Part shown: positions 1-64,000 of the stretch, piece after piece
Layout: the number at the start of each line of letters is the position of its first letter
How positions within the stretch are numbered: position 1 is the first letter of the stretch
Assembly: GCA_001780725.1 (NCBI GenBank)
Contig: MFIM01000005.1
Span: 2,127-66,126 of the forward strand
Length of the DNA stretch: 64,000 bases
From: Candidatus Giovannonibacteria bacterium RIFCSPLOWO2_02_FULL_45_28
GTDB taxonomy: Bacteria > Patescibacteriota > Minisyncoccia > UBA11713 > 2-01-FULL-45-33
Reading direction: 5' to 3'
Notes under the pieces: model-generated
The model's input: only the letters and a program-made list of their open reading frames with translations
What the model was told of the DNA's origin: nothing
Database searches by the model: none
Made by a program: the position numbers and the translations under genes

Positions 1-530
1 AGCTCTTTGGCGGCCGATTTTGTCAAACCGATTATCCCGGCTTTGCTCGCGCTATATGCCGCTTGACCGGCATTCCCGTGCGTGCCGACAACGGAGACAA
101 TATTAACTATTCGGCCTCCGGACGCCAGCATCAATTTAGCGGCTTCTTTCAGGCACAAGAATGTTCCTTTTAAATTAACGTTCAATATGTTATCCCAATC
201 TTTTTCGGCGGTGTTCACTATAAGACTGTCTTGCCTAATGCCAGCGTTATTTATGAGCACGTCAATCCGCCCAAACTGCTTTTTTATATCGCCGAACATC
301 TTTACAACATCTTTTGAATTGCTAATGTCAGCTCTTATTGCAACAACCTGCTTGTTTCGTTTTTTTAGCTCATCAATCACACGCCCCATTTCAGCTTCGC
401 GCTCGCGATAATTTAATATAACGGAGGCTCCGGCCGCAACAAAAGCGCGTGCGATTGCGCGCCCGATTCCCCTGCTGGCGCCGGTAACAAGCACTATTTT
501 GCCTTGTAGAATATTGCCGTCCGCGTTCAT
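1..530 (-). CDS. SDR-family oxidoreductase, FabG-like; start ATG at 530..528, 3' end runs past the window edge
   Basis: The minus strand translates to MNADGNILQGKIVLVTGASRGIGRAIA...NAGI...YSASKAG, showing the TGxxxGIG cofactor motif and the YxxxK catalytic motif. It is absent from the ORF track because it is truncated by the window edge. Its ATG overlaps the stop of the upstream gene (ATGA). Confidence 0.7.
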   Translation of the reverse strand, partial: MNADGNILQGKIVLVTGASRGIGRAIARAFVAAGASVILNYREREAEMGRVIDELKKRNKQVVAIRADISNSKDVVKMFGDIKKQFGRIDVLINNAGIRQDSLIVNTAEKDWDNILNVNLKGTFLCLKEAAKLMLASGGRIVNIVSVVGTHGNAGQAAYSASKAGIIGLTKSAAKE

Positions 531-1081
531 CATACATAATCGTTTTTATTAATAATTTCTGTGACTACCGCGTCCCGCCATCCGCCATTTCTGAAAACAT
601 AATCATTATATCTGCCAACCTCTTTGAATCCCAGTTTTTTATGAATATAGAGCACCGGGTTATCGCCGATGGTGCTGCCTCGCAGCGAATGCAATTTGAA
701 CACATCAAAAGCAAGTTTGATTATGGTTTGGAATAACACAAAACCGACACCGATATTTTTGCCGTGCGGATCAGCATAGGCGCCGAAGTAACAATGCCGA
801 TTTTTAAAATCAACGTCGTGCAGAGCGACAACGCCGATTGATTTTTTGTCCTTTTTGGCCAACCAACAAAAGTGCGTCTGATTTTTTGCAAGTTTTTTAA
901 TAAAATCGGAATGCTCTTCTTGGGTTAGAACGTGATTGGTAAACATCTGGTTTCTCACGTCCTTATGATTTCGCCAGGCAAGAACAAGGGCTTTTTCGCT
1001 ATCATTCAGATTTACAAAGTTAATAAGCGTTAGTCCTGCAATTTTCAAATTTTCCCGAAATTTTTTGTATTCGCGGATCAT
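530..1081 (-). CDS. pseH: GNAT N-acetyltransferase, PseH-like (UDP-4-amino-4,6-dideoxy-N-acetyl-beta-L-altrosamine N-acetyltransferase)
   Basis: 183 aa. The N-terminal stretch INFVNLNDSEKALVLAWRNHKDVRNQMF closely matches the PseH signature region ([21 protein letters not shown]... in Helicobacter PseH). GNAT fold, in a Pse gene context. Confidence 0.6.
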   Translation of the reverse strand: MIREYKKFRENLKIAGLTLINFVNLNDSEKALVLAWRNHKDVRNQMFTNHVLTQEEHSDFIKKLAKNQTHFCWLAKKDKKSIGVVALHDVDFKNRHCYFGAYADPHGKNIGVGFVLFQTIIKLAFDVFKLHSLRGSTIGDNPVLYIHKKLGFKEVGRYNDYVFRNGGWRDAVVTEIINKNDYV

Positions 1082-1968
1082 AATGTTTCTTTGGGGCGCA
1101 AAAATGCGACAATCTGCCTTCCCAGTCCCAGCTCGGCAAGCGCATGAAAATAATTAATTGCTTTTTCAACGGAAATAGCATGAATTAAATTATCTATTTC
1201 CAAGCGGGCCTTATGGCACGACGCGCCTTTGGATTTGTCTTTATAGTAATTGGTGTTTTCATTCAATAAATTAAAATCTACAGGATGTTCTGTGATAACA
1301 AAAGCGCTCTCCCAGCCAGCGGCGTTTGCAAGATTATTTAATCCGTCCTTGTTGAAGTAAGACAAATGGTCCGGCAAAACCACCCAAAACTCGTTTTCCA
1401 GATATTTTTTTTCAAGCAAGTATCGCTGCAATACAGAAAAGTCGTTTGGAACTTCAACCACCAAAACGCCGTCCGGATTTATAAGCTGTCGGCATTGTTT
1501 TAACAGCTTCAGCGGTTCGGTCACATGCTCCAGCACGTTGTCAAGACAAATCACGTCAAATTGCCGATTCAAATGAATGAATTTTTGGATTGAGTCCGCG
1601 AAATCGCCGACTACAATATTTTCCAAGCAATCCGGATTGTGGCGCCTGCAGCCGAAATCGCTAAAATCCAAGCCTGTTACTGTCCAACCAAGCCTTTTGA
1701 AATACTTCAGCGTCCAGCCCTCCCCGCATCCGACATCTAAAAAAGATTTGGCGGTGCTTGCAAGATATTTTTGAATAACGAAATGCTTTTCTTGGTTTTT
1801 ATTATCAAAATAGCGGATCTCGTCTGCGGAATACTCGTTTTGGTAAGCACCCATTGATTCTTGATAATATTTTTTTGAATAAAATTCGCCCAGCTCCGCT
1901 TGGCTCGGCTTCTTTTCAACCTCACAGTACCCGAATTTATTTTTAATAATTTTTAAATTTTTATTCAT
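1078..1968 (-). CDS. class I SAM-dependent methyltransferase
   Basis: 296 aa with motif I LDVGCGEGW and motif post-I VTGLDFS. The 4-nt overlap with pseH suggests translational coupling. Confidence 0.7.
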   Translation of the reverse strand: MNKNLKIIKNKFGYCEVEKKPSQAELGEFYSKKYYQESMGAYQNEYSADEIRYFDNKNQEKHFVIQKYLASTAKSFLDVGCGEGWTLKYFKRLGWTVTGLDFSDFGCRRHNPDCLENIVVGDFADSIQKFIHLNRQFDVICLDNVLEHVTEPLKLLKQCRQLINPDGVLVVEVPNDFSVLQRYLLEKKYLENEFWVVLPDHLSYFNKDGLNNLANAAGWESAFVITEHPVDFNLLNENTNYYKDKSKGASCHKARLEIDNLIHAISVEKAINYFHALAELGLGRQIVAFLRPKETL

Positions 1969-2007
1969 ACAACATAAAAATAAACCCGCCGGATGTCCAG
2001 CGAGTTA

Positions 2008-2640
2008 TCACGCTTGTGAATACTTATAAACGCCGGACTCAATTTCAGCCACCCCCTTTCCTTCAAGCTCAATGCGCCGTTTCAAATCCTCACTACTGTA
2101 AGCGTCCGCAATAATTTTTTCCCAACGATTCCTGTCGTACTCCAAAACTATTTCTTCCGCCGAACTCAACACAATGCGGTGTTCTTGTAATAATTGTCTC
2201 AAAACAAACAAATCTTCGACAGCTTCAATTATAGCCTTTGTTCTTGGCAGGTGCCACCCATTGGAAAGTATGGTAATCTTAACAAATTCTTTCTGCTGGA
2301 TTATTTTATTGAGTTCGTTCAATTGTTTGAAAGTGTTTCCTGAATTCGTCTCGGTTATAATATTCTCCTTAGCCACGCCCAAATCAACCAATTCGTTTCT
2401 TATAACTTCGGCCGCGGGTGGGACACCCGAAATATCCGCCAATTGCCCCTTGCCGCCCAAACAAATGATGGTTTGGCGCGGATCATTTTTATATAAATGA
2501 CTCGCTGCAACCACTCTTAGCCTGTCTCCAATTGTGCCAAATTTATCTCCCGCCTCGCCATAATTGGTGGTGCGCCATTTCCCGTTGCTGTCCTTTTTTA
2601 ATCCGCCGCCCAAAATTGCAATGATATTAATGGGTTTCAT
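2008..2640 (-). CDS. DUF218/YdcF (ElyC/SanA-family) protein
   Basis: 210 aa with IIAILGGG...ICLGGKG...SNGWHLPR, typical of the DUF218 fold. Confidence 0.5.
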   Translation of the reverse strand: MKPINIIAILGGGLKKDSNGKWRTTNYGEAGDKFGTIGDRLRVVAASHLYKNDPRQTIICLGGKGQLADISGVPPAAEVIRNELVDLGVAKENIITETNSGNTFKQLNELNKIIQQKEFVKITILSNGWHLPRTKAIIEAVEDLFVLRQLLQEHRIVLSSAEEIVLEYDRNRWEKIIADAYSSEDLKRRIELEGKGVAEIESGVYKYSQA

Positions 2641-3431
2641 TTTACTTGCGCTTCTTTTAAGAATTTTGCATCTTCTTTAAGCGATGTCAAATATCCCTCG
2701 TTTCTTTTGATGTGCTGGTTAATTGAAATTGATTTTGGATTTCTTTTTAAGAAACTCAAAATATCCCGTAAAGTAAAATATTTATTCTTTTTATATAATG
2801 CGCCGAATATTTTTCGCACCAAAATCAAATCATTCGGCTCATCAACCGTCAAACGAAGATGCGAATTGTCTTTTGTGCTGCGGACATTGCCTATGCGGAA
2901 AATTTCCGTGTGCTTGTAAATATATGCCGTGACATGCTCGCGCTCGGAGAGCAACGAGGCGTTCTTCCAGGCTCGCTCAAGCGCTTTAAAAGAAAAAACT
3001 TCTGTATCCATTCCGTCCGGAAAAGTCGGCGGATATGTATTGCTTACATAATCAAATTTATTTTTATTGCGTTTGTAAAAATTGATTACTTTATCTACAA
3101 TCGCCGGGTCTATGATTGGGCAATCGCTGGTAACCCTTACAATAGCATCGCCGTCTGCCAGCCGGCGGATTTTAGCCGCCTGATAAGTGCGGTCTAAAAC
3201 GTCTTCTTCGGAGCCGCGGAAAAAATCAACTCCGAGCTTTTTGGCGACCTTCACAATTTTTCCATCTCGCTGTTTGGTGGTAGTTGCAACGATAATTTTA
3301 TCCGCGGATTTAACTTTTTTGAGGCGCGAAATTAAATGCTCCAGCAGGGTTTTGCCAAAAATTTTTTTTAACACCTTGCCCGGAAGGCGCGTAGAGGCCA
3401 TGCGAGCTTGGACTATAATCGCAATCACCAT
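2637..3431 (-). CDS. SpsF/PseF-type cytidylyltransferase (CMP-nonulosonate synthetase candidate)
   Basis: 264 aa with the N-terminal IIVQARMASTRLPGKVL signature of COG1861 SpsF-type CTP-transferases (PF02348 family). Confidence 0.6.
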   Translation of the reverse strand: MVIAIIVQARMASTRLPGKVLKKIFGKTLLEHLISRLKKVKSADKIIVATTTKQRDGKIVKVAKKLGVDFFRGSEEDVLDRTYQAAKIRRLADGDAIVRVTSDCPIIDPAIVDKVINFYKRNKNKFDYVSNTYPPTFPDGMDTEVFSFKALERAWKNASLLSEREHVTAYIYKHTEIFRIGNVRSTKDNSHLRLTVDEPNDLILVRKIFGALYKKNKYFTLRDILSFLKRNPKSISINQHIKRNEGYLTSLKEDAKFLKEAQVK

Positions 3432-3475
3432 ATTGGAATATAACGCATTATCAAGTGCTTTGGTTTGTGTTGCGC

Positions 3476-3503
3476 TTGACGACTTTTATAGATTTGTTAT
3501 AAT
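3476..3503 (+). promoter_or_regulatory. sigma70-like promoter candidate (TTGACG-N16-TATAAT) upstream of the 3542 gene
   Basis: TTGACG at 3476..3481 and TATAAT at 3498..3503 with a 16-nt spacer, in a 110-bp divergent intergenic region. An AAGGGAAGGA RBS sits before ATG 3542. Confidence 0.35.
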
Positions 3504-3541
3504 ACTAACCAGAATTTAAAAAGGGAAGGATGGGTTGAAAG

Positions 3542-4597
3542 ATGCATTTTTTTCTGATAGCAAATGACTATGGAGAGTCTCTCTGTTTGGATAGCATTAG
3601 CTCGGAATTGAAACAGCGCGAGCACACGACTATTGAAGTTTTTGGGAGAGGAAAAAATCTCGCACTGACGGAAAAAATAGTTCAGCAAGCATTAGATGCG
3701 GACGTATTTATTACTGCTATCTCTGAATTCAACGAAGCGGAGGTGGCACTGGCAAAAAATGTGTGGAATCAAAAACCATGCATGCCGACTGTTGTCTACG
3801 CTCCGGGAAGATACGCTTTTCGCAATAAGGGCGCTACTTCTCTTCGCGGCATTACCGACCTTCTTCTTGTGGGAAATACGGACGAGGTTGAGGAAGCAAA
3901 AACGCTGTATCCGAGAGCGGCGCAGGTGGCGGCGGTTGGAAATGTTCTCCATGAAAATTTTTATCCGGAGCTTTCCATGGCAGAAGCGCGGAAGAAAATA
4001 GGAGTCGGAGACAATCAAAAGCTTATCTTCGTCCCGGGCGACAAACGGCTCGGCATTAACTGGCCGCTTTTCCATTCGGTAATTGAAGCCGCGCACCGCG
4101 CGTGTGTTCAGCGGCATTCGCCGATGGTCGCAATCGGCATTCATCCAGGCGATCAATATCCAATTGACATGTACCACGACGCTGAAAAGTATAGCCGCAA
4201 CGTTCCAGTTAAGATTTTCATGCGCGACATCCTGACTTCGGCAATACTGGTAACGGCTTGCGACTTAATGGTTACTGCAGTATCATCGCTAGCCACAATG
4301 GCAGCATTCCAAAGAAAGCCAATTATCGGCTTTTACTTTGAAAATCTTTTGGCCGACGCTGAAGACGCACAAGGCGGCAAGCCGCTTGAATGGGAACTTG
4401 AGAGCAACAAAGCCGCTGAAGTAGTGCGAGGAGGATCAGTGGACCTATTAGCTGAAACAATAAGCAGGCTTCTTTCGCCAAATGGTTTCAGAAAAATGCG
4501 AAGGCATCAAAAAATAGCTTACCCCGAAGCACCAATCCCAGGATCAACGGCAAAAAAAGCCGTTGACATCATTACTCGGCCAACCTTTAATGGTTAG
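3542..4597 (+). CDS. GT-B-fold protein, PseG/SpsG (GT28 C-terminal)-like; candidate UDP-sugar hydrolase or glycosyltransferase
   Basis: 351 aa. The C-terminal region ACDLMVTAVSSLATMAAFQRKPIIGFYFE resembles the GT28/MurG C-terminal nucleotide-sugar binding segment. Local GC is about 50-53% versus about 40% in the flanks. Confidence 0.35.
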   Translation: MHFFLIANDYGESLCLDSISSELKQREHTTIEVFGRGKNLALTEKIVQQALDADVFITAISEFNEAEVALAKNVWNQKPCMPTVVYAPGRYAFRNKGATSLRGITDLLLVGNTDEVEEAKTLYPRAAQVAAVGNVLHENFYPELSMAEARKKIGVGDNQKLIFVPGDKRLGINWPLFHSVIEAAHRACVQRHSPMVAIGIHPGDQYPIDMYHDAEKYSRNVPVKIFMRDILTSAILVTACDLMVTAVSSLATMAAFQRKPIIGFYFENLLADAEDAQGGKPLEWELESNKAAEVVRGGSVDLLAETISRLLSPNGFRKMRRHQKIAYPEAPIPGSTAKKAVDIITRPTFNG

Positions 4598-4604
4598 CCG
4601 TTTT

Positions 4605-5939
4605 TTATGTTAGCCTCTTAAATCCGCTGTGCGCTATCGGACCTTCAAGAAGGTTGCTGGTGGTTTTATTTTCTATTGACCGCTTTATTATTCCAAAAAC
4701 TTCGTCTACGGCTTTGAGATATGACTTAACATGATTTTCTTTGTGGGCGTAAGAAACATAAACGCTCAAGGCCGCGAGATATCCACGCTTCAGCATCTCC
4801 TGAATGAATAGGGTTTTGAGCGCCTGATTAATTTTGCCTCCGCCAGCCGGCGGATTGAATGAAAAGGTAATAAGCGGATTCGGCCCGACAACAGTAATAT
4901 CTAAACCGTGCTTTTCGGCCACAGCTTTCCACCCCTTCCCAATCCTCTCCCCGATTTTTCCCAGATGTTCCGGCACATGTTTTTTCTGCATCTTTTTAAT
5001 AGTAGCCAGCGCCGCCACAGGACCAACCGCTTCCGTCCAATAAGTGCTGGAGATAAAAGTTTTTTGCGCGGCGTCCATAACTCCCTTTCTGCCAATTACA
5101 GCCGCCATCGGATAGCCATTGCTCATAGCTTTGGCGAAAACAGCGATATCCGGGTTCACTCCGTATAAAAGATGTGCGCCTCCGACATTAAGCCGCCAAC
5201 CTATTGAAATTTCATCAAAAATCAAAACAGCGCCGATTTTTTTTGCTATTTGGGCAACTTTTTTTATAAAATCATTTTTAGGCTCCGTGTGCCGAAGCGT
5301 TTCCATTACAATTACTCCGATATCTTTGTTTGCGGCAGCAATCTTTTCAAGCGCGGCTATATCATTGTAATGGAACGGGAAAGCGGTGCCTTTTAACCCG
5401 CGCGGGACTCCGGCTGGATCAAGCCCGGGCAATAAATGGCCGTCTAAATTTTTCTTGTCGGCCAAGTTCGCTGCCAAATACCAGTCATGCCAGCCATGAT
5501 ATCCGCAGAATGCAATCTTGTCGCGGCCGGTGTATGCACGGGCAATTCTTACGGCAATTGACATCGCCTCCCCGCCGGTCCGCGCGAATCTCGCCATATT
5601 CGCCCAAGGATGGAGCTTGCAAAGAATTTCCGCAAGCTCCACTTCCTCCGGAGAATTTAGCGTGGACATTGAACCTAAATCCGCCGCCATTTTAACGGCG
5701 CGATTTACGTCCGGATCGGCATATCCCAAAACACAACTCCCGACGCCCATCAATGAAAAATCCTCATATTTATTTCCATCCAAATCCCAAACTTCTATAC
5801 CTTTGGCTTTCTTATAATAAGAAGGCCATCCACCAGGCAAAAACATTTCTGACCTTTTGGACAAGAGCTGGCTCCCGCCGGGAATTATTTTTTTAGCCCG
5901 CCTCCACAAAGCCGGCCCTTTTTTTATTAAAAGGTTCAT
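4605..5939 (-). CDS. class III (PLP) aminotransferase, glutamate-1-semialdehyde aminomutase-like
   Basis: 444 aa aligning along its length to the HemL/GSA-AT fold (…GVGSCVLGYADPDVNRAV…IFDEISIGWR…). Confidence 0.7.
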   Translation of the reverse strand: MNLLIKKGPALWRRAKKIIPGGSQLLSKRSEMFLPGGWPSYYKKAKGIEVWDLDGNKYEDFSLMGVGSCVLGYADPDVNRAVKMAADLGSMSTLNSPEEVELAEILCKLHPWANMARFARTGGEAMSIAVRIARAYTGRDKIAFCGYHGWHDWYLAANLADKKNLDGHLLPGLDPAGVPRGLKGTAFPFHYNDIAALEKIAAANKDIGVIVMETLRHTEPKNDFIKKVAQIAKKIGAVLIFDEISIGWRLNVGGAHLLYGVNPDIAVFAKAMSNGYPMAAVIGRKGVMDAAQKTFISSTYWTEAVGPVAALATIKKMQKKHVPEHLGKIGERIGKGWKAVAEKHGLDITVVGPNPLITFSFNPPAGGGKINQALKTLFIQEMLKRGYLAALSVYVSYAHKENHVKSYLKAVDEVFGIIKRSIENKTTSNLLEGPIAHSGFKRLT

Positions 5940-6895
5940 ATTTTCTTTGCACGAATTAAAACTTTTAAAACATTCTTAGCCGCCCTTAAGCCTTGGAGTG
6001 GTTCAGAGTTGTTTTTAATACAATTTAAAAAATGTTTTATTTCCTCAACAAACATTTTATTTAAATTTTTGTCTCCGCGATAAAGCTCTTTTTTTATTTT
6101 TCTGTCTTCAAAAATAAGGGTGTCCTCCCCGATATCCAGCGTCAGAGTGCCTTTTTCGGTCACAACCTCAATTCGATGCGTTGTTTTTTTGCAGATATAA
6201 TCCGAAGCAATGCCGGAGATAACACCATTTTTGTGTTCCAACATCAACACGGCCATCTCTTCGCTTTTGAATCCTAAAGGATGCTTATCACTCAAAAGCA
6301 ACGCCGCTTTTTTAATATCTCCGAAAAGAGCCGAAAGGTAATAAATTGAGTGGGTTACATGGTCTAAAATTACGCCTCCTCCCTCGGTTTTTTTCGCGAT
6401 ATAGCTTTTTTTATAATTTATATTTTTTCTGGCCCAAGGGATATAAAATCCCTGCGCCACACGGCAAAGCATCGCTTTGCCATAAACCATGCTTTTTAAA
6501 ACACTTTGAAGTTTTTTAAATCCTTCATAAAAAAGAAAATTGCAAGCAGGCATCACAACTTTTTTGCCGCGCGCTACTTTTTTGATTAAAGCGTCAACGC
6601 CGGCTAAATTGTTTGAAAGAGGCTTTTCAATAAAAACATGCGCGCCGTAGTTTAAAGCCAAACTTGCCGTCGGCACATGCAAATGCGTCGGATTGCAAAT
6701 AAAAACAATATTCGGCCGTTCTTTTTCTATGGCGGTTTTGGCGTTTTTGTATAAAGAAAAATTGCCAAGCAATGCAGCTACTTTTAATTTTTTCTCATCG
6801 GGATCAGAGACGACTAAATTTTTGTAACCTAACTTAAGTAAGTTTTTTAAATGCCTCGTCCCAATTGATCCCGCGCCAATAATCAAAATTTTCAT
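5936..6895 (-). CDS. Gfo/Idh/MocA-family NAD(P) oxidoreductase
   Basis: 319 aa with MKILIIGAGSIGTRH N-terminal Rossmann and EKPL motif. Confidence 0.7.
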   Translation of the reverse strand: MKILIIGAGSIGTRHLKNLLKLGYKNLVVSDPDEKKLKVAALLGNFSLYKNAKTAIEKERPNIVFICNPTHLHVPTASLALNYGAHVFIEKPLSNNLAGVDALIKKVARGKKVVMPACNFLFYEGFKKLQSVLKSMVYGKAMLCRVAQGFYIPWARKNINYKKSYIAKKTEGGGVILDHVTHSIYYLSALFGDIKKAALLLSDKHPLGFKSEEMAVLMLEHKNGVISGIASDYICKKTTHRIEVVTEKGTLTLDIGEDTLIFEDRKIKKELYRGDKNLNKMFVEEIKHFLNCIKNNSEPLQGLRAAKNVLKVLIRAKKI

Positions 6896-8034
6896 GTGGA
6901 TTTTAAAATCTTTATTAAAGTTTTAATCACGAAATTTTGTTCTGTGTTTTTGAGGCTTGGGAAAATCGGCAAAGATATTTCTGCTTCGTAAAATGCTTCG
7001 GCTTTGGGGCATAGGCCTTTTTTGTAGCCGAGTTTTTGATAATAAGGATGAAGATACACCGGAATATAATGAATTTGCGCTCCGATTCCGGCGTTGCGGA
7101 GTTTTTTTACAATTTCCGCGCGTTTATTCGCCGACTTTCCCGCGAAACGCAACGGATACAGATGCCAGCTAGAGCTCACGCCTACGTGCTCTTCCGGCAA
7201 AAGCAGATTTTTATTTTGCCTAATCGCTTCGCCGTAGCGCGAAGCGATTTTTTTCCGCGCGCTTATAAATTTATCCAGCTTTTTTAGTTGGGAAATCCCT
7301 AAAGCGGCATGGATATCCGTGAGCCTGTAATTAAAACCTAGCATCTGCATCCCCCGGCTCCCGATGCCGTGGTGTCTGAACTGTTTTAATTTTTCGTAAT
7401 AAATTTTACTGTTGGTCGCAACCGCCCCTCCCTCGCCGGTAGTAATTGATTTTACCGGATGAAAACTGAAAGTAGTCATATCGGCAATGCTGCCGATTTT
7501 TTTGCCTTTGTATTTGGCGCCCAAAGAATGCGCGGCGTCTTCTATTAAAACCAGTTTACGTTTGCGGGCTAGGCTTTTAAATTTATCTAAATTCGCCGGA
7601 TGCCCAGCGTAATCTACCACCGCCAATAATTTGGTTTTTCGTGTTATTTTTTTTTCCGCCTCCACCGGGTCAAGATTTCCATACTCATCAATATCGGCGA
7701 AAACAGGCCTTGCCCCAAGATACAAACCCGCGTTTGAGGTGGCCGCGAAAGTTAAAGGCGTTGTAATAAACTCGTCGCCGCGCCTCATTCCTGCAACAAA
7801 ATATGCGGCGTGCAATGCCGCAGTGCCGCTGGAAAAAGCTGCGGCGAATTTTGCGCCGCAATAGTGCGCAAGCGCTCTTTCAAATTCCCCAATTTTCGGT
7901 CCTTGCGTCAGCCAGTCTGATTTTAAAACGCTTTTTACCGCCTCAATATCGGCGTTATCAATTGATTGATGCCCGTAAGGAATCGTTGCTTTAGCAACGA
8001 TCCCGCCGCGGCGGGATGAAAACGTGGTTTTCAT
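6892..8034 (-). CDS. pseC: DegT/DnrJ/EryC1 aminotransferase, PseC-like
   Basis: 380 aa with the FSFHPVKSITTGEGGAVATN PLP-lysine region. Immediately downstream of pseB with an overlap-free junction. Confidence 0.65.
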   Translation of the reverse strand: MKTTFSSRRGGIVAKATIPYGHQSIDNADIEAVKSVLKSDWLTQGPKIGEFERALAHYCGAKFAAAFSSGTAALHAAYFVAGMRRGDEFITTPLTFAATSNAGLYLGARPVFADIDEYGNLDPVEAEKKITRKTKLLAVVDYAGHPANLDKFKSLARKRKLVLIEDAAHSLGAKYKGKKIGSIADMTTFSFHPVKSITTGEGGAVATNSKIYYEKLKQFRHHGIGSRGMQMLGFNYRLTDIHAALGISQLKKLDKFISARKKIASRYGEAIRQNKNLLLPEEHVGVSSSWHLYPLRFAGKSANKRAEIVKKLRNAGIGAQIHYIPVYLHPYYQKLGYKKGLCPKAEAFYEAEISLPIFPSLKNTEQNFVIKTLIKILKST

Positions 8035-8035
8035 T

Positions 8036-9016
8036 TTATGAAATTATGCTTAGAAAATCTTCTTTGTTTAAAATATCCACTTTATTGCTGGCGTATTGAA
8101 AACTCTTCGGAATGTATCCTGAAGATTGGGGGTGCGCCGCTTTCCACCAATCTTGCGCCGGCTCAACCAAGTAGTATTTTCCAATGTCCTTTGTCCTTCT
8201 GACTTCGTCTTCAGTCAGCAAAACCTCGTGCAGCTTTTCTCCGGGCCTTATGCCGATAATTTTGATCTGGCAGTTAGGCGCCGCCGCCGAAATCAAATCT
8301 TTCACTTTCATGGCTTTTAGTTTCGGCACAAAAATCTCGCCCCCCTGCATCGCGCCGAGGGCATTCAGCACCAGTCCCACTCCTTCGTCTAAAGTAATCC
8401 AAAATCGCGTCATGTCCTCGTGAGTTAGGGTTACTACTCCCTTATTTTTTTGCGAACTCAAAGTTTCCACAATACTGCCCCTGCTACCTACGACATTGCC
8501 GTATCTCACGGCGCTAAAAAACGGGGGCGAGGAACTCTCCCGCCTGTAAGAGTTTGCGGCAATTAGCAGTTTTTCCGCGCAAAGTTTGGTAGCCCCGTAC
8601 AAATTAATCGGATTGACGGCTTTGTCCGAAGAAATCAGCAAAACTTTCCCGACGTTGGAATCAAGTGCGGCATCAATCACATTCTGCGTTCCCAAAACAT
8701 TGGTTTTTACGGCTTCCAGTGGGTTATATTCCAGCGCCGGAACTTGTTTTAAGGCCGCGGCATGGACAACAATATCCACTCCGCGAAACGCCCTTTCCAA
8801 TCTTTGGAGGTCTCTTACGTCTCCCAAAAGAAACCTTAATTTGTCGTGATCGCCGAGCTTTAAGCGCATTTCGTGCTGTTTAAATTCATCGCGGCTAAAA
8901 ACAATAATTTTTCTGCACAAATCCAATCCCAAAAGTTTTTCCACGAATCTTTGCCCAAAAGACCCGGTGCCTCCGGTAACCAAAACAGCCTTATCTTTGA
9001 GAAACCCGTAGTCCAT
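8036..9016 (-). CDS. pseB: UDP-N-acetylglucosamine 4,6-dehydratase (inverting), PseB/FlaA1-like
   Basis: 326 aa with VLVTGGTGSFGQ...ISSDKAVNPINLYGATK (YxxxK) and CapD-like short architecture. Confidence 0.7.
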   Translation of the reverse strand: MDYGFLKDKAVLVTGGTGSFGQRFVEKLLGLDLCRKIIVFSRDEFKQHEMRLKLGDHDKLRFLLGDVRDLQRLERAFRGVDIVVHAAALKQVPALEYNPLEAVKTNVLGTQNVIDAALDSNVGKVLLISSDKAVNPINLYGATKLCAEKLLIAANSYRRESSSPPFFSAVRYGNVVGSRGSIVETLSSQKNKGVVTLTHEDMTRFWITLDEGVGLVLNALGAMQGGEIFVPKLKAMKVKDLISAAAPNCQIKIIGIRPGEKLHEVLLTEDEVRRTKDIGKYYLVEPAQDWWKAAHPQSSGYIPKSFQYASNKVDILNKEDFLSIIS

Positions 9017-9055
9017 AGTTATAGATTATAACTTTGAAAGACATTATGTAGTAAC

Positions 9056-10186
9056 TTAAGCATTCTCCGGTATTTTAAATAAAGGGCTTTCCGCCAAAAA
9101 CTTTTTTGAATTTTCTTGTATCTGTTTTTCCATATATTCTCGGTCAAAATAGCCTACCCATTTTATTTTTGGCAGCAGCATCCCGCCGTAGCGTTCTTTG
9201 AAAATACCTATAGAAATTTCTTTAGCGGTTGGGATATAAAACGGCTGCGGGCCATAAAACCTCTCTCCTATTTCATAAAATTTAAAGCCGTTTTTTTTAT
9301 AAAAAAGCATGGCTTCCCACTCCAAAAGATGGCGCGGAGAATATTCTTTTTCGTATTTTTCAACGTTGGCTTGCGACCAACCGAAGGCCATGAGAAAAAA
9401 CTCACCGCAATACAAATAACTTATCGGCGTATCACGAAGAAATGCGATAAAAAGCGAAGCGTGACCAGCACGGATTCCGTCCAGCATGGCATCCCATGTT
9501 GCTTGCGGGCGAGTCTGGCGGCCAGCCGCCGCGAGATGCGCCCCCTGAAATTGCCGGAACTGTTCCGGCGTCTCCGCAAAATTATTTTTGGAATTAAATA
9601 CCCTGATTGCGATGCCCCTTTTCGCTCCCCTTTTTATGTGGCGGTAATGGTATTTCCCCAAATTATCTGCTAGCGCTTCTTCTGATAAAGAAAGGTCGGT
9701 TACCAAAGTGTTCTCCACATAGTAATGCAGGCCATAACGCAGCAAGCCAAACGAATTTTCGTTCGCCAAGCGGCCAGCTCCGGACATTGCCAAACTGTTT
9801 AACGGATGCCAGCCGAAGCTTATCTGCCGCGCATTATGCACATTTCCGTAAGATTGATAAATATCCAAAATCTTATCCAACGTATCACGATATGTGCCAG
9901 CCGAAATGTCGCATAAAGCAGGCGCTCCGCAGGGAGAATGCCCGAAAGAGATCGCGGCAATATTTTCTTTATCAAAAAAACTTAAAGCCATTGGACAAAC
10001 AGCAACCGGTTCTTTATTTTTATCCAACAAAACAAACGATGCATTTTCCCTAACCTCTGGAAATTGGCTAATATAATTTATCCAGTGCCAAGTATGGTAA
10101 TAGCTCGCCGACCCACCCACTTTTTGGACCCAGCCGTCCCAAACGGCGGGATCAACATCTTTATAATAAATAATTTTTGGCTCCAT
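9056..10186 (-). CDS. FemAB / BioF2-like (Acetyltransf_6) GNAT-fold transferase
   Basis: 376 aa with LGKYHYRHIKRGAKRGIAIRVF (R..I.KA.K.G motif of FemAB/BioF2-like) and C-terminal GNAT-like region. Confidence 0.5.
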   Translation of the reverse strand: MEPKIIYYKDVDPAVWDGWVQKVGGSASYYHTWHWINYISQFPEVRENASFVLLDKNKEPVAVCPMALSFFDKENIAAISFGHSPCGAPALCDISAGTYRDTLDKILDIYQSYGNVHNARQISFGWHPLNSLAMSGAGRLANENSFGLLRYGLHYYVENTLVTDLSLSEEALADNLGKYHYRHIKRGAKRGIAIRVFNSKNNFAETPEQFRQFQGAHLAAAGRQTRPQATWDAMLDGIRAGHASLFIAFLRDTPISYLYCGEFFLMAFGWSQANVEKYEKEYSPRHLLEWEAMLFYKKNGFKFYEIGERFYGPQPFYIPTAKEISIGIFKERYGGMLLPKIKWVGYFDREYMEKQIQENSKKFLAESPLFKIPENA

Positions 10187-10187
10187 A

Positions 10188-11648
10188 TTATCCAGCGTTT
10201 AATTTCTTTAATTCGGCCTCAATAGCCCCGGCGATATTCTCCGAGTTTTGCCGCACGCTTATTTTGGAAAGAGAAGTCCGCTGTATGTAAGGATGAAAAT
10301 ACGCTTGAAGACTTACCCTGTCCAGGCACGTCAAAAAATTAATGATTTTTTCTTGGGATACTTTAAATCCGTTTTTAATTTTTTCCAGCGCCTCCCGGCA
10401 AGATGCCGCGTCTTTAATTTTAAATACGCCTTCCGAATGCTGGTACCATGGGTAGCCAAAAATCAAAGCCGGCTTTCCGCGTAAAATCGCCTCCCAGCCA
10501 ACCGTACCGGCCCCTGTAGCCACCGCTTGCGAATGGCGGATTAATTGGAAAGAATCCGTTTCTATCGGCACAAGTCTTACATTCTTTAATTTGGCGATCT
10601 CCCTGTAATATCCTTTATATCTGCAATCATAATAATTAAGCCCACGCCGCAGCCAGACAATACGGTGCTCTTTTACATAAACCAACCAGCCTTCCGGAAG
10701 AACGGAAGCTAAAGTTTCAACCATCAAAATCTGGTCGGAAAAAACTCCGGCCTGCGGGCAAGTCTGCGCCTCCGGCTGGTATTGCAAAGTAACGTAAACA
10801 TATTTTTTACCGAAATCCGGCGCTGATTGGACGGAAAGGTGCTCTTTTTTAAGGTTGGGCCCGAACTGCCTTGGCAAGTAAGTAAGCGCTTTCCACAATA
10901 CGGAAATCTCCTTAAGCACGGTGAGCGTCGTCCACAAAGAACGGAGCTTTATTAAAAACTGGCTCAAACCTCTATATCTCACGAGATCCTCTTTTAGATA
11001 AAGCGGACTTTTGTCTCCGCCGTTTTCAGTTTGGCTTTTATAATGCGCTCTTGTGTCCGGATTTAAATCCGCCAAAGAAAATCGGCTGTACGCGTTTTCT
11101 TTGATTTGTTTTATCAGATCCGCCGAACCAGCCTTATAATCGTTCATCACTATCACCCAGCCGTTAGCGATCAAAATGTCTTCAAATATTATTATTTTAA
11201 TTCCTAGTTTCCTTGCCAGATCGTATATGACAAAATCGTACACCGTGTGCGGTATAGACGAATAAATAATCGCGTCCGGCTTTAATTTTTTAATCACGCC
11301 GTACCAATACTGGAGAAAATGATGATAAAAATGCTTACGCTGTTCAATCGGGCTCCATTCAAACTTTTTGTGCATCATAGTCAGAATTACAGATTCCGTT
11401 TCATAAAATTGTTTTAAAAGATCTTCGCCAGGCGGCAAAAAATCTAATGTATCTATGCCGTCAGCCGGCTTGCCCGCAAGCGCATCAAAAACATTATGGA
11501 AAACAGTTTTCGGAAATTTAGACTTATCAATACTTTCATCGCGAAAATAAGTCCAATAGACTATTTCGTGCGAGTTTTCTTTTAGTTTGAGGGCGGCATC
11601 TATCAAACCGAGCTCTTTCCCGTCCCAGCTTATTAAAAATAATTTCAT
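10188..11648 (-). CDS. Capsule_synth (KpsC/KpsS-like, PF05159) family protein; candidate ulosonic-acid transferase
   Basis: 486 aa with YVTLQYQPE ... VYVKEHR ... GYPWY patterns shared with the second copy at 23808..25313. Confidence 0.45.
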   Translation of the reverse strand: MKLFLISWDGKELGLIDAALKLKENSHEIVYWTYFRDESIDKSKFPKTVFHNVFDALAGKPADGIDTLDFLPPGEDLLKQFYETESVILTMMHKKFEWSPIEQRKHFYHHFLQYWYGVIKKLKPDAIIYSSIPHTVYDFVIYDLARKLGIKIIIFEDILIANGWVIVMNDYKAGSADLIKQIKENAYSRFSLADLNPDTRAHYKSQTENGGDKSPLYLKEDLVRYRGLSQFLIKLRSLWTTLTVLKEISVLWKALTYLPRQFGPNLKKEHLSVQSAPDFGKKYVYVTLQYQPEAQTCPQAGVFSDQILMVETLASVLPEGWLVYVKEHRIVWLRRGLNYYDCRYKGYYREIAKLKNVRLVPIETDSFQLIRHSQAVATGAGTVGWEAILRGKPALIFGYPWYQHSEGVFKIKDAASCREALEKIKNGFKVSQEKIINFLTCLDRVSLQAYFHPYIQRTSLSKISVRQNSENIAGAIEAELKKLNAG

Positions 11649-11652
11649 CCCG

Positions 11653-13434
11653 TTAAGTTCTTAAATTATAAACTTTAAAGAAATAAGAATCTTTGTCTTT
11701 TAGCAACTCCTTCGGCGCGCCCTCTTCAATAATTTTTCCGCCATCAAGAACCAACAGCCTGTCCGCAACCATAACCGTAGAAAGCCTGTGAGCGACAGCG
11801 AGAACCGTAACTCCCCCTTTCAAGCTTTCAATGGCTTTTTGGATGAGCGATTCCGATTCGTTATCTAAAGCGCTGGTAGCTTCGTCCAAAATCAAAACTT
11901 GCGGGCGCCTCGCAAGAACTCGCGCCAAAATAATTCTCTGCCTCTGGCCGCCCGATAGCAAAATACCGCGCTCGCCGACGGCCGTGTCAAATTTATTCGG
12001 CAAAGATTCCACAAAATCGTAGATGTTAGCCACCTTCGCGGCCTGCGTTATATCCTCGTCGGACACCGTGTCGCCGTAAAACTTTATATTGTTTTTAATA
12101 GTATCATTTAAAAGAAAAATATCCTGCGACACATATCCTATATTTTTCCGCCAATCCTCAATGCGGATATTTGAGGCATTTTCGCCGTCCAAGAAAATCT
12201 GCCCCTCCCGCGAGACATAAAGCCGCAAAATTAAATCAACGATTGTCGTTTTCCCGGCGCCGGATGGTCCGATTAACCCAACCATCTCGCCCTTTTTTAT
12301 TATAAAACTTACGTCATTAATGACTCCGCCGGCATTATCGTAAGCAAAACTTACATTTTTAAATTCTAGGCGATTATTGAATCCAAAATTTTTGATTCCG
12401 CCGTCTTTTTCTTTGCGTTTCATCATGCCGTTCCTGTAATTGTACACGCTGGCCAAATAAGGCGCCGATGAATAAATGGCTTGCGCGCTGGATTGCGCTA
12501 TCTGGATATAAGCCACTACTTTATTTATCGCATAAACGACTACCGCGAAAGAGGCAAAATTAAACGCAGTCGTTTTGTAAAAAAAAGCAAATATGCCGAC
12601 AACAAAAATCGCGCCCATCGGCTGCAGAAGCGCGGATGTGGCATTTCTTAATATATCAATTTTCATGTTCAAATCTTTCAACTTATCAAAATATTTCCTG
12701 CCTTTTTCTATAATACGCGCCCCAACCATAGCGGCCTTTACCGTTTTCATGCCGATTATGTTTTCGTTGACGAAGTGCGCCAGCTCTTTATACAATTTTG
12801 CGGTTTCTTCGGATATGCTTGCGTTTTTGCGAAACAGGGGTTTCAAAATAAAAAGCACGGCCGCCCCCAACAAAAGCGTGAGCGTGGCTATAATTGGCGA
12901 GATGTTGACCACAAGCAAACTGTACACCGCCAAATTGGCCACGACCAAAATTGAGTCGCTGATATAAGCAAGAAGCTTGGAGCTGTGGTTAATATCCGTA
13001 GTTAAAACCTGATCAAGGTGGCCAATTTTCTGCCGCGAGAGATATGGCCAGTCGGCTTTCAACGTCAACGCAAAAAGCTCGCTTCTGGTTTTAGTTGCGT
13101 ACATATAAGTAATTTTGGTTATAACAAAGTTCGCGAAAAACAAAACAACGGCCTTAATCAAAAACAGCACAATAATAAAGACCAGCAAAGAAGCGAGAGT
13201 ATAACTCAAATTGAAATAAGCAAAAAAGTTCTCTATCGTTTTTGAAATTATATCGGTCCCTTTGACCGCGTCGCGGCTTACAAAAGCAAACAGGGGAATT
13301 ATTGCGTTAATGCCGACGCCCTCCAAAATGCCGCTTACAAAACTCAAAATGGCCAATATAATTATCTGAAATTTATACCGGCCGAATTCTTTCCTGAAAA
13401 GACACAGCAAATCTCTTACGCTTGTTCCGTCCAT
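11653..13434 (-). CDS. ABC exporter, fused permease + ATPase (MsbA-like)
   Basis: 593 aa with an N-terminal 6-TM domain, Walker A GPSGAGKTT, ABC signature LSGGQRQR and Walker B ILILDEATSALD. Confidence 0.8.
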   Translation of the reverse strand: MDGTSVRDLLCLFRKEFGRYKFQIIILAILSFVSGILEGVGINAIIPLFAFVSRDAVKGTDIISKTIENFFAYFNLSYTLASLLVFIIVLFLIKAVVLFFANFVITKITYMYATKTRSELFALTLKADWPYLSRQKIGHLDQVLTTDINHSSKLLAYISDSILVVANLAVYSLLVVNISPIIATLTLLLGAAVLFILKPLFRKNASISEETAKLYKELAHFVNENIIGMKTVKAAMVGARIIEKGRKYFDKLKDLNMKIDILRNATSALLQPMGAIFVVGIFAFFYKTTAFNFASFAVVVYAINKVVAYIQIAQSSAQAIYSSAPYLASVYNYRNGMMKRKEKDGGIKNFGFNNRLEFKNVSFAYDNAGGVINDVSFIIKKGEMVGLIGPSGAGKTTIVDLILRLYVSREGQIFLDGENASNIRIEDWRKNIGYVSQDIFLLNDTIKNNIKFYGDTVSDEDITQAAKVANIYDFVESLPNKFDTAVGERGILLSGGQRQRIILARVLARRPQVLILDEATSALDNESESLIQKAIESLKGGVTVLAVAHRLSTVMVADRLLVLDGGKIIEEGAPKELLKDKDSYFFKVYNLRT

Positions 13435-14360
13435 GATTCTGGGATATGACCGCTTGCTATTGTGCGCGCGATGCCTTCGTCTAAAGTTATTTTTGGTTCG
13501 TAGCCAAGTATCCGTCTGGCCTTTGAGATGTCCGGAATCCTGTTTATGATTTCACGCGCGTTTTTGCGGTCCGCGTGCTCTTCTTTTACAAATTCTACTC
13601 CGAGATTATTTTTACCTGCCGAAGCCGTAACCTTATTTGCCAAATCCAGCATGCTGGTAGCCGCTCGGTCATTGCCGATATTAAACACGTGTCCATTTGC
13701 TTCTTTGCTGGTCAAAGCTAAATACACGCCCTCCACAGCATCGTCAACATAGCAAAACGATCTCACCTGTTTTCCGTCTCCGTTGATTATAGGCGGCGTT
13801 CCAATCATCGCAGCGCGGATAAATTTGGGAAGCACAAATTCCGCAACCTGTCCCGGCCCGTAAACATTAAAAAATCGGACAATGGAATAATCCAGCCCGT
13901 GCGTCTGATGATAAGCTTTTACGTATTCTTCTCCGGCCAATTTGGAAACTGCATATACTGATTTAGGAAAAGTTTTATCGTCTTCACTTATGGGAGTTTT
14001 CGCGGGTTCGCCATAAACCTCGGAGGATGAGGAAAGAACTATTTTTTTAATTCCCGCCTTAACCGCGGCGTCCAAAACATTGATTGTCCCAAGCGTGTTT
14101 ACGTTGAGGCATTTTAACCGCTGGTTTTCCGTGCGCGCGACGCCCAACACCGCTGCCAAATGCACAACGTAATCGCAGCCTTTCATTGCCTTATAAAGCT
14201 CGTCTGGAAACATTATTGTGCCAACAATGTGCTCTCCAACCGTTTTCGGCGGCTGAAAAAGGTCAAAAGTTTTTACTTCCAAACCCTTGGACGCAAAATA
14301 CTTGGCCATAGTGTGCCCAATAAATCCAGCGCCTCCGGTAATTAAAACTTTTTTGCTCAT
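13416..14360 (-). CDS. NAD-dependent sugar epimerase/dehydratase (extended SDR)
   Basis: 314 aa with VLITGGAGFIGHT...YAVSK (YxxxK). Confidence 0.75.
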   Translation of the reverse strand: MSKKVLITGGAGFIGHTMAKYFASKGLEVKTFDLFQPPKTVGEHIVGTIMFPDELYKAMKGCDYVVHLAAVLGVARTENQRLKCLNVNTLGTINVLDAAVKAGIKKIVLSSSSEVYGEPAKTPISEDDKTFPKSVYAVSKLAGEEYVKAYHQTHGLDYSIVRFFNVYGPGQVAEFVLPKFIRAAMIGTPPIINGDGKQVRSFCYVDDAVEGVYLALTSKEANGHVFNIGNDRAATSMLDLANKVTASAGKNNLGVEFVKEEHADRKNAREIINRIPDISKARRILGYEPKITLDEGIARTIASGHIPESWTEQA

Positions 14361-15508
14361 GTTTTATATTTTTTTACTATTTCTTGTATTGATGAAATGA
14401 CGTAATTCACTTCTTTGTTTTTCAAACCCGGGTAAATCGGGAGCGACAGCGCGTTTTTCTCAAAAGCAATTGAATTTGGAAACTCATTGTCATTATAACG
14501 CCCCATGCCTTTAAATACATTTTGCTTATGCAGGCATGGATAATATAATCTCGCCTGGACGCCTCTTAAGCCAAGCTCATCAATAAATTTATCCCTATCA
14601 ATAGATAAAGCTCCAGGAATCAGCATTATTGTGTAAAGCTGAAAATTAATATCTTTTCTGGTTCTTTCGTACGGAGTAACTATACAGCCAAGTTTATTGA
14701 GCTCTTTTGTGTAACGATGAGCAATGGACATTCTCATTGCCACAGCTCTCTCCAGCTTCGCAAGCTGAACAAGGCCTATCGCCCCCATCGTTTCCGGCAT
14801 CCGGAAATGAAAACCGAATTCGTGCCACTGAAATTTGTTTATGTCATAAAAATTTCTGATTAGTTTGCATTTTTTTGCCAATTCCGCATTGTTGGTTGTA
14901 ATCATTCCCCCCTCGCCCGTAGTCATCGGCTTTGAGGGAGTAAAACTAAAAATGCCGATATCGCCTATTCCGCCCACTTTCCTGCCATTATACTCCGCCA
15001 AATGAGCTTCCGCCGCGTCTTCTACGACAAACAGTTTGTGTTTTCTTGCGATTTTTAATATCGGATCCAAATCGCATGACTGCCCGGCATAGTGAACCGG
15101 AATAATAGCTTTGAGTTTTTTCCGCCTGCTGGCGGGCAGGTTTGCAATTCTTTTGACAATGGCTTCTGGGTCAATACCGTAAGTTTTCATCTCAATATCC
15201 GCAAATACCGGCCTCGCTCCAAGATATAAAGAAGAAGAAGCCGTGGAAATAAATGTCATATTAGGAACAATGACCTCGTCTCCGCGCCCGATACCCAAAG
15301 CCTGCTGGACCACAAGCAAAGCCGATGATCCGCTGTTTACCGCAATGGCGTATTTAACGCCGATTTTTTTGGCGAATTCCCGTTCAAATTTCTCCACTAA
15401 AGGACCGGATATCAAATAGCCGGATTTCACTACGCGGTAAGCCGCTTCTGGCTCTCTCCGGTCAAACCACGGCTTGGCCAAATTAATCTTAATTTTTTTC
15501 TTTGCCAT
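14357..15508 (-). CDS. DegT/DnrJ/EryC1 aminotransferase
   Basis: DegT domain begins at MAKKKIKINLAKPWFDRREPEAA. The ORF-track N-terminal 97 aa extension overlaps the upstream gene and is probably not translated, so the ATG at 15508..15506 was chosen. Confidence 0.7.
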   Translation of the reverse strand: MAKKKIKINLAKPWFDRREPEAAYRVVKSGYLISGPLVEKFEREFAKKIGVKYAIAVNSGSSALLVVQQALGIGRGDEVIVPNMTFISTASSSLYLGARPVFADIEMKTYGIDPEAIVKRIANLPASRRKKLKAIIPVHYAGQSCDLDPILKIARKHKLFVVEDAAEAHLAEYNGRKVGGIGDIGIFSFTPSKPMTTGEGGMITTNNAELAKKCKLIRNFYDINKFQWHEFGFHFRMPETMGAIGLVQLAKLERAVAMRMSIAHRYTKELNKLGCIVTPYERTRKDINFQLYTIMLIPGALSIDRDKFIDELGLRGVQARLYYPCLHKQNVFKGMGRYNDNEFPNSIAFEKNALSLPIYPGLKNKEVNYVISSIQEIVKKYKT

Positions 15509-15542
15509 TTGTATATAAATAACTAATCCAAACGCCGTAGTG

Positions 15543-16607
15543 TTACTTGCCATATTCGGGAAAAAACTCTGCGGATTCGTAAGCCAATTCGCTTTCTTTT
15601 TTTCCGGCAAGCGCGCAAAGCTCTTTATATTTCGGCAAATTATGGATTTTTTTATACATATAAAAATCCCTTGTTTTTTGGGAAAATGATTTTTTAAATT
15701 CAAAAAGCTTGTCGTCTTCGGCGCCGGATCGCCCGCCGCCCAAATCGTAATATTTATAACCCACCGTTTTCGACCAAACCACAATTTCGTCCACCACAAA
15801 ATCGTTTGGCCTCAAGTCAAGAAGGGCTGGATCCGATGCACGCAAATAATCGTAAAGCGTTTCGCCGCATCCCAAAACCACCGAGGAGGCGGCTAATTTA
15901 CCATCAAAGTAAACGTTAAATAACTCCGCGCCGTCCCGCAAACTTTCAAACATATCCAAAAAAAACTTTTGATTAAAATAATAAAACGGTCTTGTTTCTT
16001 TTCTGTGCTTAAGCGAAGCCGTGTAAAGATTAAAAAACTTTTTAATGCCGTCTTCATCTTTTTGGCGCACAACCTTGAGTCCGCTACGGTGTGCTTTATT
16101 TATATTTTTTCTTGCTTTATATAAATATTCTTTGCGTACGGATTCCAAATCCTGATTTAAATCTATGTATACAATTTTTCTATTAAACGGCGTTTGAGCA
16201 TCGCTTTCATAAAACTTGTGGTTTTCAAGCATTGGATTAAGCCTTTGAAATTCGCTTACGATATTATTTTCTAAACAATATTTATTAAGCTCCGGCAAAA
16301 AGTTATTTATATGAATTCGGGCCGTCTCTATATTTTTAAAATTATATATCGGCCCGCCGTAATACCACGAAGAAACCATGTCTTTATACGGAGCCGCGAA
16401 CGGTAAAGTCCTTTCAAAAATCGGCAGGAGGATTTTGCAGGCGCCGCTATCGTAATAAAAATATATCGCCCGCTCTCCGGTGTAATTTTGAAAGAGCCGC
16501 AAATAACGCGGGTCGGAATATATGTCCGCCTTCGGGAACCACGCGAGTATTTTTTTTATCTCGGCCTCGTCCTCCAGTGTTAGTGTTTTTAAACTATATT
16601 GGACCAT
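15543..16607 (-). CDS. FemAB / BioF2-like (Acetyltransf_6) GNAT-fold transferase
   Basis: 354 aa with VRKEYLYKARKNINKAHRSGLKVV motif. Paralogous in fold to 9056..10186. Confidence 0.5.
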   Translation of the reverse strand: MVQYSLKTLTLEDEAEIKKILAWFPKADIYSDPRYLRLFQNYTGERAIYFYYDSGACKILLPIFERTLPFAAPYKDMVSSWYYGGPIYNFKNIETARIHINNFLPELNKYCLENNIVSEFQRLNPMLENHKFYESDAQTPFNRKIVYIDLNQDLESVRKEYLYKARKNINKAHRSGLKVVRQKDEDGIKKFFNLYTASLKHRKETRPFYYFNQKFFLDMFESLRDGAELFNVYFDGKLAASSVVLGCGETLYDYLRASDPALLDLRPNDFVVDEIVVWSKTVGYKYYDLGGGRSGAEDDKLFEFKKSFSQKTRDFYMYKKIHNLPKYKELCALAGKKESELAYESAEFFPEYGK

Positions 16608-17716
16608 TTGCCTAGAATTTTTATTATTTTGTCATCTGCATTTTTTTGGGCGTAAGGATTATGAATACGCGTTATCTTCCGCCTGAATTTGGCGGACATG
16701 ACTCGCCTGAACGCCGAGATAATGCTGGCTTTATTATGGCCTGCATCAATAATATTGGCGACGCGTTCCCGGCCTTCCTGCCTTAAACCAATATTTACCG
16801 CCGGCAAACCAAAAGATGGCGCTTCAAAAAGCGCGCTGCTTGAATTGCCGACCATCGTGCTTGCCAAACTCATAAGACCTAGAAAATCTCTACGCGGAAT
16901 ACTTTTAAAAACGCGGAGATACGATAATTTTTGATATTTTTTTATAACCGCGATGATTTGTTTGCTGCCGGAATCGGAATTGGGATATATAAGCACGGAT
17001 TGCATCTGCAATTTTTTTAAAGCCTCCATAGTTTGGCGCATCTGCTCTCCGGCGCGGTCGGGCTCCGTGGTAACCGGGTGCTGTACAACCAGCAAAACAG
17101 GACGGCTTAAATCAAGTTTATACTTTTTGGCAATCGCCAGTTTATCTTCTTTGCTGAAACTATGCTTCTCTGACATTCCGGGGTTACCGACCGCGAACAC
17201 GAATTTTTTATTTTCGCCCATGCGGACGAGATTTTTGGCGCTTTTTTTACTTTCTGCAAAATGCAAAGTGGAAAACTTGGTAATGGCGTGCCGCACCCGT
17301 TCATCTATTGTCGCTCCGGTAGTCATATCTCCGCCAGATATATGCGCCACGGGAATGTTAAGATGTGAGGCCGCGATTGCCGCGGCAAGCAATTCTCCGC
17401 GGTCTCCGGTTACCATCACCAAATCCGGCCGTTCACGTAAAAACGCGCCGGTGATGCCGAGGATTCCGTAGCCGACAGATTTGGCCATGCCGGCAAGACT
17501 GCTGTCTTCAACATGCATATTCACTTTAGCCGCAATCCGGAACTTGTCCTTTTTTATATCCTCCAATGTAAAACCGTGTTTTTTGCTAAAATGCATTCCG
17601 GTCACAATTAAAGACAAATTAAATTTTCCGGAAGCCCGCATCTTAAGTAGCAATTCCTTCATTACTCCGTACTCTGCTCGCGACCCGGTAACATAAATTA
17701 TTTTTTTCGTTTTCAT
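16589..17716 (-). CDS. neuC: UDP-N-acetylglucosamine 2-epimerase (hydrolysing), NeuC/LegG-like
   Basis: 375 aa with IIYVTGSRAEYGVMKELL...LIVTGMHFSKKHG, characteristic of NeuC. Confidence 0.7.
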   Translation of the reverse strand: MKTKKIIYVTGSRAEYGVMKELLLKMRASGKFNLSLIVTGMHFSKKHGFTLEDIKKDKFRIAAKVNMHVEDSSLAGMAKSVGYGILGITGAFLRERPDLVMVTGDRGELLAAAIAASHLNIPVAHISGGDMTTGATIDERVRHAITKFSTLHFAESKKSAKNLVRMGENKKFVFAVGNPGMSEKHSFSKEDKLAIAKKYKLDLSRPVLLVVQHPVTTEPDRAGEQMRQTMEALKKLQMQSVLIYPNSDSGSKQIIAVIKKYQKLSYLRVFKSIPRRDFLGLMSLASTMVGNSSSALFEAPSFGLPAVNIGLRQEGRERVANIIDAGHNKASIISAFRRVMSAKFRRKITRIHNPYAQKNADDKIIKILGKWSNIV

Positions 17717-18795
17717 GATAAAAGATTTTCTGTGATAAATTCATCTTTGGCAATATCGGCGGCGGCGAGCTTTCCGACGACTTGTTTATAAACTCGCGGC
17801 GGAAGACCCAAAGCCGGACGCTTATAAGCCAGCATGCCCGCATCAATCGTCTCTCTATTTTTAATGTCACGCCTTGCAACAATTCCCTTGCGAGTTGCTT
17901 TCCTCGTCTCAAGTTCCATCTTTGTGGGTTTCTTTTCAGGGTCGCCGAGCATAATGCGGGCATGTTCCGCTTGGCGGATAGCTTCTACCATTGCTTTGAG
18001 CTCACCCGGCAAAAGCGACATTCTGTGGTCGGGTCCGGGAAGAGTTTTGTCCAAAGTAAAATGTTTCTCTATCAAAACCGCTCCTAAAAGCACCGCCAAA
18101 GACGCGGCCTCTACCCCTTCGCTGTGGTCCGAAAATCCGACAAGGCACCCTAATTCGTTTTTAAGCGTGCTCATCGCGTTCAGGTTTAAATCTTCCGGCG
18201 GCGTCGGATAGCTTGAAGTGCAATGCAAAAGAATTACATCTTTATTGCCCAAAGCGCTGACTGTATCCAGCGCCTCTTTCACTTCCGCCAAATCCGCCAT
18301 GCCGGTTGAGATAATCATGGGCCTCCCAAACGCGGCGATCTTCTCCAGCATCGGAATCGTAACTAAATCATTGGAAGCGATCTTAAACGCCGGCACATCA
18401 AGCTTCATAAGTAAATCTGCGCTAACCTCCTCCGACGGAGTTGAAATAAATATTATGTTTTTCTTTTTGCAATAATCCATCAAAACGCGGTGCTCTTCCT
18501 CGCCGAACTCCATTTTTTTTATCATATCTATGTACGATTCGCTGTCTCCCGTTTCGTCCTTTTGATAATCCACCTTATACGCCTTTTCCGTATTTTCTTC
18601 CTCGGCCTTAAAAGTTTGGAACTTCACCGCATCAGCCCCCGCGTCTTTGGCGGCGTCAATAAGTTTTTTGGCCAGTTTCATACTGCCGTTGTGATTCAAG
18701 CCCGCTTCTGCAACAATAAAAACCGGCCCGCAATCTTTCAGCGTTTTGGAACCAATACGAATCTGTTTTGCGAAATTGTGTTTGTTTTTAATCAT
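17713..18795 (-). CDS. neuB: nonulosonic acid synthase (NeuB/PseI/LegI family) with C-terminal SAF domain
   Basis: PVFIVAEAGLNHNGSMKLAKKLIDAAKDAGADAVKFQTFKAEE is typical of NeuB. The likely start is the internal ATG at 18795, which abuts the upstream stop. Confidence 0.75.
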   Translation of the reverse strand: MIKNKHNFAKQIRIGSKTLKDCGPVFIVAEAGLNHNGSMKLAKKLIDAAKDAGADAVKFQTFKAEEENTEKAYKVDYQKDETGDSESYIDMIKKMEFGEEEHRVLMDYCKKKNIIFISTPSEEVSADLLMKLDVPAFKIASNDLVTIPMLEKIAAFGRPMIISTGMADLAEVKEALDTVSALGNKDVILLHCTSSYPTPPEDLNLNAMSTLKNELGCLVGFSDHSEGVEAASLAVLLGAVLIEKHFTLDKTLPGPDHRMSLLPGELKAMVEAIRQAEHARIMLGDPEKKPTKMELETRKATRKGIVARRDIKNRETIDAGMLAYKRPALGLPPRVYKQVVGKLAAADIAKDEFITENLLS

Positions 18796-19391
18796 TTTGT
18801 CGCCTCTACGCACCATAATTTTGTAATAGCTCGCCGGTTGTCCATCGTCCTTTTTGAATAATCAACTTTTAAGTCCCTGAACGGCAAAAAGAGTTGTTTT
18901 ATTTCCGCAAGTTTAAAAAAGTGTTCCATCAAGATCCAATGCATATTTTTTTCTTCCGCTATCATCGTACCGAAAAATTTTCCTCCCGGTTTTAACACCC
19001 GATAAACCTCGCCCATTATTTTTTTGATATTTTGATACGAGTTACTCTGAATGCTCGCTATATCCGTAACAGAGTCAAAATAATTATCGGGCCAGTCCAA
19101 TTTAACAATATCGCCAATTTTAAAATCGGCTTTAAGTTTTTCTGCCTTAAATCTTCGCCGCGCGATTTTAATCGCAGTTTTGGATCCGTCAATTCCGACA
19201 ACTGAAAATCCTTCGCGGGCCATATACCAAGTTGCGGCACCAGTGCCACAACCCAAGTCCAAAATTTTAATTTTGCTTCGGTCCGGCGCCGCGTAATAAT
19301 TTCGCGCCACAAAACGCACCAGCACCTCTGGCGGATATTTGCCCCACTCTTTGGAGCTGAAAACTTTTTCCCAAGTTTTATCCCAACTCAT
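18792..19391 (-). CDS. class I SAM-dependent methyltransferase
   Basis: 199 aa with motif I ILDLGCGTGAATWYMA and post-I VVGIDGS. Confidence 0.65.
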   Translation of the reverse strand: MSWDKTWEKVFSSKEWGKYPPEVLVRFVARNYYAAPDRSKIKILDLGCGTGAATWYMAREGFSVVGIDGSKTAIKIARRRFKAEKLKADFKIGDIVKLDWPDNYFDSVTDIASIQSNSYQNIKKIMGEVYRVLKPGGKFFGTMIAEEKNMHWILMEHFFKLAEIKQLFLPFRDLKVDYSKRTMDNRRAITKLWCVEATK

Positions 19392-27316: not shown

Positions 27317-27703
27317 ATGGAGAAAATCGTTTATAAAGGCAAATTGGTCGGGATAAAAATAACAAAACTCAAAAGGGGTTCTGTGCCGATAACCGCAGAC
27401 GAAGAGCCGCTGCAGCTGATCGGCCTCAAGCATCCTAAGGGGGCATATCTAAAAAAACATTACCACAGCTCAAAACGCCTTGTAACAAAGCAGGTGCAAG
27501 AATGTTTGTTTGTAAAAAAAGGAAAAATCAAACTGGATGTTTACGGCCCGGGACCCAAGTTTAAATATTTAAAATACATCTATCTGAATCCGGGCGATAT
27601 TTTTATCATTCTGAACGGAGGATACGGCATTAATATGCTGAAAGATTCCGAACTCATTGAGGCAAAAAACGGGCCGTATAAAAACGACAAGGCGCTGATT
27701 TGA
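27317..27703 (+). CDS. small cupin, FdtA/WxcM-like (NDP-sugar 3,4-ketoisomerase candidate)
   Basis: 128 aa of predicted beta-rich cupin with HxH...E spacing (KHYHSSK...). Immediately upstream of a DegT aminotransferase, an FdtA-FdtB-like arrangement. Confidence 0.4.
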   Translation: MEKIVYKGKLVGIKITKLKRGSVPITADEEPLQLIGLKHPKGAYLKKHYHSSKRLVTKQVQECLFVKKGKIKLDVYGPGPKFKYLKYIYLNPGDIFIILNGGYGINMLKDSELIEAKNGPYKNDKALI

Positions 27704-27714
27704 GTTACATAAGT

Positions 27715-28818
27715 ATGTTCGGAAAAAATATCCCCCAAATGGAACCGTGGTTTGACGAGGCAGAAGGCCAAGCGCTTTTGGATTTCATGAAAAATAACCG
27801 CTGGAATATCTCTTCCGTAAGCGAGTTTGAAAAACGCCTCGCCGATTTCACGGGCGCAAAATATGCCGCGATGTCCGTGAACGGCACAGTAACCCTGGCT
27901 CTGGCGCTTCTTGCGCTTGATATAAAACCCGGCGATGAAGTCTTGGCGCCGGCCCTTACCATGATCGCCACCCCCAACGCTTGCCGATTGATCGGAGTAA
28001 GGCCGATACTGGTTGATGTTGACCCGGAAACTCTTTGCATGGATTTGAAAAAGGCGGAAGAGGCGTTAACGCCGAAAACCAAAGCAATAATGTATGTGCC
28101 GTTAAACGGCCGCTCCGGCGATATGGACGCGGCCGTAAAATTCGCGAAAGACCGCAATCTTTTTTTGGTTGAAGATGCCGCGCAAGCGCTTGGATCGTAT
28201 TTTAAAGGAAATCGCTGGAGCAAAAAACATCTCGGCACCTTCGGGGATTTTGGCAGTTTTTCATTTGATTTTCACAAGCTAATCAGTACCGGCCAAGGCG
28301 GGGCGCTGGTCACGAATAACGAAGCGATTTATAACAAAATAAAACTGCTGAAAGATTTCGGGCGCGCTCCGGGGCAACAGGACATTCACGATTTTATTGG
28401 CTGGAATTTCAAACCATCAAATATATTGGCGCTAATCGGTGTAGAACAGTTTAAAAAAATCCCTTGGCGCATAAACCGCAAAAGAGAAATTTATAAATAT
28501 TACCACGATAATCTTTCGCAAATTCAAGACATTGAATTCGTAGAAACCGATCTAAATCTCACCACGCCTTGGTTTGTGGATATTTTCGTGGCTGAACCAA
28601 AAAAGTTAATGGATTTTTTGGAAAAGAAAGGCATAGGCACAAGGCTTTTTTATCCCGCAATCAACACGCAAAAAATTTATCGGGATGAGTATGTTGGAAA
28701 AGGTTTTCCTGTCGCCGAGCGTTACGGCTCCCGTGGCTTGTGGCTTCCGTCGTCATCAAAACTTACGGATGAGGAATTAAAATACACAGTTGAATTGGTA
28801 AAATCCTATTACGCTTGA
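27715..28818 (+). CDS. DegT/DnrJ/EryC1 aminotransferase (FdtB-like)
   Basis: FSFDFHKLISTGQGGALVTN PLP-lysine region. The ORF-track start at 27700 is a TTG codon; the first ATG is at 27715. Confidence 0.65.
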   Translation: MFGKNIPQMEPWFDEAEGQALLDFMKNNRWNISSVSEFEKRLADFTGAKYAAMSVNGTVTLALALLALDIKPGDEVLAPALTMIATPNACRLIGVRPILVDVDPETLCMDLKKAEEALTPKTKAIMYVPLNGRSGDMDAAVKFAKDRNLFLVEDAAQALGSYFKGNRWSKKHLGTFGDFGSFSFDFHKLISTGQGGALVTNNEAIYNKIKLLKDFGRAPGQQDIHDFIGWNFKPSNILALIGVEQFKKIPWRINRKREIYKYYHDNLSQIQDIEFVETDLNLTTPWFVDIFVAEPKKLMDFLEKKGIGTRLFYPAINTQKIYRDEYVGKGFPVAERYGSRGLWLPSSSKLTDEELKYTVELVKSYYA

Positions 28819-28886
28819 CAGCGCGCCGTGCGGTTTGCTAATCTATTTTTAGACCTTTAGACCAACTTCAGAAAAAAGGGGGTTAG

Positions 28887-29300
28887 ATGATTACGGGCGT
28901 ATTGAAATTGGTGAACGAGGATACAAGAAGAACCATCAACGAATTCAACTCAACCGAAGGAGATTTCTCGGTTCAACAACTGGACATAAAAGTCTCCGAA
29001 CTACCATTAGGAAGGCACGCCCACGCATTAAAAACAGAAACATGGGTTATTGAAAAAGGCGAAGGGTCTGCTCTTGTTGCGAAAGTTGACAAAAACGGCA
29101 AACTCGTTGAAAAACCGCGAAAGATTGACCTCCTGGACGGATCAATTTTACATCTTTCTCAATTTGAGGGACACACGCTTTATTTTATACCCGGCAGCCA
29201 AGCGATACACTTTTCTTCAAAACCATTTGACTACAAAAAACCTGACTTTGTGCCATGTCCGGAACTTGTCAAAGAAAACTTCCCCGAGTTATTTGAGTAA
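28887..29300 (+). CDS. small cupin-fold protein (WxcM/RmlC-like)
   Basis: 137 aa with LGRHAHALKTETWVIEKGEG; the GGGGU RBS sits 6 nt upstream of the ATG. Confidence 0.4.
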   Translation: MITGVLKLVNEDTRRTINEFNSTEGDFSVQQLDIKVSELPLGRHAHALKTETWVIEKGEGSALVAKVDKNGKLVEKPRKIDLLDGSILHLSQFEGHTLYFIPGSQAIHFSSKPFDYKKPDFVPCPELVKENFPELFE

Positions 29301-29310
29301 GATCGTTAAT

Positions 29311-29338
29311 TTAAAAAGCCCCCCTAGGGGCTTTTTTT
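29311..29338. terminator. bidirectional rho-independent terminator between convergent genes
   Basis: AAAAAGCCCCcctaGGGGCUUUUUUU: a 6-bp GC stem (29317..29322 / 29327..29332) with a 4-nt loop, flanked by an A-tract and a T-tract. It overlaps the stop of the minus-strand gene. Confidence 0.55.
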
Positions 29339-30362
29339 ATTTTTTCTCGGGATTCGCCAAATACCAATCGTAGGTGCGCTTTAAACCGTCTTCCAGAGAA
29401 ACTTCCGGCTTCCAACCTGTAAAAGCTTGGAGTTTTGATACATCCGCCAAGCGGCGTTTTACGCTCCCAGGCGGAGCGGTTTTAATATCCAGCGCTTTCG
29501 GCTTCCATCCGGTAACTTCAAATAATTTTTCCGCGAGTCCCTTCATTGTTATTTCGTGAAAATCTCCGATGTGGACAGTCTCAATAGGCTGGCCGTCGGT
29601 TTTTGGTGAATCCATCAGCATCTGCATCGCCCGCACGGCGTCGGAGACATAGCAGAAAGTCCTGGTCTCGTCCGCGCCGAAAATAGGAAACGGGTCAACT
29701 CTGGCCGCGATTCTTTCTGAAAAATCTGGTATGACATGGCCGTGGTATCCCGCGCGCGGACCGTAAAAATTATGAGGCCTCACTAAAAGTGCCCGGAAGT
29801 TGTATGCTTTGGCGTAATGGATCACAAATAATTCCCCTACCAGCTTGGTAGAAGCATACGACCAACGCGCGTTGTAAGGATCGTCAATAACAAATGGTAC
29901 TTTTTCCGGCGTGGGAATCGGGAGCTGCCCGAAAGCAAAGAGGGCGCTGGCATATGTCTCATTGGACGAAGTAAAACAAAACTTGCCGTTGGCGTTATTC
30001 TTGCGGAACCACTCTAGCATATAGATAAGCGAGAGCGCGTTGATGCGCAAAACCTCCTGTGGCATTTCGTAAAAAAGCTTTGTGCCATTTATTGCAGCGA
30101 GATGATAAACATTGTCGTATCCATTGCCAAGCTTTTCGTAAGAAGCGAGGTCGGTAAGGTCAAGATTCAGAAATGTTACCCGTTTATCTTCTAAAAGCTT
30201 TTTAAAATCATCGTCTATTCTCCCGCGCTGAAGGTTGTCAACCAAAACCAGCTCAACCCCATCTCCGTATTCTTTTAAGAGATGCTTGGCCAAATGATAA
30301 CCAATAAAACCGGCGCCACCAGTTATTAAAATCTTTTTCATTGCTTGAGAAGCCATATCCAA
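29337..30362 (-). CDS. NAD-dependent sugar epimerase/dehydratase (extended SDR)
   Basis: 341 aa with ILITGGAGFIGYHLAKHLL ... YASTK (YxxxK). Confidence 0.7.
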   Translation of the reverse strand: MDMASQAMKKILITGGAGFIGYHLAKHLLKEYGDGVELVLVDNLQRGRIDDDFKKLLEDKRVTFLNLDLTDLASYEKLGNGYDNVYHLAAINGTKLFYEMPQEVLRINALSLIYMLEWFRKNNANGKFCFTSSNETYASALFAFGQLPIPTPEKVPFVIDDPYNARWSYASTKLVGELFVIHYAKAYNFRALLVRPHNFYGPRAGYHGHVIPDFSERIAARVDPFPIFGADETRTFCYVSDAVRAMQMLMDSPKTDGQPIETVHIGDFHEITMKGLAEKLFEVTGWKPKALDIKTAPPGSVKRRLADVSKLQAFTGWKPEVSLEDGLKRTYDWYLANPEKK

Positions 30363-31969
30363 AGGCTTTTAGGGTCTTCTATCTCGTGCTTGATAAATTT
30401 AAAACCGGCGGTTTCGGCAAGCTGTTTCGCCTCCGCGGGAGTCAAAGAAACGCCGTATGCCCAGTGCCATTTGTAAAGGCCTCTTCCCGTGCGTAAATGC
30501 AATTTTGCAACGCCACTCGGCTTCATGGTACGATAAATTTCTTTAAATTTTTCAGCCAGAATTTCATGCGTTGGAATATGCTGGAGAGTCTGATAAGAAA
30601 AAACAAAATTAAAATGATTGTCCGGACAAGGCACAGTTTTACCGTCAGAAACTTTGAGGTTTATATTTTTTGTTTCCGCAAGCCTTTTTCTGGCACTCTC
30701 CACCATAACATCGGAGATATCTACAGCAGCGACTTTTGTAAAATGCCGCGGGAAAAACTCTGTCATTCTCCCAAGCCCGCAGCCAATCTCCAAAACGCTC
30801 GCGCCAGCGCCTTTCGCCAAAACCGGGGACAACAAAAGATCTTCGGATACGTATTTTTGGTAATCGGCAAGTCCGGTTTCTTTAAGCTCAAACTCATTTA
30901 CATCCCGCCCGCTCGGTGTTTTTGTGTTCGCGTAGTACCGCGCGTTTTTACGCGCGAGCCCATTCCAAATTTCGCGCACCTCTTCCAAAGATCTGTCGGG
31001 AATGATTTTTGATACGGCGCGCGTCAAAAACCTGAACCTTTTGCGCGCGGCCTGAACCGAGGATAGAGAGTTTAATTTATTCCATAAAAAAGCCCCCGTT
31101 CGCATTCCGCCGAGCGCCTGCCGCTCTTCCTCCCAAGATGAAAACCATTCCGGCAAAGAGCCATAAGCCGGAGCTTTTGTTTTGTGAAAGTCGTTGCTCG
31201 CGTAAACAGCCCGCAAAATCCCAGCGTTGCAGCCGTCGACCGCATGCGCGGTGTAAAACGCAAGTAAATCCTTCGGCAAACAATGCCCGCCAAATGCTTT
31301 GCCGTACTTCAAATAATTTTTTTTCTCAAAAACAAAATTTAAAATTTCTTCGTTGTTCACCAAATCCCCCAATTCGTTTATAAATGCGATCCTTGCCGCG
31401 TTCCAAATATTGGAAAGGTATTTAATGTACGATGCTTCTTCCGGGGTGCCAGTAAAAATTTTTCTCGCGCGAAGACGCCACACATCAATAAAACCGGGCT
31501 CCCGCAATGCCGGGTTTTTCTTTCCCAAAACAAAATAAAACGGATTTAAACATTCTTCAACGGCGTGGATCTCATGCAAAAATTCCGGCACGTAAAAATC
31601 AAACCTTAGCGCGCCCAAACGCTGCGGCACAACGGTTGATCGCAAAATCACTTTGCCTTTTGCGGTTTTTAAGGATTCAAGCGCTTTTTTGATAAGAGAA
31701 ATATCCTGCGATCCGTCGGCGCCGACCCGATCGCCCACGGCAACGATATACCAAGTTTCCGGCCCGTCACATTCCAAAATATCGCCGAGCGGTTTTATTT
31801 TCTGATAAATTTCAGAATATTTATCGGCGTACCTCAAAACCGGCGGCGCGATGTCATAATAAAAAACCGCGTACCCTATATGGGTAAGCGCCAAGGCGTT
31901 TGCCTGGCCAACCCAGCCGTAACCGACTACAACAATTTTTTCTTTATCCGCAACCGCCGCCAAAGCCAT
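30338..31969 (-). CDS. fusion: nucleotide-sugar 6-dehydrogenase N-terminal+central domains (catalytic GGHCLPKD) + C-terminal class I SAM methyltransferase
   Basis: 543 aa. IVVVGYGWVGQANALAL (NAD-binding), KYLSNIWNAARIAFINE (central domain) and FGGHCLPKD (catalytic Cys motif) are followed, in place of the usual UDP-binding C-domain, by VLEIGCGLGRMTEFF...VAAVDIS (methyltransferase motifs I and post-I). Confidence 0.55.
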   Translation of the reverse strand: MALAAVADKEKIVVVGYGWVGQANALALTHIGYAVFYYDIAPPVLRYADKYSEIYQKIKPLGDILECDGPETWYIVAVGDRVGADGSQDISLIKKALESLKTAKGKVILRSTVVPQRLGALRFDFYVPEFLHEIHAVEECLNPFYFVLGKKNPALREPGFIDVWRLRARKIFTGTPEEASYIKYLSNIWNAARIAFINELGDLVNNEEILNFVFEKKNYLKYGKAFGGHCLPKDLLAFYTAHAVDGCNAGILRAVYASNDFHKTKAPAYGSLPEWFSSWEEERQALGGMRTGAFLWNKLNSLSSVQAARKRFRFLTRAVSKIIPDRSLEEVREIWNGLARKNARYYANTKTPSGRDVNEFELKETGLADYQKYVSEDLLLSPVLAKGAGASVLEIGCGLGRMTEFFPRHFTKVAAVDISDVMVESARKRLAETKNINLKVSDGKTVPCPDNHFNFVFSYQTLQHIPTHEILAEKFKEIYRTMKPSGVAKLHLRTGRGLYKWHWAYGVSLTPAEAKQLAETAGFKFIKHEIEDPKSLWIWLLKQ

Positions 31970-31990
31970 ATACTTTTAAACTCCGGTACA

Positions 31991-32785
31991 TCAATGGCGG
32001 TTGCAATAGATATTCGTAAAATAAGACGGCGCGAGCTTCTGCATCTCCGATTCGGTTGGATTAAACGGCAAAATCTCGCCGCCGCGATCCGCGGAAATTT
32101 CAAAACCGAGCGCGCGCAAATTATTTAAATAGTTTAACGGTTCAACTCCCGCTTTTCTTAACCAAGCCGGCGCAAATTCGCTGACCAAAATAATGTTGCC
32201 GCTTTTCAATATAACATTTTTCATGCCCGCAAGCGCCGCCGGCTCACCACCCTCAATATCCATCTTAATAAAATCCACGCGCTGGATTTTTGCATCAACA
32301 AAAAACGAATCCAAATCCACCGCTTCTACTGTAACCTTTTTTTGGTCCAGCACAACACCGGCTATGGTGCTATGATTGCCGCTTCTTCCGCCGCTCAAAT
32401 AAAAATCAACGGAGCCGCGGCGATCCGAAACCGCCAACTGATATGTTTTAACGTTTTTTAAGTGCTCGGTATTGCTTTTCAGCATTTTAAAATTTGCTTC
32501 GTCCGGCTCAAACGCGTACACCGCCCCCGCGCGGCCGACCAATTTTGATAAAACTCTTGCAAAATAACCGATGTGCGCTCCGATATCAACAACGGTCATT
32601 CCGGGTTTTACATTTTTTTTAAAAAAATCTACTGTTTCCGGCTCATAACGCCAAAGGAGCATCTGCCATTTCCATCGCCAATTATAATATGCAGGGAAAG
32701 AAAAACGCGCTAATTTCATCATCGTGTCTGTCAAAAAATTTATAGCGGGCTTCAAAATTGTTTTAAACCGTTTTGTCATGCACAT
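31991..32785 (-). CDS. FkbM-family methyltransferase
   Basis: 264 aa with MTVVDIGAHIGYFARVL, typical of FkbM methyltransferases. Confidence 0.6.
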   Translation of the reverse strand: MCMTKRFKTILKPAINFLTDTMMKLARFSFPAYYNWRWKWQMLLWRYEPETVDFFKKNVKPGMTVVDIGAHIGYFARVLSKLVGRAGAVYAFEPDEANFKMLKSNTEHLKNVKTYQLAVSDRRGSVDFYLSGGRSGNHSTIAGVVLDQKKVTVEAVDLDSFFVDAKIQRVDFIKMDIEGGEPAALAGMKNVILKSGNIILVSEFAPAWLRKAGVEPLNYLNNLRALGFEISADRGGEILPFNPTESEMQKLAPSYFTNIYCNRH

Positions 32786-33623
32786 CTATCTTCTCTCCAA
32801 TAAAATATATTGCCGATGCGATTGAGCTTGCCAATTTCAGCCTCCCAAGCACCCAATCCAGCAAATTGATAGGGATGGACACTGCCATAAAAAAAAGCGC
32901 CCAAAACTGATAAAGGCTTTTTATATTAAATGAAAAAAGCGTGGCCAGCCACTCTCCTAAAATCGCCGTCACTGCAGAAGTCGGCCCAACCAAAACGCCG
33001 GCCTCCTTCTCTTTGAAACCGGAAAGAAGCTCTCGCAATCCTGAAGTTGTCCAACGATAATAATCGTCCGGCGAAGAGTGAAATCCGAAAATAAACGGCG
33101 TTACGATGTAAACCAGCCCTCCGGGTTTTAAAACGCGCCTAAAACCGGCTATTATTTTTTCCGGCCAAACAACATGCTCCAGCAAAGACTCGGCGATAAC
33201 AGCGTCCACAGATCCGTCCTTGAAAGGCAAATTATAGGCGTCTGCCACAACGGAAACGCCGGGGAAAGGATAATAATCAACATTAATTACATTTTGGCCG
33301 ATGAATTGAACACCGGAACCTACGTTTAAAACCAATGCGTCAGAGTGTAAATCGCGAATAAACTCTTTGGCGGTTTTGCCGATAATCGGCGCCCTCAAAG
33401 CCAGTAAAAATAAAAATAGTTTGGGGTGTTTTTTTAAACACCCCTTAACCTTGAAAATTAAAGAGTCTTTATTTCCCAAATTCCGAAAACTATTCTCTCT
33501 ATCCTTGATAAAAAATATGGCGCCGTTTTTTATTTCATGCGTTATTCCGCATTTTTTGCATACAACAAAAGATGGCCGATTCTCCAAATCTCCTTTGCAA
33601 CCCGGACAAAAGAGCGATTCCAT
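32763..33623 (-). CDS. class I SAM methyltransferase (Methyltransf_11) with N-terminal Zn-ribbon
   Basis: CPGCKGDL...CKKCG ribbon, then VLNVGSG motif I. The start at MESLFCPGC was chosen to avoid a 73-nt overlap with the upstream gene. Confidence 0.55.
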   Translation of the reverse strand: MESLFCPGCKGDLENRPSFVVCKKCGITHEIKNGAIFFIKDRENSFRNLGNKDSLIFKVKGCLKKHPKLFLFLLALRAPIIGKTAKEFIRDLHSDALVLNVGSGVQFIGQNVINVDYYPFPGVSVVADAYNLPFKDGSVDAVIAESLLEHVVWPEKIIAGFRRVLKPGGLVYIVTPFIFGFHSSPDDYYRWTTSGLRELLSGFKEKEAGVLVGPTSAVTAILGEWLATLFSFNIKSLYQFWALFFMAVSIPINLLDWVLGRLKLASSIASAIYFIGEKIDVHDKTV

Positions 33624-33634
33624 AAAATTGCGCA

Positions 33635-35389
33635 TTAAATTTGATATAAGAAAATTCCGTTGTAAGAAACAATCTCTTTTAAATTCTTTATAAAAGACAA
33701 ATCCCACTCCGGATTTTTATTTTTGTCCCAAATAATGTAATTTACTCCGCGCTGATTAAGAATATTTATTACGCCGCTACCGGTCATTTTTTTATATTCT
33801 TGATAAAGTTCATTTGTGATTTTTATTCTTTTTTGGCCAAGCTCCGCATCGTCCGCGGCAAGCCGCAGCCTGTAATCGGTGTATTCAAACCCGGACAAAT
33901 ATCCTTCCAGATATCGGTGTAAGGATTTATAATAAGATTCATCGTTTTTATTTTGCGCAAGCTCGTTGGTATATTCAACAAAATCATATCGCGCTTTTTT
34001 ATTTAAGTAGAAGTAAACCAACGCCGCCTCCGTTAGTCTCTCTGCTGGCATATTAAAACTCAATGCGGTGGTGTGCCAAAATAAATCACCGCTGGTATAG
34101 ATTGTCACCAGATAACCGACATCGTCATCCGGCGCCAAAACAACGCCGTAGGGATTATTTTTTAAATAATCAAGAATTGGCTTATAATTTTGTTCGTTTA
34201 GTTTTGATTTAAACTCAATCTGCGCGGCTCCGTATTGGCCCAAGCCAGTGTTGATAAAAACCAAACCCATGCAGGCGTAGAGCAGCGCATTTTTATATTT
34301 CCATGGCGGCACCAGAAACCAAAACATATATAAACCGATAATGATTGAGAGAGGAACTATAAAATACCAGTAATAGTGCGCGGGGTACACTATTTTACTG
34401 GTGAGAATCTGCTGATTTAACGAAATCCACCCGCCCAAGATTGTGGCCAAAATAAAAGACAGGTTAGGATTATCCCGGCGCTTTAATGCGAAAATCAAAA
34501 ACAAAATCAGCGCCGCAAAACCGATTTTGCTAAAAATTGGCGTCCGCGCATGAACAAAATACAAAAAATACGCAGTTTGCCTGCCCATATCCGAGTTGTA
34601 GTAAAAACTGATCAATTTTGACAAATTATACGCACCTACGGCCAAACCTATACCGAGCACGGCAGATATTTTTTTAAGCCGGACAAAATCGGACCTTAGC
34701 AAATATATTGCGAATAAACCGGCGCTTAAAGCCAGCGCAAAAGACCATGCGTACAAGTAAACATAAAACAAAGAACCCAAAGCTGCGCCGGCAAAAATAA
34801 TATACTTTAATTTATCCGACTTTAAACTTTTATATAGCAAATTCAAAAATATAAAAAAGGCTATTGAACTAAGGTAAGGAAACACCGCTCTCGTATATGC
34901 ATTAACCTCCGGATAGCCTATGGTTTTGTAATACACCATCGTATAGCCGCCGACCGCGAACAGCGCGGCGGTCACAGATAGTAATTTATCGGCTGACAGC
35001 TGCAAAACGAAAATATAAATCAAAACAATCAATAAAAACATGCCGACAAAATTATATGCATTATATAATGTCACAACGTTGATATTTGAAAACCCCAACA
35101 AGCGCACCGGCGCCAAAACGATGTACTCAATGTAAGAAAAATGCGGCTCTTGCCCGTCTTTTCCTTCCCGTAAAACTATATTGCCAAGCCCATGCCCTTC
35201 CAAAATTTCTTTTCCGCGTGTAAGATAATAATGCTGATCCGTGCCAATCTGTGTGATATTAATGCCCTTATAAGCATTGCTGGCTAAAAACGGAAACGAC
35301 AATGACGGCAAAAAGATTAGCAAAGTAAGCGCGAATCCCGCAATAAAAATTAATTTATGCTCAACAAGAAAAAAATAACTCTGTTTCAT
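33635..35389 (-). CDS. polytopic membrane protein (>=12 predicted TM helices) with C-terminal soluble domain; GT-C-like architecture
   Basis: 584 aa, strongly hydrophobic in the N-terminal 400 aa. Clear paralog of 36387..38174 (YLTRGKEILEGHGLGNIVLREGKDGQEPHFSYIEYIVL vs YLTRGHEILEGHSLGNAVLREGKEGQEMQFSYIEYILL; C-terminal NYIIWDKNKNPEWDLSFIKNLKEIV vs NHVVWDENQNPEWDLSALRDLKEVI). Confidence 0.4.
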   Translation of the reverse strand: MKQSYFFLVEHKLIFIAGFALTLLIFLPSLSFPFLASNAYKGINITQIGTDQHYYLTRGKEILEGHGLGNIVLREGKDGQEPHFSYIEYIVLAPVRLLGFSNINVVTLYNAYNFVGMFLLIVLIYIFVLQLSADKLLSVTAALFAVGGYTMVYYKTIGYPEVNAYTRAVFPYLSSIAFFIFLNLLYKSLKSDKLKYIIFAGAALGSLFYVYLYAWSFALALSAGLFAIYLLRSDFVRLKKISAVLGIGLAVGAYNLSKLISFYYNSDMGRQTAYFLYFVHARTPIFSKIGFAALILFLIFALKRRDNPNLSFILATILGGWISLNQQILTSKIVYPAHYYWYFIVPLSIIIGLYMFWFLVPPWKYKNALLYACMGLVFINTGLGQYGAAQIEFKSKLNEQNYKPILDYLKNNPYGVVLAPDDDVGYLVTIYTSGDLFWHTTALSFNMPAERLTEAALVYFYLNKKARYDFVEYTNELAQNKNDESYYKSLHRYLEGYLSGFEYTDYRLRLAADDAELGQKRIKITNELYQEYKKMTGSGVINILNQRGVNYIIWDKNKNPEWDLSFIKNLKEIVSYNGIFLYQI

Positions 35390-35397
35390 ACAATCTT

Positions 35398-36399
35398 ATG
35401 ATAACACGGTCCGAAACGTTAAGCTATCTTTTGGACGAAGCAAAAAAAATGCCGGGAATATACCGGCCTTCTCCGTTCTGGGACAGCATCAACGAAATTC
35501 ACCGCAAGCAGATTGCCGACATTGGGATTGAGAATTTTAAACGCTCCGTCAATTTCAAATACTTTAACTGGCGCACGCTGGGAATTATGCGGCATCAAAC
35601 AGCCCCGATATTAAAACAGCTGTTTAAGGGAAATTTTAATCCCCTGTTAAAAAGCGAATTCGTAAACCCCAAGCTGGCCGGAATAAAAAATATATACAGA
35701 GTATACGTAGCCTCGCTGTTTGAACTCGTAAAAAAAGACGATCATTTAAAACTATTTGAGAAAATAGAGGAACCGGCCTTGGGAAATCCGCTTCTTATCA
35801 GATACGGCAACGGCCTTCGCACCCAAGATTTGTGTAATTCAATCCATGAATTTTATAGCGTATTTGATTACGCCGACTTCGGCAAAAAGATTAATGCCGC
35901 CGAGATCGGAGCCGGCTATGGGAGAACGGCGTATGTTTTCTTAAAAGCAATGCCGGAGTCGTCATATTGCATAATTGACATTCCGCCAGCGCTCTATGTT
36001 TCGCAACAATATCTTTCAAAAGTTTTTGCCGGAGAAAAAATATTCACGTACAGGCCGTTTGACTCTTTTGAGACAATAGAAAAAGAATTCATGGCCGCGC
36101 GCATCAAATTCTTAATGCCCAACCAAATAGAACTTCTGCCTGCGAGGATTTTTGATCTTATAATTACCGTGAGTTCGCTTCATGAGATGACGCGCGAACA
36201 AATATCAAATTTTATAAAACAAATTGGCAGATTATCCTGCGGATATTTTTATACCAAACAATGGCGAAAATCGCGCGTAAAAGACAATAACTACATTCTC
36301 GAAAGCGAATACCCCATACCGGAAACGTGGAATGAGGTATATAAGCGCAATCGGCACCCAATACAAAAAATGTTCTTTGATGCGCTTTACAGCCTGTAA
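35398..36399 (+). CDS. class I SAM-dependent methyltransferase (putative sugar O-methyltransferase family)
   Basis: 333 aa with AEIGAGYGRTAYVF as motif I. Only 8 bp separate its ATG from the divergent start of 33635..35389. Confidence 0.5.
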   Translation: MITRSETLSYLLDEAKKMPGIYRPSPFWDSINEIHRKQIADIGIENFKRSVNFKYFNWRTLGIMRHQTAPILKQLFKGNFNPLLKSEFVNPKLAGIKNIYRVYVASLFELVKKDDHLKLFEKIEEPALGNPLLIRYGNGLRTQDLCNSIHEFYSVFDYADFGKKINAAEIGAGYGRTAYVFLKAMPESSYCIIDIPPALYVSQQYLSKVFAGEKIFTYRPFDSFETIEKEFMAARIKFLMPNQIELLPARIFDLIITVSSLHEMTREQISNFIKQIGRLSCGYFYTKQWRKSRVKDNNYILESEYPIPETWNEVYKRNRHPIQKMFFDALYSL

Positions 36400-38174
36400 A
36401 GATGCAAGCCGTTATTATTTATCACCTCTTTCAGGTCGCGCAGGGCGGACAAATCCCACTCCGGATTTTGGTTTTCATCCCAAACGACATGGTTAACATT
36501 ATATTTCTTAAGCAGCGGCATTATGCCGTACCCTTCTTTCAATATCTTCTCGTACTCCGAAGCCAGACTAGCTATCAGCGCCTCTCTTTGGCGCAGAATC
36601 TCCGGATCATTATGGCCATGCTTATACATGTAAGTATAAAAATCAAAACCGGATGAGGCGCCCTCCAAAAGAAGATAGACATTCTCGGGATTTGGAAAAC
36701 GATTTAGATCAGCCATTGCGTTTTTAATATACGAAGAGAAATTATCCCTGCCATTTTTGTCCAAAAACATATACACATACAGGGCGTCTTTGTATCGTTG
36801 CGGGAGCGTATTATATGCGCGGGCAGCCGTGCTATTCCAAAATACGTCATGATCGGTATAGGCGGTGTATAAATAAGAATTTTCATCGTCGTCAGCCGCC
36901 AAAACAACTCCCGGCAATTGGTCGTTATTTAACCTGTCTAAAACAATCCCATATTTTTGTTCTGCTAATTTTCCCGGCGCCGACATTAAAGAAACTTTGT
37001 ACGGCCCAACAAACGCATTAGCGTGTATCAACGGTATCAAAAAAATGAACAGCCACTTTCTCTGCCAACCGGCGCCCATTAAAGACCAAACCAAATAAAG
37101 GCCCAAAATTATGAATACGGGAGTCAAAAAGTAAGCATAAAAATGAGGCGGATAAATAATTATCCCAGTAAACATCTGATGGTTTAGCGTGACCCAGCCG
37201 GCCAAAATTAACCCTAGAAATATTTCCAGATTCTTGTCGTTGCGTCTCAAAAAATACAGTACCGCAAATAAAATCAGCGACGCAAAGCCTATTTTACTAA
37301 AAATCGGCGCGTGGCTGTTGACGTTCCATATAAAATGAGACAGCCGCTTTCCTTCTTCCGAAGCGGCAAAAAACGCCATGTTAAATAAATTATAAGAGCC
37401 GATGAGCGCGCCCACGCAGGAAATCATCAATATCTTTTTGGCGTTAACGAAATTCTTTTTAAAAAGATATATCAGCAAAAGACACGCGTTTAAAGCCATG
37501 GCGGACGACCAAGCAAAAAAATAAATGTAAAACAAAAATCCAAAAGCGGTTCCTGCCAGCCAAGTAAAACGCTTTTTGCCCGACGAGTACAACGCCTTCA
37601 GAAGTAAATTGAGATATAGAAAGAAAAACAGCGAGCCGAGGTAAGGAGAAAAAGCCCTGCCATAAATTACAGACTCCGGAGCAAATAACCCTTTGCGGAA
37701 AACAATGGAGGAGCCCCCGATAACAAACATGGAAGCGGCGACCGACAACAGCTTCTCGCCAGACAGCTGTAAAACAAAAAAGTAAATTAATAAACTTAAT
37801 ATGAAAATTCCGACAAAATTGTGTACAGCATAAATAGCAACAATATCGGATTTTCCGGACAAACCCAACCATCTCAAGGGTTTTAACAAGATATATTCTA
37901 TATACGAAAATTGCATCTCTTGGCCTTCTTTGCCCTCTCTCAAAACAGCATTGCCCAAAGAATGTCCCTCCAATATTTCGTGGCCGCGCGTTAGATAAAA
38001 TTTTTCATCGCGGCCAAAATCGGCGCTATTTATGCCGCGGTAAGCGTCACCTGCCAAAAAAGGAAACAAAAGTAACGGCGCCAAAACTATGAGCGCCATT
38101 AAAAACCCGTTGATAATAATCCATTTGTGCGATTTAACGGAATCAAACATCTTTATTTTATTTCTACGCGCCAC
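36387..38174 (-). CDS. polytopic membrane protein, paralog of 33635..35389 (GT-C-like architecture)
   Basis: 595 aa; see the paralog alignment above. Confidence 0.4.
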   Translation of the reverse strand: MARRNKIKMFDSVKSHKWIIINGFLMALIVLAPLLLFPFLAGDAYRGINSADFGRDEKFYLTRGHEILEGHSLGNAVLREGKEGQEMQFSYIEYILLKPLRWLGLSGKSDIVAIYAVHNFVGIFILSLLIYFFVLQLSGEKLLSVAASMFVIGGSSIVFRKGLFAPESVIYGRAFSPYLGSLFFFLYLNLLLKALYSSGKKRFTWLAGTAFGFLFYIYFFAWSSAMALNACLLLIYLFKKNFVNAKKILMISCVGALIGSYNLFNMAFFAASEEGKRLSHFIWNVNSHAPIFSKIGFASLILFAVLYFLRRNDKNLEIFLGLILAGWVTLNHQMFTGIIIYPPHFYAYFLTPVFIILGLYLVWSLMGAGWQRKWLFIFLIPLIHANAFVGPYKVSLMSAPGKLAEQKYGIVLDRLNNDQLPGVVLAADDDENSYLYTAYTDHDVFWNSTAARAYNTLPQRYKDALYVYMFLDKNGRDNFSSYIKNAMADLNRFPNPENVYLLLEGASSGFDFYTYMYKHGHNDPEILRQREALIASLASEYEKILKEGYGIMPLLKKYNVNHVVWDENQNPEWDLSALRDLKEVINNNGLHLYRL

Positions 38175-38542
38175 TCGTCTTCCTTGGTTGGTTTACGCAA
38201 CTCGTCGACTGTATTGAATTTGTGATCAATATAAAAAATTAAAATCGTTGGCTCCAACGATTTATATCCATGCCACACACCCGGCGGTATAACAAGGGTT
38301 TTGCGGGTGTATTCGGATACAATAAATTTTTCCTCTGGCCGGCCGTCTTCATATAAAAGCCGAACCAAAATACTTCCCTTTGCAACAGCAAAATAGTCGG
38401 TTTGGGATTTGTGCATATGAAGCCCGCAAATCACGCCTGCGTTCATGTGCGCAAAGTTAAAATCTCCCGGCAAGCCCGGCACGATGTCGTAAAAACCGCG
38501 CCTTCTTGCGTCCTCGTTGAACCGATGATCATGCCATTGCAT
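38153..38542 (-). CDS. RmlC-like cupin (dTDP-sugar epimerase/isomerase family)
   Basis: 129 aa with GLHMHKSQTDYFAVAKG...PPGVWHGY. Confidence 0.45.
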   Translation of the reverse strand: MQWHDHRFNEDARRRGFYDIVPGLPGDFNFAHMNAGVICGLHMHKSQTDYFAVAKGSILVRLLYEDGRPEEKFIVSEYTRKTLVIPPGVWHGYKSLEPTILIFYIDHKFNTVDELRKPTKEDEWRVEIK

Positions 38543-38560
38543 AAATATACTATATACTCA

Positions 38561-39502
38561 TTAAACTAGCTCGGCAATCAAAATAATAGTGCCGGGTCTT
38601 TTAAGCAAAATTGATATAAAGAACACAACGGCAAGCAACGGCGAAAATAACACGATAAGGAAAACAGATAAAATGCCTAATAAAATTAATTTCGTCCCGC
38701 CCTCTTCCGCCCTGCGGTTTGCAACTAAGCTATAAAGGGCGTTTTTGGGCATAAAGAAATTTAAAAACGTTTGCGCTAGAGACGGAATGCTGTACCCGGG
38801 ATTAAAATAGTCAATAGAAACAACCCTGAAACCGGCCCTACGAAGCATCATGCTTAAGGATTCCGGAGTAAAATGCACGCGATGATACGGCCAGTCGTAA
38901 CAAAACCACCGAGAACGCGCGATGGCAGCCTCGATGCTATCGCCGTTGGGAATAGCTATCAGAACTTTCGCGTTTTTTGCCAAGTATTTCTTGCACGCTT
39001 CAAAATCGCGAAGCGGCTGGTTTGTGTGTTCCAAGCTATGCCAGAACGTTATAAGGCCGTACTTCTTGTCCGGTATTGCGCCGTAAACAGGAAGATTGTT
39101 TTTTTGCGCAAGAAATACTGCCGAAGGAGAAGGATCAAACCCGTCCACGCAAAATCCGCGCTTTCTTAAATAGGAAACCATTTTCCCGCCGCCACAACCG
39201 TAATCCAAAATCCAGCTATTTTTGGAAATAAGCTTTTTAATTTTTAACGCATAAAGAAACGGGAATATCAGAAATATTTTCCCGATCGCCGAACCCAAAA
39301 ACGCCGGCGCTGCGCGTTCCGCAAAATAAGTTTCTTCATATTTAGGGTACGAGGTCTCGGCATTAAAATATCCTCCGCAATTTTGGCAGTGAAAAAAATG
39401 CTCCAAGTGCTTCGCCGGAAAATACTTTTCTGCTCTATCGCCGCACATGGAACACGTCATGGCCGTATTTCTTTTAAATAATCTGCCAGCGCTTCTTGCC
39501 AC
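38561..39502 (-). CDS. class I SAM methyltransferase with N-terminal Zn-ribbon and C-terminal TM helix
   Basis: CSMCGD...CQNCGG ribbon, ILDYGCGGGKMVSYL motif I and a C-terminal hydrophobic LILLGILSVFLIVLFSPLLAVVFFISILL. Confidence 0.55.
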   Translation of the reverse strand: MARSAGRLFKRNTAMTCSMCGDRAEKYFPAKHLEHFFHCQNCGGYFNAETSYPKYEETYFAERAAPAFLGSAIGKIFLIFPFLYALKIKKLISKNSWILDYGCGGGKMVSYLRKRGFCVDGFDPSPSAVFLAQKNNLPVYGAIPDKKYGLITFWHSLEHTNQPLRDFEACKKYLAKNAKVLIAIPNGDSIEAAIARSRWFCYDWPYHRVHFTPESLSMMLRRAGFRVVSIDYFNPGYSIPSLAQTFLNFFMPKNALYSLVANRRAEEGGTKLILLGILSVFLIVLFSPLLAVVFFISILLKRPGTIILIAELV

Positions 39503-40323
39503 GGGCGCATTGGGGCCAAACCCAGCTCCATAAGCCTTTTATTTTCCAGCGCTACGAATTTTGGGCGGAGAACCTTGCTGCCGCTCTTCCGGGTAGATTG
39601 CGGCATGATTTTTGCCGATAAGCCGGCTAAAGAAAAAATTTCTTTCGCAAACTCGTAGCGGCTGCAGACGCTGGCGTTAGTAATGTGATATATGCCGGAA
39701 GGCGCGTTTTTTTCTTCGAGCAATTCCTTGATTTTTAAAGCCAGGTCGCCGGCGTAAGTGGGCTTTCCGTATTGGTCGTCAACCATGTTTATTTCTTCTC
39801 TGTTTTGCGCGGCCTGCAACATTTTTTTTACAAAATTATGGCTGCCGGCATCACTGCTTGTGCCAAAAAGCCAGCTGGTGCGAATTATAATGCTGGATGG
39901 GCAGGCCGCTTGAACCAGCTGTTCGCCAGCAAATTTAGATGCTCCGTATGCATTTATTGGCCGCGCAGGATCGGTCTCGCTGTAAAATTCCAGTTCACCG
40001 TCAAAAACGTAATCAGTGCTTATGTGGACAAAACGCGCACCTATAGAATCGGCGCTTTTTGCTAAATAAAACGGTCCCGAAGCGTTTACGGCAAAAGCCG
40101 CCTTGATATTTTCTTCAGCAAGCTCTACTTGATTATATGCGGCGCAATTGATAATAATCTGCGGGGCGTGCGCCGCTATCGTTTTGGCGACTTCCGCGCG
40201 GTCTGTTATGTCCAACTCGCTCTTGCCTAAAGGTAAAACTTTATAGCCGAAAGATAAAAACAGCTTCGTTATAGAAAATCCAAGCTGGCCGTTAGCGCCC
40301 GTGATAAGCAAGGAAATCGGCAT
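39457..40323 (-). CDS. rmlD: dTDP-4-dehydrorhamnose reductase
   Basis: MPISLLITGANGQLGFS...LDITD...YGASK. The internal ATG at 40323 gives the canonical RmlD N-terminus and avoids overlap with rmlB. Confidence 0.7.
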   Translation of the reverse strand: MPISLLITGANGQLGFSITKLFLSFGYKVLPLGKSELDITDRAEVAKTIAAHAPQIIINCAAYNQVELAEENIKAAFAVNASGPFYLAKSADSIGARFVHISTDYVFDGELEFYSETDPARPINAYGASKFAGEQLVQAACPSSIIIRTSWLFGTSSDAGSHNFVKKMLQAAQNREEINMVDDQYGKPTYAGDLALKIKELLEEKNAPSGIYHITNASVCSRYEFAKEIFSLAGLSAKIMPQSTRKSGSKVLRPKFVALENKRLMELGLAPMRPWQEALADYLKEIRP

Positions 40324-40333
40324 ATTCTGTGTT

Positions 40334-41383
40334 TTAATAATAATCTGCTTTTTCCTGCCGACGATAGTGTTCAATGAATAATTTATCGCGTTTTATTTTT
40401 CCCCACCAATTTTTATTTTCTAAGTACCACTGGACCGTGCTTTTTAAAGCGCTGTCAAAATCGTGTTCCAAAGACCACCCGAGCTCGCGAGAAGATTTTG
40501 CCGTATCCGGCGCGTAGCGCAAATCCGCTCCGGGCCGGTCATTGGTATGCGATTTATAATGGTCAAGAGGATGAGGCAAATTTAAAGCCGAGCGCACGGA
40601 TTCCAAAACTTGCAAATTGGTTCTTGGCACGCCACCAATATTATAGATATTATAATCTTTGCCGCGATGTATGGCCAAATCAATGCCATTGCAAAAATCA
40701 AATACGTAAATCCAATGCCGAACGTGTGCGCCAGATCCGTGGATGGGTATCTTTTCCCCGTCCAAAAAATTAGATATGGCCAAAGGGATAAGTTTTTCCG
40801 GATATTGATACGGCCCGAAATTGTTTGAGCCGCGGACAATCAAAGCAGGAAGCTTGTGGCTCCGCATATAAGATTTTATAATCACGTCTGCGCCAGCTTT
40901 TGAAGCGGCATAAGGGTTGGATGGATTAAGAGCCGCTTCCTCCGCAGAATATCCCTCCGGCACATCGCCATAAACCTCATCGGTAGATATCTGTACAAAT
41001 CTCGGAATTTTATATCTCCGGCATTCTTCAGTAAGAGCGTGCGTTCCCATAATATTCGTATGAATAAAATCGTACGACGCATATAAAGATCGGTCCACAT
41101 GGGACTCCGCAGCAAAATTAACCACAATATCCAGCTTTTCATTAATAAATATCTGTTCCAAAAGATTCTTATCGCCAATATCTCCGTGAATAAAACTGTA
41201 ACGGCTGCTGCTTTCCGCAACGCCGAGCTCTCGCCGTTCAATATCCGCCAAATTATCTCGGTTGCCGGAGTAAGTCAAAAGATCCAGATTAATTAATTTG
41301 TAATCAGGATATTTATTGTAAAGATAACGGACAAAATTGGAGCCGATAAATCCGCAGCCGCCGCATACCAGTATCGTTTTCAT
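40334..41383 (-). CDS. rmlB: dTDP-glucose 4,6-dehydratase
   Basis: MKTILVCGGCGFIGSNFVRYL...ISTDEVYGD...YAASKAG...PYQYPEKLIP, canonical RmlB. The ORF-track N-terminal 38 aa extension was rejected. Confidence 0.8.
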   Translation of the reverse strand: MKTILVCGGCGFIGSNFVRYLYNKYPDYKLINLDLLTYSGNRDNLADIERRELGVAESSSRYSFIHGDIGDKNLLEQIFINEKLDIVVNFAAESHVDRSLYASYDFIHTNIMGTHALTEECRRYKIPRFVQISTDEVYGDVPEGYSAEEAALNPSNPYAASKAGADVIIKSYMRSHKLPALIVRGSNNFGPYQYPEKLIPLAISNFLDGEKIPIHGSGAHVRHWIYVFDFCNGIDLAIHRGKDYNIYNIGGVPRTNLQVLESVRSALNLPHPLDHYKSHTNDRPGADLRYAPDTAKSSRELGWSLEHDFDSALKSTVQWYLENKNWWGKIKRDKLFIEHYRRQEKADYY

Positions 41384-41388
41384 GTCAA

Positions 41389-42630
41389 CTAATTTAACAC
41401 GGATTCGCGGATAATGTTTCCTGTCGGTAAAATAAATGCGCCTCCGCCGCGCAGAAAATCTTTTTCTTTCTCTAAAATTACCGGCAGGTAATTCCAAGCC
41501 AAGAGAAAATAGTATTGAGGCGCATGCTCCAGAGCGAAACTTCTTGCTACCACAGGCAACCTTGCGCCGGGCGTATAAAGTCCTTGTTTGGATGGCAAAT
41601 CATCCAAAGCAAAATCCAATAAATCCGTGCCGATGTTGTAATAGTTAAGCACAGTGTTGCCTTTTGCCGGCGCCCCGTAAGCGGCCAGACGTTTTTGTTG
41701 ATTTTTTAGACGTTTAAGCGTGTTCACAACATCATTCTTGGTTTGAGAAATTTTTTTGCATAAAACCCTATAAGCGTCCGGGTTATTGAGGCCCAGCGCA
41801 ATTTCTTTGTCGGCGCACTGCTCAACACCGCTTCCCAGAGAATGCGCGCCCTTGTGCCCGACAAAAACCCTGATAGATTGGCCTTGCGCCTGAACTATTT
41901 TTACGTCAAATATTTCCAAACCAAACTTAGCAAAAAGATATTTCAGCGGCCTTACTGACAAATAAGACAAATGTTCGTGATAAATTGTATCAAAAGCCAA
42001 GTTTTCAAACATATCCGCCAAATAAGGCGCCTCAAAAACAAAAACTCCGTCAGGCGATAAAAGAGTTTTTACCCCGGCGCAAAGATCGTCGTAATCATTA
42101 ATGTGAGCTACAACATTATTGCCCAAAATCGCTTTGGCCTTGCCGTGTTTTTGGACGATGTCTTCCGCCAGCGCCGAGCTGAAAAAATCGGCCACTGTCG
42201 GTACGCCGCGAGTTTGGGCAATCATAGCAATATTTTTAGCCGGATCTACGCCCAAGACGCGGAATTTTTTCTCTTTGAAAAATTGCAATAAAATCCCGTC
42301 GTTGCTGCCCATCTCCACAACAAAATCACCCGGCGTTTTCAAAAATTTGTTTATGACGTCTTCCGCATATTTTTTAAAGTGATCCGAAAGCCTTGGCATA
42401 CCGGAAGAAAAATATATATAATCCGAAAAAAGCAGTTCTTTGCTGACAACATGGACAAGCTGGGCAAGATTGCAATTTGCGCACAAATAAACAACCAAAG
42501 GAAAGCGTTGCTCGGGATTATCAAGCTCGTCAGCGCGCAAAAAAGCGTTGGCAAGAGGCTGTTTGCCCAAATCTATTACCGGCAAAAGATTATTGCTTTT
42601 ACAAATTCTGCAGTTTGAATTTACAGTCAT
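41389..42630 (-). CDS. NDP-hexose C-methyltransferase (TylCIII/TcaB9-like: Zn-binding N-domain + Methyltransf + C-methyltransferase C-domain)
   Basis: 413 aa with a CRICKS...CANC zinc motif, a central VVEMGSNDG SAM motif and a C-terminal domain typical of sugar 3-C-methyltransferases. Confidence 0.55.
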   Translation of the reverse strand: MTVNSNCRICKSNNLLPVIDLGKQPLANAFLRADELDNPEQRFPLVVYLCANCNLAQLVHVVSKELLFSDYIYFSSGMPRLSDHFKKYAEDVINKFLKTPGDFVVEMGSNDGILLQFFKEKKFRVLGVDPAKNIAMIAQTRGVPTVADFFSSALAEDIVQKHGKAKAILGNNVVAHINDYDDLCAGVKTLLSPDGVFVFEAPYLADMFENLAFDTIYHEHLSYLSVRPLKYLFAKFGLEIFDVKIVQAQGQSIRVFVGHKGAHSLGSGVEQCADKEIALGLNNPDAYRVLCKKISQTKNDVVNTLKRLKNQQKRLAAYGAPAKGNTVLNYYNIGTDLLDFALDDLPSKQGLYTPGARLPVVARSFALEHAPQYYFLLAWNYLPVILEKEKDFLRGGGAFILPTGNIIRESVLN

Positions 42631-43363
42631 AATTTTTTTTCCGCCCTATTTTTTCTAATAACATTTTAACCCAAAAAACCAAAATAAAAACCAGCAATTT
42701 TACGCCCCACTTGGCTACGTCGCTGAATTTTCCGGTGACGGCCGATTTGCCGGTCCTTTTCCGAAAAGCAACTGGTATTTCAACAAACGGAATGTTGCGC
42801 GAAGCAACATGCAAAGTAATTTCCGTAACAAAATGAGAGTCTCCTTTTATCCATTTCGGCTCTAAATTTTTAATCACCTCGCGCCTTAATAATTTGTAAG
42901 TGCATCCGACGTCCGTCAACGTATCTGTCCAAAACAGATATTCAATAAGCTTGGCCTCCAAAACATCAGCGATCCTGCGCAAATAAAACATTCCCGTTCC
43001 GGGGTCGATTAGGCTGGTGTTTGTGCGCGTCCCCAAAACAACAGGGAATTCGTCGCCGTAAGAAAGAAATTTATAAACATCTGCCGGATTAAAAGTGCCA
43101 TCACCCTCACAAAGTATCACATAATCGCCCGCGGCCTCGCGCATGCCTTTTTGAAGCGCGTGACCATGGCCTTGTTTTTTTTCAAAAACAAGCCGCGCTC
43201 TTGTTTTCCGCACCTCTTCTATGCTCCCGGGTTCCGCGTTATTGTCCACGACAACCACTTCGTCCACAACTCCGGTTTTAAAAAAACCATCAATCGTTTC
43301 GCGAATTGAATCTTTCTCATTGTAACTTGTCAGCACCACAGAAACTTTTTTGTTATGCCACAT
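42599..43363 (-). CDS. GT2 glycosyltransferase, Dpm1/polyprenyl-phosphate sugar synthase-like, single C-terminal TM
   Basis: KVSVVLTSYNE...DNNAEPGS...CEGDG (DxD region). The ORF-track start is TTG; the ATG at 43363 was chosen. Confidence 0.6.
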   Translation of the reverse strand: MWHNKKVSVVLTSYNEKDSIRETIDGFFKTGVVDEVVVVDNNAEPGSIEEVRKTRARLVFEKKQGHGHALQKGMREAAGDYVILCEGDGTFNPADVYKFLSYGDEFPVVLGTRTNTSLIDPGTGMFYLRRIADVLEAKLIEYLFWTDTLTDVGCTYKLLRREVIKNLEPKWIKGDSHFVTEITLHVASRNIPFVEIPVAFRKRTGKSAVTGKFSDVAKWGVKLLVFILVFWVKMLLEKIGRKKNYDCKFKLQNL

Positions 43364-43364
43364 G

Positions 43365-44492
43365 CTAGCCGTCAACAATATTATTAACGGTGTCTATAAC
43401 ATAAGAAATCTCTTCTTGAGCAAGCTTTTGATAAAAAGGCAGAGTGATGGTTGAGGCGCCGATGTTCTCCGCTACAGGAAAATCTCCTTCTTTGTAGCCA
43501 TATTTTTCGCGGTAGTATCGCATAAGATGTATAGGCCGAAAATTAACCGCCACGCCGACACTTGCTTCCTGTAGCGCGTGTAGATATTCATCGCGCCTTA
43601 GAGAGTTGACAAAAATAGTATAGAGATGGCGGGCGTGTCTGGAATTTACCAAAACGGCCGGTTTAGAAATATATGGGTTCCCGCTGAAACCGTTGTCATA
43701 TATCCGCGCAATTGCTTCTTTTTTTGCTAAAAATCCGTCAAGATTGTCAATTTGGTGAACAAGCAAAGCCGCCAAAATATTGCTTAAGTTGCATTTAAAA
43801 CCCAAAAATTCCATATCATAATGCTTATAAAGCTTATTGTAGCGGTCTTCCGCGGATTTATCTAAACCATGGAGACGGGCTCTCATCAGCCAATCGTAAG
43901 TTTCTTGATCATTGCAAGTCAGTGCGCCACCCTCGCCACAGCTAAGATTTTTTGTTGCGTAAAAACTGTAGCAGGCAACGTCACCGAATTGACCAACACC
44001 GATGCCGTCCCTTTTCCCTTCAATGCAATGCGCGGCATCTTCAACAACCTTCAAATTATATTTATCAGCAATTGCCCTAATTTTTTTCATATCGCACATC
44101 TGCCCATAAAGATGAACTAAAATTATAGCTTTGGTTCTTGGAGTAATAGCGCTTTCAATTAAATTTGCGTTAATGTTGCCGATGGCTTTTTCAACATCAA
44201 CAAATACAGGTTTTGCTCCGACCGCCTCAACAGCGTTTGCGGTTGCAACAAAAGACATCGGCGTAGTAATAACCTCATCTCCCGGGCCAATGCCATATCT
44301 GCGCACCGCAAGCTCCAATGCATTCGTGCAAGAAGCAACCCCGACCGCATGCTTGTTGCCGGTATAAACGGCAAATTTTTTCTCAAACTCCTTGGTCCAA
44401 TCACCGCTGGTTAAAAATATAGAATCAAGAACGCGCCGCGCCTCGTCTTTATCCGCATTGCTTAAATTATGCTTGTAAAATTCTATTTTCAT
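43365..44492 (-). CDS. DegT/DnrJ/EryC1 aminotransferase (WecE-like)
   Basis: 375 aa with YSFYATKNLSCGEGGALTCN as the PLP-lysine region. Confidence 0.7.
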   Translation of the reverse strand: MKIEFYKHNLSNADKDEARRVLDSIFLTSGDWTKEFEKKFAVYTGNKHAVGVASCTNALELAVRRYGIGPGDEVITTPMSFVATANAVEAVGAKPVFVDVEKAIGNINANLIESAITPRTKAIILVHLYGQMCDMKKIRAIADKYNLKVVEDAAHCIEGKRDGIGVGQFGDVACYSFYATKNLSCGEGGALTCNDQETYDWLMRARLHGLDKSAEDRYNKLYKHYDMEFLGFKCNLSNILAALLVHQIDNLDGFLAKKEAIARIYDNGFSGNPYISKPAVLVNSRHARHLYTIFVNSLRRDEYLHALQEASVGVAVNFRPIHLMRYYREKYGYKEGDFPVAENIGASTITLPFYQKLAQEEISYVIDTVNNIVDG

Positions 44493-44495
44493 TTT

Positions 44496-45227
44496 TTAAA
44501 AATGCTTATGATAAACAAGTTCTACGTTTTGTGTAATAAAACCGTTTTTTTGGTAAAAAATGTTGGCTTGAAGATTCTCTCCTTCGGTAACAACAAAAAT
44601 ATTTTTGATATTTTTACTTTTAAAATACTCAATGCTTCTGCTTGCCAACACACCTCCCAAGCCAATGCCTTGATAATTTTCACCAACGCCTATTAAATCT
44701 ATATAACCAGCCGCCTCCTTGATTTTTAAAGTAATCAAACCAGCCAATCTGCCGCCTCTCATAACCATAAAACACTCATCGGCATATCCTTTTAGGCTGT
44801 TTTCAATCCAACGAACATACAATCGCTCAGCATAAATTTTAGGAATGGCGCTGTCGTGAAAGTAACGGCTGGTTGCGCCGATTATCCTGGCAAACCTTAA
44901 AATGTCCGGCTTGGAAATTTTTGGCTTATCCTTAGAATATTGTAAAACTTTAAATCTGTCATCCAGTTTTTGCGTGGAGCGCGCAGTATAACCGCTGCCT
45001 GCCAGCTTATAAGTATTTCTTATGCTCAAAAAATTAAACTTCAAATTCTCAAGCGCAAAGATATTCTTTGCAAGAAAATCCGAAAAACAAAAAACGCTGT
45101 CAACGCTATGCCGCTTGAGCAAGCTTGCTATTTTTTTTTCGCCGCCACTATCTCCTTTTAAATACAGTTTAAAAACGTTCCTATGCATTATATCCGAATC
45201 AAAATTGTCTTTATAAAAGTCAGCCAT
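44496..45227 (-). CDS. GNAT acyltransferase, WecD-like (NDP-aminosugar N-acetyltransferase candidate)
   Basis: 243 aa with a C-terminal GNAT core GVGENYQGIGLGGVLASRSIEYF. Immediately downstream of a DegT gene. Confidence 0.45.
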   Translation of the reverse strand: MADFYKDNFDSDIMHRNVFKLYLKGDSGGEKKIASLLKRHSVDSVFCFSDFLAKNIFALENLKFNFLSIRNTYKLAGSGYTARSTQKLDDRFKVLQYSKDKPKISKPDILRFARIIGATSRYFHDSAIPKIYAERLYVRWIENSLKGYADECFMVMRGGRLAGLITLKIKEAAGYIDLIGVGENYQGIGLGGVLASRSIEYFKSKNIKNIFVVTEGENLQANIFYQKNGFITQNVELVYHKHF

Positions 45228-46149
45228 GTAAATATTTTTTAATGATGTAAAGCGGCCTATTTTTGTCCTCTATGTAATTTCTGCCAACATACTCCCCGAT
45301 TACTCCTAGCATAATAGTTTGCATGCCGCCAATGACCAACACGGCGACTATCAAGGAGCTCCACCCCAAAACGGGCACGCCGTAAATAAATTTTTTATAA
45401 ATAATATAAATACCCGCCAAAAACGACAATACCATTAAAAACAAACCAACGCGAGTAATTAATTTAAGCGGGTAATTGGAAAAAGAAAAAATCGCGTCCA
45501 ACGCCAAAGACATGCGTTTTGATAAATTATATTTACCCTTTCCGCCATATCTTTCCCCGTGCTCAACTTCCGCTGCGGCATGTTTAAAACCAACCCATCC
45601 GACAACGCCAATAATATATCTATTTCTTTCCCTCAATAATTTTACATTATCAGCCACCTGCTTGGTCATTATGCGAAAAATCGTGCTGTTTATTACTATT
45701 GGCTCATTTATTAATTTTTTAATCGCAATGTTAAACGCTTTTGAAAGCCAATTTTGTATGTAACCGAATTTTTTGTTCATCCTTTCTGCATAAACAACAT
45801 CGTATCCGTCCGTCAGCTTGTTGTATAATTTAATAATTTCCTCCGGCTGATCCTGCAGGTCTCCGTCCATCATAACCACAAAATCTCCCTTAGCAACATC
45901 CGAGCCGGCGGTAAGGGCAATATGGTGGCCGAAGTTGCGGCTAAACTGAATAACTTGCAAATTTTTATCCAGTACATGCAGTTTTTCCAAGATGCGCGGC
46001 GACTCGTCAACGCTTCCATCGTCTATAAAAATGATTTCGTAGCTGAAGCCTGAAAAATCTGCGACCAAAACAAGCTTCAATCTTCTATAAAATTCTTCAA
46101 TTATATGCGCTTCATTATAAATAGGGATAACGAAAGATATTTTGGGCAT
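45220..46149 (-). CDS. GT2 polyprenyl-phosphate sugar transferase, ArnC/GtrB-like (two C-terminal TM helices)
   Basis: 309 aa with ISFVIPIYNE...IFIDDGS...MMDGDLQD (DXD) and the C-terminal hydrophobic pair LFLMVLSFLAGIYII / LIVAVLVIGGMQTIMLGVIG. Confidence 0.6.
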   Translation of the reverse strand: MPKISFVIPIYNEAHIIEEFYRRLKLVLVADFSGFSYEIIFIDDGSVDESPRILEKLHVLDKNLQVIQFSRNFGHHIALTAGSDVAKGDFVVMMDGDLQDQPEEIIKLYNKLTDGYDVVYAERMNKKFGYIQNWLSKAFNIAIKKLINEPIVINSTIFRIMTKQVADNVKLLRERNRYIIGVVGWVGFKHAAAEVEHGERYGGKGKYNLSKRMSLALDAIFSFSNYPLKLITRVGLFLMVLSFLAGIYIIYKKFIYGVPVLGWSSLIVAVLVIGGMQTIMLGVIGEYVGRNYIEDKNRPLYIIKKYLHG

Positions 46150-46163
46150 ATTTTAAAATGTGT

Positions 46164-47813
46164 TTATGTTTTTCTAATAAGAAAATTGCCCATAACCAGC
46201 GCGTCAAGGCCGGTTGAACTAAAACAGCGAAAAGCGTCTTTCGGAGTCGCGACAATCGGCTCATTAGCGTCGTTAAAAGAAGTATTCAAAAGGACAGGAA
46301 TTTTTTTGCGTTTTTCAAATTCTTTAAGCAATTTGTAGCATCGTGGATTTTGCGCGCGGTTTACGGTTTGCATGCGTGAACTTCCGTCAACGTGCGTAAT
46401 CGCCGGCAAAAGCGATCTAGCGCTCTTTTTGACGTAAAAAGTAAGCAGCATAAAAGGGCTTTTGGCGTAATTTTCAAAATATTTTTCCCCGTCTTCCTCT
46501 GCCACGACTGGCGCAAACGGCCGCCAAGGCTCGCGATGTTTGACATAATTGTTAACCTTGTCGTTCATGCCGTGCATCGACGGATCCGCGAGAATTGAGC
46601 GGTTGCAAAGCGCGCGCGGTCCCAGCTCCATGCGCCCCTGAAACCAGCCGACTATTTTACCTCCCGCCAGCAAACCGGCGGTAATTGCTTCAATGTTTTC
46701 GTGAAATTCATATCGCATTTTGGTTTCTTTAAGAAATTTTTCAATTTCGTTATTGCTAAACTCCGGGCCAAAATAAGCGTGCTCCATTTTAAAATTCGGC
46801 GATCCGCCAAACCGCGCCGCGGCTTCCAAAGCGGCGCCCAAAGCCGTCCCGCTGTCGTTGGCGGCTGGCTGTATAAAAATCTTGTCGCAAAAATCCGCGT
46901 TGGCGATTTTGCTGTTCATATTGCAATTTAGGGCAACGCCTCCCGCAAGGCAAAAATTGCGGATTCCGGTGAAAGCGTGTGCTTCGCGCGCTAAATTGAA
47001 AATGGATTCTTCCAATCCTTGCTGCAAGCTCGCGGCCAAATTCTTATGCTCCTCGGTCAAATCTTCTTTGGCGCTTTTTCGCTCCAGATGGCCGTACAAA
47101 CCGGAAACTTTGTCGCGGTCAATATTATAATCATTATGCGATCTGATGTTTAAAATTGAAGAAAAATCATGTTTGGGAGAGCCGTAACTCGCAAGCCCCA
47201 TAGTTTTGCCTTCGCCATGCGTGCCAAGATTCAAAAAATTTGTAACGCGGCTATATACCAAACCGATTGAGTTTCTTTTTTTTCCCCCCAAAAATCCATC
47301 CAGTTTAATATCCCAAATTTTTTTAATTTTATTTCCGCGGCCGACGAAAAAAGTAAGTGTTTCTATCTCCCCGGACGCGTCAATCGTTAAAATATTGGCT
47401 TCAGAAAAACCGGAGCACCGGTAAGAACTCGCGGCGTGCGCAAGGTGGTGCGGGATATAAACCACTCTCGCATTAGGAAACTCGCGCTTCGCGTTTCTTC
47501 TCCAATATTCAAAAATTCCGGCGTTTATAGCGCGCTTTCCAAAAGCTCTCGCGCCAAAACCGCTAAACGGATGTTTAAAGGCCAAATAAGGGTCTTGGGA
47601 TACGGCAATAATATCAATGTTTTTTTTATCAATCCCGCCCTCTTTCAGGCAATACTCAACAGCTTGATAAGGATAGCCGCGAGAATGCCGGACCCGGTTA
47701 AACCGCTCCTCCTCCGCAGTGGCCGCTAAAACGCCGTCTTTCACTAAAGCGGCCGCGCTGTCATGCAACCACGCCAGCATCCCGGGAATTTGATTGATGC
47801 CCAAAACATTCAT
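46164..47813 (-). CDS. carbamoyltransferase, NodU/CmcH/NovN family
   Basis: 549 aa with N-terminal MNVLGINQIPGMLAWLHDSAAALVKDG...EEERFNRVRH, typical of the Carbam_trans_N family. Confidence 0.7.
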   Translation of the reverse strand: MNVLGINQIPGMLAWLHDSAAALVKDGVLAATAEEERFNRVRHSRGYPYQAVEYCLKEGGIDKKNIDIIAVSQDPYLAFKHPFSGFGARAFGKRAINAGIFEYWRRNAKREFPNARVVYIPHHLAHAASSYRCSGFSEANILTIDASGEIETLTFFVGRGNKIKKIWDIKLDGFLGGKKRNSIGLVYSRVTNFLNLGTHGEGKTMGLASYGSPKHDFSSILNIRSHNDYNIDRDKVSGLYGHLERKSAKEDLTEEHKNLAASLQQGLEESIFNLAREAHAFTGIRNFCLAGGVALNCNMNSKIANADFCDKIFIQPAANDSGTALGAALEAAARFGGSPNFKMEHAYFGPEFSNNEIEKFLKETKMRYEFHENIEAITAGLLAGGKIVGWFQGRMELGPRALCNRSILADPSMHGMNDKVNNYVKHREPWRPFAPVVAEEDGEKYFENYAKSPFMLLTFYVKKSARSLLPAITHVDGSSRMQTVNRAQNPRCYKLLKEFEKRKKIPVLLNTSFNDANEPIVATPKDAFRCFSSTGLDALVMGNFLIRKT

Positions 47814-48568
47814 GTTATTTTTTGTGGCGCCGCTTCAACTCCTATGGCGCGGCCGAAATGATTCCCCAATAAAGCATTGAGCGCCTTGCCGACTATGGGC
47901 GGCATAAAATAACTTAGCAAAAATATTGAGAATCCGTATACTTGAATAGAACGTATCTCAAGTCCCGATGACATGCAAAGATCAATAACTTGTTGTTTTG
48001 ACATTTGCCGCCAATAAGGATGTTCATAACGGTCCTCCCAGTGAATCCGTTTTTTAATGCAGGCCGGTACAATTTTTGAAAGTTGCGGAACAGTACGAAA
48101 TATGGGAGTGATAATTCTCTGAATGAAAACGTCCGGAGCGTATTTATGGGAAATGATAAGCTTAATCGTGCCGTCTTTTTTGCACCACCGACGAAATTGT
48201 TCAAGCACTATGCGCGGATTCGGCGTGTGGTGCAAAACATATGTGCAAAATATATAATCAAATGAATTGTCCGGGAGCGATACTGTTTCCAGATCGCACG
48301 CGATGAGCGTGGGGCGAAAACCGAGCGCGTTTGCTTGTTGCCGCACAAACTCTATAGAATTTTCAGATTGATCGATACCGGTTACATCTGCGCCATAAAA
48401 TAAATAATCAAACAAGAAAAAACCGGAACCGCATCCGGCATCAAGCACTTTTTTGCCGCGAATTTGTTTTGGGAGGTCCAACTTTTGCAAAATACCGAAA
48501 TTGGACATCGGATGTTTATTGTAAAATGCGCGAACGTTATTTTTTATTTTCTCTGCTGTTTGGTTCAT
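47810..48568 (-). CDS. class I SAM-dependent methyltransferase
   Basis: 252 aa with VLDAGCGSGFFLFDYL motif I and VTGIDQS post-I. Confidence 0.65.
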   Translation of the reverse strand: MNQTAEKIKNNVRAFYNKHPMSNFGILQKLDLPKQIRGKKVLDAGCGSGFFLFDYLFYGADVTGIDQSENSIEFVRQQANALGFRPTLIACDLETVSLPDNSFDYIFCTYVLHHTPNPRIVLEQFRRWCKKDGTIKLIISHKYAPDVFIQRIITPIFRTVPQLSKIVPACIKKRIHWEDRYEHPYWRQMSKQQVIDLCMSSGLEIRSIQVYGFSIFLLSYFMPPIVGKALNALLGNHFGRAIGVEAAPQKIT

Positions 48569-48584
48569 AGAATGCAGGCCGGTG

Positions 48585-48641
48585 TTAACTCAACCATTTT
48601 TCGAAATCGGCTAAAATTCGCGCTATCAATAAAAATTTTCA
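48585..48641 (-). pseudogene. decayed mini-copy (fused 5' and 3' termini, interior deleted) of the transaldolase gene at 49662..50396
   Basis: 48585..48616 matches 49664..49695 (ttaactcaaccatttttc[g/a]aaatcgg..aaaa, 3' end of tal). 48616..48641 matches 50371..50396 (tt[c/t]gcgctatcaataaa[a/t]attttcat, the first 9 codons MKIFIDSAN). The two segments are fused out of frame. Confidence 0.6.
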
Positions 48642-49052
48642 TATGGCTGCTTTAACGTAAGAAATAAACTTTTTTACTTGCGGCAAATTATTTTGCAAAA
48701 CGTCGTAAACAACATCCACTCTCAAATCGTGATAATCATGCGCCAAGGCGTTGCGGAATCCGACAATCTTATGAAAATCGGCCAAAAACTCATTTGGGAT
48801 AATTTTTTCTTCTCCCAAAATATCCAGCGCCTCGCGCATTGTGGTTGGCTTCCGAAAATTTTTATAAGCCACCACCGCCTCCGCTAAATCTATAACTGCT
48901 TGAGCAACGATATAAAGCTCACGTTCAACCGCGCTCCTAATCATTAGATTAGTTTCCAAATCTTTTAAAGAATACGTTTTGTAGCTTTCGGCAACTTCTA
49001 GATGCTTGATAATATAACTTATTTGATTTTCTATAATTTGGAGATTGCTCAT
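48639..49052 (-). CDS. hepT: HepT-like toxin (DUF86, nucleotidyltransferase substrate-binding/HEPN)
   Basis: 137 aa with the RNALAHDY (Rx4HxY HEPN) motif. 4-nt overlap with the upstream mntA. Confidence 0.7.
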   Translation of the reverse strand: MSNLQIIENQISYIIKHLEVAESYKTYSLKDLETNLMIRSAVERELYIVAQAVIDLAEAVVAYKNFRKPTTMREALDILGEEKIIPNEFLADFHKIVGFRNALAHDYHDLRVDVVYDVLQNNLPQVKKFISYVKAAI

Positions 49053-49453
49053 TTTGCCCGTGTTAAATTATATTTTTTAAGCAGATAGATAAAATCAAAA
49101 TATTCATTAAACACTCTAGGCTCTAAAAGCAACCTGTTTGGTTCGCGCTCAAAAATTATCTTGCCGCTAGAAATAATTTGATATTTAAGCTCTGGCGATT
49201 CAATGTCATTCATGCTATGGACATCAACCTTATTTGTTGCGAGCATTTTTGAAATTTCCGAAGAAAAATAGAAAACCATCTGTCCTCTTTTTATGGGACT
49301 TTTTTCCGTAAAGTAAATTCCAAAATCGTAATCGCTCATCGGCCCAGTTTTACCGCTTGCTTGGGAGCCGAAAAGGTAAACGAGGCCGACAGCCGGTTCG
49401 GCTTCAAACACAGCTGATAATTTATCTTTTATCTCTTTAACAGCCTTACTCAT
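49049..49453 (-). CDS. mntA: MntA-like nucleotidyltransferase antitoxin
   Basis: 134 aa with LFGSQASGKTGPMSDYDFGIYF (GS...DxD minimal nucleotidyltransferase motif). Confidence 0.7.
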   Translation of the reverse strand: MSKAVKEIKDKLSAVFEAEPAVGLVYLFGSQASGKTGPMSDYDFGIYFTEKSPIKRGQMVFYFSSEISKMLATNKVDVHSMNDIESPELKYQIISSGKIIFEREPNRLLLEPRVFNEYFDFIYLLKKYNLTRAK

Positions 49454-49661
49454 GTCGCATTTATAGTAAAATAATTTTGACTATTTTACAAGCTATTGAC
49501 AAAAATAGGCCTCTTATGCTAAGCTGTTTTTAGAATAAACGGAGGCAACCTATGGAACAAGTTGAAGCAAGAGGTATCCTTGGCCACCGCGCGATAAACT
49601 CCCAGTTCTCGAAAGCCCAGAGTCGGTCGCATGACCTCAGTTTTTTATTTTTTAATTATTT

Positions 49662-50396
49662 TTAACTCAACCATTTTTCAAAATCGGTCAAAAATTGATT
49701 GACGACTTGGTCGGTTTTGAAATGGGAAATCATGTCCGGGAAAAACTTCGGCGGAACAGTCACAATATGCGCGCCCGCCAAACGAGCATCCCGAACGTCT
49801 ACGACGCTCCGCATACTGCCTGCGATGATTTCTGAATTGATTTTGCTCTCGTCAAAAATCCGGCGCGTAGCGCTTACAACCCTAATAGGATCAAAATCTG
49901 CGTCGTCAAGAGCTTTTTTGGCTTTAGTTTCCTCGCGTTCCTTTAACATGGCAGCATCTGTTCCGCCGTCTCTTATGCGGCCCCAAAAAAGACTGACGTA
50001 TTTTGCGCCAGCGCGCGCCGCCATAACCGCCTGGGTCACGCTCATGCAAGCGGTACAGTTTACAGAGATTCCCATTTCGCTCAATTTTTTGATTGTTTCC
50101 AATTCTCCCCAGCCCACTTGAACTTTAATGCTTATTTGCGGATAACCGAACTCCCTAATAAACTCTCTGGCTTGTTTTAAAATAATTTCTTTGTCTCTGG
50201 AAAAAACTTCCACGCTCAAATGAATGCCGGGTTTGTATTTATTGATTAAATCTATTATTGCTCCGATATGAGATTCAAACGAACCTTTCGGTTCCTTGGC
50301 CAAAAGCGAAGGATTGGTGGTTATGCCCTCGGCGAAACCTCGCTTTAGGGCTTCTTCAATGTCCGTTAAATTTGCGCTATCAATAAATATTTTCAT
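49662..50396 (-). CDS. transaldolase / fructose-6-phosphate aldolase (TalC/FSA subfamily)
   Basis: 244 aa with MKIFIDSANLTDIEEALKRGFAEGITTNPSL and a Schiff-base lysine region, the short TIM-barrel transaldolase type. Confidence 0.7.
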   Translation of the reverse strand: MKIFIDSANLTDIEEALKRGFAEGITTNPSLLAKEPKGSFESHIGAIIDLINKYKPGIHLSVEVFSRDKEIILKQAREFIREFGYPQISIKVQVGWGELETIKKLSEMGISVNCTACMSVTQAVMAARAGAKYVSLFWGRIRDGGTDAAMLKEREETKAKKALDDADFDPIRVVSATRRIFDESKINSEIIAGSMRSVVDVRDARLAGAHIVTVPPKFFPDMISHFKTDQVVNQFLTDFEKWLS

Positions 50397-50958
50397 GAAT
50401 ATATCTTACTGCTTCTGATAAATTTGTCACGCGCGCATCGGCTTTTAAATTTTTATTTTGCGCGCAATCTATTAAAATTGTTTTGCATCCGGCCGCTTGG
50501 CTGGCTTTTATATCGCTTTCCGAGTCTCCGACCATAAAAGATTTTTTTAAATCAATCCCCCATTTTTGCGCGGCCGAAATCAGCATTCCGGGCTTCGGTT
50601 TTTTGCATTCGCACCCGTCGTCTCGCCCATGCATACAAACAAAAATATCATCCAGCGACAGTTCTTTAATATCAGCCATTATTTTATCATATTCTAATTG
50701 AGACATATTCCCGTAAACTACGTCCGGCTGATTGGTCACCAAAATTTTTAAAAAACCAAGCTTGCCGAATTCTTCCAAGGCCACAGCAACACCATCTTTA
50801 CAATGAAACTCGTCGTGCCTCCACGGAGCAGTCCAGCGCACCTTCTTGTCTTGGACAAAAACATTTTCGCCTCGATCCACTGTGTCATTTATCACTCCGT
50901 CTCTGTCCAAAAATACTGCGCGCCTTAAACCAGTTTCGGTTTTTGGATTCCTTCCCAT
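50380..50958 (-). CDS. gmhB: HAD-IIIA phosphatase, GmhB-like (D-glycero-D-manno-heptose 1,7-bisphosphate phosphatase)
   Basis: AVFLDRDGVIN (DxD motif I), VTNQ, ...GDSESDIKA; a CxHx..CxC zinc-binding insert (CMHGRDDGCEC) as in GmhB. The internal ATG at 50958 was chosen. Confidence 0.6.
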   Translation of the reverse strand: MGRNPKTETGLRRAVFLDRDGVINDTVDRGENVFVQDKKVRWTAPWRHDEFHCKDGVAVALEEFGKLGFLKILVTNQPDVVYGNMSQLEYDKIMADIKELSLDDIFVCMHGRDDGCECKKPKPGMLISAAQKWGIDLKKSFMVGDSESDIKASQAAGCKTILIDCAQNKNLKADARVTNLSEAVRYIHENIY

Positions 50959-51572
50959 TTTCCTTCGGTCATTTTTAATTCCGGATGAAAAACTATCGCG
51001 TGCCAAAGCACAGCTTGCCACGATTCGGCGTGCGCCGTTACGTTTTCCGGGTTTACCACCGGCACCAAAACACAGGCGTCCGCCACTTTGGCGGTGTACC
51101 CGCCGTCGCGGCTCACTATGCCTATTATCTTGGCGCCGCGATCTTTAGCGTGAATTAACGCGTGAACAATATTAGCGCTGATATTTTTTTCCGCGTTTCC
51201 GCCGCCGACGGAAAACACCATCACCGCGTCATTTGGATTTAAATGGTTATGCTCCAGCCACTTCACAAAAACCGAATCCCAGCCGTCGTCGTTAACGCGG
51301 GCGGTGAGCTCGGCAACGTTGTCGGTTGGAGAATAAGACTGGATATGGGCGATTTTCCGAAAATCATTCACGGCATGCGAGGCGTTGGCCGCAGATCCGC
51401 CAACCCCCAAAATAAAAAGCCGGCCTTTCTTTTCCCTCACGCCCTTTAAAATATCAACGGCGCAAGAAACTGCCTCTCGGTCAATCCGGCGGGTAATCTC
51501 GGCTACCTCACTCAAATAGTTCTCTATATATTCGCGGTGAAGCATATTTTTATAACTCCCGAAGCTCCTCAA
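50925..51572 (-). CDS. gmhA: SIS-domain phosphoheptose isomerase, GmhA-like
   Basis: 215 aa with GRLFILGVGGSAANASHAVNDF ... VFSVGGGNAEKN, matching GmhA/DiaA. Confidence 0.65.
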   Translation of the reverse strand: MRSFGSYKNMLHREYIENYLSEVAEITRRIDREAVSCAVDILKGVREKKGRLFILGVGGSAANASHAVNDFRKIAHIQSYSPTDNVAELTARVNDDGWDSVFVKWLEHNHLNPNDAVMVFSVGGGNAEKNISANIVHALIHAKDRGAKIIGIVSRDGGYTAKVADACVLVPVVNPENVTAHAESWQAVLWHAIVFHPELKMTEGKWEGIQKPKLV

Positions 51573-52275
51573 AGTATTCTCTTGTCCTTTCTAAGTATTC
51601 CAAAGTGTCTGCTCCGAAAACAGCCTCTGTCGGAGAAAGAATGTGGGTTTGAATCGGAATGCCTTTTTGGAGCAAATCGGGAAAAACATGTTTTCCAAAA
51701 TCATAAAAAGCGCCAGCTGGAATATATTTAAAAATATCCGGTTTTAAAATATATACGCCCGCATTAACAAAATTAATGTCAGGCCGAGACGCGCCCTCCC
51801 AAAAATCTTTTACGAAACCGCTATAGTCAATCTCTACAACGCCCCCTGCGGCTCCGCTGTTCGGATTAATTTTCCTGTCAAATAACGCAATCAAGGCCGG
51901 ACTGCGAGGATCCGGCGAAGCGCTTAAAATTTTCCCGAAATCCATATTAAAAACATTGTCGCCGTAAACCACCAAAAACGGTTCTTTTAATTTTCCTTCC
52001 AGCCTCTTTACGGCCCCTGCGATACCAACCAGGTCTTTTTCATAAAAATATTCAACCTTAAGGCCGAACCGGGACCCGTTACCAAAATAATCTGAAATTT
52101 TATCCGCCAAGTAATGCGTGTTTAAAATAACATCCCTTATTCCGGCTCTTTTTAACTGCTGCAGTGTGCGCTCTAAAATATTTTTACCGGCAACTTCTAT
52201 CAAAGGCTTGGGTGTGTCATTTGTCAAAGGCCGCAAACGAGTGCTCAACCCTCCTGCTATAATTACAGCTTTCAT
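51550..52275 (-). CDS. sugar-1-phosphate nucleotidyltransferase (HddC/RmlA-like)
   Basis: 241 aa with MKAVIIAGGLSTRLRPLTNDTPKPL, the NTP_transferase signature. Context (gmhA, gmhB) favours a heptose-1-P guanylyltransferase, but an RmlA-type role is not excluded. Confidence 0.6.
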   Translation of the reverse strand: MKAVIIAGGLSTRLRPLTNDTPKPLIEVAGKNILERTLQQLKRAGIRDVILNTHYLADKISDYFGNGSRFGLKVEYFYEKDLVGIAGAVKRLEGKLKEPFLVVYGDNVFNMDFGKILSASPDPRSPALIALFDRKINPNSGAAGGVVEIDYSGFVKDFWEGASRPDINFVNAGVYILKPDIFKYIPAGAFYDFGKHVFPDLLQKGIPIQTHILSPTEAVFGADTLEYLERTREYFEELREL

Positions 52276-53231
52276 AATTTTGGAATAACGTATTTTTTAA
52301 TGTAATCTACGCTCTTTTTCAGCCCTTCCTCCAAACTAGTTTTCGGTTTCCAACCCAAAGCCCTCGCCTTGGAAATATCGGCCTCCGTCCTTTCTACGCC
52401 GAAACTCAATGAGGGGCGCAGTTCCGGCTCCACCTTCGTGCCCAACAGCTTTTGTGTCGCATCCAAAAGTTCCTTAAAACTGGTGGCGATACCGCTGCCC
52501 AAATTATACACTTGGCCGTTTGTAAAACTATTTTCCATCGCTAAAAGATGAAAATCGTTAATATTGTCCACGTAAATATAATCTTTGCTGCGCTCTCCTT
52601 CGCCGTATAAAATCGGCTTCTCTCCTCGCAAAAGCTGGATAATAAATTCGCTCACGATTGGTCGGTCGGTTCTTCGCCAGTCTTGCCGTGGGCCATAGAC
52701 ATTAAAATACCGCAGACCAGCAATATTCATCTTGTGGTATTTTACGTAACTTTGCGCAAAAAAATGGCCGGCGGCTTTAGAATCCGCATAAAAAGTTTCC
52801 GGCTGCATTTTTTCTTCTGTTGTCGGGAAGGTTTTTAAGCCGCTATAAACATCCGAACTTTCCGCGTAGATAATTTTTCTTACATTAGCCCTCTTCGCGG
52901 CTTCTAAAACGTTCACCGTGCCGACGACGTTGATGTCCGCTGTGTCCACCGGATCTCTTTGGCAGTCTGAAAGGCAATTTTTAGCCGCCATATGAAAAAC
53001 CGTATCTACGCCCTCAAATACCGGATAAATATCTTTGGAACGGATATCCAGTTTATGAAATTCCGCTTCCGGCGCAATTTGTTCTTTTAGACCGTACGAC
53101 AAATTATCTATCCCGATTACCTTATGGCCTGCGGCAATAAGCCTGTCGGCAAGATTGCTCCCTATAAAACCGGCGATGCCGGTAACTAAAACTTTTTTCT
53201 GATTCATAATCTTGATAAAACGTTTCTGCAA
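52272..53231 (-). CDS. NAD-dependent sugar epimerase/dehydratase (extended SDR)
   Basis: VLVTGIAGFIGSNL...YADSK. The start may be the internal ATG at 53207. Confidence 0.7.
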   Translation of the reverse strand: MQKRFIKIMNQKKVLVTGIAGFIGSNLADRLIAAGHKVIGIDNLSYGLKEQIAPEAEFHKLDIRSKDIYPVFEGVDTVFHMAAKNCLSDCQRDPVDTADINVVGTVNVLEAAKRANVRKIIYAESSDVYSGLKTFPTTEEKMQPETFYADSKAAGHFFAQSYVKYHKMNIAGLRYFNVYGPRQDWRRTDRPIVSEFIIQLLRGEKPILYGEGERSKDYIYVDNINDFHLLAMENSFTNGQVYNLGSGIATSFKELLDATQKLLGTKVEPELRPSLSFGVERTEADISKARALGWKPKTSLEEGLKKSVDYIKKYVIPKL

Positions 53232-53810
53232 CTACTTATCTTTTAGCTTCTTAAATTTTTCCTCCAGCCAACCAAGCACGAGAAGCTGGTCGTCAACTGT
53301 AGCACGACGGATTTGTGACAATAAATGGATCTGGTCGGGTTTCGGTAGTGCGGTATTTTGCAAGCCCTCGTTACAGTTGGAACAAATGGCTTTGAGATTG
53401 CTCGGTTCATCTGAGCCGCCTTTTGATTTATCTATGATATGCCCAATAGTAAGGCGTATTTTTCTATCGGGATGAAATGGGTCAATATCAGAGGCAGCCA
53501 TTCCGCAACTCTGGCACGTAAAACCATTTCTGTCTAAAACAAAGGCTCTCGTTTCTTTAGATATGCCTCTGGCAAAAGCTGGTTTTCTTTTTTCTGTTAA
53601 CAAAATATATTGTCCGGGTTTTAAATCAGCTTTGTCTTTGTGTGAGATGATCTGATAACCATCCTCATCTCTAAGCTCACGCACGCGACGTGCCCACTCT
53701 GCCGCCCAACCAGAAGCTTTCTGTAATTGCCTTGAATCAACGATGTCGCCCACATTAGTCAAAAGAAAATTTAGTATTTTTTGTTTTGAACTTTTTTTAA
53801 ATGTAGTCAT
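53232..53810 (-). CDS. HNH-nuclease-domain protein, candidate restriction endonuclease of an R-M pair
   Basis: 192 aa with a C-terminal CQSCG...HIIDKSKGGSDEPSNLKAICSNCN (zinc-bound HNH). Immediately downstream of, and co-oriented with, a C5 DNA methyltransferase. Confidence 0.5.
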   Translation of the reverse strand: MTTFKKSSKQKILNFLLTNVGDIVDSRQLQKASGWAAEWARRVRELRDEDGYQIISHKDKADLKPGQYILLTEKRKPAFARGISKETRAFVLDRNGFTCQSCGMAASDIDPFHPDRKIRLTIGHIIDKSKGGSDEPSNLKAICSNCNEGLQNTALPKPDQIHLLSQIRRATVDDQLLVLGWLEEKFKKLKDK

Positions 53811-53811
53811 T

Positions 53812-54801
53812 TTAGGATTCTAACGCTTTTTTAATAGCGAGGCCAACCGCATGAGCAACCGGGGGCGGGAATGCGTTGCCGATTTGCTTATACGCAGTCG
53901 TTTTTGGGCCAACAAAGTGCCACCAATCTGGAAATCCTTGTATGCGGGCGGCCATTTTAACAGTAATTTTAGGTATATGATTTTTGGATTCCTTGGCAGA
54001 GGGAGCCTCATCAGCAATGCCGATACCGTTAACGGATAATTTAAGCCATTGTGCTCGTGTCCGTGTTGGACCAAGGTCGGGGCCTCCGTGTTTTACAGAG
54101 CCACCGACAATTGTGGGGCCAATGTCAGCAGCTTTCTCGGCCCATGACTCGGCATGTTTCCATCCGTTTTTAACCATAAGATCTTTTAGGGTTTCGCCAA
54201 CTGTTTTTTTGCCTATCTTTTTTTCAGGCCAACTAAAGTTTTCAGCATACTTTTTTTGAAGACCAACTAAAACAAAACGTGGTCTGAGTTGCGGTACTCC
54301 AAAATCTGAAGCATTGAGTATGGTCATAAAAATTTTATAACCCATTTTTTCAAGCCGAGATTGTAATTTATTTCTGTACTCAACAAACTTTGCAGACATA
54401 AAGCCTGGTACATTTTCCAAGAGAACGGCTCGCGGTCGCGCTTCATCAATTATCCTAAGAGCTGTCGGGAATAAGTCACGCTCGTCTTTTTCTCCTAACT
54501 GTTTACCTGCAAAAGAAAAGGGAGGGCAAGGAACACCGCCAGCGATAAGGTCAACTCCCGCAAAGTCCCCGCCTGAGAGCGTTTTAATATCTTGTTTGAT
54601 TACATTCCAATAAGGTCGGTTGAATCGCAATGTTTCGCAAAATCGTGGATCAATTTCTACAACAGCAATAGGTTCGAAACCAGCCAGTTCAAGACCCAAT
54701 GCCTGACCGCCCCCACCAGCACACAGCTCAAGAACAATCGGCTTTCGGTACCCTCTTTTTAATACATATTGGTGTGTCGGCTCAGCTAATATTACAGTCA
54801 T
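53812..54801 (-). CDS. DNA (cytosine-5)-methyltransferase
   Basis: Motif I LELCAGGGGQALGLE, motif IV GGVPCPPFSFAGK, motif VI LLENVPG, motif VIII QLRPRFVLVG and motif X IGNAFPPPV. Confidence 0.8.
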   Translation of the reverse strand: MTVILAEPTHQYVLKRGYRKPIVLELCAGGGGQALGLELAGFEPIAVVEIDPRFCETLRFNRPYWNVIKQDIKTLSGGDFAGVDLIAGGVPCPPFSFAGKQLGEKDERDLFPTALRIIDEARPRAVLLENVPGFMSAKFVEYRNKLQSRLEKMGYKIFMTILNASDFGVPQLRPRFVLVGLQKKYAENFSWPEKKIGKKTVGETLKDLMVKNGWKHAESWAEKAADIGPTIVGGSVKHGGPDLGPTRTRAQWLKLSVNGIGIADEAPSAKESKNHIPKITVKMAARIQGFPDWWHFVGPKTTAYKQIGNAFPPPVAHAVGLAIKKALES

Positions 54802-54831
54802 AAAGTTAGTATATCATTTTTACTTCATAAA

Positions 54832-55842
54832 TTATTTTTTATAAATCCTTTCCACTATTTTTAAAGCCTGATATCCGTCCTCTCCCGAAGGCCGCGGCGT
54901 CCTCTTCTCGCGAATCGCTGATATAAACTCTTGCAATTCTTTCGCCAAAGATTGGTTTTTGTCCGCGCCGCAAAAAAATTCTTTTTCTTTCGGCGCGTCA
55001 AAATAATTTTTGCTTCTTAGACCGAGGGTCAGTTTTTCTTTCCCATATCCATATGGCACATTGCCTAATCCTTCTATCCGAATATAACCTAGCGTCCCGT
55101 AAATCTCAAAATTATGAACAGGATCCCAATTTGTCCAGCTTACATGAATTGAAGCCGTTTGATTTCTTTTGTTTTTAAGAATTAAAAAAGCGTTGTCATC
55201 CACCGATGAATTCCAGTAAAGATTTTCGGCAAATCCGCAAATATCCCGGAAGTTCCCCAAAAACATCCGGCAAAGATCTATCATATGAACACCCTGATCC
55301 AAAAGCTCTCCCCCGCCACTGACATTTTTATTTTGCCGCCATTCTTTTTCATAACCCAAACGTCCGCCGAACCCGTACCTGGCCCTTATAAATAAGATGT
55401 CGCCGATTTTTTTAGCTTTAATCAATTTGTCCGCCAAAAGATAGCTCGGATGGAAGCGATGATTAAAACCAACCATATAAGACAGATGGCGCTTTCCGGC
55501 AGCCTTTACTGCTTCGGCCAACTCCCCGGAGTTTACGCCGGCTGGTTTTTCACAAAGGACATGTTTTCCGGCTTTCAGCGCCTCTATTGAAAGCGGCGCT
55601 AAAAATTTATGCGGAACTGCGATAACTACCGCATAAATATCTTTCATTTTTAACAGTTGCCGCGGCTCCGAAAATGCTTCGCAATTTTTAAACTTGCTGG
55701 CCAATTCCTTTGCACCGAGAAAATTTTGGTCGGCAATGGCCCGCAAAGACGCTGCCCCGCACATTTTTAACGCGCTTGCCCAGCGGCTGCCCATGCGTCC
55801 CGCGCCGATTAAACCGAAATTATATTTTTTCTTACCAATCAT
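54832..55842 (-). CDS. Gfo/Idh/MocA-family oxidoreductase
   Basis: 336 aa with NFGLIGAGRMGSRWA N-terminal Rossmann and EKP motif. Confidence 0.7.
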   Translation of the reverse strand: MIGKKKYNFGLIGAGRMGSRWASALKMCGAASLRAIADQNFLGAKELASKFKNCEAFSEPRQLLKMKDIYAVVIAVPHKFLAPLSIEALKAGKHVLCEKPAGVNSGELAEAVKAAGKRHLSYMVGFNHRFHPSYLLADKLIKAKKIGDILFIRARYGFGGRLGYEKEWRQNKNVSGGGELLDQGVHMIDLCRMFLGNFRDICGFAENLYWNSSVDDNAFLILKNKRNQTASIHVSWTNWDPVHNFEIYGTLGYIRIEGLGNVPYGYGKEKLTLGLRSKNYFDAPKEKEFFCGADKNQSLAKELQEFISAIREKRTPRPSGEDGYQALKIVERIYKK

Positions 55843-56635
55843 AACCGCGGTCTTCCGGCCGAATACGGCGATAATTATAAATATCCGACTTTTTTATATC
55901 ATGCAAATGATCCGGAAATTCCCGCCACTTGTCCCATACTGCGCTTATATTTTTTCCGGTAATGCCGTTTGATTTTTCCGATGCCAAAAAAACGGCCAGC
56001 TCCGCCGCTTTTTCCGGAGAAGTTGTCTTTGATTCTCCTGACGCCTCCTTTAAAGCCGCCTCGTATTTTTCTTTTCCGGCGTGCTCCGGCCCGGCTTTAA
56101 TAAGATCCCGCGTAATCCCAGAATTAACCAGTCCGGGCGAGATAGCGTTGATTTCTATGCCGTAAGGCAAAAGCTCTTCCGCAAGCGACTCCACCAAACG
56201 CAAAACGCCGCCCTTGGAGCTTGCGTAAGAAGTAAAATTCGGCAAGGGTCCATCTCCTCCTCCCGCAAAAGCTATAATTTTCCCCTTCCCGCCCTTTTTA
56301 AGCAAAGGCAGGGCGTATTTAATGGAAAGCATCGTGCCGTACAAATTCACTTTTATAGCATCAAGCCATTTCTCCGCATCGCACTTTTCCAGAGAACCAA
56401 TCTCGCCATAAATGCCTGCAGCCGTTACCAAAATATCCAACGCGCCGAATTTTTTTTCAACCAAGCCCATAAGACCTTTTACGCTTTCTTGATTGGTAAC
56501 GTCTACCGGATAAGCGCCAGACCTGCTGGCCGTTATAACATCGCATCCTTCCCGCTCAAAAAACTCGGCGATGGTTTTACCTATCACGCCACTGCCTCCC
56601 GTGATTAACGCTTTTTTATTTTTTAAAATCATCAA
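55832..56635 (-). CDS. SDR-family oxidoreductase
   Basis: ALITGGSGVIGKTIA...YASSKGG (YxxxK). Confidence 0.7.
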   Translation of the reverse strand: MMILKNKKALITGGSGVIGKTIAEFFEREGCDVITASRSGAYPVDVTNQESVKGLMGLVEKKFGALDILVTAAGIYGEIGSLEKCDAEKWLDAIKVNLYGTMLSIKYALPLLKKGGKGKIIAFAGGGDGPLPNFTSYASSKGGVLRLVESLAEELLPYGIEINAISPGLVNSGITRDLIKAGPEHAGKEKYEAALKEASGESKTTSPEKAAELAVFLASEKSNGITGKNISAVWDKWREFPDHLHDIKKSDIYNYRRIRPEDRGYDW

Positions 56636-56653
56636 GTTTATTTTTATTATTAC

Positions 56654-57472
56654 TCACCGCGCCAAGTTTAATAAATAATGGTTAGTCTCATGAAGTTTAA
56701 AACCGACTTTTTGATAAAGAGCGTTTGCCGCGAGTCTTTTGGGGTTGGTTGTTAGCTCAACTACCTCCACACCATTGTTTTTTGCCCATCTTATTAGATC
56801 AAGCAAAATTTTCTCGCCCAGTCCCTTACCGCGATGTCGTTCGTCAACAATCATATCTTCCACGACAGCTTGGTGGCGCAACTTTGTCTGGCGAGGAAAA
56901 ATCCAGCCAATACCGATAAGTTCGCCATTTTCTTCTATTTTGCTGATATAGCCTTCCACAATCGCCCTATAAAGCGATTGCTCGTTCACAACGGCGGCAG
57001 GATCCAGCTGTGCCACAAGCTTCCGGATTTCATCCAAGTTGTAAGTAAATTTCTTCTTTATAAATTCAAGTATCTTTTGGTTTGAATCAAAAGCAACGGT
57101 TTTAAGCTCAAATATGGGCACAAACGCAATTTCAGCATTCTCTTCAAGGTTCAGTTTAATATCACCGGCCAGCTCCGCCAGATACGCAAAAGATAAAACA
57201 GGAAAGCCATATTTTTTATAACTGGCAGTGCCCGCGAACGCGCCAAGGTATGTGAAGCGCGAATCCACACCCAGCTCCTCTTTGATTTCTCTCTGCAAAG
57301 CCTCCTCCGGTGTTTCACCTTGTTGAAGATACCCGCCTATAAAATCCCATTTGCCCTTAAATGGTTCTTCGTTCCGTTTCGCCACCAAAAGTTTCTGTTC
57401 GCGAATAACAACGGCAGTCGCTGTCGGCTTAGGATTTTCAAACGCACAAAGCTCGCAGTCGGTATTTTTCAT
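56654..57472 (-). CDS. fusion: Zn-ribbon + NUDIX hydrolase + C-terminal GNAT acetyltransferase
   Basis: CELCAF ribbon; NUDIX box GKWDFIGGYLQQGETPEEALQREIKEELGV (GX5EX7REUXEEXGU). C-terminal GNAT DERHRGKGLGEKILLDLIRWAKNNG. Confidence 0.55.
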   Translation of the reverse strand: MKNTDCELCAFENPKPTATAVVIREQKLLVAKRNEEPFKGKWDFIGGYLQQGETPEEALQREIKEELGVDSRFTYLGAFAGTASYKKYGFPVLSFAYLAELAGDIKLNLEENAEIAFVPIFELKTVAFDSNQKILEFIKKKFTYNLDEIRKLVAQLDPAAVVNEQSLYRAIVEGYISKIEENGELIGIGWIFPRQTKLRHQAVVEDMIVDERHRGKGLGEKILLDLIRWAKNNGVEVVELTTNPKRLAANALYQKVGFKLHETNHYLLNLAR

Positions 57473-58476
57473 ATCGTGTGCGTGCGCGGCTTATTTAATA
57501 AAACCTGCGCGCCCGCCGAATCCACCGTAAAAGGCACTTCTTTCATTTTATGTTTTGAAAATACTCCGCGCACGGCGTCCTGCGTTCCCTCGCGGCAATA
57601 AACCAAAAAGAAACCGCCTCCGCCGGCGCCCAAAATTTTGCCCCCAAAAGCTCCGTTCTTTTTGGCTTCTTCATAAATTTCGTCAAAAAGATTATTGCTC
57701 ATTTTAGATGACATTTTTCTTTTAAGCTTCCAGTGTTCATCCATCAAATATCCAAAATCGTCCAAACGCCCGTTTTCAAAGACACCTAAAATATTTTGTC
57801 CGATTCTTTTTGTTTGATGCTTCAGTTCAACGGCATCGTTTTGGTTTTGGCGAACACTCATTTGCTGCTCGCGTAAAATATCCTCGCTTGAGCGGCGCAC
57901 GCCGGTATAAAAAAGAAGCGTGCGCCTCTCAAAATCATCCTGAACAGCTTTTGGTATGTTCGCGTTAGAAACCGCAACCGCGCCCGAAGGAGCAATATCC
58001 AAAACGCAAAAATTCCCAAAAGAAGCCAAATAAAAATCCTGTTTGCCGTCCGGGAGCCCCAAATCAGAGGTTGCAATATCAAAGGCTTCTTCGGCCAATT
58101 GTTGCTTTGAAATATTTTCTCCTTTTAAGATGTGCAGGGCATTTAACAAGCCGACCATATAACTAGCGGAGCTGCCCATGCCTGTGCCGTCAGGGACATC
58201 AGCGTTTGAAGAAACCTCTATCATTTTATCAATACCGGTGCGTTTGAGAGCGGCTTTCGCCATCTTATGTTTCAAGTCATCCAGTTTCTCAACTTCCTCG
58301 CTCTCGCGGTACTTCAATCTTATCAACTCATCAACCGGAGGGCGGTTGATGTTTATGTACATGTATAAATTTACTGCCGCGGCGAAAATAAAACCGCCGT
58401 GCTTTTCATAATAAGCCGGCAAATCAGTTGAGCCTCCGCCAAGAGGCAGACGAAATGGCGTTCTGGTTAAAATCAT
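57469..58476 (-). CDS. GHMP-family sugar kinase (HddA-like heptose-7-phosphate kinase candidate)
   Basis: 335 aa with the ATP-binding motif PDGTGMGSSASYMVGLLNAL (PxGSGLGSSAA). Lies in the heptose gene context (gmhA, gmhB, NTP-transferase). Confidence 0.55.
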   Translation of the reverse strand: MILTRTPFRLPLGGGSTDLPAYYEKHGGFIFAAAVNLYMYININRPPVDELIRLKYRESEEVEKLDDLKHKMAKAALKRTGIDKMIEVSSNADVPDGTGMGSSASYMVGLLNALHILKGENISKQQLAEEAFDIATSDLGLPDGKQDFYLASFGNFCVLDIAPSGAVAVSNANIPKAVQDDFERRTLLFYTGVRRSSEDILREQQMSVRQNQNDAVELKHQTKRIGQNILGVFENGRLDDFGYLMDEHWKLKRKMSSKMSNNLFDEIYEEAKKNGAFGGKILGAGGGGFFLVYCREGTQDAVRGVFSKHKMKEVPFTVDSAGAQVLLNKPRTHTI

Positions 58477-58487
58477 AAATTAATTAA

Positions 58488-59417
58488 CTACTTTGGAGTT
58501 TCAATTCGCTCCTTAATGGTATAAGGAGTTTTTCTGGTGGTCTCAAAATAAATTCTCAACATCAGCTCGGCCAAAAAGCCGATCATAAAAAATAAAATTC
58601 CGGAAAGAATAAAAAAGATCGCGAGAATCGGCAAGGGGGTTTGCCCGAAATTACGAAGCCCCGCCAGTTTAAGATAAATTGCAGTAGCGCCGACCACAAT
58701 GCCCAATAAAACAGATACAATTCCGGCGCCGCCAAAAAATATCAGAGGCCGACCGGTTAAACTGGCCATGAATTTAATTGTAAGCAAATCAAAGATGTCT
58801 TTCACCGCTTTCATAAAATAATGTTTAGAAATGCCAAATTCTCTTGCATGATGCAAAACCGGAATTTCCGCGACTTTGGCTCCTTTCATATAAAGATATG
58901 CCGGCAAAAACACGTGCATCTCTCCGTACAAATGAATCGGCGCCAGAACCTCGCGCCGGTAAGCTTTAAGAGCGCAAGCTGAATCGTGAAGATAAAGGCC
59001 GGTCATCTTGGCAGTAAGCCAATTGGCAAGCCGCGAAAGCACGCGCCTCCCGGAAGAATCATGCCGATCGGTCCTCCAGCCAGACACAACATCGTATCCT
59101 TCCCTGATTTTTGCGACGAGTTTAGGAATGTCCGCAGGGTCGTTTTGCAAGTCGCCGTCCATTGTGATAATTATGTCTCCTCGGGTTTCATGTATTCCGG
59201 CGTCCAGCGCGGCGGTCTGTCCTAACGGCATCGCCAAAATAATTATTTTTATTTCCCTTAAGGATTTTAAAATTTTCAGCGTCTCATCGGTAGACCCATC
59301 TTCTACAAAGATAACTTCGTAAGGTTCGTTAAGTTTTCGCATCACATCAACTATTTTACCGTGCAAAATAGCGACATTTTTTTCTTCGTTATAGACCGGA
59401 ATGACGATTGAAATCAT
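58488..59417 (-). CDS. GT2 polyprenyl-phosphate sugar transferase, ArnC/GtrB-like (two C-terminal TM helices)
   Basis: ISIVIPVYNEEKN...FVEDGSTD...TMDGDLQND (DXD). C-terminal TM pair. Confidence 0.6.
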   Translation of the reverse strand: MISIVIPVYNEEKNVAILHGKIVDVMRKLNEPYEVIFVEDGSTDETLKILKSLREIKIIILAMPLGQTAALDAGIHETRGDIIITMDGDLQNDPADIPKLVAKIREGYDVVSGWRTDRHDSSGRRVLSRLANWLTAKMTGLYLHDSACALKAYRREVLAPIHLYGEMHVFLPAYLYMKGAKVAEIPVLHHAREFGISKHYFMKAVKDIFDLLTIKFMASLTGRPLIFFGGAGIVSVLLGIVVGATAIYLKLAGLRNFGQTPLPILAIFFILSGILFFMIGFLAELMLRIYFETTRKTPYTIKERIETPK

Positions 59418-59456
59418 AATGTTATGTTATTATATTTTCTAACAAAATCAAGCTAT

Positions 59457-59485
59457 TGCAATTTTTTAAGAGTTATGCTATAAGT
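59457..59485 (+). promoter_or_regulatory. sigma70-like promoter candidate (TTGCAA-N17-TATAAG) for the 59522 gene set
   Basis: -35 at 59457..59462 and -10 at 59480..59485. AAGAAGGCGG RBS before ATG 59522. Confidence 0.3.
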
Positions 59486-59521
59486 ATAAACAGTAATTCT
59501 TTAAAAAGAAGGCGGTAAAAT

Positions 59522-59962
59522 ATGGACACAATCTCTTTGGGACTCGTTCTCGTAATAGGCCTTGCCTTCTGGGGCGGCTGGCCTCTTGTTGCGCAAGCGA
59601 GCGATATCAAAGACCCGCTTGTGAGAGGGTTTTTAGTAAACGCAGTAACTGCAATTGGTTTCTTGCCATTTCTGCTAGGCAAAATGTCCGGCGGCGTTCT
59701 CAACTCATCCGGAGGCAGAATTCTGATTGTAGCCGGGCTTTTCAACTTCGCTGGCCATCTTCTGTTTCCAAAATTACAAACCATGGCTGGTAGCCAAGTG
59801 TCAATTTACATGACGATGATTCCGGCTCTTGTTATCGCGGCAAGCGCTGTCGGCGGTCCAATATTCTATGCCGATGCCGTAACAATTCCTAAAATATTTT
59901 TCACGCTAATAATTGTGATCGGCATAATCGGCTTAGCGTATACATCTGTATCGCTCAACTAG
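59522..59962 (+). CDS. small 4-TM membrane protein (GtrA / ArnE-ArnF-like flippase-subunit candidate)
   Basis: 146 aa with four hydrophobic segments. Divergent from the ArnC/GtrB-like GT2. Confidence 0.35.
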   Translation: MDTISLGLVLVIGLAFWGGWPLVAQASDIKDPLVRGFLVNAVTAIGFLPFLLGKMSGGVLNSSGGRILIVAGLFNFAGHLLFPKLQTMAGSQVSIYMTMIPALVIAASAVGGPIFYADAVTIPKIFFTLIIVIGIIGLAYTSVSLN

Positions 59963-59976
59963 AAAGGAGAATACAA

Positions 59977-60921
59977 ATGCATTCAGTATTGTTCGCTGTT
60001 GCAAAGTGGATATCGCCGGAGGCGTTAGCGCTTGTAAGAGCCGTTTATAAAGCAGGTGAGGCAATTAAAACCATGCCGCGCCACGCGGAAATTGCCGCAG
60101 GCCAAGGGCACCGTTCGCTTATCACCAAAGGCGACGAGCTTGCTCGCGACATCATAGTGAAGCACCTCGCCAATTCAATTTCCGGAATTAAAATTCTGTC
60201 CGAAGAAGAAAGCGCGCATCCCGCTCTGCTTTCCGAACACGATCCGAAAGGAATACTCGGAAAAGGAATATTTGGTGTGATAGATCCAATAGATTCAACT
60301 GTCAATTATGCAGAGGATAGCGCCAATTGGTGCGTTGGAGGCGGATTGATTGCAGATGGCATCCCGCGCGTTAGTGCAATCTATGCTCCGGCCAACAACA
60401 ACGGCTTGTTTATTCTTGCCGCGAAAGGCTATGGCGTATGGTGCGCTGAATGGGATCAAGAACCACGACTCATTATTGTGGATCTTGATATTTCTTCCAA
60501 AAAAAGCGTCGTCCGAGTAGGAGTTGATACGTTTCTCTATCGCGCAGTGATGTCTATCATGCCGGAGATTGCATGCAACGTGCGTGCAGTATATTCAACG
60601 GGATCCGGCATACTTGGCTTAGCCAATGTTGCTATTGGAAAATCTCAAGTCGTGATTCAGTCCCCGCAAAAAGCGTGGGACTGGGCGGCTGCGTACTCTG
60701 CAGTTGTTGAAAGTGGAAACGTATTTCAATTTTTCCGCATCAAAGATGGCGGGGCAATTATTCCTGTGGAAACTTTTGACTACGAAGCGTTTTGCTTTGA
60801 ACCAAAAGGGCGTCTGGGTTTTGTCGCCGGAGTTCCCTTGCTTGTAAAAAAGGTGTGGGATCTTCTTCCCAAAAATGGTTGGCAACGAGTCAACCCTGAT
60901 ACTGTCTCCGCAACTTGGTAA
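59977..60921 (+). CDS. inositol-monophosphatase-family phosphatase, CysQ-like 3'(2'),5'-bisphosphate nucleotidase candidate
   Basis: 314 aa with the metal-binding ILSEEES, IDPIDST (DPIDGT motif) and WDWAAA (WDxAAG motif). AAAGGAGA RBS. Confidence 0.5.
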   Translation: MHSVLFAVAKWISPEALALVRAVYKAGEAIKTMPRHAEIAAGQGHRSLITKGDELARDIIVKHLANSISGIKILSEEESAHPALLSEHDPKGILGKGIFGVIDPIDSTVNYAEDSANWCVGGGLIADGIPRVSAIYAPANNNGLFILAAKGYGVWCAEWDQEPRLIIVDLDISSKKSVVRVGVDTFLYRAVMSIMPEIACNVRAVYSTGSGILGLANVAIGKSQVVIQSPQKAWDWAAAYSAVVESGNVFQFFRIKDGGAIIPVETFDYEAFCFEPKGRLGFVAGVPLLVKKVWDLLPKNGWQRVNPDTVSATW

Positions 60922-60933
60922 AGGAGATGTTTC

Positions 60934-61629
60934 GTGAATAGTCTTTTGGCGATTCTAGGACGAGGAATTCAGCGCTTGCCCGATGGTTCTTGGACAGTAA
61001 CCGAGGATCTCGAGATATGTGCGGAGAATAGCGCACATCTAACCGACCGTGTTCCCGCAGACGACGAAAATCCGCATTGTTTAATTGGTGGCGGGGAACT
61101 TAATCTATTAGCAGGAATCCAGCTGCACAAAAGAGGGTTTGGAGATATCGTTGTCTGCGCCTACGGCGACCGATCGGACTATCTCAAATCAATTGACGCA
61201 CCAAGCGAATCTATGATAGTGAGCGATCTCTTTCTGAAATATTGTCCGAATGCGCTCATCAGGGTATGGACAAAAGAAATGTCTATGCCGGGTCCGTCAA
61301 ATACCAACCGCGAGCTTCAAAACATTTTTGAGCTTGCGGTAAAAGAAAAAATTGATGCGGTTGCCATAGTCACGATTGACCTTCATATGCCACGGACGTT
61401 GGTGATGGCCCAACGACATCTCGCGAAACATAAATTTCGGCGCTTAGACGCGCGGTTCTTTGTGAGCGAGCAAGTGCTTGCGGAAGCAGATCCGAAAACG
61501 TACGGCCAGCGCCGCGAAACCTTGCGCCGCTCTAAAGCGATGGCGCGCAATTGGGCGAGGGAACAATTAGGAATCTTCAAGGTGATCACCGATGCGTACG
61601 GTGATGAAAAACCGAAAGTCGCGGCATAA
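60934..61629 (+). CDS. DUF218/YdcF-like protein
   Basis: GTG start with an AAGGAG RBS. GGGELNLLAGIQLHKRGFGDIVVCAYG resembles the DUF218 core. Confidence 0.4.
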   Translation: MNSLLAILGRGIQRLPDGSWTVTEDLEICAENSAHLTDRVPADDENPHCLIGGGELNLLAGIQLHKRGFGDIVVCAYGDRSDYLKSIDAPSESMIVSDLFLKYCPNALIRVWTKEMSMPGPSNTNRELQNIFELAVKEKIDAVAIVTIDLHMPRTLVMAQRHLAKHKFRRLDARFFVSEQVLAEADPKTYGQRRETLRRSKAMARNWAREQLGIFKVITDAYGDEKPKVAA

Positions 61630-61643
61630 AATCCGCGATTTTT

Positions 61644-62948
61644 TTATCTGCCTACGCCGATATATAAAAATCCGCGTTTTTTGATTTCTTTTTCTCTCTC
61701 ATAAAAATAGTTTCCGGTGTCAAAAAACATGAAGGGCTTTTTCATGAGCGACTTCATTTTTTTTAAGTTTATTTTTTTAAATTCCGGAGAGTTGTTAACA
61801 AAAACCGCAGCGCAAGAATTTTTAAAAGCCATATACGGATCTTTATAAAATTTAAACCCCGTTAAGAGCTCCGCCTCCGACGGATTAGCAATAGGGTCAT
61901 GCGTTGATATTATTGCGCCTTCTTTTTTTAATTTTTTAATAATTTCCAAAGACATGGCGCGGCGCAAAGTCGGAGTCCCCGGCTTATATGTAAGACCGAG
62001 TATTGCAATTTTTTTGTTGCGCAATGGCCCAAGGTATTTTTTTAAATACGCAACCACTAAATTGCGCCTAAGATTATTCCTACGAAAAACCGTTGATATC
62101 AGAGGGATTTTTATCCCGGCCTCGCGGCTTTTTTTAATAAGAATTTTTAAATCTCGAGCCAGTGTTCCTCCCGAAAAACCAATTCCGGCGTTGAGATACG
62201 CGCGCGGCCCGATTCTTTTATCGGAGCGGAGCGATTTGGTAATATCAACCGCATCCGCGCCGTAAGCCGCGGCCAAATCAGAAATATCGTCAATAAAACC
62301 TATGGAAGTTGCCAGAAAGGCGTTTAGTGCATGCTTGCTCATCTCCGCCGAAGCCGTGCTCATTGGCAGAAAAGTTGTTTTGATGCCGGAAAAAATGTTT
62401 TCTATTTTTTTAATAACACGCCCGCTTGGCGCCCCGATGACTATCCGGTCAGGTTCAAAAAAACTTTTAATCGCCCTGCCTAATTGTAAATTTTCCGGAG
62501 CGTAAGCCAAATCAAATTTAAATCCGCGGCGAAGTTTTGCCAAAAATTTTTCAATCTCCGCGCAAGTCCCAACCGGCACCTGGCTGGAAATAATAATCAA
62601 CGCGTTATTTTTAAAAAATCCCACATTCTTTCTGAAAAAAACCCGAATCGGGCCCAAATCAACATTGTCCCGGTCGTCAACCGGCGTATCAAAAGCCAGC
62701 CATACTATATCGCGTGTTTTTAATTGTTTAAATTCGTTGCTGAAAGACAACCGCCCGTTTTCTATATTTTTCTTGATAATTTTTGCCAATTCCGGTTCGG
62801 CAAGCGGCAGAATGTATTTATTCAGATTAGAAACGGTTCCGCGATTTTCATCAAAACCAATCACGTTGTGCCCCAAATCGGCAAGGCAGGCACTATAAAC
62901 TTCTCCCAAGTGCCACAAACCGACTACGCCTATTTTATATTTTTTCAT
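61644..62948 (-). CDS. nucleotide-sugar dehydrogenase homolog (UDP-Glc/GDP-Man DH family) with non-canonical active-site motif
   Basis: 434 aa with KIGVVGLWHLGEVYSACLA as the N-terminal NAD fold. The position of the GGxCxxKD catalytic motif reads GFSGGTLARD, i.e. Cys to Thr and Lys to Arg. Confidence 0.6.
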   Translation of the reverse strand: MKKYKIGVVGLWHLGEVYSACLADLGHNVIGFDENRGTVSNLNKYILPLAEPELAKIIKKNIENGRLSFSNEFKQLKTRDIVWLAFDTPVDDRDNVDLGPIRVFFRKNVGFFKNNALIIISSQVPVGTCAEIEKFLAKLRRGFKFDLAYAPENLQLGRAIKSFFEPDRIVIGAPSGRVIKKIENIFSGIKTTFLPMSTASAEMSKHALNAFLATSIGFIDDISDLAAAYGADAVDITKSLRSDKRIGPRAYLNAGIGFSGGTLARDLKILIKKSREAGIKIPLISTVFRRNNLRRNLVVAYLKKYLGPLRNKKIAILGLTYKPGTPTLRRAMSLEIIKKLKKEGAIISTHDPIANPSEAELLTGFKFYKDPYMAFKNSCAAVFVNNSPEFKKINLKKMKSLMKKPFMFFDTGNYFYEREKEIKKRGFLYIGVGR

Positions 62949-63640
62949 TGAAGCGGTTTTAAAGTAAGGCCGATAACTAAGTTGATTTGAATTGAAGGGA
63001 CAAACAAAGGAAAAAACGACCTTTTAACAACACGGAAGCGGTGCGGAAGCTCTTCCAAAACTTCAACGGCCATATTAATGTGCTCGCTTTTAATGCACCA
63101 ATCATAACTTTGACGGTAGCGCTTTTCAAAAATACGCCGCGCGCTAATCCGCCTCGCAAGAGCGTATGTCAATCCGCCTTCGCAAGGAATCACCGCACGA
63201 AATTCGCCGGTCGGTTTAAGCAGACGGCTGATTTCATTTAGAGCGGCGGGCAAGTTTGGTAAATGTTCCAGCACATGGATAGCCACAACTCTATCAAAAT
63301 ATTGATCTGGAAAATTAAGCCGCTTTTGGCAGTCTCCGACGATAACGGTGACCCCGGGAAACCGCCGCTTAATCACTTCGGCCATGTCCGGCAGCAATTC
63401 CACTGCGTAATATTCCGTATCTGTCAAATTTTCATAAGCAATGTGCTCGCCCAATCCAGCGCCTATTTCCAAAACTTTTCCGCCGGGTTTTGCGCCACGC
63501 AATGGATAACCGTGATTAAATCGCTCAATTAGGCCATAACGCTTCGGCAAAACCTCATGCCAATATTTCATAAAGTCCCGCTTAATTTCGGTTTGCTGCG
63601 CAGTCAGCTCCGGAAGATGTTTTGGCCATTTGTTCTCCAT
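62945..63640 (-). CDS. class I SAM-dependent methyltransferase
   Basis: 231 aa with VLEIGAGLGEHIAY motif I. Confidence 0.6.
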   Translation of the reverse strand: MENKWPKHLPELTAQQTEIKRDFMKYWHEVLPKRYGLIERFNHGYPLRGAKPGGKVLEIGAGLGEHIAYENLTDTEYYAVELLPDMAEVIKRRFPGVTVIVGDCQKRLNFPDQYFDRVVAIHVLEHLPNLPAALNEISRLLKPTGEFRAVIPCEGGLTYALARRISARRIFEKRYRQSYDWCIKSEHINMAVEVLEELPHRFRVVKRSFFPLFVPSIQINLVIGLTLKPLQ

Positions 63641-63644
63641 CGTA

Positions 63645-63974
63645 TTAAAAAAACGTGTAAAACATCGCTTGCGTAACTACAATCTGAAAAAACGTCAGGG
63701 CAAGATGGGGATTAAATAAACGCTGATGTTCTTCTTTAAGCAATTTATTTTTAAAAACCACAAAAAACGGCAATATAAAAAGCCACAACCTTTCCACGTT
63801 TGCCTGAAAAATCCCGATCACAAGAAAAAACAGCAAAATCCACACTCCGCCTTTAAAAAGCAGGTTGCTTTCTTTAAATGTTGCCGGCAACCCTTTAAAG
63901 AAAATGAGCAATGAAGGCAGCCCCAAATAAATCAAAAAGTTCACAATATTCATTAAAACATAAATAAAATACAT
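63645..63974 (-). CDS. hydrophobic membrane protein, possibly N-terminally truncated by window edge
   Basis: 109 aa with three or more hydrophobic segments. The reading frame is open up to the window end. Confidence 0.3.
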   Translation of the reverse strand: MYFIYVLMNIVNFLIYLGLPSLLIFFKGLPATFKESNLLFKGGVWILLFFLVIGIFQANVERLWLFILPFFVVFKNKLLKEEHQRLFNPHLALTFFQIVVTQAMFYTFF

Positions 63975-64000
63975 TCCAACAGACTCAAAATTGCTTCCTA

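What the first reader, a model, noticed from the sequence alone, without database searches (positions are those of the whole stretch)
530..9016. Pse/Sps-type block (PseB, PseC, PseH, SpsG-like, SpsF-type CTP-transferase) with no synthase of its own in view
PseB (inverting 4,6-dehydratase motifs), PseC (DegT) and a GNAT whose N-terminus closely matches PseH are present. An SpsF-type cytidylyltransferase (MASTRLPGKVL) and a divergently transcribed GT-B protein resembling SpsG/PseG also belong to this set. The window contains only one NeuB-family synthase, located 9 kb away in the second NulO operon. So either the two routes converge on one synthase while keeping two distinct CMP-transferases (SpsF-type and NeuA-type), or the Pse synthase lies beyond position 1. 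Extra genes interleaved here (class III aminotransferase, Gfo/Idh/MocA oxidoreductase, SAM methyltransferase) suggest a modified Pse derivative.
Basis: partly seen in the sequence, partly recalled or inferred. Interest (0 to 1): 0.55.

Follow-up and report, generated by a model that had tools for sequence, protein, structure and literature searches.

The report
Pseudaminic-acid operon cut by window edge
The "missing" synthase of this pseudaminic-acid sugar operon lies 7.6 kb beyond the window's left edge, so the pathway is complete. It still carries two uncharacterised features: an orphan GT-B protein where PseG is expected, and a widespread oxidoreductase/aminotransferase/cytidylyltransferase module.

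Summary
The genes are real. PseB, PseC and PseH pass NCBI's equivalog cut-offs. The cytidylyltransferase (CT) is a PF02348 enzyme carrying the quoted motif. The window holds only one NeuB-family gene.

"No synthase of its own" is a window-edge artefact. A 118-kb assembly is 100% identical to window 1-11081. On it the same-strand operon continues through an acyl-carrier module to a PseI that scores 477 bits against a 340-bit cut-off, about 7.6 kb past position 1. Consecutive GenBank accession numbers in two assemblies, plus a contig-end fragment in a third, confirm this order. The organism, a Candidatus Giovannonibacteria (Patescibacteria), has two separate nonulosonic-acid (NulO) pathways, each with its own synthase and CT.

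ORF 3542-4597 has a GT-B fold but is not a PseG/SpsG family member. It belongs to an orphan family found inside Patescibacterial Pse-type clusters that all lack PseG. Its role is unresolved: PseG substitute or CMP-sugar transferase.

The Gfo/Idh/MocA oxidoreductase, class III aminotransferase and CT form a module conserved across domains. The aminotransferase and CT are sometimes fused. I infer a hydroxyl-to-amine change on the nine-carbon sugar.

The parts
1..533 (-). First ~177 codons of a FabG-like SDR gene that runs off the left edge of the window. The operon continues outside the window: TylF-like methyltransferase, class I/II aminotransferase, D-2-hydroxyacid dehydrogenase, ACP, AMP-ligase, glyoxalase-like protein, AcpS, B12-radical SAM, then PseI at L001:18715-19773 (window about -7633 to -8691).
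   Evidence: L001 is 100% identical to window 1-11081. FabG TIGR01830 293 bits and PseI TIGR03586 476.8 bits against 340.25. Gene table. Consecutive accession numbers.
530..1081 (-). PseH, the N-acetyltransferase for UDP-4-amino-4,6-dideoxy-N-acetyl-beta-L-altrosamine
   Evidence: TIGR03585 131 bits against a cut-off of 93.1, residues 20-170. GNAT Pfam domains.
1078..1968 (-). Class I SAM-dependent methyltransferase (tailoring; substrate unknown)
   Evidence: PF13489 89.8 bits. It does not match the Pse-associated methylase model.
2008..2640 (-). DUF218 protein, conserved beside the CT or PseI in related clusters; role unknown
   Evidence: PF02698 56 bits. Homologs sit next to CT/PseI in L006, L008, L011, L012, L014 and L017.
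2637..3431 (-). SpsF-type cytidylyltransferase; the probable CMP-NulO synthetase of this pathway (functional PseF)
   Evidence: PF02348 119 bits. PseF model only 28 bits. PDB 6OEW 155 bits. It is the only CT in the related Pse-type clusters L006, L009, L011-L014 and L017. Homologs are fused to the class III aminotransferase in L019 and L021. A homolog sits in the B. thuringiensis Pse operon.
3476..3503 (+). Best sigma-70-like promoter match in 1-10300, 39 nt upstream of the GT-B start codon
   Evidence: TTGACG-16 nt-TATAAT with an upstream TG, 11 of 12 matches. This is a consensus match only.
3542..4597 (+). Orphan GT-B-fold protein on the opposite strand. It is either the UDP-sugar hydrolase that replaces PseG or a CMP-NulO transferase.
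   Evidence: AlphaFold2 pLDDT 90.2. Foldseek GT-B hits with TM 0.55-0.69. Family of 460 clusters. Found inside Pse-type clusters in 8 of 9 homolog loci, none with PseG. hhalign: TagF-like 90%, Capsule_synth 74%, NeuC 65%, PseG 23%.
4605..5939 (-). Class III (omega-type) aminotransferase, part of the conserved module
   Evidence: PF00202 131 bits. PDB relatives include GSA aminomutases and the aminoglycoside C-6' aminotransferase 7LLD. At least 8000 homologs at E<=1e-60, the listed top 120 at 65-75% identity, with CT fusions P0264 and P0274.
5936..6895 (-). Gfo/Idh/MocA NAD(P)-dependent sugar oxidoreductase, part of the conserved module
   Evidence: PF01408 and PF22725. Weak matches to inositol 2-dehydrogenase and archaeal UDP-GlcNAc 3-dehydrogenase models. 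Adjacent to the aminotransferase in L006, L009, L011-L014, L020, L021 and L022.
6892..8034 (-). PseC aminotransferase
   Evidence: TIGR03588 444.4 bits against 423.5.
8036..9016 (-). PseB inverting UDP-GlcNAc 4,6-dehydratase
   Evidence: TIGR03589 414.4 bits against 407.75.
9056..10186 (-). FemAB-family acyl/aminoacyl transferase directly upstream of PseB; probably part of the same unit
   Evidence: PF13480 28 bits and TIGR04421 65 bits. A FemAB-like gene precedes PseB in L006 and L011, and lies just before the Gfo/Idh/MocA gene in L021.
10188..13434 (-). Capsule_synth (KpsS/KpsC-like) protein and an MsbA/PglK-like ABC exporter; candidate NulO transferase and export step
   Evidence: PF05159. 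ABC models. The same gene pair sits upstream of PseB in L009 and L013; the Capsule_synth gene alone is also present in L011, L012 and L017.
13416..20088 (-). The separate second NulO pathway (Leg/Neu type): SDR dehydratase, DegT, FemAB, NeuC, NeuB (17713-18816), methyltransferase, NeuA-type CT (19378-20088)
   Evidence: NeuC TIGR03568 416 bits against 236. NeuB TIGR03569 416 bits against 399.65; the PseI model gives only 291 bits against 340. CT PF02348. NeuB is 34.7% identical to PseI.

Best explanation
Window 530-9016 is the upstream two-thirds of one long, complete operon for a tailored pseudaminic-acid-type nonulosonic acid (NulO) in a Candidatus Giovannonibacteria (Patescibacteria) genome.

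Shown:
- PseB, PseC and PseH are present.
- The operon continues past window position 1 through an acyl-carrier tailoring module (FabG, TylF-like methyltransferase, aminotransferase, 2-hydroxyacid dehydrogenase, ACP, AMP-ligase, glyoxalase-like protein, AcpS, B12-radical SAM).
- It then reaches its own PseI synthase, about 7.6 kb outside the window.
- The window's only NeuB belongs to a separate Leg/Neu-type pathway with its own NeuC and NeuA-type cytidylyltransferase (CT).

Inferred:
- The SpsF-type CT is this pathway's CMP-NulO synthetase.
- The Gfo/Idh/MocA oxidoreductase and class III aminotransferase act at the level of the nine-carbon sugar. They oxidise a hydroxyl, most plausibly C8-OH, giving a methyl ketone, and transaminate it to an amine.
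- The extra FemAB, GNAT and ACP machinery then acylates that amine.
- UDP release is done by the orphan GT-B protein (3542-4597) rather than a canonical PseG. This is the least certain step.
For: Extension of the window:
- Five independent assemblies are 100% identical to window 1-11081.
- L001 has no N runs, and its extension matches the NCBI contig 100% over 2124 bp.
- PseI scores 476.8 bits on TIGR03586 against a 340.25 cut-off.
- Consecutive GenBank accession numbers run from PseI to the oxidoreductase in two independent assemblies: KKT60378-60395 and KKU30236-30253. In a third, KKT29385 is an 84-aa contig-end "sialic acid synthase" fragment in PseI's 90% cluster, followed by KKT29386-29401.

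CT as the CMP-NulO synthetase:
- It is the only CT in 8 related loci (L006, L009-L014, L017).
- An SpsF-type CT lies in the B. thuringiensis Pse operon.
- spsF is needed for transfer of Leg but not for its synthesis in B. subtilis (PMC7439481).

The oxidoreductase/aminotransferase/CT module:
- The three genes co-occur in Patescibacteria, an alphaproteobacterial plasmid and a haloarchaeal plasmid.
- CT-aminotransferase fusions occur in L019, P0264 and P0274.
- Precedent: EpaA (a CT fused to an aldo-keto reductase) plus the SDR EpaB change C8 of Pse (PMC12053666).
- An 8-amino manno-NulO exists in Flexibacter maritimus (PMC3210612).

GT-B as the PseG substitute:
- It is present wherever PseG is absent (8 Patescibacterial loci) and absent where PseG is present (L019, L020).
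Against: - Beyond 2.8 kb past the window edge, only one fetched contig (L001) carries the sequence. The accession numbering and 14 similar contigs that were not shown back it up.
- The GT-B family shows no specific affinity to PseG. In hhalign it is closest to TagF-like and Capsule_synth proteins, which use CDP/CMP donors. That would favour a transferase role.
- Locus L021 has a Pse-type cluster with neither the GT-B protein nor PseG within 10 kb either side.
- One GT-B family member (L018) sits outside any NulO cluster.
- The aminotransferase is 69% identical between a Pse-type cluster (L021) and a Leg-type cluster (L022). That is unexpected for an enzyme reading sugar stereochemistry.
- No biochemical data exist for the module.
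Confidence: 0.85

Rival explanations
1. One reading: the Pse-type and Leg-type routes converge on the single NeuB at 17713-18816, which condenses both hexoses with PEP, while two CMP-transferases are kept.
For: Inside the window there is only one NeuB-family gene.
Against: A dedicated PseI, above the equivalog cut-off, lies in the same operon 7.6 kb beyond position 1. The window NeuB scores below the PseI cut-off (291 against 340). Related clusters carry their own PseI next to the CT or DUF218 gene.
Confidence: 0.03
2. The orphan GT-B protein is a glycosyltransferase that uses the CMP-activated NulO, or another CDP/CMP donor. UDP removal is done by another protein, such as DUF218 or an unlinked gene.
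For: - hhalign is closest to a TagF-like protein (90%) and Capsule_synth (74%), both cytidine-nucleotide-donor GT-B families. PseG reaches only 23%.
- Pfam weak hits include Capsule_synth and Glyphos_transf.
- The gene has its own strong promoter-like site and the opposite orientation.
- L021 manages without it.
- DUF218 is conserved beside CT/PseI.
Against: - Most of these clusters (all but L006, L008 and L014) already carry a Capsule_synth protein as a transferase candidate.
- No other UDP-sugar hydrolase candidate is evident.
- GT-B and PseG show complementary distributions.
- The most frequent weak Pfam hit is Epimerase_2, a family that includes UDP-sugar hydrolysing enzymes (9 of 45 members).
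Confidence: 0.4
3. The oxidoreductase and class III aminotransferase do not modify the nine-carbon sugar. They act earlier on the UDP-hexose (for example at C3), or they make an amine-bearing side chain or an unrelated CMP/CDP-activated small molecule.
For: - The oxidoreductase weakly matches UDP-GlcNAc 3-dehydrogenase and inositol dehydrogenase models.
- The aminotransferase is 69% identical in Pse-type and Leg-type clusters.
- L006 and L008 add an APH-type kinase, a HAD phosphatase and, in L008, a second CT.
Against: - Three independent fusions of the aminotransferase to the CT tie it to the CT's substrate or product.
- A C3 amine on the hexose would replace the oxygen that closes the NulO ring.
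- The EpaA/EpaB precedent pairs a CT with C8 redox chemistry.
Confidence: 0.3
4. The product is not Pse but a stereoisomer, for example the C5 epimer (acinetaminic-acid configuration). This would happen if the GT-B protein is a NeuC-like hydrolysing 2-epimerase acting on the PseB/PseC/PseH product.
For: - Weak Epimerase_2 affinity: 9 of 45 family members and hhalign 65% to NeuC.
- Many 2-epimerases appear among the Foldseek hits.
- UniRef names the protein as containing a UDP-GlcNAc 2-epimerase domain.
- C1 and C2 of the PseB product keep the UDP-GlcNAc configuration (established chemistry), so anti-elimination is feasible.
Against: The synthase is a clear PseI-clade enzyme. The acidic catalytic residues of 2-epimerases are not demonstrably conserved. 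Affinity to Epimerase_2 is no better than to other GT-B families.
Confidence: 0.08

Closest known systems
Canonical CMP-pseudaminic acid pathway PseB-PseC-PseH-PseG-PseI-PseF (Campylobacter jejuni / Helicobacter pylori)
   Same: PseB, PseC, PseH and PseI are all present and pass the equivalog cut-offs. The logic is the same: UDP-GlcNAc to a 6-deoxy-diamino hexose, PEP condensation, then CMP activation.
   Different: There is no PseG-family gene. The CT is SpsF-type, not PseF (28 bits against 205.7). About 12 extra tailoring genes are interleaved. PseI is separated from PseH by about 8 kb.
Bacillus thuringiensis Pse operon (Pen/Pal pathway; Li et al. 2015 J Biol Chem, recalled from memory) as seen on plasmid pHS18-1
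   Same: An SpsF-type PF02348 CT lies inside the Pse operon (29% identity over 91% of the query, L016:5533-6240). PseC, PseH and PseI homologs are present.
   Different: B. thuringiensis has a canonical PseG and splits the PseB step into two enzymes. It has no oxidoreductase/class III aminotransferase pair.
EpaA/EpaB of Acinetobacter baumannii prophages (Pse to 8-epi-Pse; PMC12053666)
   Same: A PF02348 CT is coupled, there by fusion, to redox enzymes that remodel a finished NulO at C8. Here a CT is coupled, by fusion in L019, P0264 and P0274, to an aminotransferase and sits next to an oxidoreductase.
   Different: EpaA carries an aldo-keto reductase domain and EpaB is an SDR, and the outcome is epimerisation. 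Here the partners are Gfo/Idh/MocA plus a PLP enzyme, so the predicted outcome is amination. No sequence comparison to EpaA could be made.
Bacillus subtilis sps legionaminic-acid pathway (SpsC, D, E, F, G, M; PMC7439481)
   Same: An SpsF-type CT acts as the activating enzyme of a 5,7-diamino NulO.
   Different: That pathway makes Leg, not Pse. SpsG is PseG-like, whereas the protein here is not.
Legionella pneumophila serogroup 6/12 O-antigen cluster (PMC3694923)
   Same: A class III aminotransferase sits next to an "acylneuraminate cytidylyltransferase", with an oxidoreductase, DegT, CapD and GNAT in the same cluster.
   Different: That cluster has an annotated PseG and an aldo-keto-type reductase. 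The function of the module there is equally unknown.
8-amino-3,5,7,8,9-pentadeoxy-manno-nonulosonic acid of Flexibacter (Tenacibaculum) maritimus O-antigen (PMC3210612)
   Same: It is a chemically proven Pse-like NulO with a third amino group at C8. This is the product class predicted here.
   Different: No gene link has been established. I could not inspect that genome with these tools.

Membership tests
CMP-pseudaminic acid pathway | PseB inverting UDP-GlcNAc 4,6-dehydratase | tested here: met
   TIGR03589 414.4 bits against a 407.75 cut-off
CMP-pseudaminic acid pathway | PseC C4 aminotransferase | tested here: met
   TIGR03588 444.4 bits against 423.5
CMP-pseudaminic acid pathway | PseH N-acetyltransferase | tested here: met
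   TIGR03585 131 bits against 93.1
CMP-pseudaminic acid pathway | PseG UDP-sugar hydrolase (GT28-like) | tested here: not met
   No NCBIfam hit at E<=10 for ORF 3542-4597. tblastn with two PseG proteins finds nothing in the window. An HMM built from four PseG sequences finds nothing in the window, L001 or the 8 related Patescibacterial loci.
CMP-pseudaminic acid pathway | PseI synthase | tested here: met
   TIGR03586 476.8 bits against 340.25 at L001:18715-19773, which lies outside the window but in the same operon
CMP-pseudaminic acid pathway | PseF cytidylyltransferase | tested here: not met
   The CT at 2637-3431 scores 28.4 bits on TIGR03584 against 205.7. It is a PF02348 enzyme of the SpsF type and is inferred to do the same job.
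PseG/SpsG family (claim for ORF 3542-4597) | Sequence or profile similarity to PseG | tested here: not met
   hhalign probabilities of 4%, 1% and 23%. No family member hits Glyco_tran_28. PseG is not among the top 50 Foldseek hits.
GT-B fold superfamily (claim for ORF 3542-4597) | Two Rossmann-like domains; structural match to GT-B enzymes | tested here: met
   pLDDT 90.2. Foldseek E about 1e-10 to MGD1, MshA, BshA, UDP-GlcNAc 2-epimerases and MurG, with TM up to 0.69.
UDP-GlcNAc 2-epimerase family (PF02350) | Pfam gathering-level match | tested here: not met
   The window protein has no hit. Nine of 45 family members hit weakly (best E 5e-6). hhalign to NeuC gives 18-65%.
SpsF-type cytidylyltransferase | PF02348 domain with the N-terminal RLPGK motif | tested here: met
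   PF02348 119 bits. MASTRLPGKVL at residues 11-21. PDB 6OEW 155 bits.
SpsF-type cytidylyltransferase | Direct similarity to B. subtilis SpsF; CMP-NulO synthetase activity | not testable with these tools
Indirect support: the homolog in the B. thuringiensis Pse operon.
Leg/Neu-type NulO pathway (second operon) | NeuB/LegI synthase plus NeuC hydrolysing 2-epimerase plus NeuA-type CT | tested here: met
   TIGR03569 416 bits against 399.65. TIGR03568 416 bits against 235.9. PF02348 CT.

The most novel reading that the evidence does not exclude
The conserved module of an oxidoreductase (Gfo/Idh/MocA or aldo-keto reductase), a class III aminotransferase and a PF02348 cytidylyltransferase (the latter two sometimes fused) is the unassigned route to triamino nonulosonic acids. 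It would convert the C8 hydroxyl of a Pse- or Leg-type sugar to an amine. It is found in Patescibacteria, Proteobacteria and haloarchaea. In Patescibacteria the Pse pathway has also replaced PseG with an unrelated orphan GT-B enzyme.
Probability: 0.25. Interest if true: 0.65.

Novelty: new variant of a known kind. Interest (0 to 1): 0.4.

Why it matters
The puzzle as posed, a Pse pathway without a synthase, disappears. That is a useful negative result and a caution about calling absences at window edges.

What remains is of moderate interest to glycobiologists.

- An ultra-small Patescibacterial genome devotes more than 70 kb to surface-glycan synthesis, including two separate nonulosonic-acid pathways.
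- Its Pse-type pathway lacks the canonical PseG.
- It carries a very widespread but uncharacterised oxidoreductase/aminotransferase/cytidylyltransferase module (at least 8000 homologs of the aminotransferase). Gene fusions tie this module to the nine-carbon sugar.

Assigning that module would annotate thousands of genes. It might also explain how triamino nonulosonic acids are made. In the held literature, only one, unrelated, paper mentions pseudaminic acid and Patescibacteria together.

Tried and rejected
- Sequence searches of ORF 3542-4597 against Pfam, NCBIfam and PDB sequences gave no usable hit.
- The search for related loci with the broad 45-sequence alignment failed because it had no conserved stretch. 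The narrower alignment gave only 4 genome loci.
- Single-sequence hhalign against PseG and NeuC was too weak to decide. Small-profile hhalign showed non-specific GT-B affinity.
- Cluster look-ups of distant GT-B members returned no names.
- A literature search for the triamino sugar using short terms was swamped by unrelated chemistry papers.
- The Tenacibaculum maritimum O-antigen paper does not list a class III aminotransferase or a NulO synthase, so the gene-to-structure link could not be tested.
- Li et al. 2015 (PMC4294493) is not held. A search for it by gene names failed.
- Searching phage genomes for an EpaA-like CT found only distant KdsB-type hits.
- The idea that the block uses the window's NeuB was rejected on the PseI evidence.
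- The idea that L001 is a scaffold artefact was rejected. It has no Ns, it agrees with the NCBI contig, and the GenBank accession order supports it.

Full report
**1. What is in the sequence**

The ORF map of window 1-24000 shows a nearly unbroken chain of minus-strand genes.

| Coordinates | Call | Evidence |
|---|---|---|
| 8036-9016(-) | PseB | TIGR03589 414.4 bits, cut-off 407.75 |
| 6892-8034(-) | PseC | TIGR03588 444.4 bits, cut-off 423.5 |
| 5936-6895(-) | Gfo/Idh/MocA oxidoreductase | PF01408, PF22725 |
| 4605-5939(-) | Class III aminotransferase | PF00202 131 bits |
| 2637-3431(-) | Cytidylyltransferase (CT) | PF02348 119 bits; PseF model only 28 bits against 205.7 |
| 1078-1968(-) | SAM methyltransferase | PF13489 |
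| 530-1081(-) | PseH | TIGR03585 131 bits, cut-off 93.1 |

The CT carries MASTRLPGKVL at residues 11-21. ORF 3542-4597(+) matches nothing in Pfam, NCBIfam or PDB sequences.

The second pathway lies at 13416-20088. It holds an SDR dehydratase, DegT, a FemAB-family protein, NeuC (TIGR03568 416 bits), NeuB (TIGR03569 416 bits against 399.65; PseI model 291 against 340), a methyltransferase and a NeuA-type CT. tblastn confirms one NeuB-family gene and no PseG anywhere in the 64 kb.

**2. The missing synthase is a window-edge artefact**

A minus-strand SDR gene runs off the left edge of the window. An exact-protein look-up of PseH returned five assemblies, each 100% identical to window 1-11081. One of them, L001, is a 118-kb scaffold that extends 9.5 kb further.

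On the same strand, with overlaps or gaps of about 100 nt or less, L001 encodes:
- FabG
- a TylF-like methyltransferase
- a class I/II aminotransferase
- a glyoxylate-reductase-like D-2-hydroxyacid dehydrogenase
- an ACP
- an AMP-ligase
- a glyoxalase-fold protein
- AcpS
- a B12-binding radical SAM enzyme
- a 352-aa NeuB+SAF protein

The last protein scores 476.8 bits on the PseI equivalog model against a 340.25 cut-off. In window coordinates PseI lies at about -7633 to -8691.

L001 has no N runs. Its extension is 100% identical to the NCBI contig over the 2.1 kb that contig still covers. The other assemblies differ by 0.2-1.6% and break there, which points to strain microdiversity.

Independent confirmation comes from GenBank numbering. 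In two assemblies the accessions run consecutively from PseI to the oxidoreductase: KKT60378 to 60395 and KKU30236 to 30253. In a third, KKT29385 is an 84-aa contig-end "sialic acid synthase" fragment in PseI's 90% cluster, and KKT29386 to 29401 follow it. NCBI itself names the protein pseudaminic acid synthase.

In the assembly the window probably comes from (GCA_001778935.1), PseI's neighbours carry locus tags of a different series (A3G55_0388x against A3G55_0038x). PseI is therefore likely on another contig there.

The two pathways each have their own synthase and their own CT.

**3. The GT-B protein**

Only 12 close homologs exist, all from Patescibacteria. A profile search finds 460 clusters at the 50% identity level, all about 350 aa and all metagenomic. 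An AlphaFold2 model built from the alignment is confident, with pLDDT 90.2.

Foldseek gives GT-B enzymes: MGD1, MshA/BshA, many UDP-GlcNAc 2-epimerases and MurG, at E about 1e-10 and TM up to 0.69. PseG is not in the top 50.

| Test | Result |
|---|---|
| Pfam scan of 45 members at E<=1 | Epimerase_2 in 9, Capsule_synth in 6, Glyphos_transf in 3, Glyco_tran_28 in none |
| hhalign with small reference profiles | TagF-like 90%, Capsule_synth 74%, NeuC 65%, PseG 23% |

The protein is therefore an orphan GT-B. "PseG-like" holds only at fold level.

Context is more informative. In 8 of 9 homolog loci the gene sits, always on the opposite strand, inside a PseB-PseC-...-CT-(DUF218)-PseI cluster. None of those loci has a PseG by BLAST or by a four-sequence PseG HMM. 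Clusters outside Patescibacteria that share the rest of the gene set do have PseG and lack this protein; these are the Pseudosulfitobacter plasmid L019 and the Halorussus plasmid L020.

This complementary distribution is the argument for a PseG substitute. Three observations argue against it:
- the hhalign preference for GT-B families that use cytidine-nucleotide donors;
- locus L021, which has neither protein within 10 kb either side;
- locus L018, where a family member stands alone outside any NulO cluster.

I put the hydrolase reading at about 0.45 and the transferase reading at about 0.40. The best sigma-70-like promoter match in the first 10.3 kb lies 39 nt upstream of the gene's start codon.

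**4. The SpsF-type CT**

Its best solved relative is 6OEW, an unnamed cytidylyltransferase, at 155 bits. It is the only CT in 8 related Pse-type loci (L006, L009-L014, L017). A homolog lies between pseC and pseG in the B. thuringiensis Pse operon (29% identity, 91% coverage).

In B. subtilis, spsF is dispensable for making Leg but required for transferring it (PMC7439481). The simplest reading is that this CT is the pathway's CMP-NulO synthetase. Two CT types in one window then simply reflect two pathways.

**5. The oxidoreductase/aminotransferase pair**

The aminotransferase family is very large and conserved. At least 8000 proteins match at E<=1e-60, and the listed top 120 are 65-75% identical. 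It is 54% identical to a haloarchaeal homolog and 51% to an alphaproteobacterial one.

It is almost always adjacent to a Gfo/Idh/MocA or aldo-keto reductase, a CT and a NeuB-family synthase. The L. pneumophila serogroup 6 cluster shows a similar arrangement (PMC3694923).

The aminotransferase is fused to the CT in three independent cases: WP_089422657 in L019, P0264 and P0274. Fusion argues that it handles the CT's substrate or product, that is, the nine-carbon sugar.

A 5,7-diamino-3,9-dideoxy NulO offers only the C4 and C8 hydroxyls. Three points favour C8:
- Oxidation at C8 gives a methyl ketone, the classic substrate of class III omega-transaminases (general knowledge). PDB relatives include the aminoglycoside C-6' aminotransferase.
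- EpaA (CT fused to an aldo-keto reductase) with the SDR EpaB performs C8 redox chemistry on Pse (PMC12053666).
- An 8-amino manno-configured NulO is known from Flexibacter maritimus (PMC3210612).

This step is inference. One observation cuts against it: the module also occurs in a Leg-type cluster (L022), with 69% identity in the aminotransferase.

**6. Overall model**

UDP-GlcNAc is converted by PseB and PseC. The product is N-acylated by PseH and possibly by the FemAB-family protein at 9056-10186. UDP is released by the GT-B protein or an unknown enzyme. The free hexose is condensed with PEP by PseI and activated by the SpsF-type CT.

Tailoring comes from the oxidoreductase/aminotransferase pair, two methyltransferases, the B12-radical SAM enzyme and an ACP-borne acyl group. 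The Capsule_synth protein (10188-11648) and the ABC exporter (11653-13434) are the likely transfer and export steps. The same gene pair precedes PseB in L009 and L013; the Capsule_synth gene alone is also present in L011, L012 and L017.

**7. Novelty**

The question as posed has an ordinary answer. The locus itself is a new variant of a known kind. It is a Pse-type pathway without PseG, it carries an uncharacterised but widespread tailoring module, and it sits in a Patescibacterium. In the held literature, only one, unrelated, paper mentions pseudaminic acid and Patescibacteria together.

Noticed in passing
window 20081-23809 (-): A sulfation set lies directly downstream of the Leg-type operon: a sulfotransferase (PF00685), an APS kinase, and a 733-aa fusion of a pyruvate-kinase barrel, a PUA_2 domain and ATP-sulfurylase. 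It suggests a sulfated glycan. The pyruvate-kinase fusion is unusual.
   Followed up: no
window 9056-10186 and 15543-16607 (-): Two FemAB-family (PF13480) proteins occur, one in front of each NulO pathway, where an N-acetyltransferase would be expected. FemAB-like genes also accompany the Pse genes in L006, L011 and L021. Aminoacyl-tRNA-dependent N-acylation of the sugars is possible.
   Followed up: partly
window 10188-11648 (-), 23610-25313 (+), 11653-13434 (-): There are two Capsule_synth (KpsS/KpsC-like, PF05159) proteins and an MsbA/PglK-like ABC exporter. These are candidate CMP-NulO transferases and an export step, one transferase per pathway.
   Followed up: partly
window 14357-15799 (-): The mechanical ORF start (TTG) of the second DegT overlaps the FemAB gene by 257 nt, and the DegT domain begins at residue ~105. 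The true start is probably near 15.48 kb.
   Followed up: no
L001:11082-13890 (just left of window position 1): Four of five assemblies break 1.7-2.8 kb beyond the window edge. Three of them differ from L001 there by 0.2-1.6%, and one has a 16-nt indel. The cause is probably strain microdiversity. It likely explains why the source contig ends there and why PseI's neighbours carry a different locus-tag series in GCA_001778935.1.
   Followed up: yes
L009:7926-9155, L011:7397-8614, L013:7920-9152: Related Giovannonibacteria and Paceibacteria clusters carry a divergent NeuB paralog of 405-409 aa, 34% identical to PseI, directly after the SpsF-type CT. L011 has both this paralog and a normal PseI. 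Its function is unknown.
   Followed up: no
window 2008-2640 (-) and homologs in L006, L008, L011, L012, L014, L017: A DUF218 protein is conserved beside the CT or PseI in most Patescibacterial Pse-type clusters. It is an alternative candidate for the missing UDP-sugar hydrolase.
   Followed up: partly
window 29337-48568: The rest of the window is further glycan-tailoring machinery: a carbamoyltransferase (46164-47813), a sugar C-methyltransferase (41389-42630), RmlD-like and 4,6-dehydratase genes, two GT2 enzymes, another DegT and at least six methyltransferases. Three ORFs of 584, 333 and 595 aa at 33635-38174 have no Pfam match. This is a very large investment for an ultra-small genome.
   Followed up: no
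window 2006-1983 (-): A terminator-like hairpin (10 pairs, followed by a T-run) lies in the 39-nt gap between the DUF218 gene and the methyltransferase gene. It may split the operon or attenuate it.
   Followed up: no
L008:5070-7800: One related cluster has citrate-lyase/succinyl-CoA-ligase-like genes (Citrate_synt, Ligase_CoA, ATP-grasp_2) inserted between DUF218 and PseI, and two adjacent CTs. This hints at a different acyl decoration.
   Followed up: no

What the first reader, a model, noticed from the sequence alone, without database searches (positions are those of the whole stretch)
10188..11648. KpsC/KpsS-like (Capsule_synth) protein beside the Pse block: candidate nonulosonic-acid transferase
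486 aa with the Capsule_synth-type conserved blocks (…LQYQPE…, …VKEHR…). The family's characterised members (KpsC/KpsS) are retaining beta-Kdo transferases using CMP-Kdo. Kdo and nonulosonic acids are both CMP-activated ulosonic acids, so a Capsule_synth homolog is a logical CMP-Pse/Leg transferase. A second homolog (23808..25313, with YPLQYEPE / FYIKEHPAMFGY) sits immediately beside the other NulO operon. One such gene per NulO pathway is a striking arrangement.
Basis: partly seen in the sequence, partly recalled or inferred. Interest (0 to 1): 0.6.

Follow-up and report, generated by a model that had tools for sequence, protein, structure and literature searches.

The report
Predicted nonulosonic-acid transferases in a CPR bacterium
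Two unannotated genes in a sugar-coat gene island of an ultra-small (Candidate Phyla Radiation) bacterium are distant relatives of a known pseudaminic-acid transferase and most likely attach sialic-acid-like sugars to a surface glycan; this kind of enzyme is already known, so they are new members of it.

Summary
Window 10188-11648 is a real 486-aa gene on the minus strand, here called CAPS1. It carries LQYQPE and VKEHR and matches Pfam PF05159 above threshold, as does the paralog at 23808-25313 (CAPS2).

The window comes from a Candidatus Giovannonibacteria (CPR) contig and is one large glycan island.

Both proteins give confident GT-B models whose best global fits are the KpsC and WbbB Kdo transferases. 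By sequence they lie closer to the Acinetobacter baumannii K-locus KpsS1-type protein (hhalign 99.3-99.4%, E about 1e-20). KpsS1 is the characterised retaining pseudaminic-acid transferase that founded family GT118.

In 80 related CPR loci the CAPS1 gene has two typical neighbours:
- an MsbA/PglK-type ABC exporter directly upstream (43 loci, plus 8 tandem cases)
- PseB-PseC directly downstream (32 loci).

The operon's PseI lies 8.2 kb beyond the window start.

What is new:
- a very large, unannotated, mostly CPR subfamily
- its coupling to an ABC exporter
- a [H/Q]xQPE motif with Glu where KpsC has its Asp nucleophile.

A strict one-transferase-per-pathway rule is not seen across loci. No biochemistry exists for either protein.

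The parts
10188..11648 (-). CAPS1: 486-aa GT-B protein of the Capsule_synth superfamily, predicted CMP-nonulosonate (Pse-type) glycosyltransferase
   Evidence: ORF and translation. PF05159 32.5 bits. AlphaFold model pLDDT 94.4, pTM 0.92. Foldseek KpsC 8fux_B TMt 0.47. hhalign to the A. baumannii KpsS1-type protein 99.3%, E 5e-20.
10770..10784 (-). Q289-Y-Q-P-E293 motif of CAPS1. E293 takes the place of the Asp nucleophile in the QXXXD motif of KpsC.
   Evidence: E293 is 82/82, P292 81/82 and Q291 79/82 conserved; position 289 is H/Q/S/N. The HMMER alignment of CAPS2 PLQYEPE to KpsC PGQVESD puts Glu on Asp. The A. baumannii KpsS1-type protein has HFHPE.
10662..10673 (-). K326-E-H328-R329: the 'HP' CMP-binding motif of CAPS1, with Arg in place of Pro
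   Evidence: H328 is 74/82 and P329 68/82 in the family; R occurs in only 2/82, and in 1 of 25 members of its own subclade. It aligns to YVKVHP of KpsC 6mgb. The A. baumannii enzyme has VKDHK.
11247..11252 (-). P133-H134, an invariant pair in the N-terminal (acceptor-side) domain, specific to the CAPS1 family
   Evidence: P 82/82 and H 80/82. The pair is absent from CAPS2 and from the A. baumannii protein. It lies 2 residues after the position that aligns with KpsS1 Glu132.
23808..25313 (+). CAPS2: 501-aa paralog, predicted transferase for the second (Leg/Neu-type) nonulosonic acid
   Evidence: PF05159 39.9 bits. Model pLDDT 90.6, pTM 0.90. Foldseek KpsC 6mgd_B TMt 0.61 and 6mgb 0.57. hhalign to the KpsS1-type protein 99.4%, E 4.6e-21. 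Motifs PLQYEPE (24735-24755) and KEHP (24852-24863).
11653..13434 (-). ABC exporter (transmembrane domain plus ATPase) ending 4 bp before the CAPS1 start; candidate flippase or exporter of the glycoconjugate
   Evidence: ABC_membrane plus ABC_tran. The best NCBIfam models are HepA, MsbA and PglK, all below cut-off. It is adjacent upstream of CAPS1 homologs in 43/80 loci, plus 8 tandem cases.
530..10186 (-). Pse-type biosynthesis block downstream of CAPS1. Minus-strand genes in order: FemAB-like 9056-10186, PseB 8036-9016, PseC 6892-8034, GFO/IDH/MocA 5936-6895, class-III aminotransferase 4605-5939, KdsB-like cytidylyltransferase 2637-3431, DUF218 2008-2640, methyltransferase 1078-1968, GNAT 530-1081. 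An unknown ORF on the plus strand lies at 3542-4597.
   Evidence: The operon continues beyond the window start to PseI (L081).
13416..20088 (-). Leg/Neu-type NulO block upstream of the ABC gene: LegB-like dehydratase, DegT aminotransferase, FemAB-like, NeuC, NeuB, methyltransferase, PseF-like cytidylyltransferase
20081..23809 (-). Sulfation genes at the head of the same operon, divergent from CAPS2: sulfotransferase, APS kinase, and a pyruvate-kinase-barrel/PUA/ATP-sulfurylase fusion
   Evidence: The start of the fusion is probably 23788.

Best explanation
CAPS1 (window 10188-11648, minus strand) is a soluble or peripheral GT-B glycosyltransferase. It belongs to the nonulosonic-acid branch of the Capsule_synth superfamily, the branch whose prototype is A. 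baumannii KpsS1 (GT118).

Its C-terminal Rossmann domain would bind a CMP-activated nonulosonic acid. The residues expected to do this are the KEH(P) motif, R343, the WEA motif (E386) and K392-P393. Catalysis would involve the invariant Glu293 of the QPE loop, which sits where KpsC and WbbB have their Asp nucleophile.

The donor is most likely the pseudaminic-acid derivative made by the genes that follow it in the same operon, from PseB and PseC through to PseI. The acceptor is unknown. The most likely acceptor is a lipid-linked glycan built at the cytoplasmic face by the GT2 and GT4 enzymes of the island. The product would then be flipped or exported by the MsbA/PglK-type ABC transporter encoded 4 bp upstream.

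CAPS2 (23808-25313) is a paralog that probably does the same job for the Leg/Neu-type acid made by the divergent operon.

Shown here: homology, fold, motif conservation and synteny. Inferred: donor identity, acceptor, stereochemical outcome and the role of the ABC exporter.
For: Family and fold:
- PF05159 is above threshold for both proteins.
- Both models are confident GT-B folds. KpsC and WbbB give the highest TM-scores among the PDB hits: 0.44-0.47 for CAPS1 and 0.57-0.61 for CAPS2, against about 0.3 for other GT-B enzymes.

Link to a characterised Pse transferase:
- The 480-aa ORF L087:11404-12846 follows PseB, PseC, PseF, PseH, PseI and wzx in an A. baumannii K locus. It has Y131-E132, as reported for KpsS1 (PMC12887879).
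- It aligns to the CAPS1 profile at 99.3%, E 5e-20, over 306 columns, and to the CAPS2 profile at 99.4%, E 4.6e-21, over 337 columns.
- Shared residues across CAPS1, CAPS2, the A. baumannii protein and a Rhizobium homolog are P292, E293, L317, P318, Y324, K326, Y348, P393 and G398.

Synteny in 80 CPR loci:
- An ABC exporter is adjacent upstream in 43 (plus 8 tandem cases). PseB is adjacent downstream in 32. Overall PseB occurs in 59, PseC in 50 and a NeuB-family gene in 50.
- Loci with only a Pse block still carry ABC-CAPS1, for example L024, L036 and L043.
- The PseI of this operon was found on the same contig.
- CAPS2 sits divergent from a complete Leg-type operon in L086 as well.

Other:
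- The CAPS1 profile has no similarity to PseG (0.5%).
- Literature precedent: PMC4487303, PMC12887879, PMC5420450.
Against: - There is no biochemical or genetic data for any member of either CPR family. All are annotated 'hypothetical'.
- Identity to the KpsS1-type enzyme is only 23-33% and confined to the C-terminal two thirds.
- The proposed general base of KpsS1 (Glu132) is not conserved. It aligns with S130 of CAPS1.
- This particular copy has Arg in place of the Pro of the HP motif, the only such case among 25 members of its subclade.
- CAPS1 lies between the Leg-type block and the Pse block. Assigning Pse to CAPS1 and Leg to CAPS2 therefore rests on adjacency statistics only.
- Some CAPS1 homologs are followed by NeuB/NeuC-type genes instead.
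- No canonical PseG was found in these operons, so the exact sugar made is uncertain.
- No initiating phosphoglycosyltransferase was recognised in the window.
Confidence: 0.7

Rival explanations
1. The donor assignment is swapped or mixed. CAPS1 would transfer the Leg/Neu-type acid made by the genes upstream of the ABC exporter, CAPS2 would transfer the Pse derivative, or either enzyme would accept both.
For: CAPS1 is in the same transcription unit as the Leg-type genes as well as the Pse genes. Thirteen CAPS1-family genes in related loci are followed by NeuB, NeuC or a PseF-like gene rather than PseB. Sequence subclades do not separate by neighbour type. One CAPS2 homolog (L084) sits near PseB-like and DegT genes with no NeuB within 10 kb.
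Against: The commonest arrangement is CAPS1 directly followed by PseB-PseC (32 adjacent plus 5 nearby of 80). Pse-only loci keep CAPS1. In tandem pairs the window's subclade is the PseB-proximal copy in 7 of 8 cases. CAPS2 in L086 has only a Leg-type operon beside it.
Confidence: 0.15
2. CAPS1 is not a transferase. It would be a nucleotide-sugar hydrolase or epimerase of GT-B fold that replaces the missing PseG step of the Pse pathway.
For: No PseG homolog was detected in the window, in L081 or in 80 related loci. The best Foldseek E-values are to UDP-GlcNAc 2-epimerases, 4e-8 and 2.7e-9. A few CAPS2 homologs carry a precomputed PF02350 hit.
Against: The epimerase superpositions are poor (TMt 0.23-0.35, rmsd 14-19), whereas KpsC gives TMt up to 0.61. 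hhalign of the CAPS1 profile against A. baumannii PseG gives probability 0.5%, against 99.3% for the KpsS1-type protein. The conserved motifs are those of CMP-ulosonate transferases. CAPS1 homologs also occur in loci that have NeuC and need no PseG. A. baumannii has both PseG and KpsS1.
Confidence: 0.06
3. CAPS1 is a beta-Kdo transferase like KpsC or KpsS. It would build a Kdo linker or Kdo-containing polymer that the adjacent ABC transporter exports.
For: The only solved relatives by sequence are KpsC modules, at E 1e-6 and at 2.9e-10 with the profile. The cytidylyltransferase at 2637-3431 scores best against KdsB models, at 78 bits, below cut-off. An ABC transporter is adjacent.
Against: No KdsA-type synthase was found in the window. 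The only ulosonate synthases are the NeuB-type gene and PseI. The KdsB-like gene is syntenic with PseB, PseC and PseI in 30/80 loci. The QXXXD Asp is replaced by Glu, as in the Pse transferase. The ABC protein is an MsbA/PglK-type half transporter, not a KpsMT-type pair.
Confidence: 0.04
4. CAPS1 is a polymerising or priming enzyme. It would make a nonulosonic-acid homopolymer, or start a chain on a lipid, for ABC-transporter-dependent export, rather than adding one residue to an oligosaccharide.
For: There is tight, conserved pairing with an ABC exporter. Tandem pairs of two distinct CAPS1 subclades occur in 7-8 loci, reminiscent of KpsS plus KpsC. A Rhizobium plasmid homolog (28.9% identity over 495 aa) sits in a locus with an ABC-2 permease/ATPase pair, KpsF and NeuB/NeuC genes, which is typical of rhizobial K-antigen loci.
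Against: The island also encodes three GT2 enzymes, one GT4 enzyme and many other sugar pathways (heptose, 6-deoxyhexose, aminosugars), which suggests a heteroglycan. KpsS1, the nearest characterised enzyme, adds a single side-branch Pse (PMC4487303). Nothing in the sequence separates processive from single addition.
Confidence: 0.15

Closest known systems
KpsS1 of Acinetobacter baumannii (retaining Pse5Ac7Ac alpha-2,6 transferase; prototype of CAZy GT118; Walklett et al. 2024 as cited in PMC12887879; predicted earlier by Kenyon et al., PMC4487303)
   Same: Same superfamily: PF05159 covers only the C-terminal domain in all three proteins, at 53.5, 32.5 and 39.9 bits. Similar length (480 against 486 and 501 aa). 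Shared signature of P-E loop, Y-V-K-[E/D]-H, [W/Y]-E-A and K-P. hhalign 99.3-99.4%. The gene lies next to a Pse biosynthesis module in each case. The Pro of the HP motif is dispensable in both (HK against HR).
   Different: Only 23-33% identity. The N-terminal ~110 residues do not align. The proposed base Glu132 (YE motif) is not conserved. CAPS1 instead has an invariant P133-H134. KpsS1 works in a Wzx/Wzy pathway with wzx next door, whereas CAPS1 is paired with an ABC exporter. The host is a CPR bacterium rather than a proteobacterium.
KpsC and KpsS (GT107 and relatives) and WbbB (GT99), retaining beta-Kdo transferases
   Same: GT-B fold with the best global structural match. HP-type motif and a carboxylate in the loop after the first strand of the C-terminal domain. 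CMP-activated ulosonic acid donor.
   Different: Sequence similarity is limited to about 70-110 residues: E 1e-6 for CAPS1 (73 residues) and 4.8e-4 for CAPS2 (about 110 residues). QXXXD becomes [H/Q]xQPE, with Glu for Asp and the conserved Gln shifted two positions. There is an 8-residue insertion after the HP motif. No Kdo genes are nearby.
Gtr59 family (A. baumannii KL12/KL63, E. coli O108 orf10), predicted acinetaminic or 8-epilegionaminic acid transferases (PMC4487303)
   Same: PF05159 members encoded next to NulO modules. This is a precedent for Leg-type donors, which is relevant to CAPS2.
   Different: No Gtr59 sequence was available to compare. Their function is itself only predicted.
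Tannerella forsythia Tanf_01245 / TFUB4_00887 (NCBIfam NF046086, BFO_1060 family), Pse and Leg derivative transferases of protein O-glycosylation (PMC5420450)
   Same: GT-B enzymes with an HP motif, encoded beside the NulO locus. Pse-specific and Leg-specific forms differ mainly in the N-terminal region.
   Different: Only weak hits to the family model, 22.9 and 39.2 bits against a cut-off of 200. CAPS1 and CAPS2 are not members.

Membership tests
Pfam PF05159 Capsule_synth | Score above the curated gathering threshold (20 bits) | tested here: met
   CAPS1 32.5 bits, E 8.1e-8. CAPS2 39.9 bits, E 4.5e-10. Only the C-terminal half of the profile is matched. The A. baumannii KpsS1-type protein shows the same partial coverage.
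Retaining Kdo-like GT-B transferases (GT99/GT107/GT140 as summarised in PMC12887879) | QXXXD motif: Gln binding the carboxylate and Asp as nucleophile | tested here: not met
   The Asp position is an invariant Glu (E293 82/82; CAPS2 E316 invariant). The residue four before it is H/Q/S/N, while the conserved Gln (Q291, 79/82) is two before it.
Retaining Kdo-like GT-B transferases (GT99/GT107/GT140) | HP motif binding CMP | tested here: inconclusive
   His is conserved (H328 74/82; CAPS2 H351 at 90% or more). Pro is present in CAPS2 and in 68/82 CAPS1 relatives, but this CAPS1 has Arg.
Retaining Kdo-like GT-B transferases (GT99/GT107/GT140) | GT-B fold superposable on KpsC or WbbB | tested here: met
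GT107 (KpsC) | Significant sequence similarity over the whole catalytic module | tested here: not met
   For CAPS1, only aa 331-403 align to KpsC modules, at E 1e-6 (2.9e-10 with the profile). For CAPS2, about 110 residues (307-417) align, at E 4.8e-4.
GT118 (KpsS1) | Sequence similarity to KpsS1 across the catalytic domains | tested here: inconclusive
   hhalign 99.3% and 99.4%, E 5e-20 and 4.6e-21, 306 and 337 columns, 23% identity. BLASTP gives 25.5% over 231 aa and 32.8% over 131 aa. The comparator was identified as KpsS1-type by locus position and Y131-E132, not by accession. Whether CAZy would place such distant sequences in GT118 cannot be decided here.
GT118 (KpsS1) | YE motif with Glu132 as the proposed catalytic base (PMC12887879) | tested here: not met
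   It aligns to Y129-S130 in CAPS1 (family: F/Y followed by S/P/Q/R) and to F-S/A in CAPS2.
GT118 (KpsS1) | Transfer of Pse from CMP-Pse with retention of configuration | not testable with these tools
   This needs enzyme assays and NMR of the product.
NCBIfam NF046086 BFO_1060 family glycosyltransferase (T. forsythia NulO transferases) | Score above the curated cut-off (200 bits) | tested here: not met
   22.9 and 39.2 bits.
Bacterial sialyltransferase families, Maf flagellin NulO transferases, and TagB/TagF glycerophosphotransferases | A Pfam match to the corresponding family | tested here: not met
   PF05159 was the only Pfam family at E <= 0.01 for either protein. The polysialyltransferase 5wcn appears only as a generic GT-B hit with TMt 0.23.
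PseG (UDP-sugar hydrolase of the Pse pathway) | Sequence similarity to PseG | tested here: not met
   hhalign of the CAPS1 profile against A. baumannii PsaD gives probability 0.5%.

The most novel reading that the evidence does not exclude
CPR (Patescibacteria) bacteria would carry their own, very large clade of KpsS1-like nonulosonic-acid transferases, hard-wired to an MsbA/PglK-type ABC exporter. This would define an ABC-dependent route that puts two different sialic-acid-like sugars, one possibly sulfated and one with an unusual acyl group, on the surface of ultra-small episymbionts.

Within this, CAPS2 would be a KpsC-fold enzyme acting on a Leg/Neu-type acid with an equatorial C5 substituent. 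That goes against the recent prediction that retaining Kdo-like GTs cannot readily adapt to such donors (PMC12887879). The enzymes would use a Glu rather than an Asp nucleophile, with a different general base (His134 in CAPS1).
Probability: 0.25. Interest if true: 0.65.

Novelty: new member of a known kind. Interest (0 to 1): 0.4.

Why it matters
Nonulosonic-acid transferases are the least known step of bacterial sialic-acid-like glycan synthesis. Only one Pse transferase of this fold has been characterised in vitro.

The two genes here belong to large, wholly unannotated families. The CAPS1 profile alone finds 10,609 cluster representatives at 50% identity at E <= 1e-3, and 3,880 at E <= 1e-30. 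These families would give many new donor and acceptor specificities and natural variants of the catalytic motifs.

They also indicate that Candidate Phyla Radiation bacteria, which have genomes of about 1 Mb and live attached to hosts, invest heavily in surface glycans carrying pseudaminic and legionaminic-type acids. I found no paper in the held library that discusses this. Such glycans are obvious candidates for host attachment or phage evasion.

The practical gain is annotation: 'hypothetical protein' can become 'putative CMP-nonulosonate glycosyltransferase, KpsS1-like'.

Tried and rejected
- The Walklett 2024 paper is not held. KpsS1 properties come second-hand from PMC12887879.
- No KpsS1 sequence could be fetched by name. 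I recovered a KpsS1-type protein from an A. baumannii chromosome filed among the plasmids. I checked it by locus order and the Y131-E132 motif. Source names say only 'LipB/KpsS family'.
- The test of 'one transferase per NulO synthase' within +-10 kb in 35 fully flanked loci gave no 1:1 pattern. The counts of (transferases, synthases) were (1,0) 7, (1,1) 12, (1,2) 6, (2,0) 5, (2,1) 3 and (2,2) 2. The test is weak, because in the window itself PseI is about 18 kb from CAPS1.
- Clustering CAPS1 homologs by sequence did not separate those followed by PseB from those followed by NeuB/NeuC.
- A search for PseG with A. baumannii PsaD found nothing. The unknown ORF at 3542-4597 has no Pfam, NCBIfam or PDB match and no similarity to PsaD.
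- The two large membrane proteins have no family match even at E 5.
- Literature searches for NulO in CPR or Patescibacteria found nothing relevant.
Full report
**Observation.**
The ORF at window 10188-11648 is real but lies on the minus strand. The plus-strand frame is full of stops, and the minus-strand frame gives a 486-aa protein starting with ATG. I call it CAPS1.
- Its stop is 1 bp before the start of the next gene, and its start is 4 bp after the stop of the preceding gene, so it sits inside an operon.
- Pfam PF05159 (Capsule_synth) matches at 32.5 bits, E 8.1e-8, above the gathering score of 20. Only residues 281-416 match, corresponding to profile 145-279 of 310.

The second gene, 23808-25313 on the plus strand (501 aa, CAPS2), has PLQYEPE and KEHPAMFGY. 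It matches PF05159 at 39.9 bits. Homolog N-termini support the ATG at 23808.

The two proteins share 28% identity over 165 residues by BLASTP. Their family profiles align over 370 columns with hhalign probability 100% and E 2.9e-48.

**Source and setting.**
CAPS1 is 100% identical to a 'hypothetical protein' of a Candidatus Giovannonibacteria MAG, a Parcubacteria member of the Candidate Phyla Radiation. GC content is 43%. The whole 64-kb window is a glycan biosynthesis island.

Reading the minus strand in the direction of transcription, the genes are:
- a pyruvate-kinase-barrel/ATP-sulfurylase fusion, APS kinase and a sulfotransferase
- a PseF-like cytidylyltransferase and a methyltransferase
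- NeuB (NeuB_NnaB model, 416 bits against cut-off 399.65) and NeuC (416 against 235.9)
- a FemAB-like protein, a DegT aminotransferase and a LegB-like dehydratase
- an ABC exporter, then CAPS1
- a FemAB-like protein, PseB (414.4 against 407.75) and PseC (444.4 against 423.5)
- a GFO/IDH/MocA oxidoreductase and a class-III aminotransferase
- a KdsB-like cytidylyltransferase, DUF218, a methyltransferase and a GNAT.

No second synthase lies in the window. The same contig continues beyond the window start with an SDR, a TylF methyltransferase, an aminotransferase, a 2-hydroxyacid dehydrogenase, an acyl carrier protein, an AMP ligase, a glyoxalase, a phosphopantetheinyl transferase and a B12 radical-SAM enzyme. 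A clear PseI follows (476.8 bits against cut-off 340.25) 8.2 kb from the window edge.

CAPS2 is transcribed divergently from the sulfation/Leg-type operon. At most 19 bp separate the two start codons.

**Fold.**
AlphaFold models built on family alignments are confident:
- CAPS1: pLDDT 94.4, pTM 0.92.
- CAPS2: pLDDT 90.6, pTM 0.90.

Both show two Rossmann-like domains joined by a long helical insertion, which is a GT-B architecture. Foldseek against the PDB returns only GT-B enzymes.

The lowest E-values go to UDP-GlcNAc 2-epimerases, but with poor global superposition (TMt about 0.23-0.35). The highest TM-scores go to the retaining beta-Kdo transferases:
- CAPS1: KpsC 8fux 0.44-0.47, WbbB 0.35.
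- CAPS2: KpsC 6mgd 0.61 and 6mgb 0.57, WbbB 0.46-0.47.

By sequence the only solved relatives are KpsC modules. For CAPS1 the match is E 1e-6 over 73 residues, improving to 2.9e-10 with the profile. For CAPS2 it is E 4.8e-4 over about 110 residues.

**Catalytic motifs.**
The literature defines this enzyme class by a QXXXD motif (Gln binds the sugar carboxylate, Asp is the nucleophile) and an HP motif that binds CMP (PMC12887879).

In the HMMER alignment, CAPS2 PLQYEPE lies on KpsC PGQVESD, so the last Glu takes the place of the Asp. Across 82 CAPS1 relatives:
- this Glu (E293) is invariant
- P292 is 81/82 and Q291 is 79/82
- the position four residues before the Glu is H, Q, S or N.

The family motif is therefore [H/Q]-x-Q-P-E rather than QXXXD. 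CAPS2 relatives have an invariant P315-E316.

The His of the HP motif is conserved (H328 74/82; CAPS2 H351). The Pro is present in 68/82 CAPS1 relatives, but this copy has Arg. It is the only such case in its 25-member subclade.

Other near-invariant residues are R343, E386, R390 and K392-P393. In the N-terminal domain they are H51, E85 and an invariant P133-H134 that CAPS2 lacks.

**Link to a characterised nonulosonic-acid transferase.**
Kenyon et al. (PMC4487303) proposed in 2015 that PF05159 members encoded beside NulO modules are NulO transferases. Their examples were KpsS1, KpsS2 and Gtr59, with cases in Photobacterium, Bacteroides, Sphingobium and E. coli. According to PMC12887879, Walklett et al. 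2024 showed that KpsS1 is a retaining Pse5Ac7Ac transferase and the founder of GT118.

A tblastn search of the plasmid collection hit an A. baumannii chromosome filed there. In that record:
- the 480-aa ORF at L087:11404-12846 follows PseB, PseC, PseF, PseH, PseI and wzx
- it has the Y131-E132 motif reported for KpsS1
- it belongs to a cluster seen on at least 1000 contigs and named 'LipB/KpsS family'.

Its motifs are PIHFHPE and YVKDHK. The Glu-for-Asp change and the loss of the HP proline therefore also occur in the Pse transferase.

The family profiles compare with it as follows:
- CAPS1 aligns at 99.3% probability, E 5e-20, 306 columns.
- CAPS2 aligns at 99.4%, E 4.6e-21, 337 columns.
- Pairwise BLASTP gives 25.5% over 231 aa and 32.8% over 131 aa, about the same as CAPS1 against CAPS2.

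A joint alignment leaves these residues invariant: P292, E293, L317, P318, Y324, K326, Y348, P393 and G398. The proposed base of KpsS1, Glu132, is not conserved. It aligns with S130, two residues before the CAPS1-specific His134.

Both proteins give only faint hits to the Tannerella forsythia NulO transferase family, at 22.9 and 39.2 bits against a cut-off of 200 (PMC5420450).

**Distribution and synteny.**
- CAPS1 relatives number at least 129 in the word-indexed search, nearly all from CPR MAGs and none annotated.
- A scan of one genome per species found 410 loci. The best 80 are almost all from Patescibacteria MAGs; a few carry other or unspecific labels.
- A full profile search of 1.84 billion cluster representatives found 10,609 proteins at E <= 1e-3 and 3,880 at E <= 1e-30. 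Some lie outside CPR, for example in Acidobacteriota.
- CAPS2 has at least 659 relatives, again CPR.

Mapping the window's proteins onto the 80 loci shows a conserved order: ABC exporter, CAPS1, PseB, PseC, then variable modification genes, the KdsB-like cytidylyltransferase, DUF218 and a PseI-like synthase. A Leg-type block often lies upstream of the ABC gene. The counts are:
- the ABC gene is adjacent upstream in 43 loci, plus 8 where a tandem CAPS1 copy intervenes
- PseB is adjacent downstream in 32.

Tandem pairs combine two distinct subclades. The window's type is the PseB-proximal copy in 7 of 8 pairs.

CAPS2 homologs lie divergently upstream of ABC-CAPS1 in about 10 loci. In L086 a CAPS2 homolog lies divergently beside a complete Leg-type operon with the same downstream genes as in the window.

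A Rhizobium plasmid carries a full-length homolog (28.9% identity over 495 aa). Its locus has an ABC-2 transporter pair, KpsF, NeuB, NeuC and a cytidylyltransferase.

**Mechanism proposed.**
CAPS1 binds a CMP-activated Pse derivative in its C-terminal domain and transfers the sugar to an acceptor held by the N-terminal domain and helical insertion.
- The link to Pse rests on synteny.
- The chemistry (retention, a Glu293 adduct, His134 as base) is inference from KpsC, WbbB and KpsS1.
- The ABC protein is a fused transmembrane/ATPase half-transporter whose best models are HepA, MsbA and PglK, all below cut-off.
- No Wzx was found in the window. I therefore infer that the finished lipid-linked glycan is flipped or exported by this transporter.
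- Two paralogous polytopic membrane proteins without any family match (33635-35389 and 36387-38174) could act on the outer side.

CAPS2 probably serves the Leg/Neu-type acid.

**Rivals.**
- A swapped or relaxed donor assignment cannot be excluded, because CAPS1 lies between both blocks and subclades do not sort by neighbour.
- A PseG-replacing hydrolase is suggested by the absence of PseG. It is contradicted by the motif set and by hhalign (0.5% to PseG against 99.3% to the KpsS1-type protein).
- A Kdo transferase is unlikely without any Kdo synthase.
- A polymerising or priming role is compatible with the ABC pairing and the tandem copies, and remains open.

**Verdict.**

These are new, distant members of a known kind. 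The noteworthy points are:
- the size and CPR bias of the two families
- the conserved ABC-exporter coupling
- the altered motifs
- the context of two NulO pathways plus sulfation in a reduced genome.

'One transferase per pathway' fits this window, but it is not a general rule within +-10 kb across 35 loci.

Noticed in passing
window 20081-23809 (-): A 733-aa fusion of a pyruvate-kinase barrel, a PUA_2 domain and ATP sulfurylase is followed by APS kinase and a sulfotransferase, at the head of the operon that makes the Leg/Neu-type acid. This suggests a sulfated surface glycan or sulfated nonulosonic acid. The same trio occurs in L077, and the fusion plus APS kinase occur in L014.
   Followed up: partly
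window 33635-35389 (-) and 36387-38174 (-): Two paralogous polytopic membrane proteins (584 and 595 aa) have an N-terminal bundle of 5-7 predicted transmembrane segments and a soluble C-terminal domain. Neither has any Pfam or NCBIfam match, even at E 5. ORFs of the same size with no Pfam hit lie near CAPS2 homologs in L084 and L086. They are possible GT-C-like transferases or polymerases.
   Followed up: partly
window 530-10186 and L081; 80 related loci: No PseG (UDP-sugar hydrolase) homolog is detectable in these Pse operons. A DUF218 protein (2008-2640) and a KdsB-like 264-aa cytidylyltransferase (2637-3431) are conserved there instead of canonical PseG and PseF. The enzyme doing the hydrolase step is unknown.
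   Followed up: partly
L081 10552-18613 (same contig, beyond window position 1): Between the GNAT and PseI the operon encodes an SDR, a TylF methyltransferase, an aminotransferase, a 2-hydroxyacid dehydrogenase, an acyl carrier protein, an AMP-dependent ligase, a glyoxalase-fold protein, a phosphopantetheinyl transferase and a B12-binding radical-SAM enzyme. This points to an unusual carrier-protein-derived acyl substituent on the pseudaminic acid.
   Followed up: no
window 3542-4597 (+): A 351-aa ORF on the opposite strand sits in the middle of the Pse operon. It is conserved at 49-60% identity in L024, L036 and L043, and has no Pfam, NCBIfam or PDB match.
   Followed up: partly
window 23788-23810: The start codons of CAPS2 (23808) and of the divergent sulfurylase fusion (23809, or more likely 23788) are back to back, with at most 19 bp between them. 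Both promoters must therefore lie inside the neighbouring coding sequence.
   Followed up: partly
window 53232-54801 (-): An HNH endonuclease and a C5 cytosine DNA methylase (a restriction-modification-like pair) are embedded in the glycan island.
   Followed up: no
window 49662-58476 (-): This region holds a heptose-type nucleotide-sugar pathway (transaldolase-like, HAD phosphatase, SIS isomerase, nucleotidyltransferase, GHMP kinase) and a NUDIX-GNAT fusion. A carbamoyltransferase lies at 46164-47813 and C-methyltransferase/dTDP-sugar genes at 39457-42630. The glycan is likely a complex, heavily modified heteropolymer.
   Followed up: no
L007, L009, L019, L022, L027, L035, L078: Tandem CAPS1-CAPS1 gene pairs always combine two distinct sequence subclades in the same order. 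The window's subclade is the second, PseB-proximal copy. This indicates an old duplication with divided roles.
   Followed up: partly
L088 (Rhizobium sp. WL3 plasmid NZ_CP042825.1, 613116-634564): A cultured Rhizobium carries a full-length CAPS1-like gene annotated 'hypothetical'. It sits among three other unannotated ~450-510-aa genes, an ABC-2 transporter pair, HisH/WbuZ amidation genes, KpsF, NeuB, NeuC and a cytidylyltransferase. This would be a tractable organism for testing the family.
   Followed up: partly

What the first reader, a model, noticed from the sequence alone, without database searches (positions are those of the whole stretch)
48585..49661. HepT/MntA toxin-antitoxin pair flanked by a decayed mini-copy of the neighbouring transaldolase gene
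Directly visible: 48585..48616 repeats the last ~32 nt of tal (49664..49695) with 3 mismatches, and 48616..48641 repeats the first 26 nt of tal (50371..50396) with 2 mismatches. This remnant therefore consists of the tal start (MKIFIDSAN) fused out of frame to the tal 3' end, with about 680 bp of interior deleted. The HepT (RNALAHDY) / MntA (GS..DYD) pair and a 208-bp AT-rich spacer lie between the remnant and the intact tal. This looks like the scar of a tandem duplication with deletion, or of a recombination-mediated insertion of the TA cassette, and marks a mobile addiction module lodged in the heptose operon. The spacer also contains a plus-strand TTGACA box and a 37-codon ORF that I do not consider real.
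Basis: seen in the sequence. Interest (0 to 1): 0.55.

Follow-up and report, generated by a model that had tools for sequence, protein, structure and literature searches.

The report
Toxin-antitoxin cassette beside displaced transaldolase stub
A horizontally acquired HepT/MntA toxin-antitoxin cassette sits just after the transaldolase gene of a Giovannonibacteria sugar operon, followed by a 58-base stub of a second, different transaldolase allele; this is a recombination scar of a known kind, not a new system.

Summary
Window 48585-48616 repeats the tal 3' end (49662-49693, 29/32) and 48614-48642 repeats the tal 5' end (50368-50396, 27/29). No such matches occur in shuffled sequence. The two pieces share a 3-nt junction, so 677 bp of tal interior is missing.

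MntA (49049-49453) and HepT (48639-49052) pass the NCBIfam type VII equivalog cut-offs, keep both catalytic motifs and evolve under purifying selection (omega about 0.1).

The interpretation needs refining.
- The stub is not a decayed local copy. Four of its five differences from tal are synonymous (P=0.002), so the two tal copies diverged as working genes.
- The 847-nt cassette (promoter, MntA, HepT) is 87% identical in two other Patescibacteria lineages, while the flanking gmhA-gmhB-tal is 77% identical. Synonymous differences (pS) are about 0.4 per site for the cassette and 0.78 (saturated) for tal. The cassette was therefore transferred horizontally.
- In one of those lineages HepT lies 5 kb from tal yet is again followed by a tal 3' fragment plus a copy of the window-type MntA promoter.

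Best reading: recombination with foreign DNA produced two tal copies flanking the cassette, and the redundant copy was then gutted by a microhomology deletion. This is an ordinary kind of event, with one curious recurrence.

The parts
49662..50396 (-). Intact transaldolase / fructose-6-phosphate aldolase family gene (tal, 244 aa). It is the last gene of the conserved gmhA-gmhB-tal module. Its first 29 nt and last 32 nt are the repeat partners of the stub.
   Evidence: Pfam TAL_FSA 142 bits. gmhA-gmhB-tal synteny in 21 related loci. Nucleotide homology to L005 and L006 stops at the tal stop codon.
49454..49661 (-). 208-nt spacer between tal and MntA. The central ~150 nt has no counterpart in any locus fetched. 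The last ~47 nt are the cassette promoter region.
   Evidence: No Rfam family reaches its threshold. Fold z-scores are -0.9 and -0.05. blastn finds only positions 162-201 of the spacer in other lineages.
49461..49492 (-). Promoter-like element P (CTTGTAAA-N8-AATTATTTTACTATAA) with a perfect 8-bp inverted repeat, GTAAAATA-N8-TATTTTAC, at 49466-49489. It forms the left end of the conserved cassette core.
   Evidence: Unique in the window, 0 matches in shuffles. Among 113 loci it is found only upstream of this MntA family, plus one extra copy downstream of HepT in L005-type loci. Promoter function is inferred.
49049..49453 (-). MntA, the MNT-domain adenylyltransferase antitoxin (134 aa). It carries the GSX10DXD motif (GSQASGKTGPMSDYD).
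   Evidence: NCBIfam MntA_antitoxin 71.6 bits against a cut-off of 60. Pfam Polbeta and NTP_transf_2. PDB 7ae2_B. omega 0.09-0.17.
48639..49052 (-). HepT, the HEPN RNase toxin (137 aa). It carries the RX4HXY motif (RNALAHDY). Its start overlaps the MntA stop (ATGA). Its C-terminus reads ..KAAI* where relatives read ..KAAVGL*.
   Evidence: NCBIfam HepT_toxin 105 bits against a cut-off of 60. PDB 6m6u, 5yep and 7ae2. Most homologues are 139 aa. Junction sequences.
48646..49492 (-). Conserved cassette core (P + MntA + HepT to codon ~135), 847 nt. This is the unit shared with other lineages.
   Evidence: 87.2% identical to L005:11671-12517 and 87.4% identical to L090:2749-3596, with unrelated flanks.
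48614..48642 (-). Stub, 5' piece: the first 29 nt of a tal allele (MKIFIDSAN). Its ATG overlaps the HepT stop.
   Evidence: 27/29 identical to 50368-50396. Both differences are synonymous.
48585..48616 (-). Stub, 3' piece: the last 32 nt of a tal allele (..LADFEKWLS*). It lies 16 nt upstream of the methyltransferase start.
   Evidence: 29/32 identical to 49662-49693. Two differences are synonymous and one is T>A.
48565..48642 (-). 25-codon ORF created by the out-of-frame fusion (MKIFIDSANFSRFRKMVELTPACIL*). It has an ATGA overlap with the HepT stop and an ATGA overlap with the methyltransferase start.
   Evidence: Translation and any coupling role are inferred, not shown.
47810..48568 (-). Class I SAM-dependent methyltransferase, the first gene of the variable glycan region downstream. 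It overlaps the carbamoyltransferase start by ATGA.
   Evidence: Pfam Methyltransf_11. Its orthologues are never next to tal.
49552..49665 (+). 37-codon plus-strand ORF with a GGAGG upstream. Probably not a gene.
   Evidence: The only hit among 1.84 billion representatives is itself.

Best explanation

The host is a Candidatus Giovannonibacteria genome. Its conserved gmhA-gmhB-tal module is followed by a variable set of surface-glycan genes, and the tal 3' end is the synteny breakpoint.

Foreign DNA from a related Patescibacteria lineage recombined here. It carried a tal allele, a spacer, the cassette's own promoter P, MntA and HepT. On the upstream side the join was homologous, in or before tal. 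On the downstream side it was illegitimate and fused HepT, minus its last three codons, to the start of the other tal copy. This is the homology-facilitated illegitimate recombination (HFIR) or 'gene displacement' topology. A Campbell-type integration of a tal-bearing circle would give the same product.

The intermediate had two diverged tal genes flanking the cassette. The downstream, redundant copy then lost 677 bp between two TTT triplets. That left 29 + 32 nt, which is short enough to make loss of the cassette by repeat recombination rare.

Functionally, MntA should AMPylate the Tyr of the HepT RX4HXY motif and so hold the RNase inactive. The pair is transcribed from P and reads on into the methyltransferase and carbamoyltransferase genes. 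The 25-codon fusion ORF bridges HepT to the methyltransferase through ATGA overlaps.

Shown: the repeats, the gene identities and motifs, the cassette boundaries, the divergence contrasts, and the absence of the cassette at this site in relatives. Inferred: the order of events, which tal copy is the immigrant, promoter activity, toxin activity and translational coupling.
For: - Repeats are specific and non-random.
- TA identity: NCBIfam equivalogs above cut-off, both motifs present, PDB homologues 6m6u, 5yep and 7ae2, omega 0.08-0.17.
- Foreign origin of the cassette: it is 87% nt identical to L005 and L090, against 77% for gmhA-gmhB-tal. pS is 0.37-0.43 for the TA genes and 0.77-0.78 (saturated) for tal.
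- Only 1 of 21 related gmhA-gmhB-tal loci has the cassette within 6 kb, and there it lies 5 kb from tal.
- More distant cassette relatives sit in unrelated contexts with no flank homology.
- Stub against intact tal: 4 synonymous and 1 non-synonymous difference, P(>=4/5 synonymous)=0.002 under random mutation. The copies therefore diverged as functional genes.
- The junction shares a 3-nt overlap.
- HepT is 137 aa against the family norm of 139 aa, and the change lies exactly at the junction.
- WIN-L006 and WIN-L005 homology ends at the tal stop codon.
- Synonymous divergence between the window and L005 steps from ~0.50 in gmhB to 0.72-0.91 across tal. This is compatible with the intact tal arriving with the cassette.
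- HFIR-type displacement that leaves orphaned 3' gene ends is documented for T6SS effector and Rhs loci (PMC5361080).
Against: - No exact empty site (tal directly followed by this methyltransferase) was found. The methyltransferase orthologues lie in other contexts, so the ancestral state at this junction is inferred.
- The pS step at the gmhB/tal boundary has a smaller counterpart in the control pair L005-L006 (0.59 to 0.67), so it is only suggestive.
- The stub is no closer to the L005 or L006 tal than the intact gene is (only 8 synonymous sites), so which copy is resident cannot be decided.
- HFIR, Campbell integration, and recombination between two differently placed cassettes all predict the same end product.
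- The origin of the central 150 nt of the spacer is unknown.
- Toxin and antitoxin activity are untested, and one population variant has a frameshifted MntA.
Confidence: 0.6

Rival explanations
1. Recombinase-free integrative cassette. The unit [tal 3' end - spacer - P - MntA - HepT (- tal 5' end)] exists as a circle or tandem repeat. It integrates next to tal by RecA-dependent recombination through the short tal-derived arms it carries. The stub is then cargo of the element rather than debris of the host gene.
For: The window and L005-type loci are circular permutations of one map. The window reads tal3'-sp-P-MntA-HepT-tal5'-tal3', flanked by 32-nt tal repeats 1077 nt apart. L005 reads P'-MntA-HepT-tal3'-sp-P, flanked by P repeats 949 nt apart. 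The extra P copy in L005 is 39/40 identical to the window's P, while the cassettes themselves are 87% identical. Both tal fragments that follow HepT encode ..LADFEKWLS*, an ending seen in none of the 120 tal homologues listed. Integration through either arm would leave tal intact.
Against: Only two lineages show tal fragments. L090 and five more distant cassettes have none. The two fragments have different breakpoints and differ at 7/30 nt. The L005 fragment is closest to L005's own tal (4/36 mismatches), as expected for displaced host DNA. Ala occurs at that position in about 10% of tal homologues, so the match could be chance. No circular or tandem form was seen in any contig.
Confidence: 0.15
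2. Purely local event. tal was tandemly duplicated in this genome, the TA cassette landed between the copies, and the second copy was deleted internally and has since drifted neutrally.
For: The end product (tal - insert - tal stub) is what a tandem duplication followed by a deletion would give. The junction microhomology fits replication slippage.
Against: Four of five differences are synonymous in frames the stub no longer uses (P=0.002). With pS 0.5 between the copies, a neutrally drifting 58-nt stub of the same age should carry many non-synonymous-type changes, yet it has one. The cassette is demonstrably foreign.
Confidence: 0.1
3. The stub is retained because it is useful. The 25-codon ORF passes ribosomes from the HepT stop to the methyltransferase start, which has no Shine-Dalgarno sequence. 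The particular deletion was therefore selected to keep the downstream glycan genes translated.
For: There is an unbroken chain of ATGA overlaps: MntA>HepT>mini-ORF>methyltransferase>carbamoyltransferase. No terminator-like site lies between HepT and the methyltransferase. No GGAGG precedes the methyltransferase start.
Against: The chance that the fusion frame ends at the ATGA is roughly 1 in 3, times the chance of meeting no earlier stop (about 15% overall), so it is not significant. The ORF is not conserved in the other lineage that carries a tal fragment. This idea explains retention, not origin, and is compatible with the best explanation.
Confidence: 0.1
4. Assembly artefact: a mis-join of strain variants in a metagenome assembly created the short duplicated tal ends.
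For: One unrelated scaffold (L111) does show an N-gap duplication artefact downstream of tal.
Against: The identical structure, including all five mismatches, is present in independent assemblies from NCBI, ENA and JGI made with different assemblers. There is no gap, and the stub differs from tal, so it is not a collapsed or duplicated k-mer path.
Confidence: 0.01

Closest known systems
Type VII HepT/MntA (HEPN/MNT) toxin-antitoxin systems: Shewanella oneidensis SO_3165/3166 (PDB 5yep, 6m6u; PMC7641770) and Aphanizomenon flos-aquae (PDB 7ae2)
   Same: Two overlapping genes with MntA first. HepT has RX4HXY and MntA has GSX10DXD. Both pass the NCBIfam equivalog cut-offs, and sequence matches to the solved structures cover the catalytic regions.
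   Different: Sequence identity to the characterised pairs is low (E-values 1e-11 and 1e-3). The host is a Patescibacteria (CPR) genome. The last three HepT codons were replaced at a recombination junction. Activity is untested.
Homology-facilitated illegitimate recombination and sequential gene displacement, which leave orphaned 3' gene ends (Vibrio cholerae T6SS effector-immunity arrays, Rhs C-terminal displacement; PMC5361080 and references therein)
   Same: A conserved upstream gene block acts as the anchor and the downstream content is variable. A displaced fragment of the old gene is left after the incoming module, the junction is illegitimate, and the incoming module is a toxin-immunity type pair.
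   Different: Here the displaced gene is a metabolic enzyme, not a toxin. Both its start and its end survive, fused by a second deletion. The mechanism is inferred from sequence only.
Serotype or glycan-locus switching by recombination in conserved flanking genes (O-antigen and capsule loci). This comparison rests on my own knowledge.
   Same: The conserved module (gmhA-gmhB-tal) abuts a highly mosaic glycan gene set, and homology between genomes stops exactly at the last conserved gene.
   Different: The event left a duplicated gene stub and brought a TA cassette rather than cleanly swapping glycan genes.

Membership tests
[quoted passage not shown] | HEPN-domain toxin with the RX4HXY RNase motif, whose Tyr is the AMPylation site | tested here: met
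   RNALAHDY in HepT. Pfam HepT-like 100 bits, NCBIfam HepT_toxin 105 bits (cut-off 60). The motif aligns to RNIAVHDY of PDB 6m6u.
[quoted passage not shown] | MNT-domain nucleotidyltransferase antitoxin with GSX10DXD | tested here: met
   GSQASGKTGPMSDYD. NCBIfam MntA_antitoxin 71.6 bits (cut-off 60). It aligns to GSRATGNINANSDWD of PDB 7ae2_B.
[quoted passage not shown] | Bicistronic operon, antitoxin first, genes overlapping | tested here: met
   MntA 49049-49453 and HepT 48639-49052 overlap by ATGA.
[quoted passage not shown] | HepT is toxic and is neutralised by MntA-catalysed AMPylation | not testable with these tools
   Only indirect support: omega 0.08-0.17 for both genes across three lineages.
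HFIR / gene-displacement scar | The inserted DNA is foreign, meaning younger than the divergence of the host genes on either side | tested here: met
   Cassette 87% nt identity and pS ~0.4, against flanking module 77% and tal pS 0.78.
HFIR / gene-displacement scar | One border in continuous homology and the other an illegitimate junction with no or short microhomology | tested here: inconclusive
   The downstream junction (HepT codon 136 joined to the tal start) is clearly illegitimate and truncates HepT. The upstream crossover is only suggested by a pS step at gmhB/tal.
HFIR / gene-displacement scar | The displaced fragment derives from a different allele than the surviving gene | tested here: met
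   4 of 5 differences are synonymous, pS 0.5 and pN 0.02, P=0.002.
Local tandem duplication with neutral decay | Differences between the copies are distributed as random mutations | tested here: not met
   Only 14.8% of random changes in these codons would be synonymous, yet 80% of the observed ones are.
Transposon / integron cassette / integrative element | A recombinase gene, terminal inverted repeats or an attC-like site at the cassette borders | tested here: not met
   No transposase or integrase within +/-6 kb. No inverted repeats at the borders. No Rfam or structured element in the spacer. No relative in IMG/VR.

The most novel reading that the evidence does not exclude
The promoter-MntA-HepT unit, together with short pieces of the conserved tal gene, behaves as a recombinase-free mobile cassette. 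It circularises through its flanking direct repeats and re-integrates by host homologous recombination beside tal or beside a resident copy of itself. The tal start-plus-end stub serves as a pair of homology arms that never disrupt the host gene, and the toxin-antitoxin pair penalises loss of the cassette. The window and the L005-type loci would then be two linearisations of the same circle.
Probability: 0.12. Interest if true: 0.6.

Novelty: new member of a known kind. Interest (0 to 1): 0.32.

Why it matters
This is a clean, datable example of how a selfish toxin-antitoxin module enters a streamlined CPR genome that has no obvious mobile-element machinery. It enters by recombination at the edge of a conserved sugar-precursor module, and it leaves a stub of the displaced gene.

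The case shows that the substitution pattern of a 58-nt scar can separate allelic displacement from local duplication. It also documents that the surface-glycan operon of these bacteria is a mosaic that accumulates defence or addiction modules: this TA pair, plus a type II restriction-modification pair 4 kb upstream.

The recurrence of tal fragments after the same HepT in a second lineage hints at a circular or tandem intermediate. That is worth a targeted look, but on present evidence the locus is ordinary biology.

Tried and rejected
- Rfam at gathering threshold on the whole window, and at E<=10 on 48500-49750: nothing credible.
- tRNA/tmRNA scan: none.
- RNA folding of the spacer on both strands: not better than shuffles.
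- The 37-codon plus-strand ORF: no homologue among 1.84 billion representatives, so it is rejected as a gene.
- Search for an exact empty site through orthologues of the downstream methyltransferase (P0242, P0243, P0246): all lie in unrelated glycan contexts.
- The closest tal homologue on short contigs (P0004): tal is followed by a membrane protein with no TA, and one scaffold has an N-gap artefact.
- Metagenome scan with HepT: only 5 loci, nothing new.
- IMG/VR scans with HepT and with the promoter motif: no hits, so there is no evidence for a phage vehicle.
- P as a generic promoter: rejected, because it occurs only with this cassette.
- Whether the stub is closer to L005 or L006 tal than the intact gene is: uninformative, with only 8 synonymous sites.
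- The 21/26 similarity between an internal HepT segment and the tal 3' end (D3) as a recombination substrate: no junction maps there, so it is treated as probable chance.

Full report
**Source and layout.** The window is from Candidatus Giovannonibacteria bacterium RIFCSPLOWO2_12_FULL (GCA_001780605.1, contig MFHX01000021.1), a Patescibacteria/CPR genome from the Rifle aquifer. All genes in the region lie on the minus strand. In the order of transcription they are:
- GFO-type oxidoreductase
- Dcm methylase and HNH endonuclease
- epimerase
- sugar-phosphate nucleotidyltransferase
- gmhA (SIS isomerase)
- gmhB (HAD phosphatase)
- tal, 49662-50396
- a 208-nt spacer
- MntA, 49049-49453
- HepT, 48639-49052
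- the 58-nt stub, 48585-48642
- a SAM-dependent methyltransferase, 47810-48568
- carbamoyltransferase, GT2, acetyltransferase and aminotransferase

**Observation check.** The repeat finder returns 48585-48616 against 49662-49693 (29/32) and 48614-48642 against 50368-50396 (27/29). Each arm, searched with up to 3 mismatches, hits only itself and its tal partner in 64 kb, and nothing in 100 shuffles. On the coding strand the stub reads ATGAAAATTTTTATTGATAGCGCGAATTT|TAGCCGATTTCGAAAAATGGTTGAGTTAA. The two arms overlap by TTT, the reading frames differ by +1, and 677 nt of tal interior are missing. The structure is identical in independent NCBI, ENA and JGI assemblies, which rules out an assembly artefact.

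**The toxin-antitoxin pair.** HepT scores 105 bits and MntA 71.6 bits against the NCBIfam type VII equivalog models, both with a cut-off of 60. HepT has RNALAHDY (RX4HXY) and aligns with S. oneidensis HepT (PDB 6m6u, 5yep) and the A. flos-aquae HEPN toxin (7ae2). MntA has GSQASGKTGPMSDYD (GSX10DXD) and aligns with the 7ae2_B antitoxin. The genes overlap by ATGA. In characterised members MntA poly-AMPylates the motif tyrosine of HepT and so blocks its RNase activity (PMC7641770). That this pair works the same way is inferred. Comparisons among three lineages give omega of 0.08-0.17 for both genes, so both are maintained by selection.

**The cassette is mobile and younger than its host genes.**
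- Among 21 loci with the conserved gmhA-gmhB-tal module, what follows tal is different almost every time. Only one other lineage (L005, Parcubacteria GW2011_GWC1_45_13, with identical contigs L085-L089 and L093) has this TA pair within 6 kb, and there it lies 5 kb downstream of tal, between an NTP-transferase and a UbiA-family gene.
- A third lineage (L090) has it between a different methyltransferase and the same UbiA gene.
- More distant cassette relatives (58-83% aa identity) sit in unrelated contexts with no flank homology.
- The shared nucleotide block runs from window 49492 to 48646 (847 nt): a 32-nt promoter-like element P, MntA, and HepT up to codon ~135. It is 87% identical to L005 and L090, while gmhA-gmhB-tal is 77% identical to L005 and L006.
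- The proportion of synonymous differences (pS) is 0.37-0.43 for the TA genes and 0.77-0.78 (saturated) for tal.
- P (CTTGTAAA-N8-AATTATTTTACTATAA, containing the inverted repeat GTAAAATA-N8-TATTTTAC) is unique in the window. Among 113 fetched loci it occurs only with this cassette.
- No recombinase, terminal inverted repeats, structured RNA or viral relative accompanies the cassette.

**The stub is not a decayed local copy.** Of the five differences from the intact tal, four are synonymous in the original tal frames (ATT/ATA, GCG/GCA, TTA/TTG, TTC/TTT) and one changes Thr to Ala. This gives pS 0.5 and pN 0.02. Only 14.8% of random single-base changes in these codons would be synonymous, so P(>=4 of 5 synonymous) = 0.002. 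The two copies therefore diverged while both were functional genes, to about the same extent as the same codons differ between the window and L005. The stub has spent little time as a pseudogene. This argues against a local tandem duplication followed by drift. It argues for recombination between two diverged tal alleles, one resident and one incoming.

**The junctions.** Relatives' HepT proteins are 139 aa and end ..KAAVGL*. In the window HepT is 137 aa and ends ..KAAI*, and the divergence starts exactly where the tal start piece begins. This is therefore an illegitimate junction that cost HepT three codons. Nucleotide homology between the window and both L005 and L006 ends at the tal stop codon. 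The tal 3' end is thus the boundary between the conserved module and the variable glycan genes, the natural place for a homologous anchor. Synonymous divergence between the window and L005 rises from about 0.50 in gmhB to 0.72-0.91 throughout tal. That would fit the intact tal having arrived together with the cassette. A control pair (L005-L006) shows a smaller rise in the same direction, so I treat this as suggestive only.

**Proposed history.**
1. Foreign DNA carrying tal-spacer-P-MntA-HepT recombined at the locus. The join was homologous upstream and illegitimate downstream, at the start of the other tal copy. This gave tal-TA-tal.
2. The redundant downstream copy lost 677 bp between TTT triplets.
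3. The remaining 29- and 32-nt repeats are short, so loss of the cassette by repeat recombination is rare, and the TA pair would further penalise loss.

This is the topology of homology-facilitated illegitimate recombination and of the 'sequential displacement' described for T6SS effector and Rhs loci, which also leave orphaned 3' gene ends (PMC5361080). Campbell-type integration of a tal-bearing circle gives the same product, and I cannot separate the two.

**A recurrence that is not fully explained.** In L005-type loci the orthologous HepT is followed by TTTACCAA and then a 36-38-nt tal 3' fragment (L005:12536-12571). The fragment is in frame, encodes QFLADFEKWLS*, and has 4 mismatches to L005's own tal, 3 of them synonymous. 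After it come a short hairpin-containing spacer and a second copy of P that is 39/40 identical to the window's P. The UbiA gene follows.

L090 lacks this 108-nt patch: its HepT-TTTACCAA is joined directly to AATTGTTAATC-UbiA. A window-type junction (tal 3' end - spacer - P) must therefore have existed in or near the L005 lineage as well. The two arrangements are circular permutations of one map:
- the window is flanked by tal 3' repeats;
- L005 is flanked by P repeats.

Both tal fragments that follow HepT encode ..LADFEKWLS*. That ending is absent from the 120 tal homologues listed, although Ala occurs at that position in about 10% of them. Two successive displacement events can explain this, and so can a circular or tandem cassette intermediate. 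I give the latter, more novel reading about 12%.

**Functional side-notes (inferred).** The out-of-frame fusion creates a 25-codon ORF, MKIFIDSANFSRFRKMVELTPACIL*. Its ATG overlaps the HepT stop and its TGA overlaps the methyltransferase ATG. With the MntA/HepT and methyltransferase/carbamoyltransferase overlaps this makes a chain of four ATGA junctions. No terminator-like site separates HepT from the methyltransferase. The cassette promoter may therefore also feed the downstream glycan genes, and the mini-ORF may preserve translational coupling. The frame coincidence is not statistically remarkable, and the ORF is not conserved in L005.

**Verdict.** The locus is a horizontally acquired, apparently functional HepT/MntA cassette beside the eroded remnant of a second tal allele. 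This is a new example of a known kind of recombination scar, not a new system.

Noticed in passing
window 53210-54823 (Dcm 53812-54801, HNH 53232-53810): A type II restriction-modification pair (PADLOC MTase_II and REase_II) is a 1614-nt insertion between the GFO oxidoreductase and the epimerase, relative to the Giovannonibacteria locus L006. It is flanked by a 7-nt duplication, TTATGAA (54824-54830 and 53203-53209), which is the start of the epimerase gene. This is a second selfish or defence module in the same operon, again with a duplicated gene start at its border.
   Followed up: partly
L092 (JGI Ga0209416_1031851), corresponding to window 49334-49353: A contig from the same population carries a 20-nt deletion in MntA, between AGCG repeats, that frameshifts the gene at the GSX10DXD motif while HepT remains 100% identical. 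It is either a natural antitoxin-null variant or an assembly error.
   Followed up: partly
L091 (JGI Ga0209323_10040986), corresponding to window ~48141-48216: The same population contig has a 76-nt deletion inside the methyltransferase gene downstream of the stub.
   Followed up: no
window 48769-48794 versus 49675-49700: An internal HepT segment (NEFLADFHK) is 21/26 nt identical to the tal 3' end (NQFLTDFEK), with a core TTTTTGNCCGATTTT. The stub carries the HepT-like GCC (Ala) codon at the equivalent position. This is probably chance, but it is a possible microhomology between the two genes.
   Followed up: partly
window 49466-49489 (minus strand), within promoter element P: A perfect 8-bp inverted repeat, GTAAAATA-N8-TATTTTAC, spans the putative -35 to -10 region of the MntA promoter. 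It is partly conserved in L005 and L090 and is a candidate operator for autoregulation.
   Followed up: no
window 47810-49453: Four consecutive ATGA start/stop overlaps link MntA, HepT, the 25-codon fusion ORF, the methyltransferase and the carbamoyltransferase.
   Followed up: partly
window 49662-55842 compared with L005 and L006: The operon is a mosaic at synonymous sites. GFO, epimerase and NTP-transferase are closest to L006 (pS 0.52-0.56). gmhA and gmhB are closest to L005 (0.54-0.59). tal is saturated against both (0.77-0.78). Within the cassette, MntA is closer to L090 and HepT to L005.
   Followed up: partly
window 49500-49661 (central part of the spacer): About 150 nt between the tal stop and the cassette promoter have no counterpart in any locus fetched, no Rfam match and no significant fold. 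The plus strand has TTGACA, GGAGG, a 37-codon orphan ORF and a T-run. The origin of this segment is unknown.
   Followed up: partly
L111:1460-1760: A scaffold of a related population shows an N-gap with the tal end and the next gene's start duplicated on either side. This is a scaffolding artefact from strain variants, not biology.
   Followed up: yes
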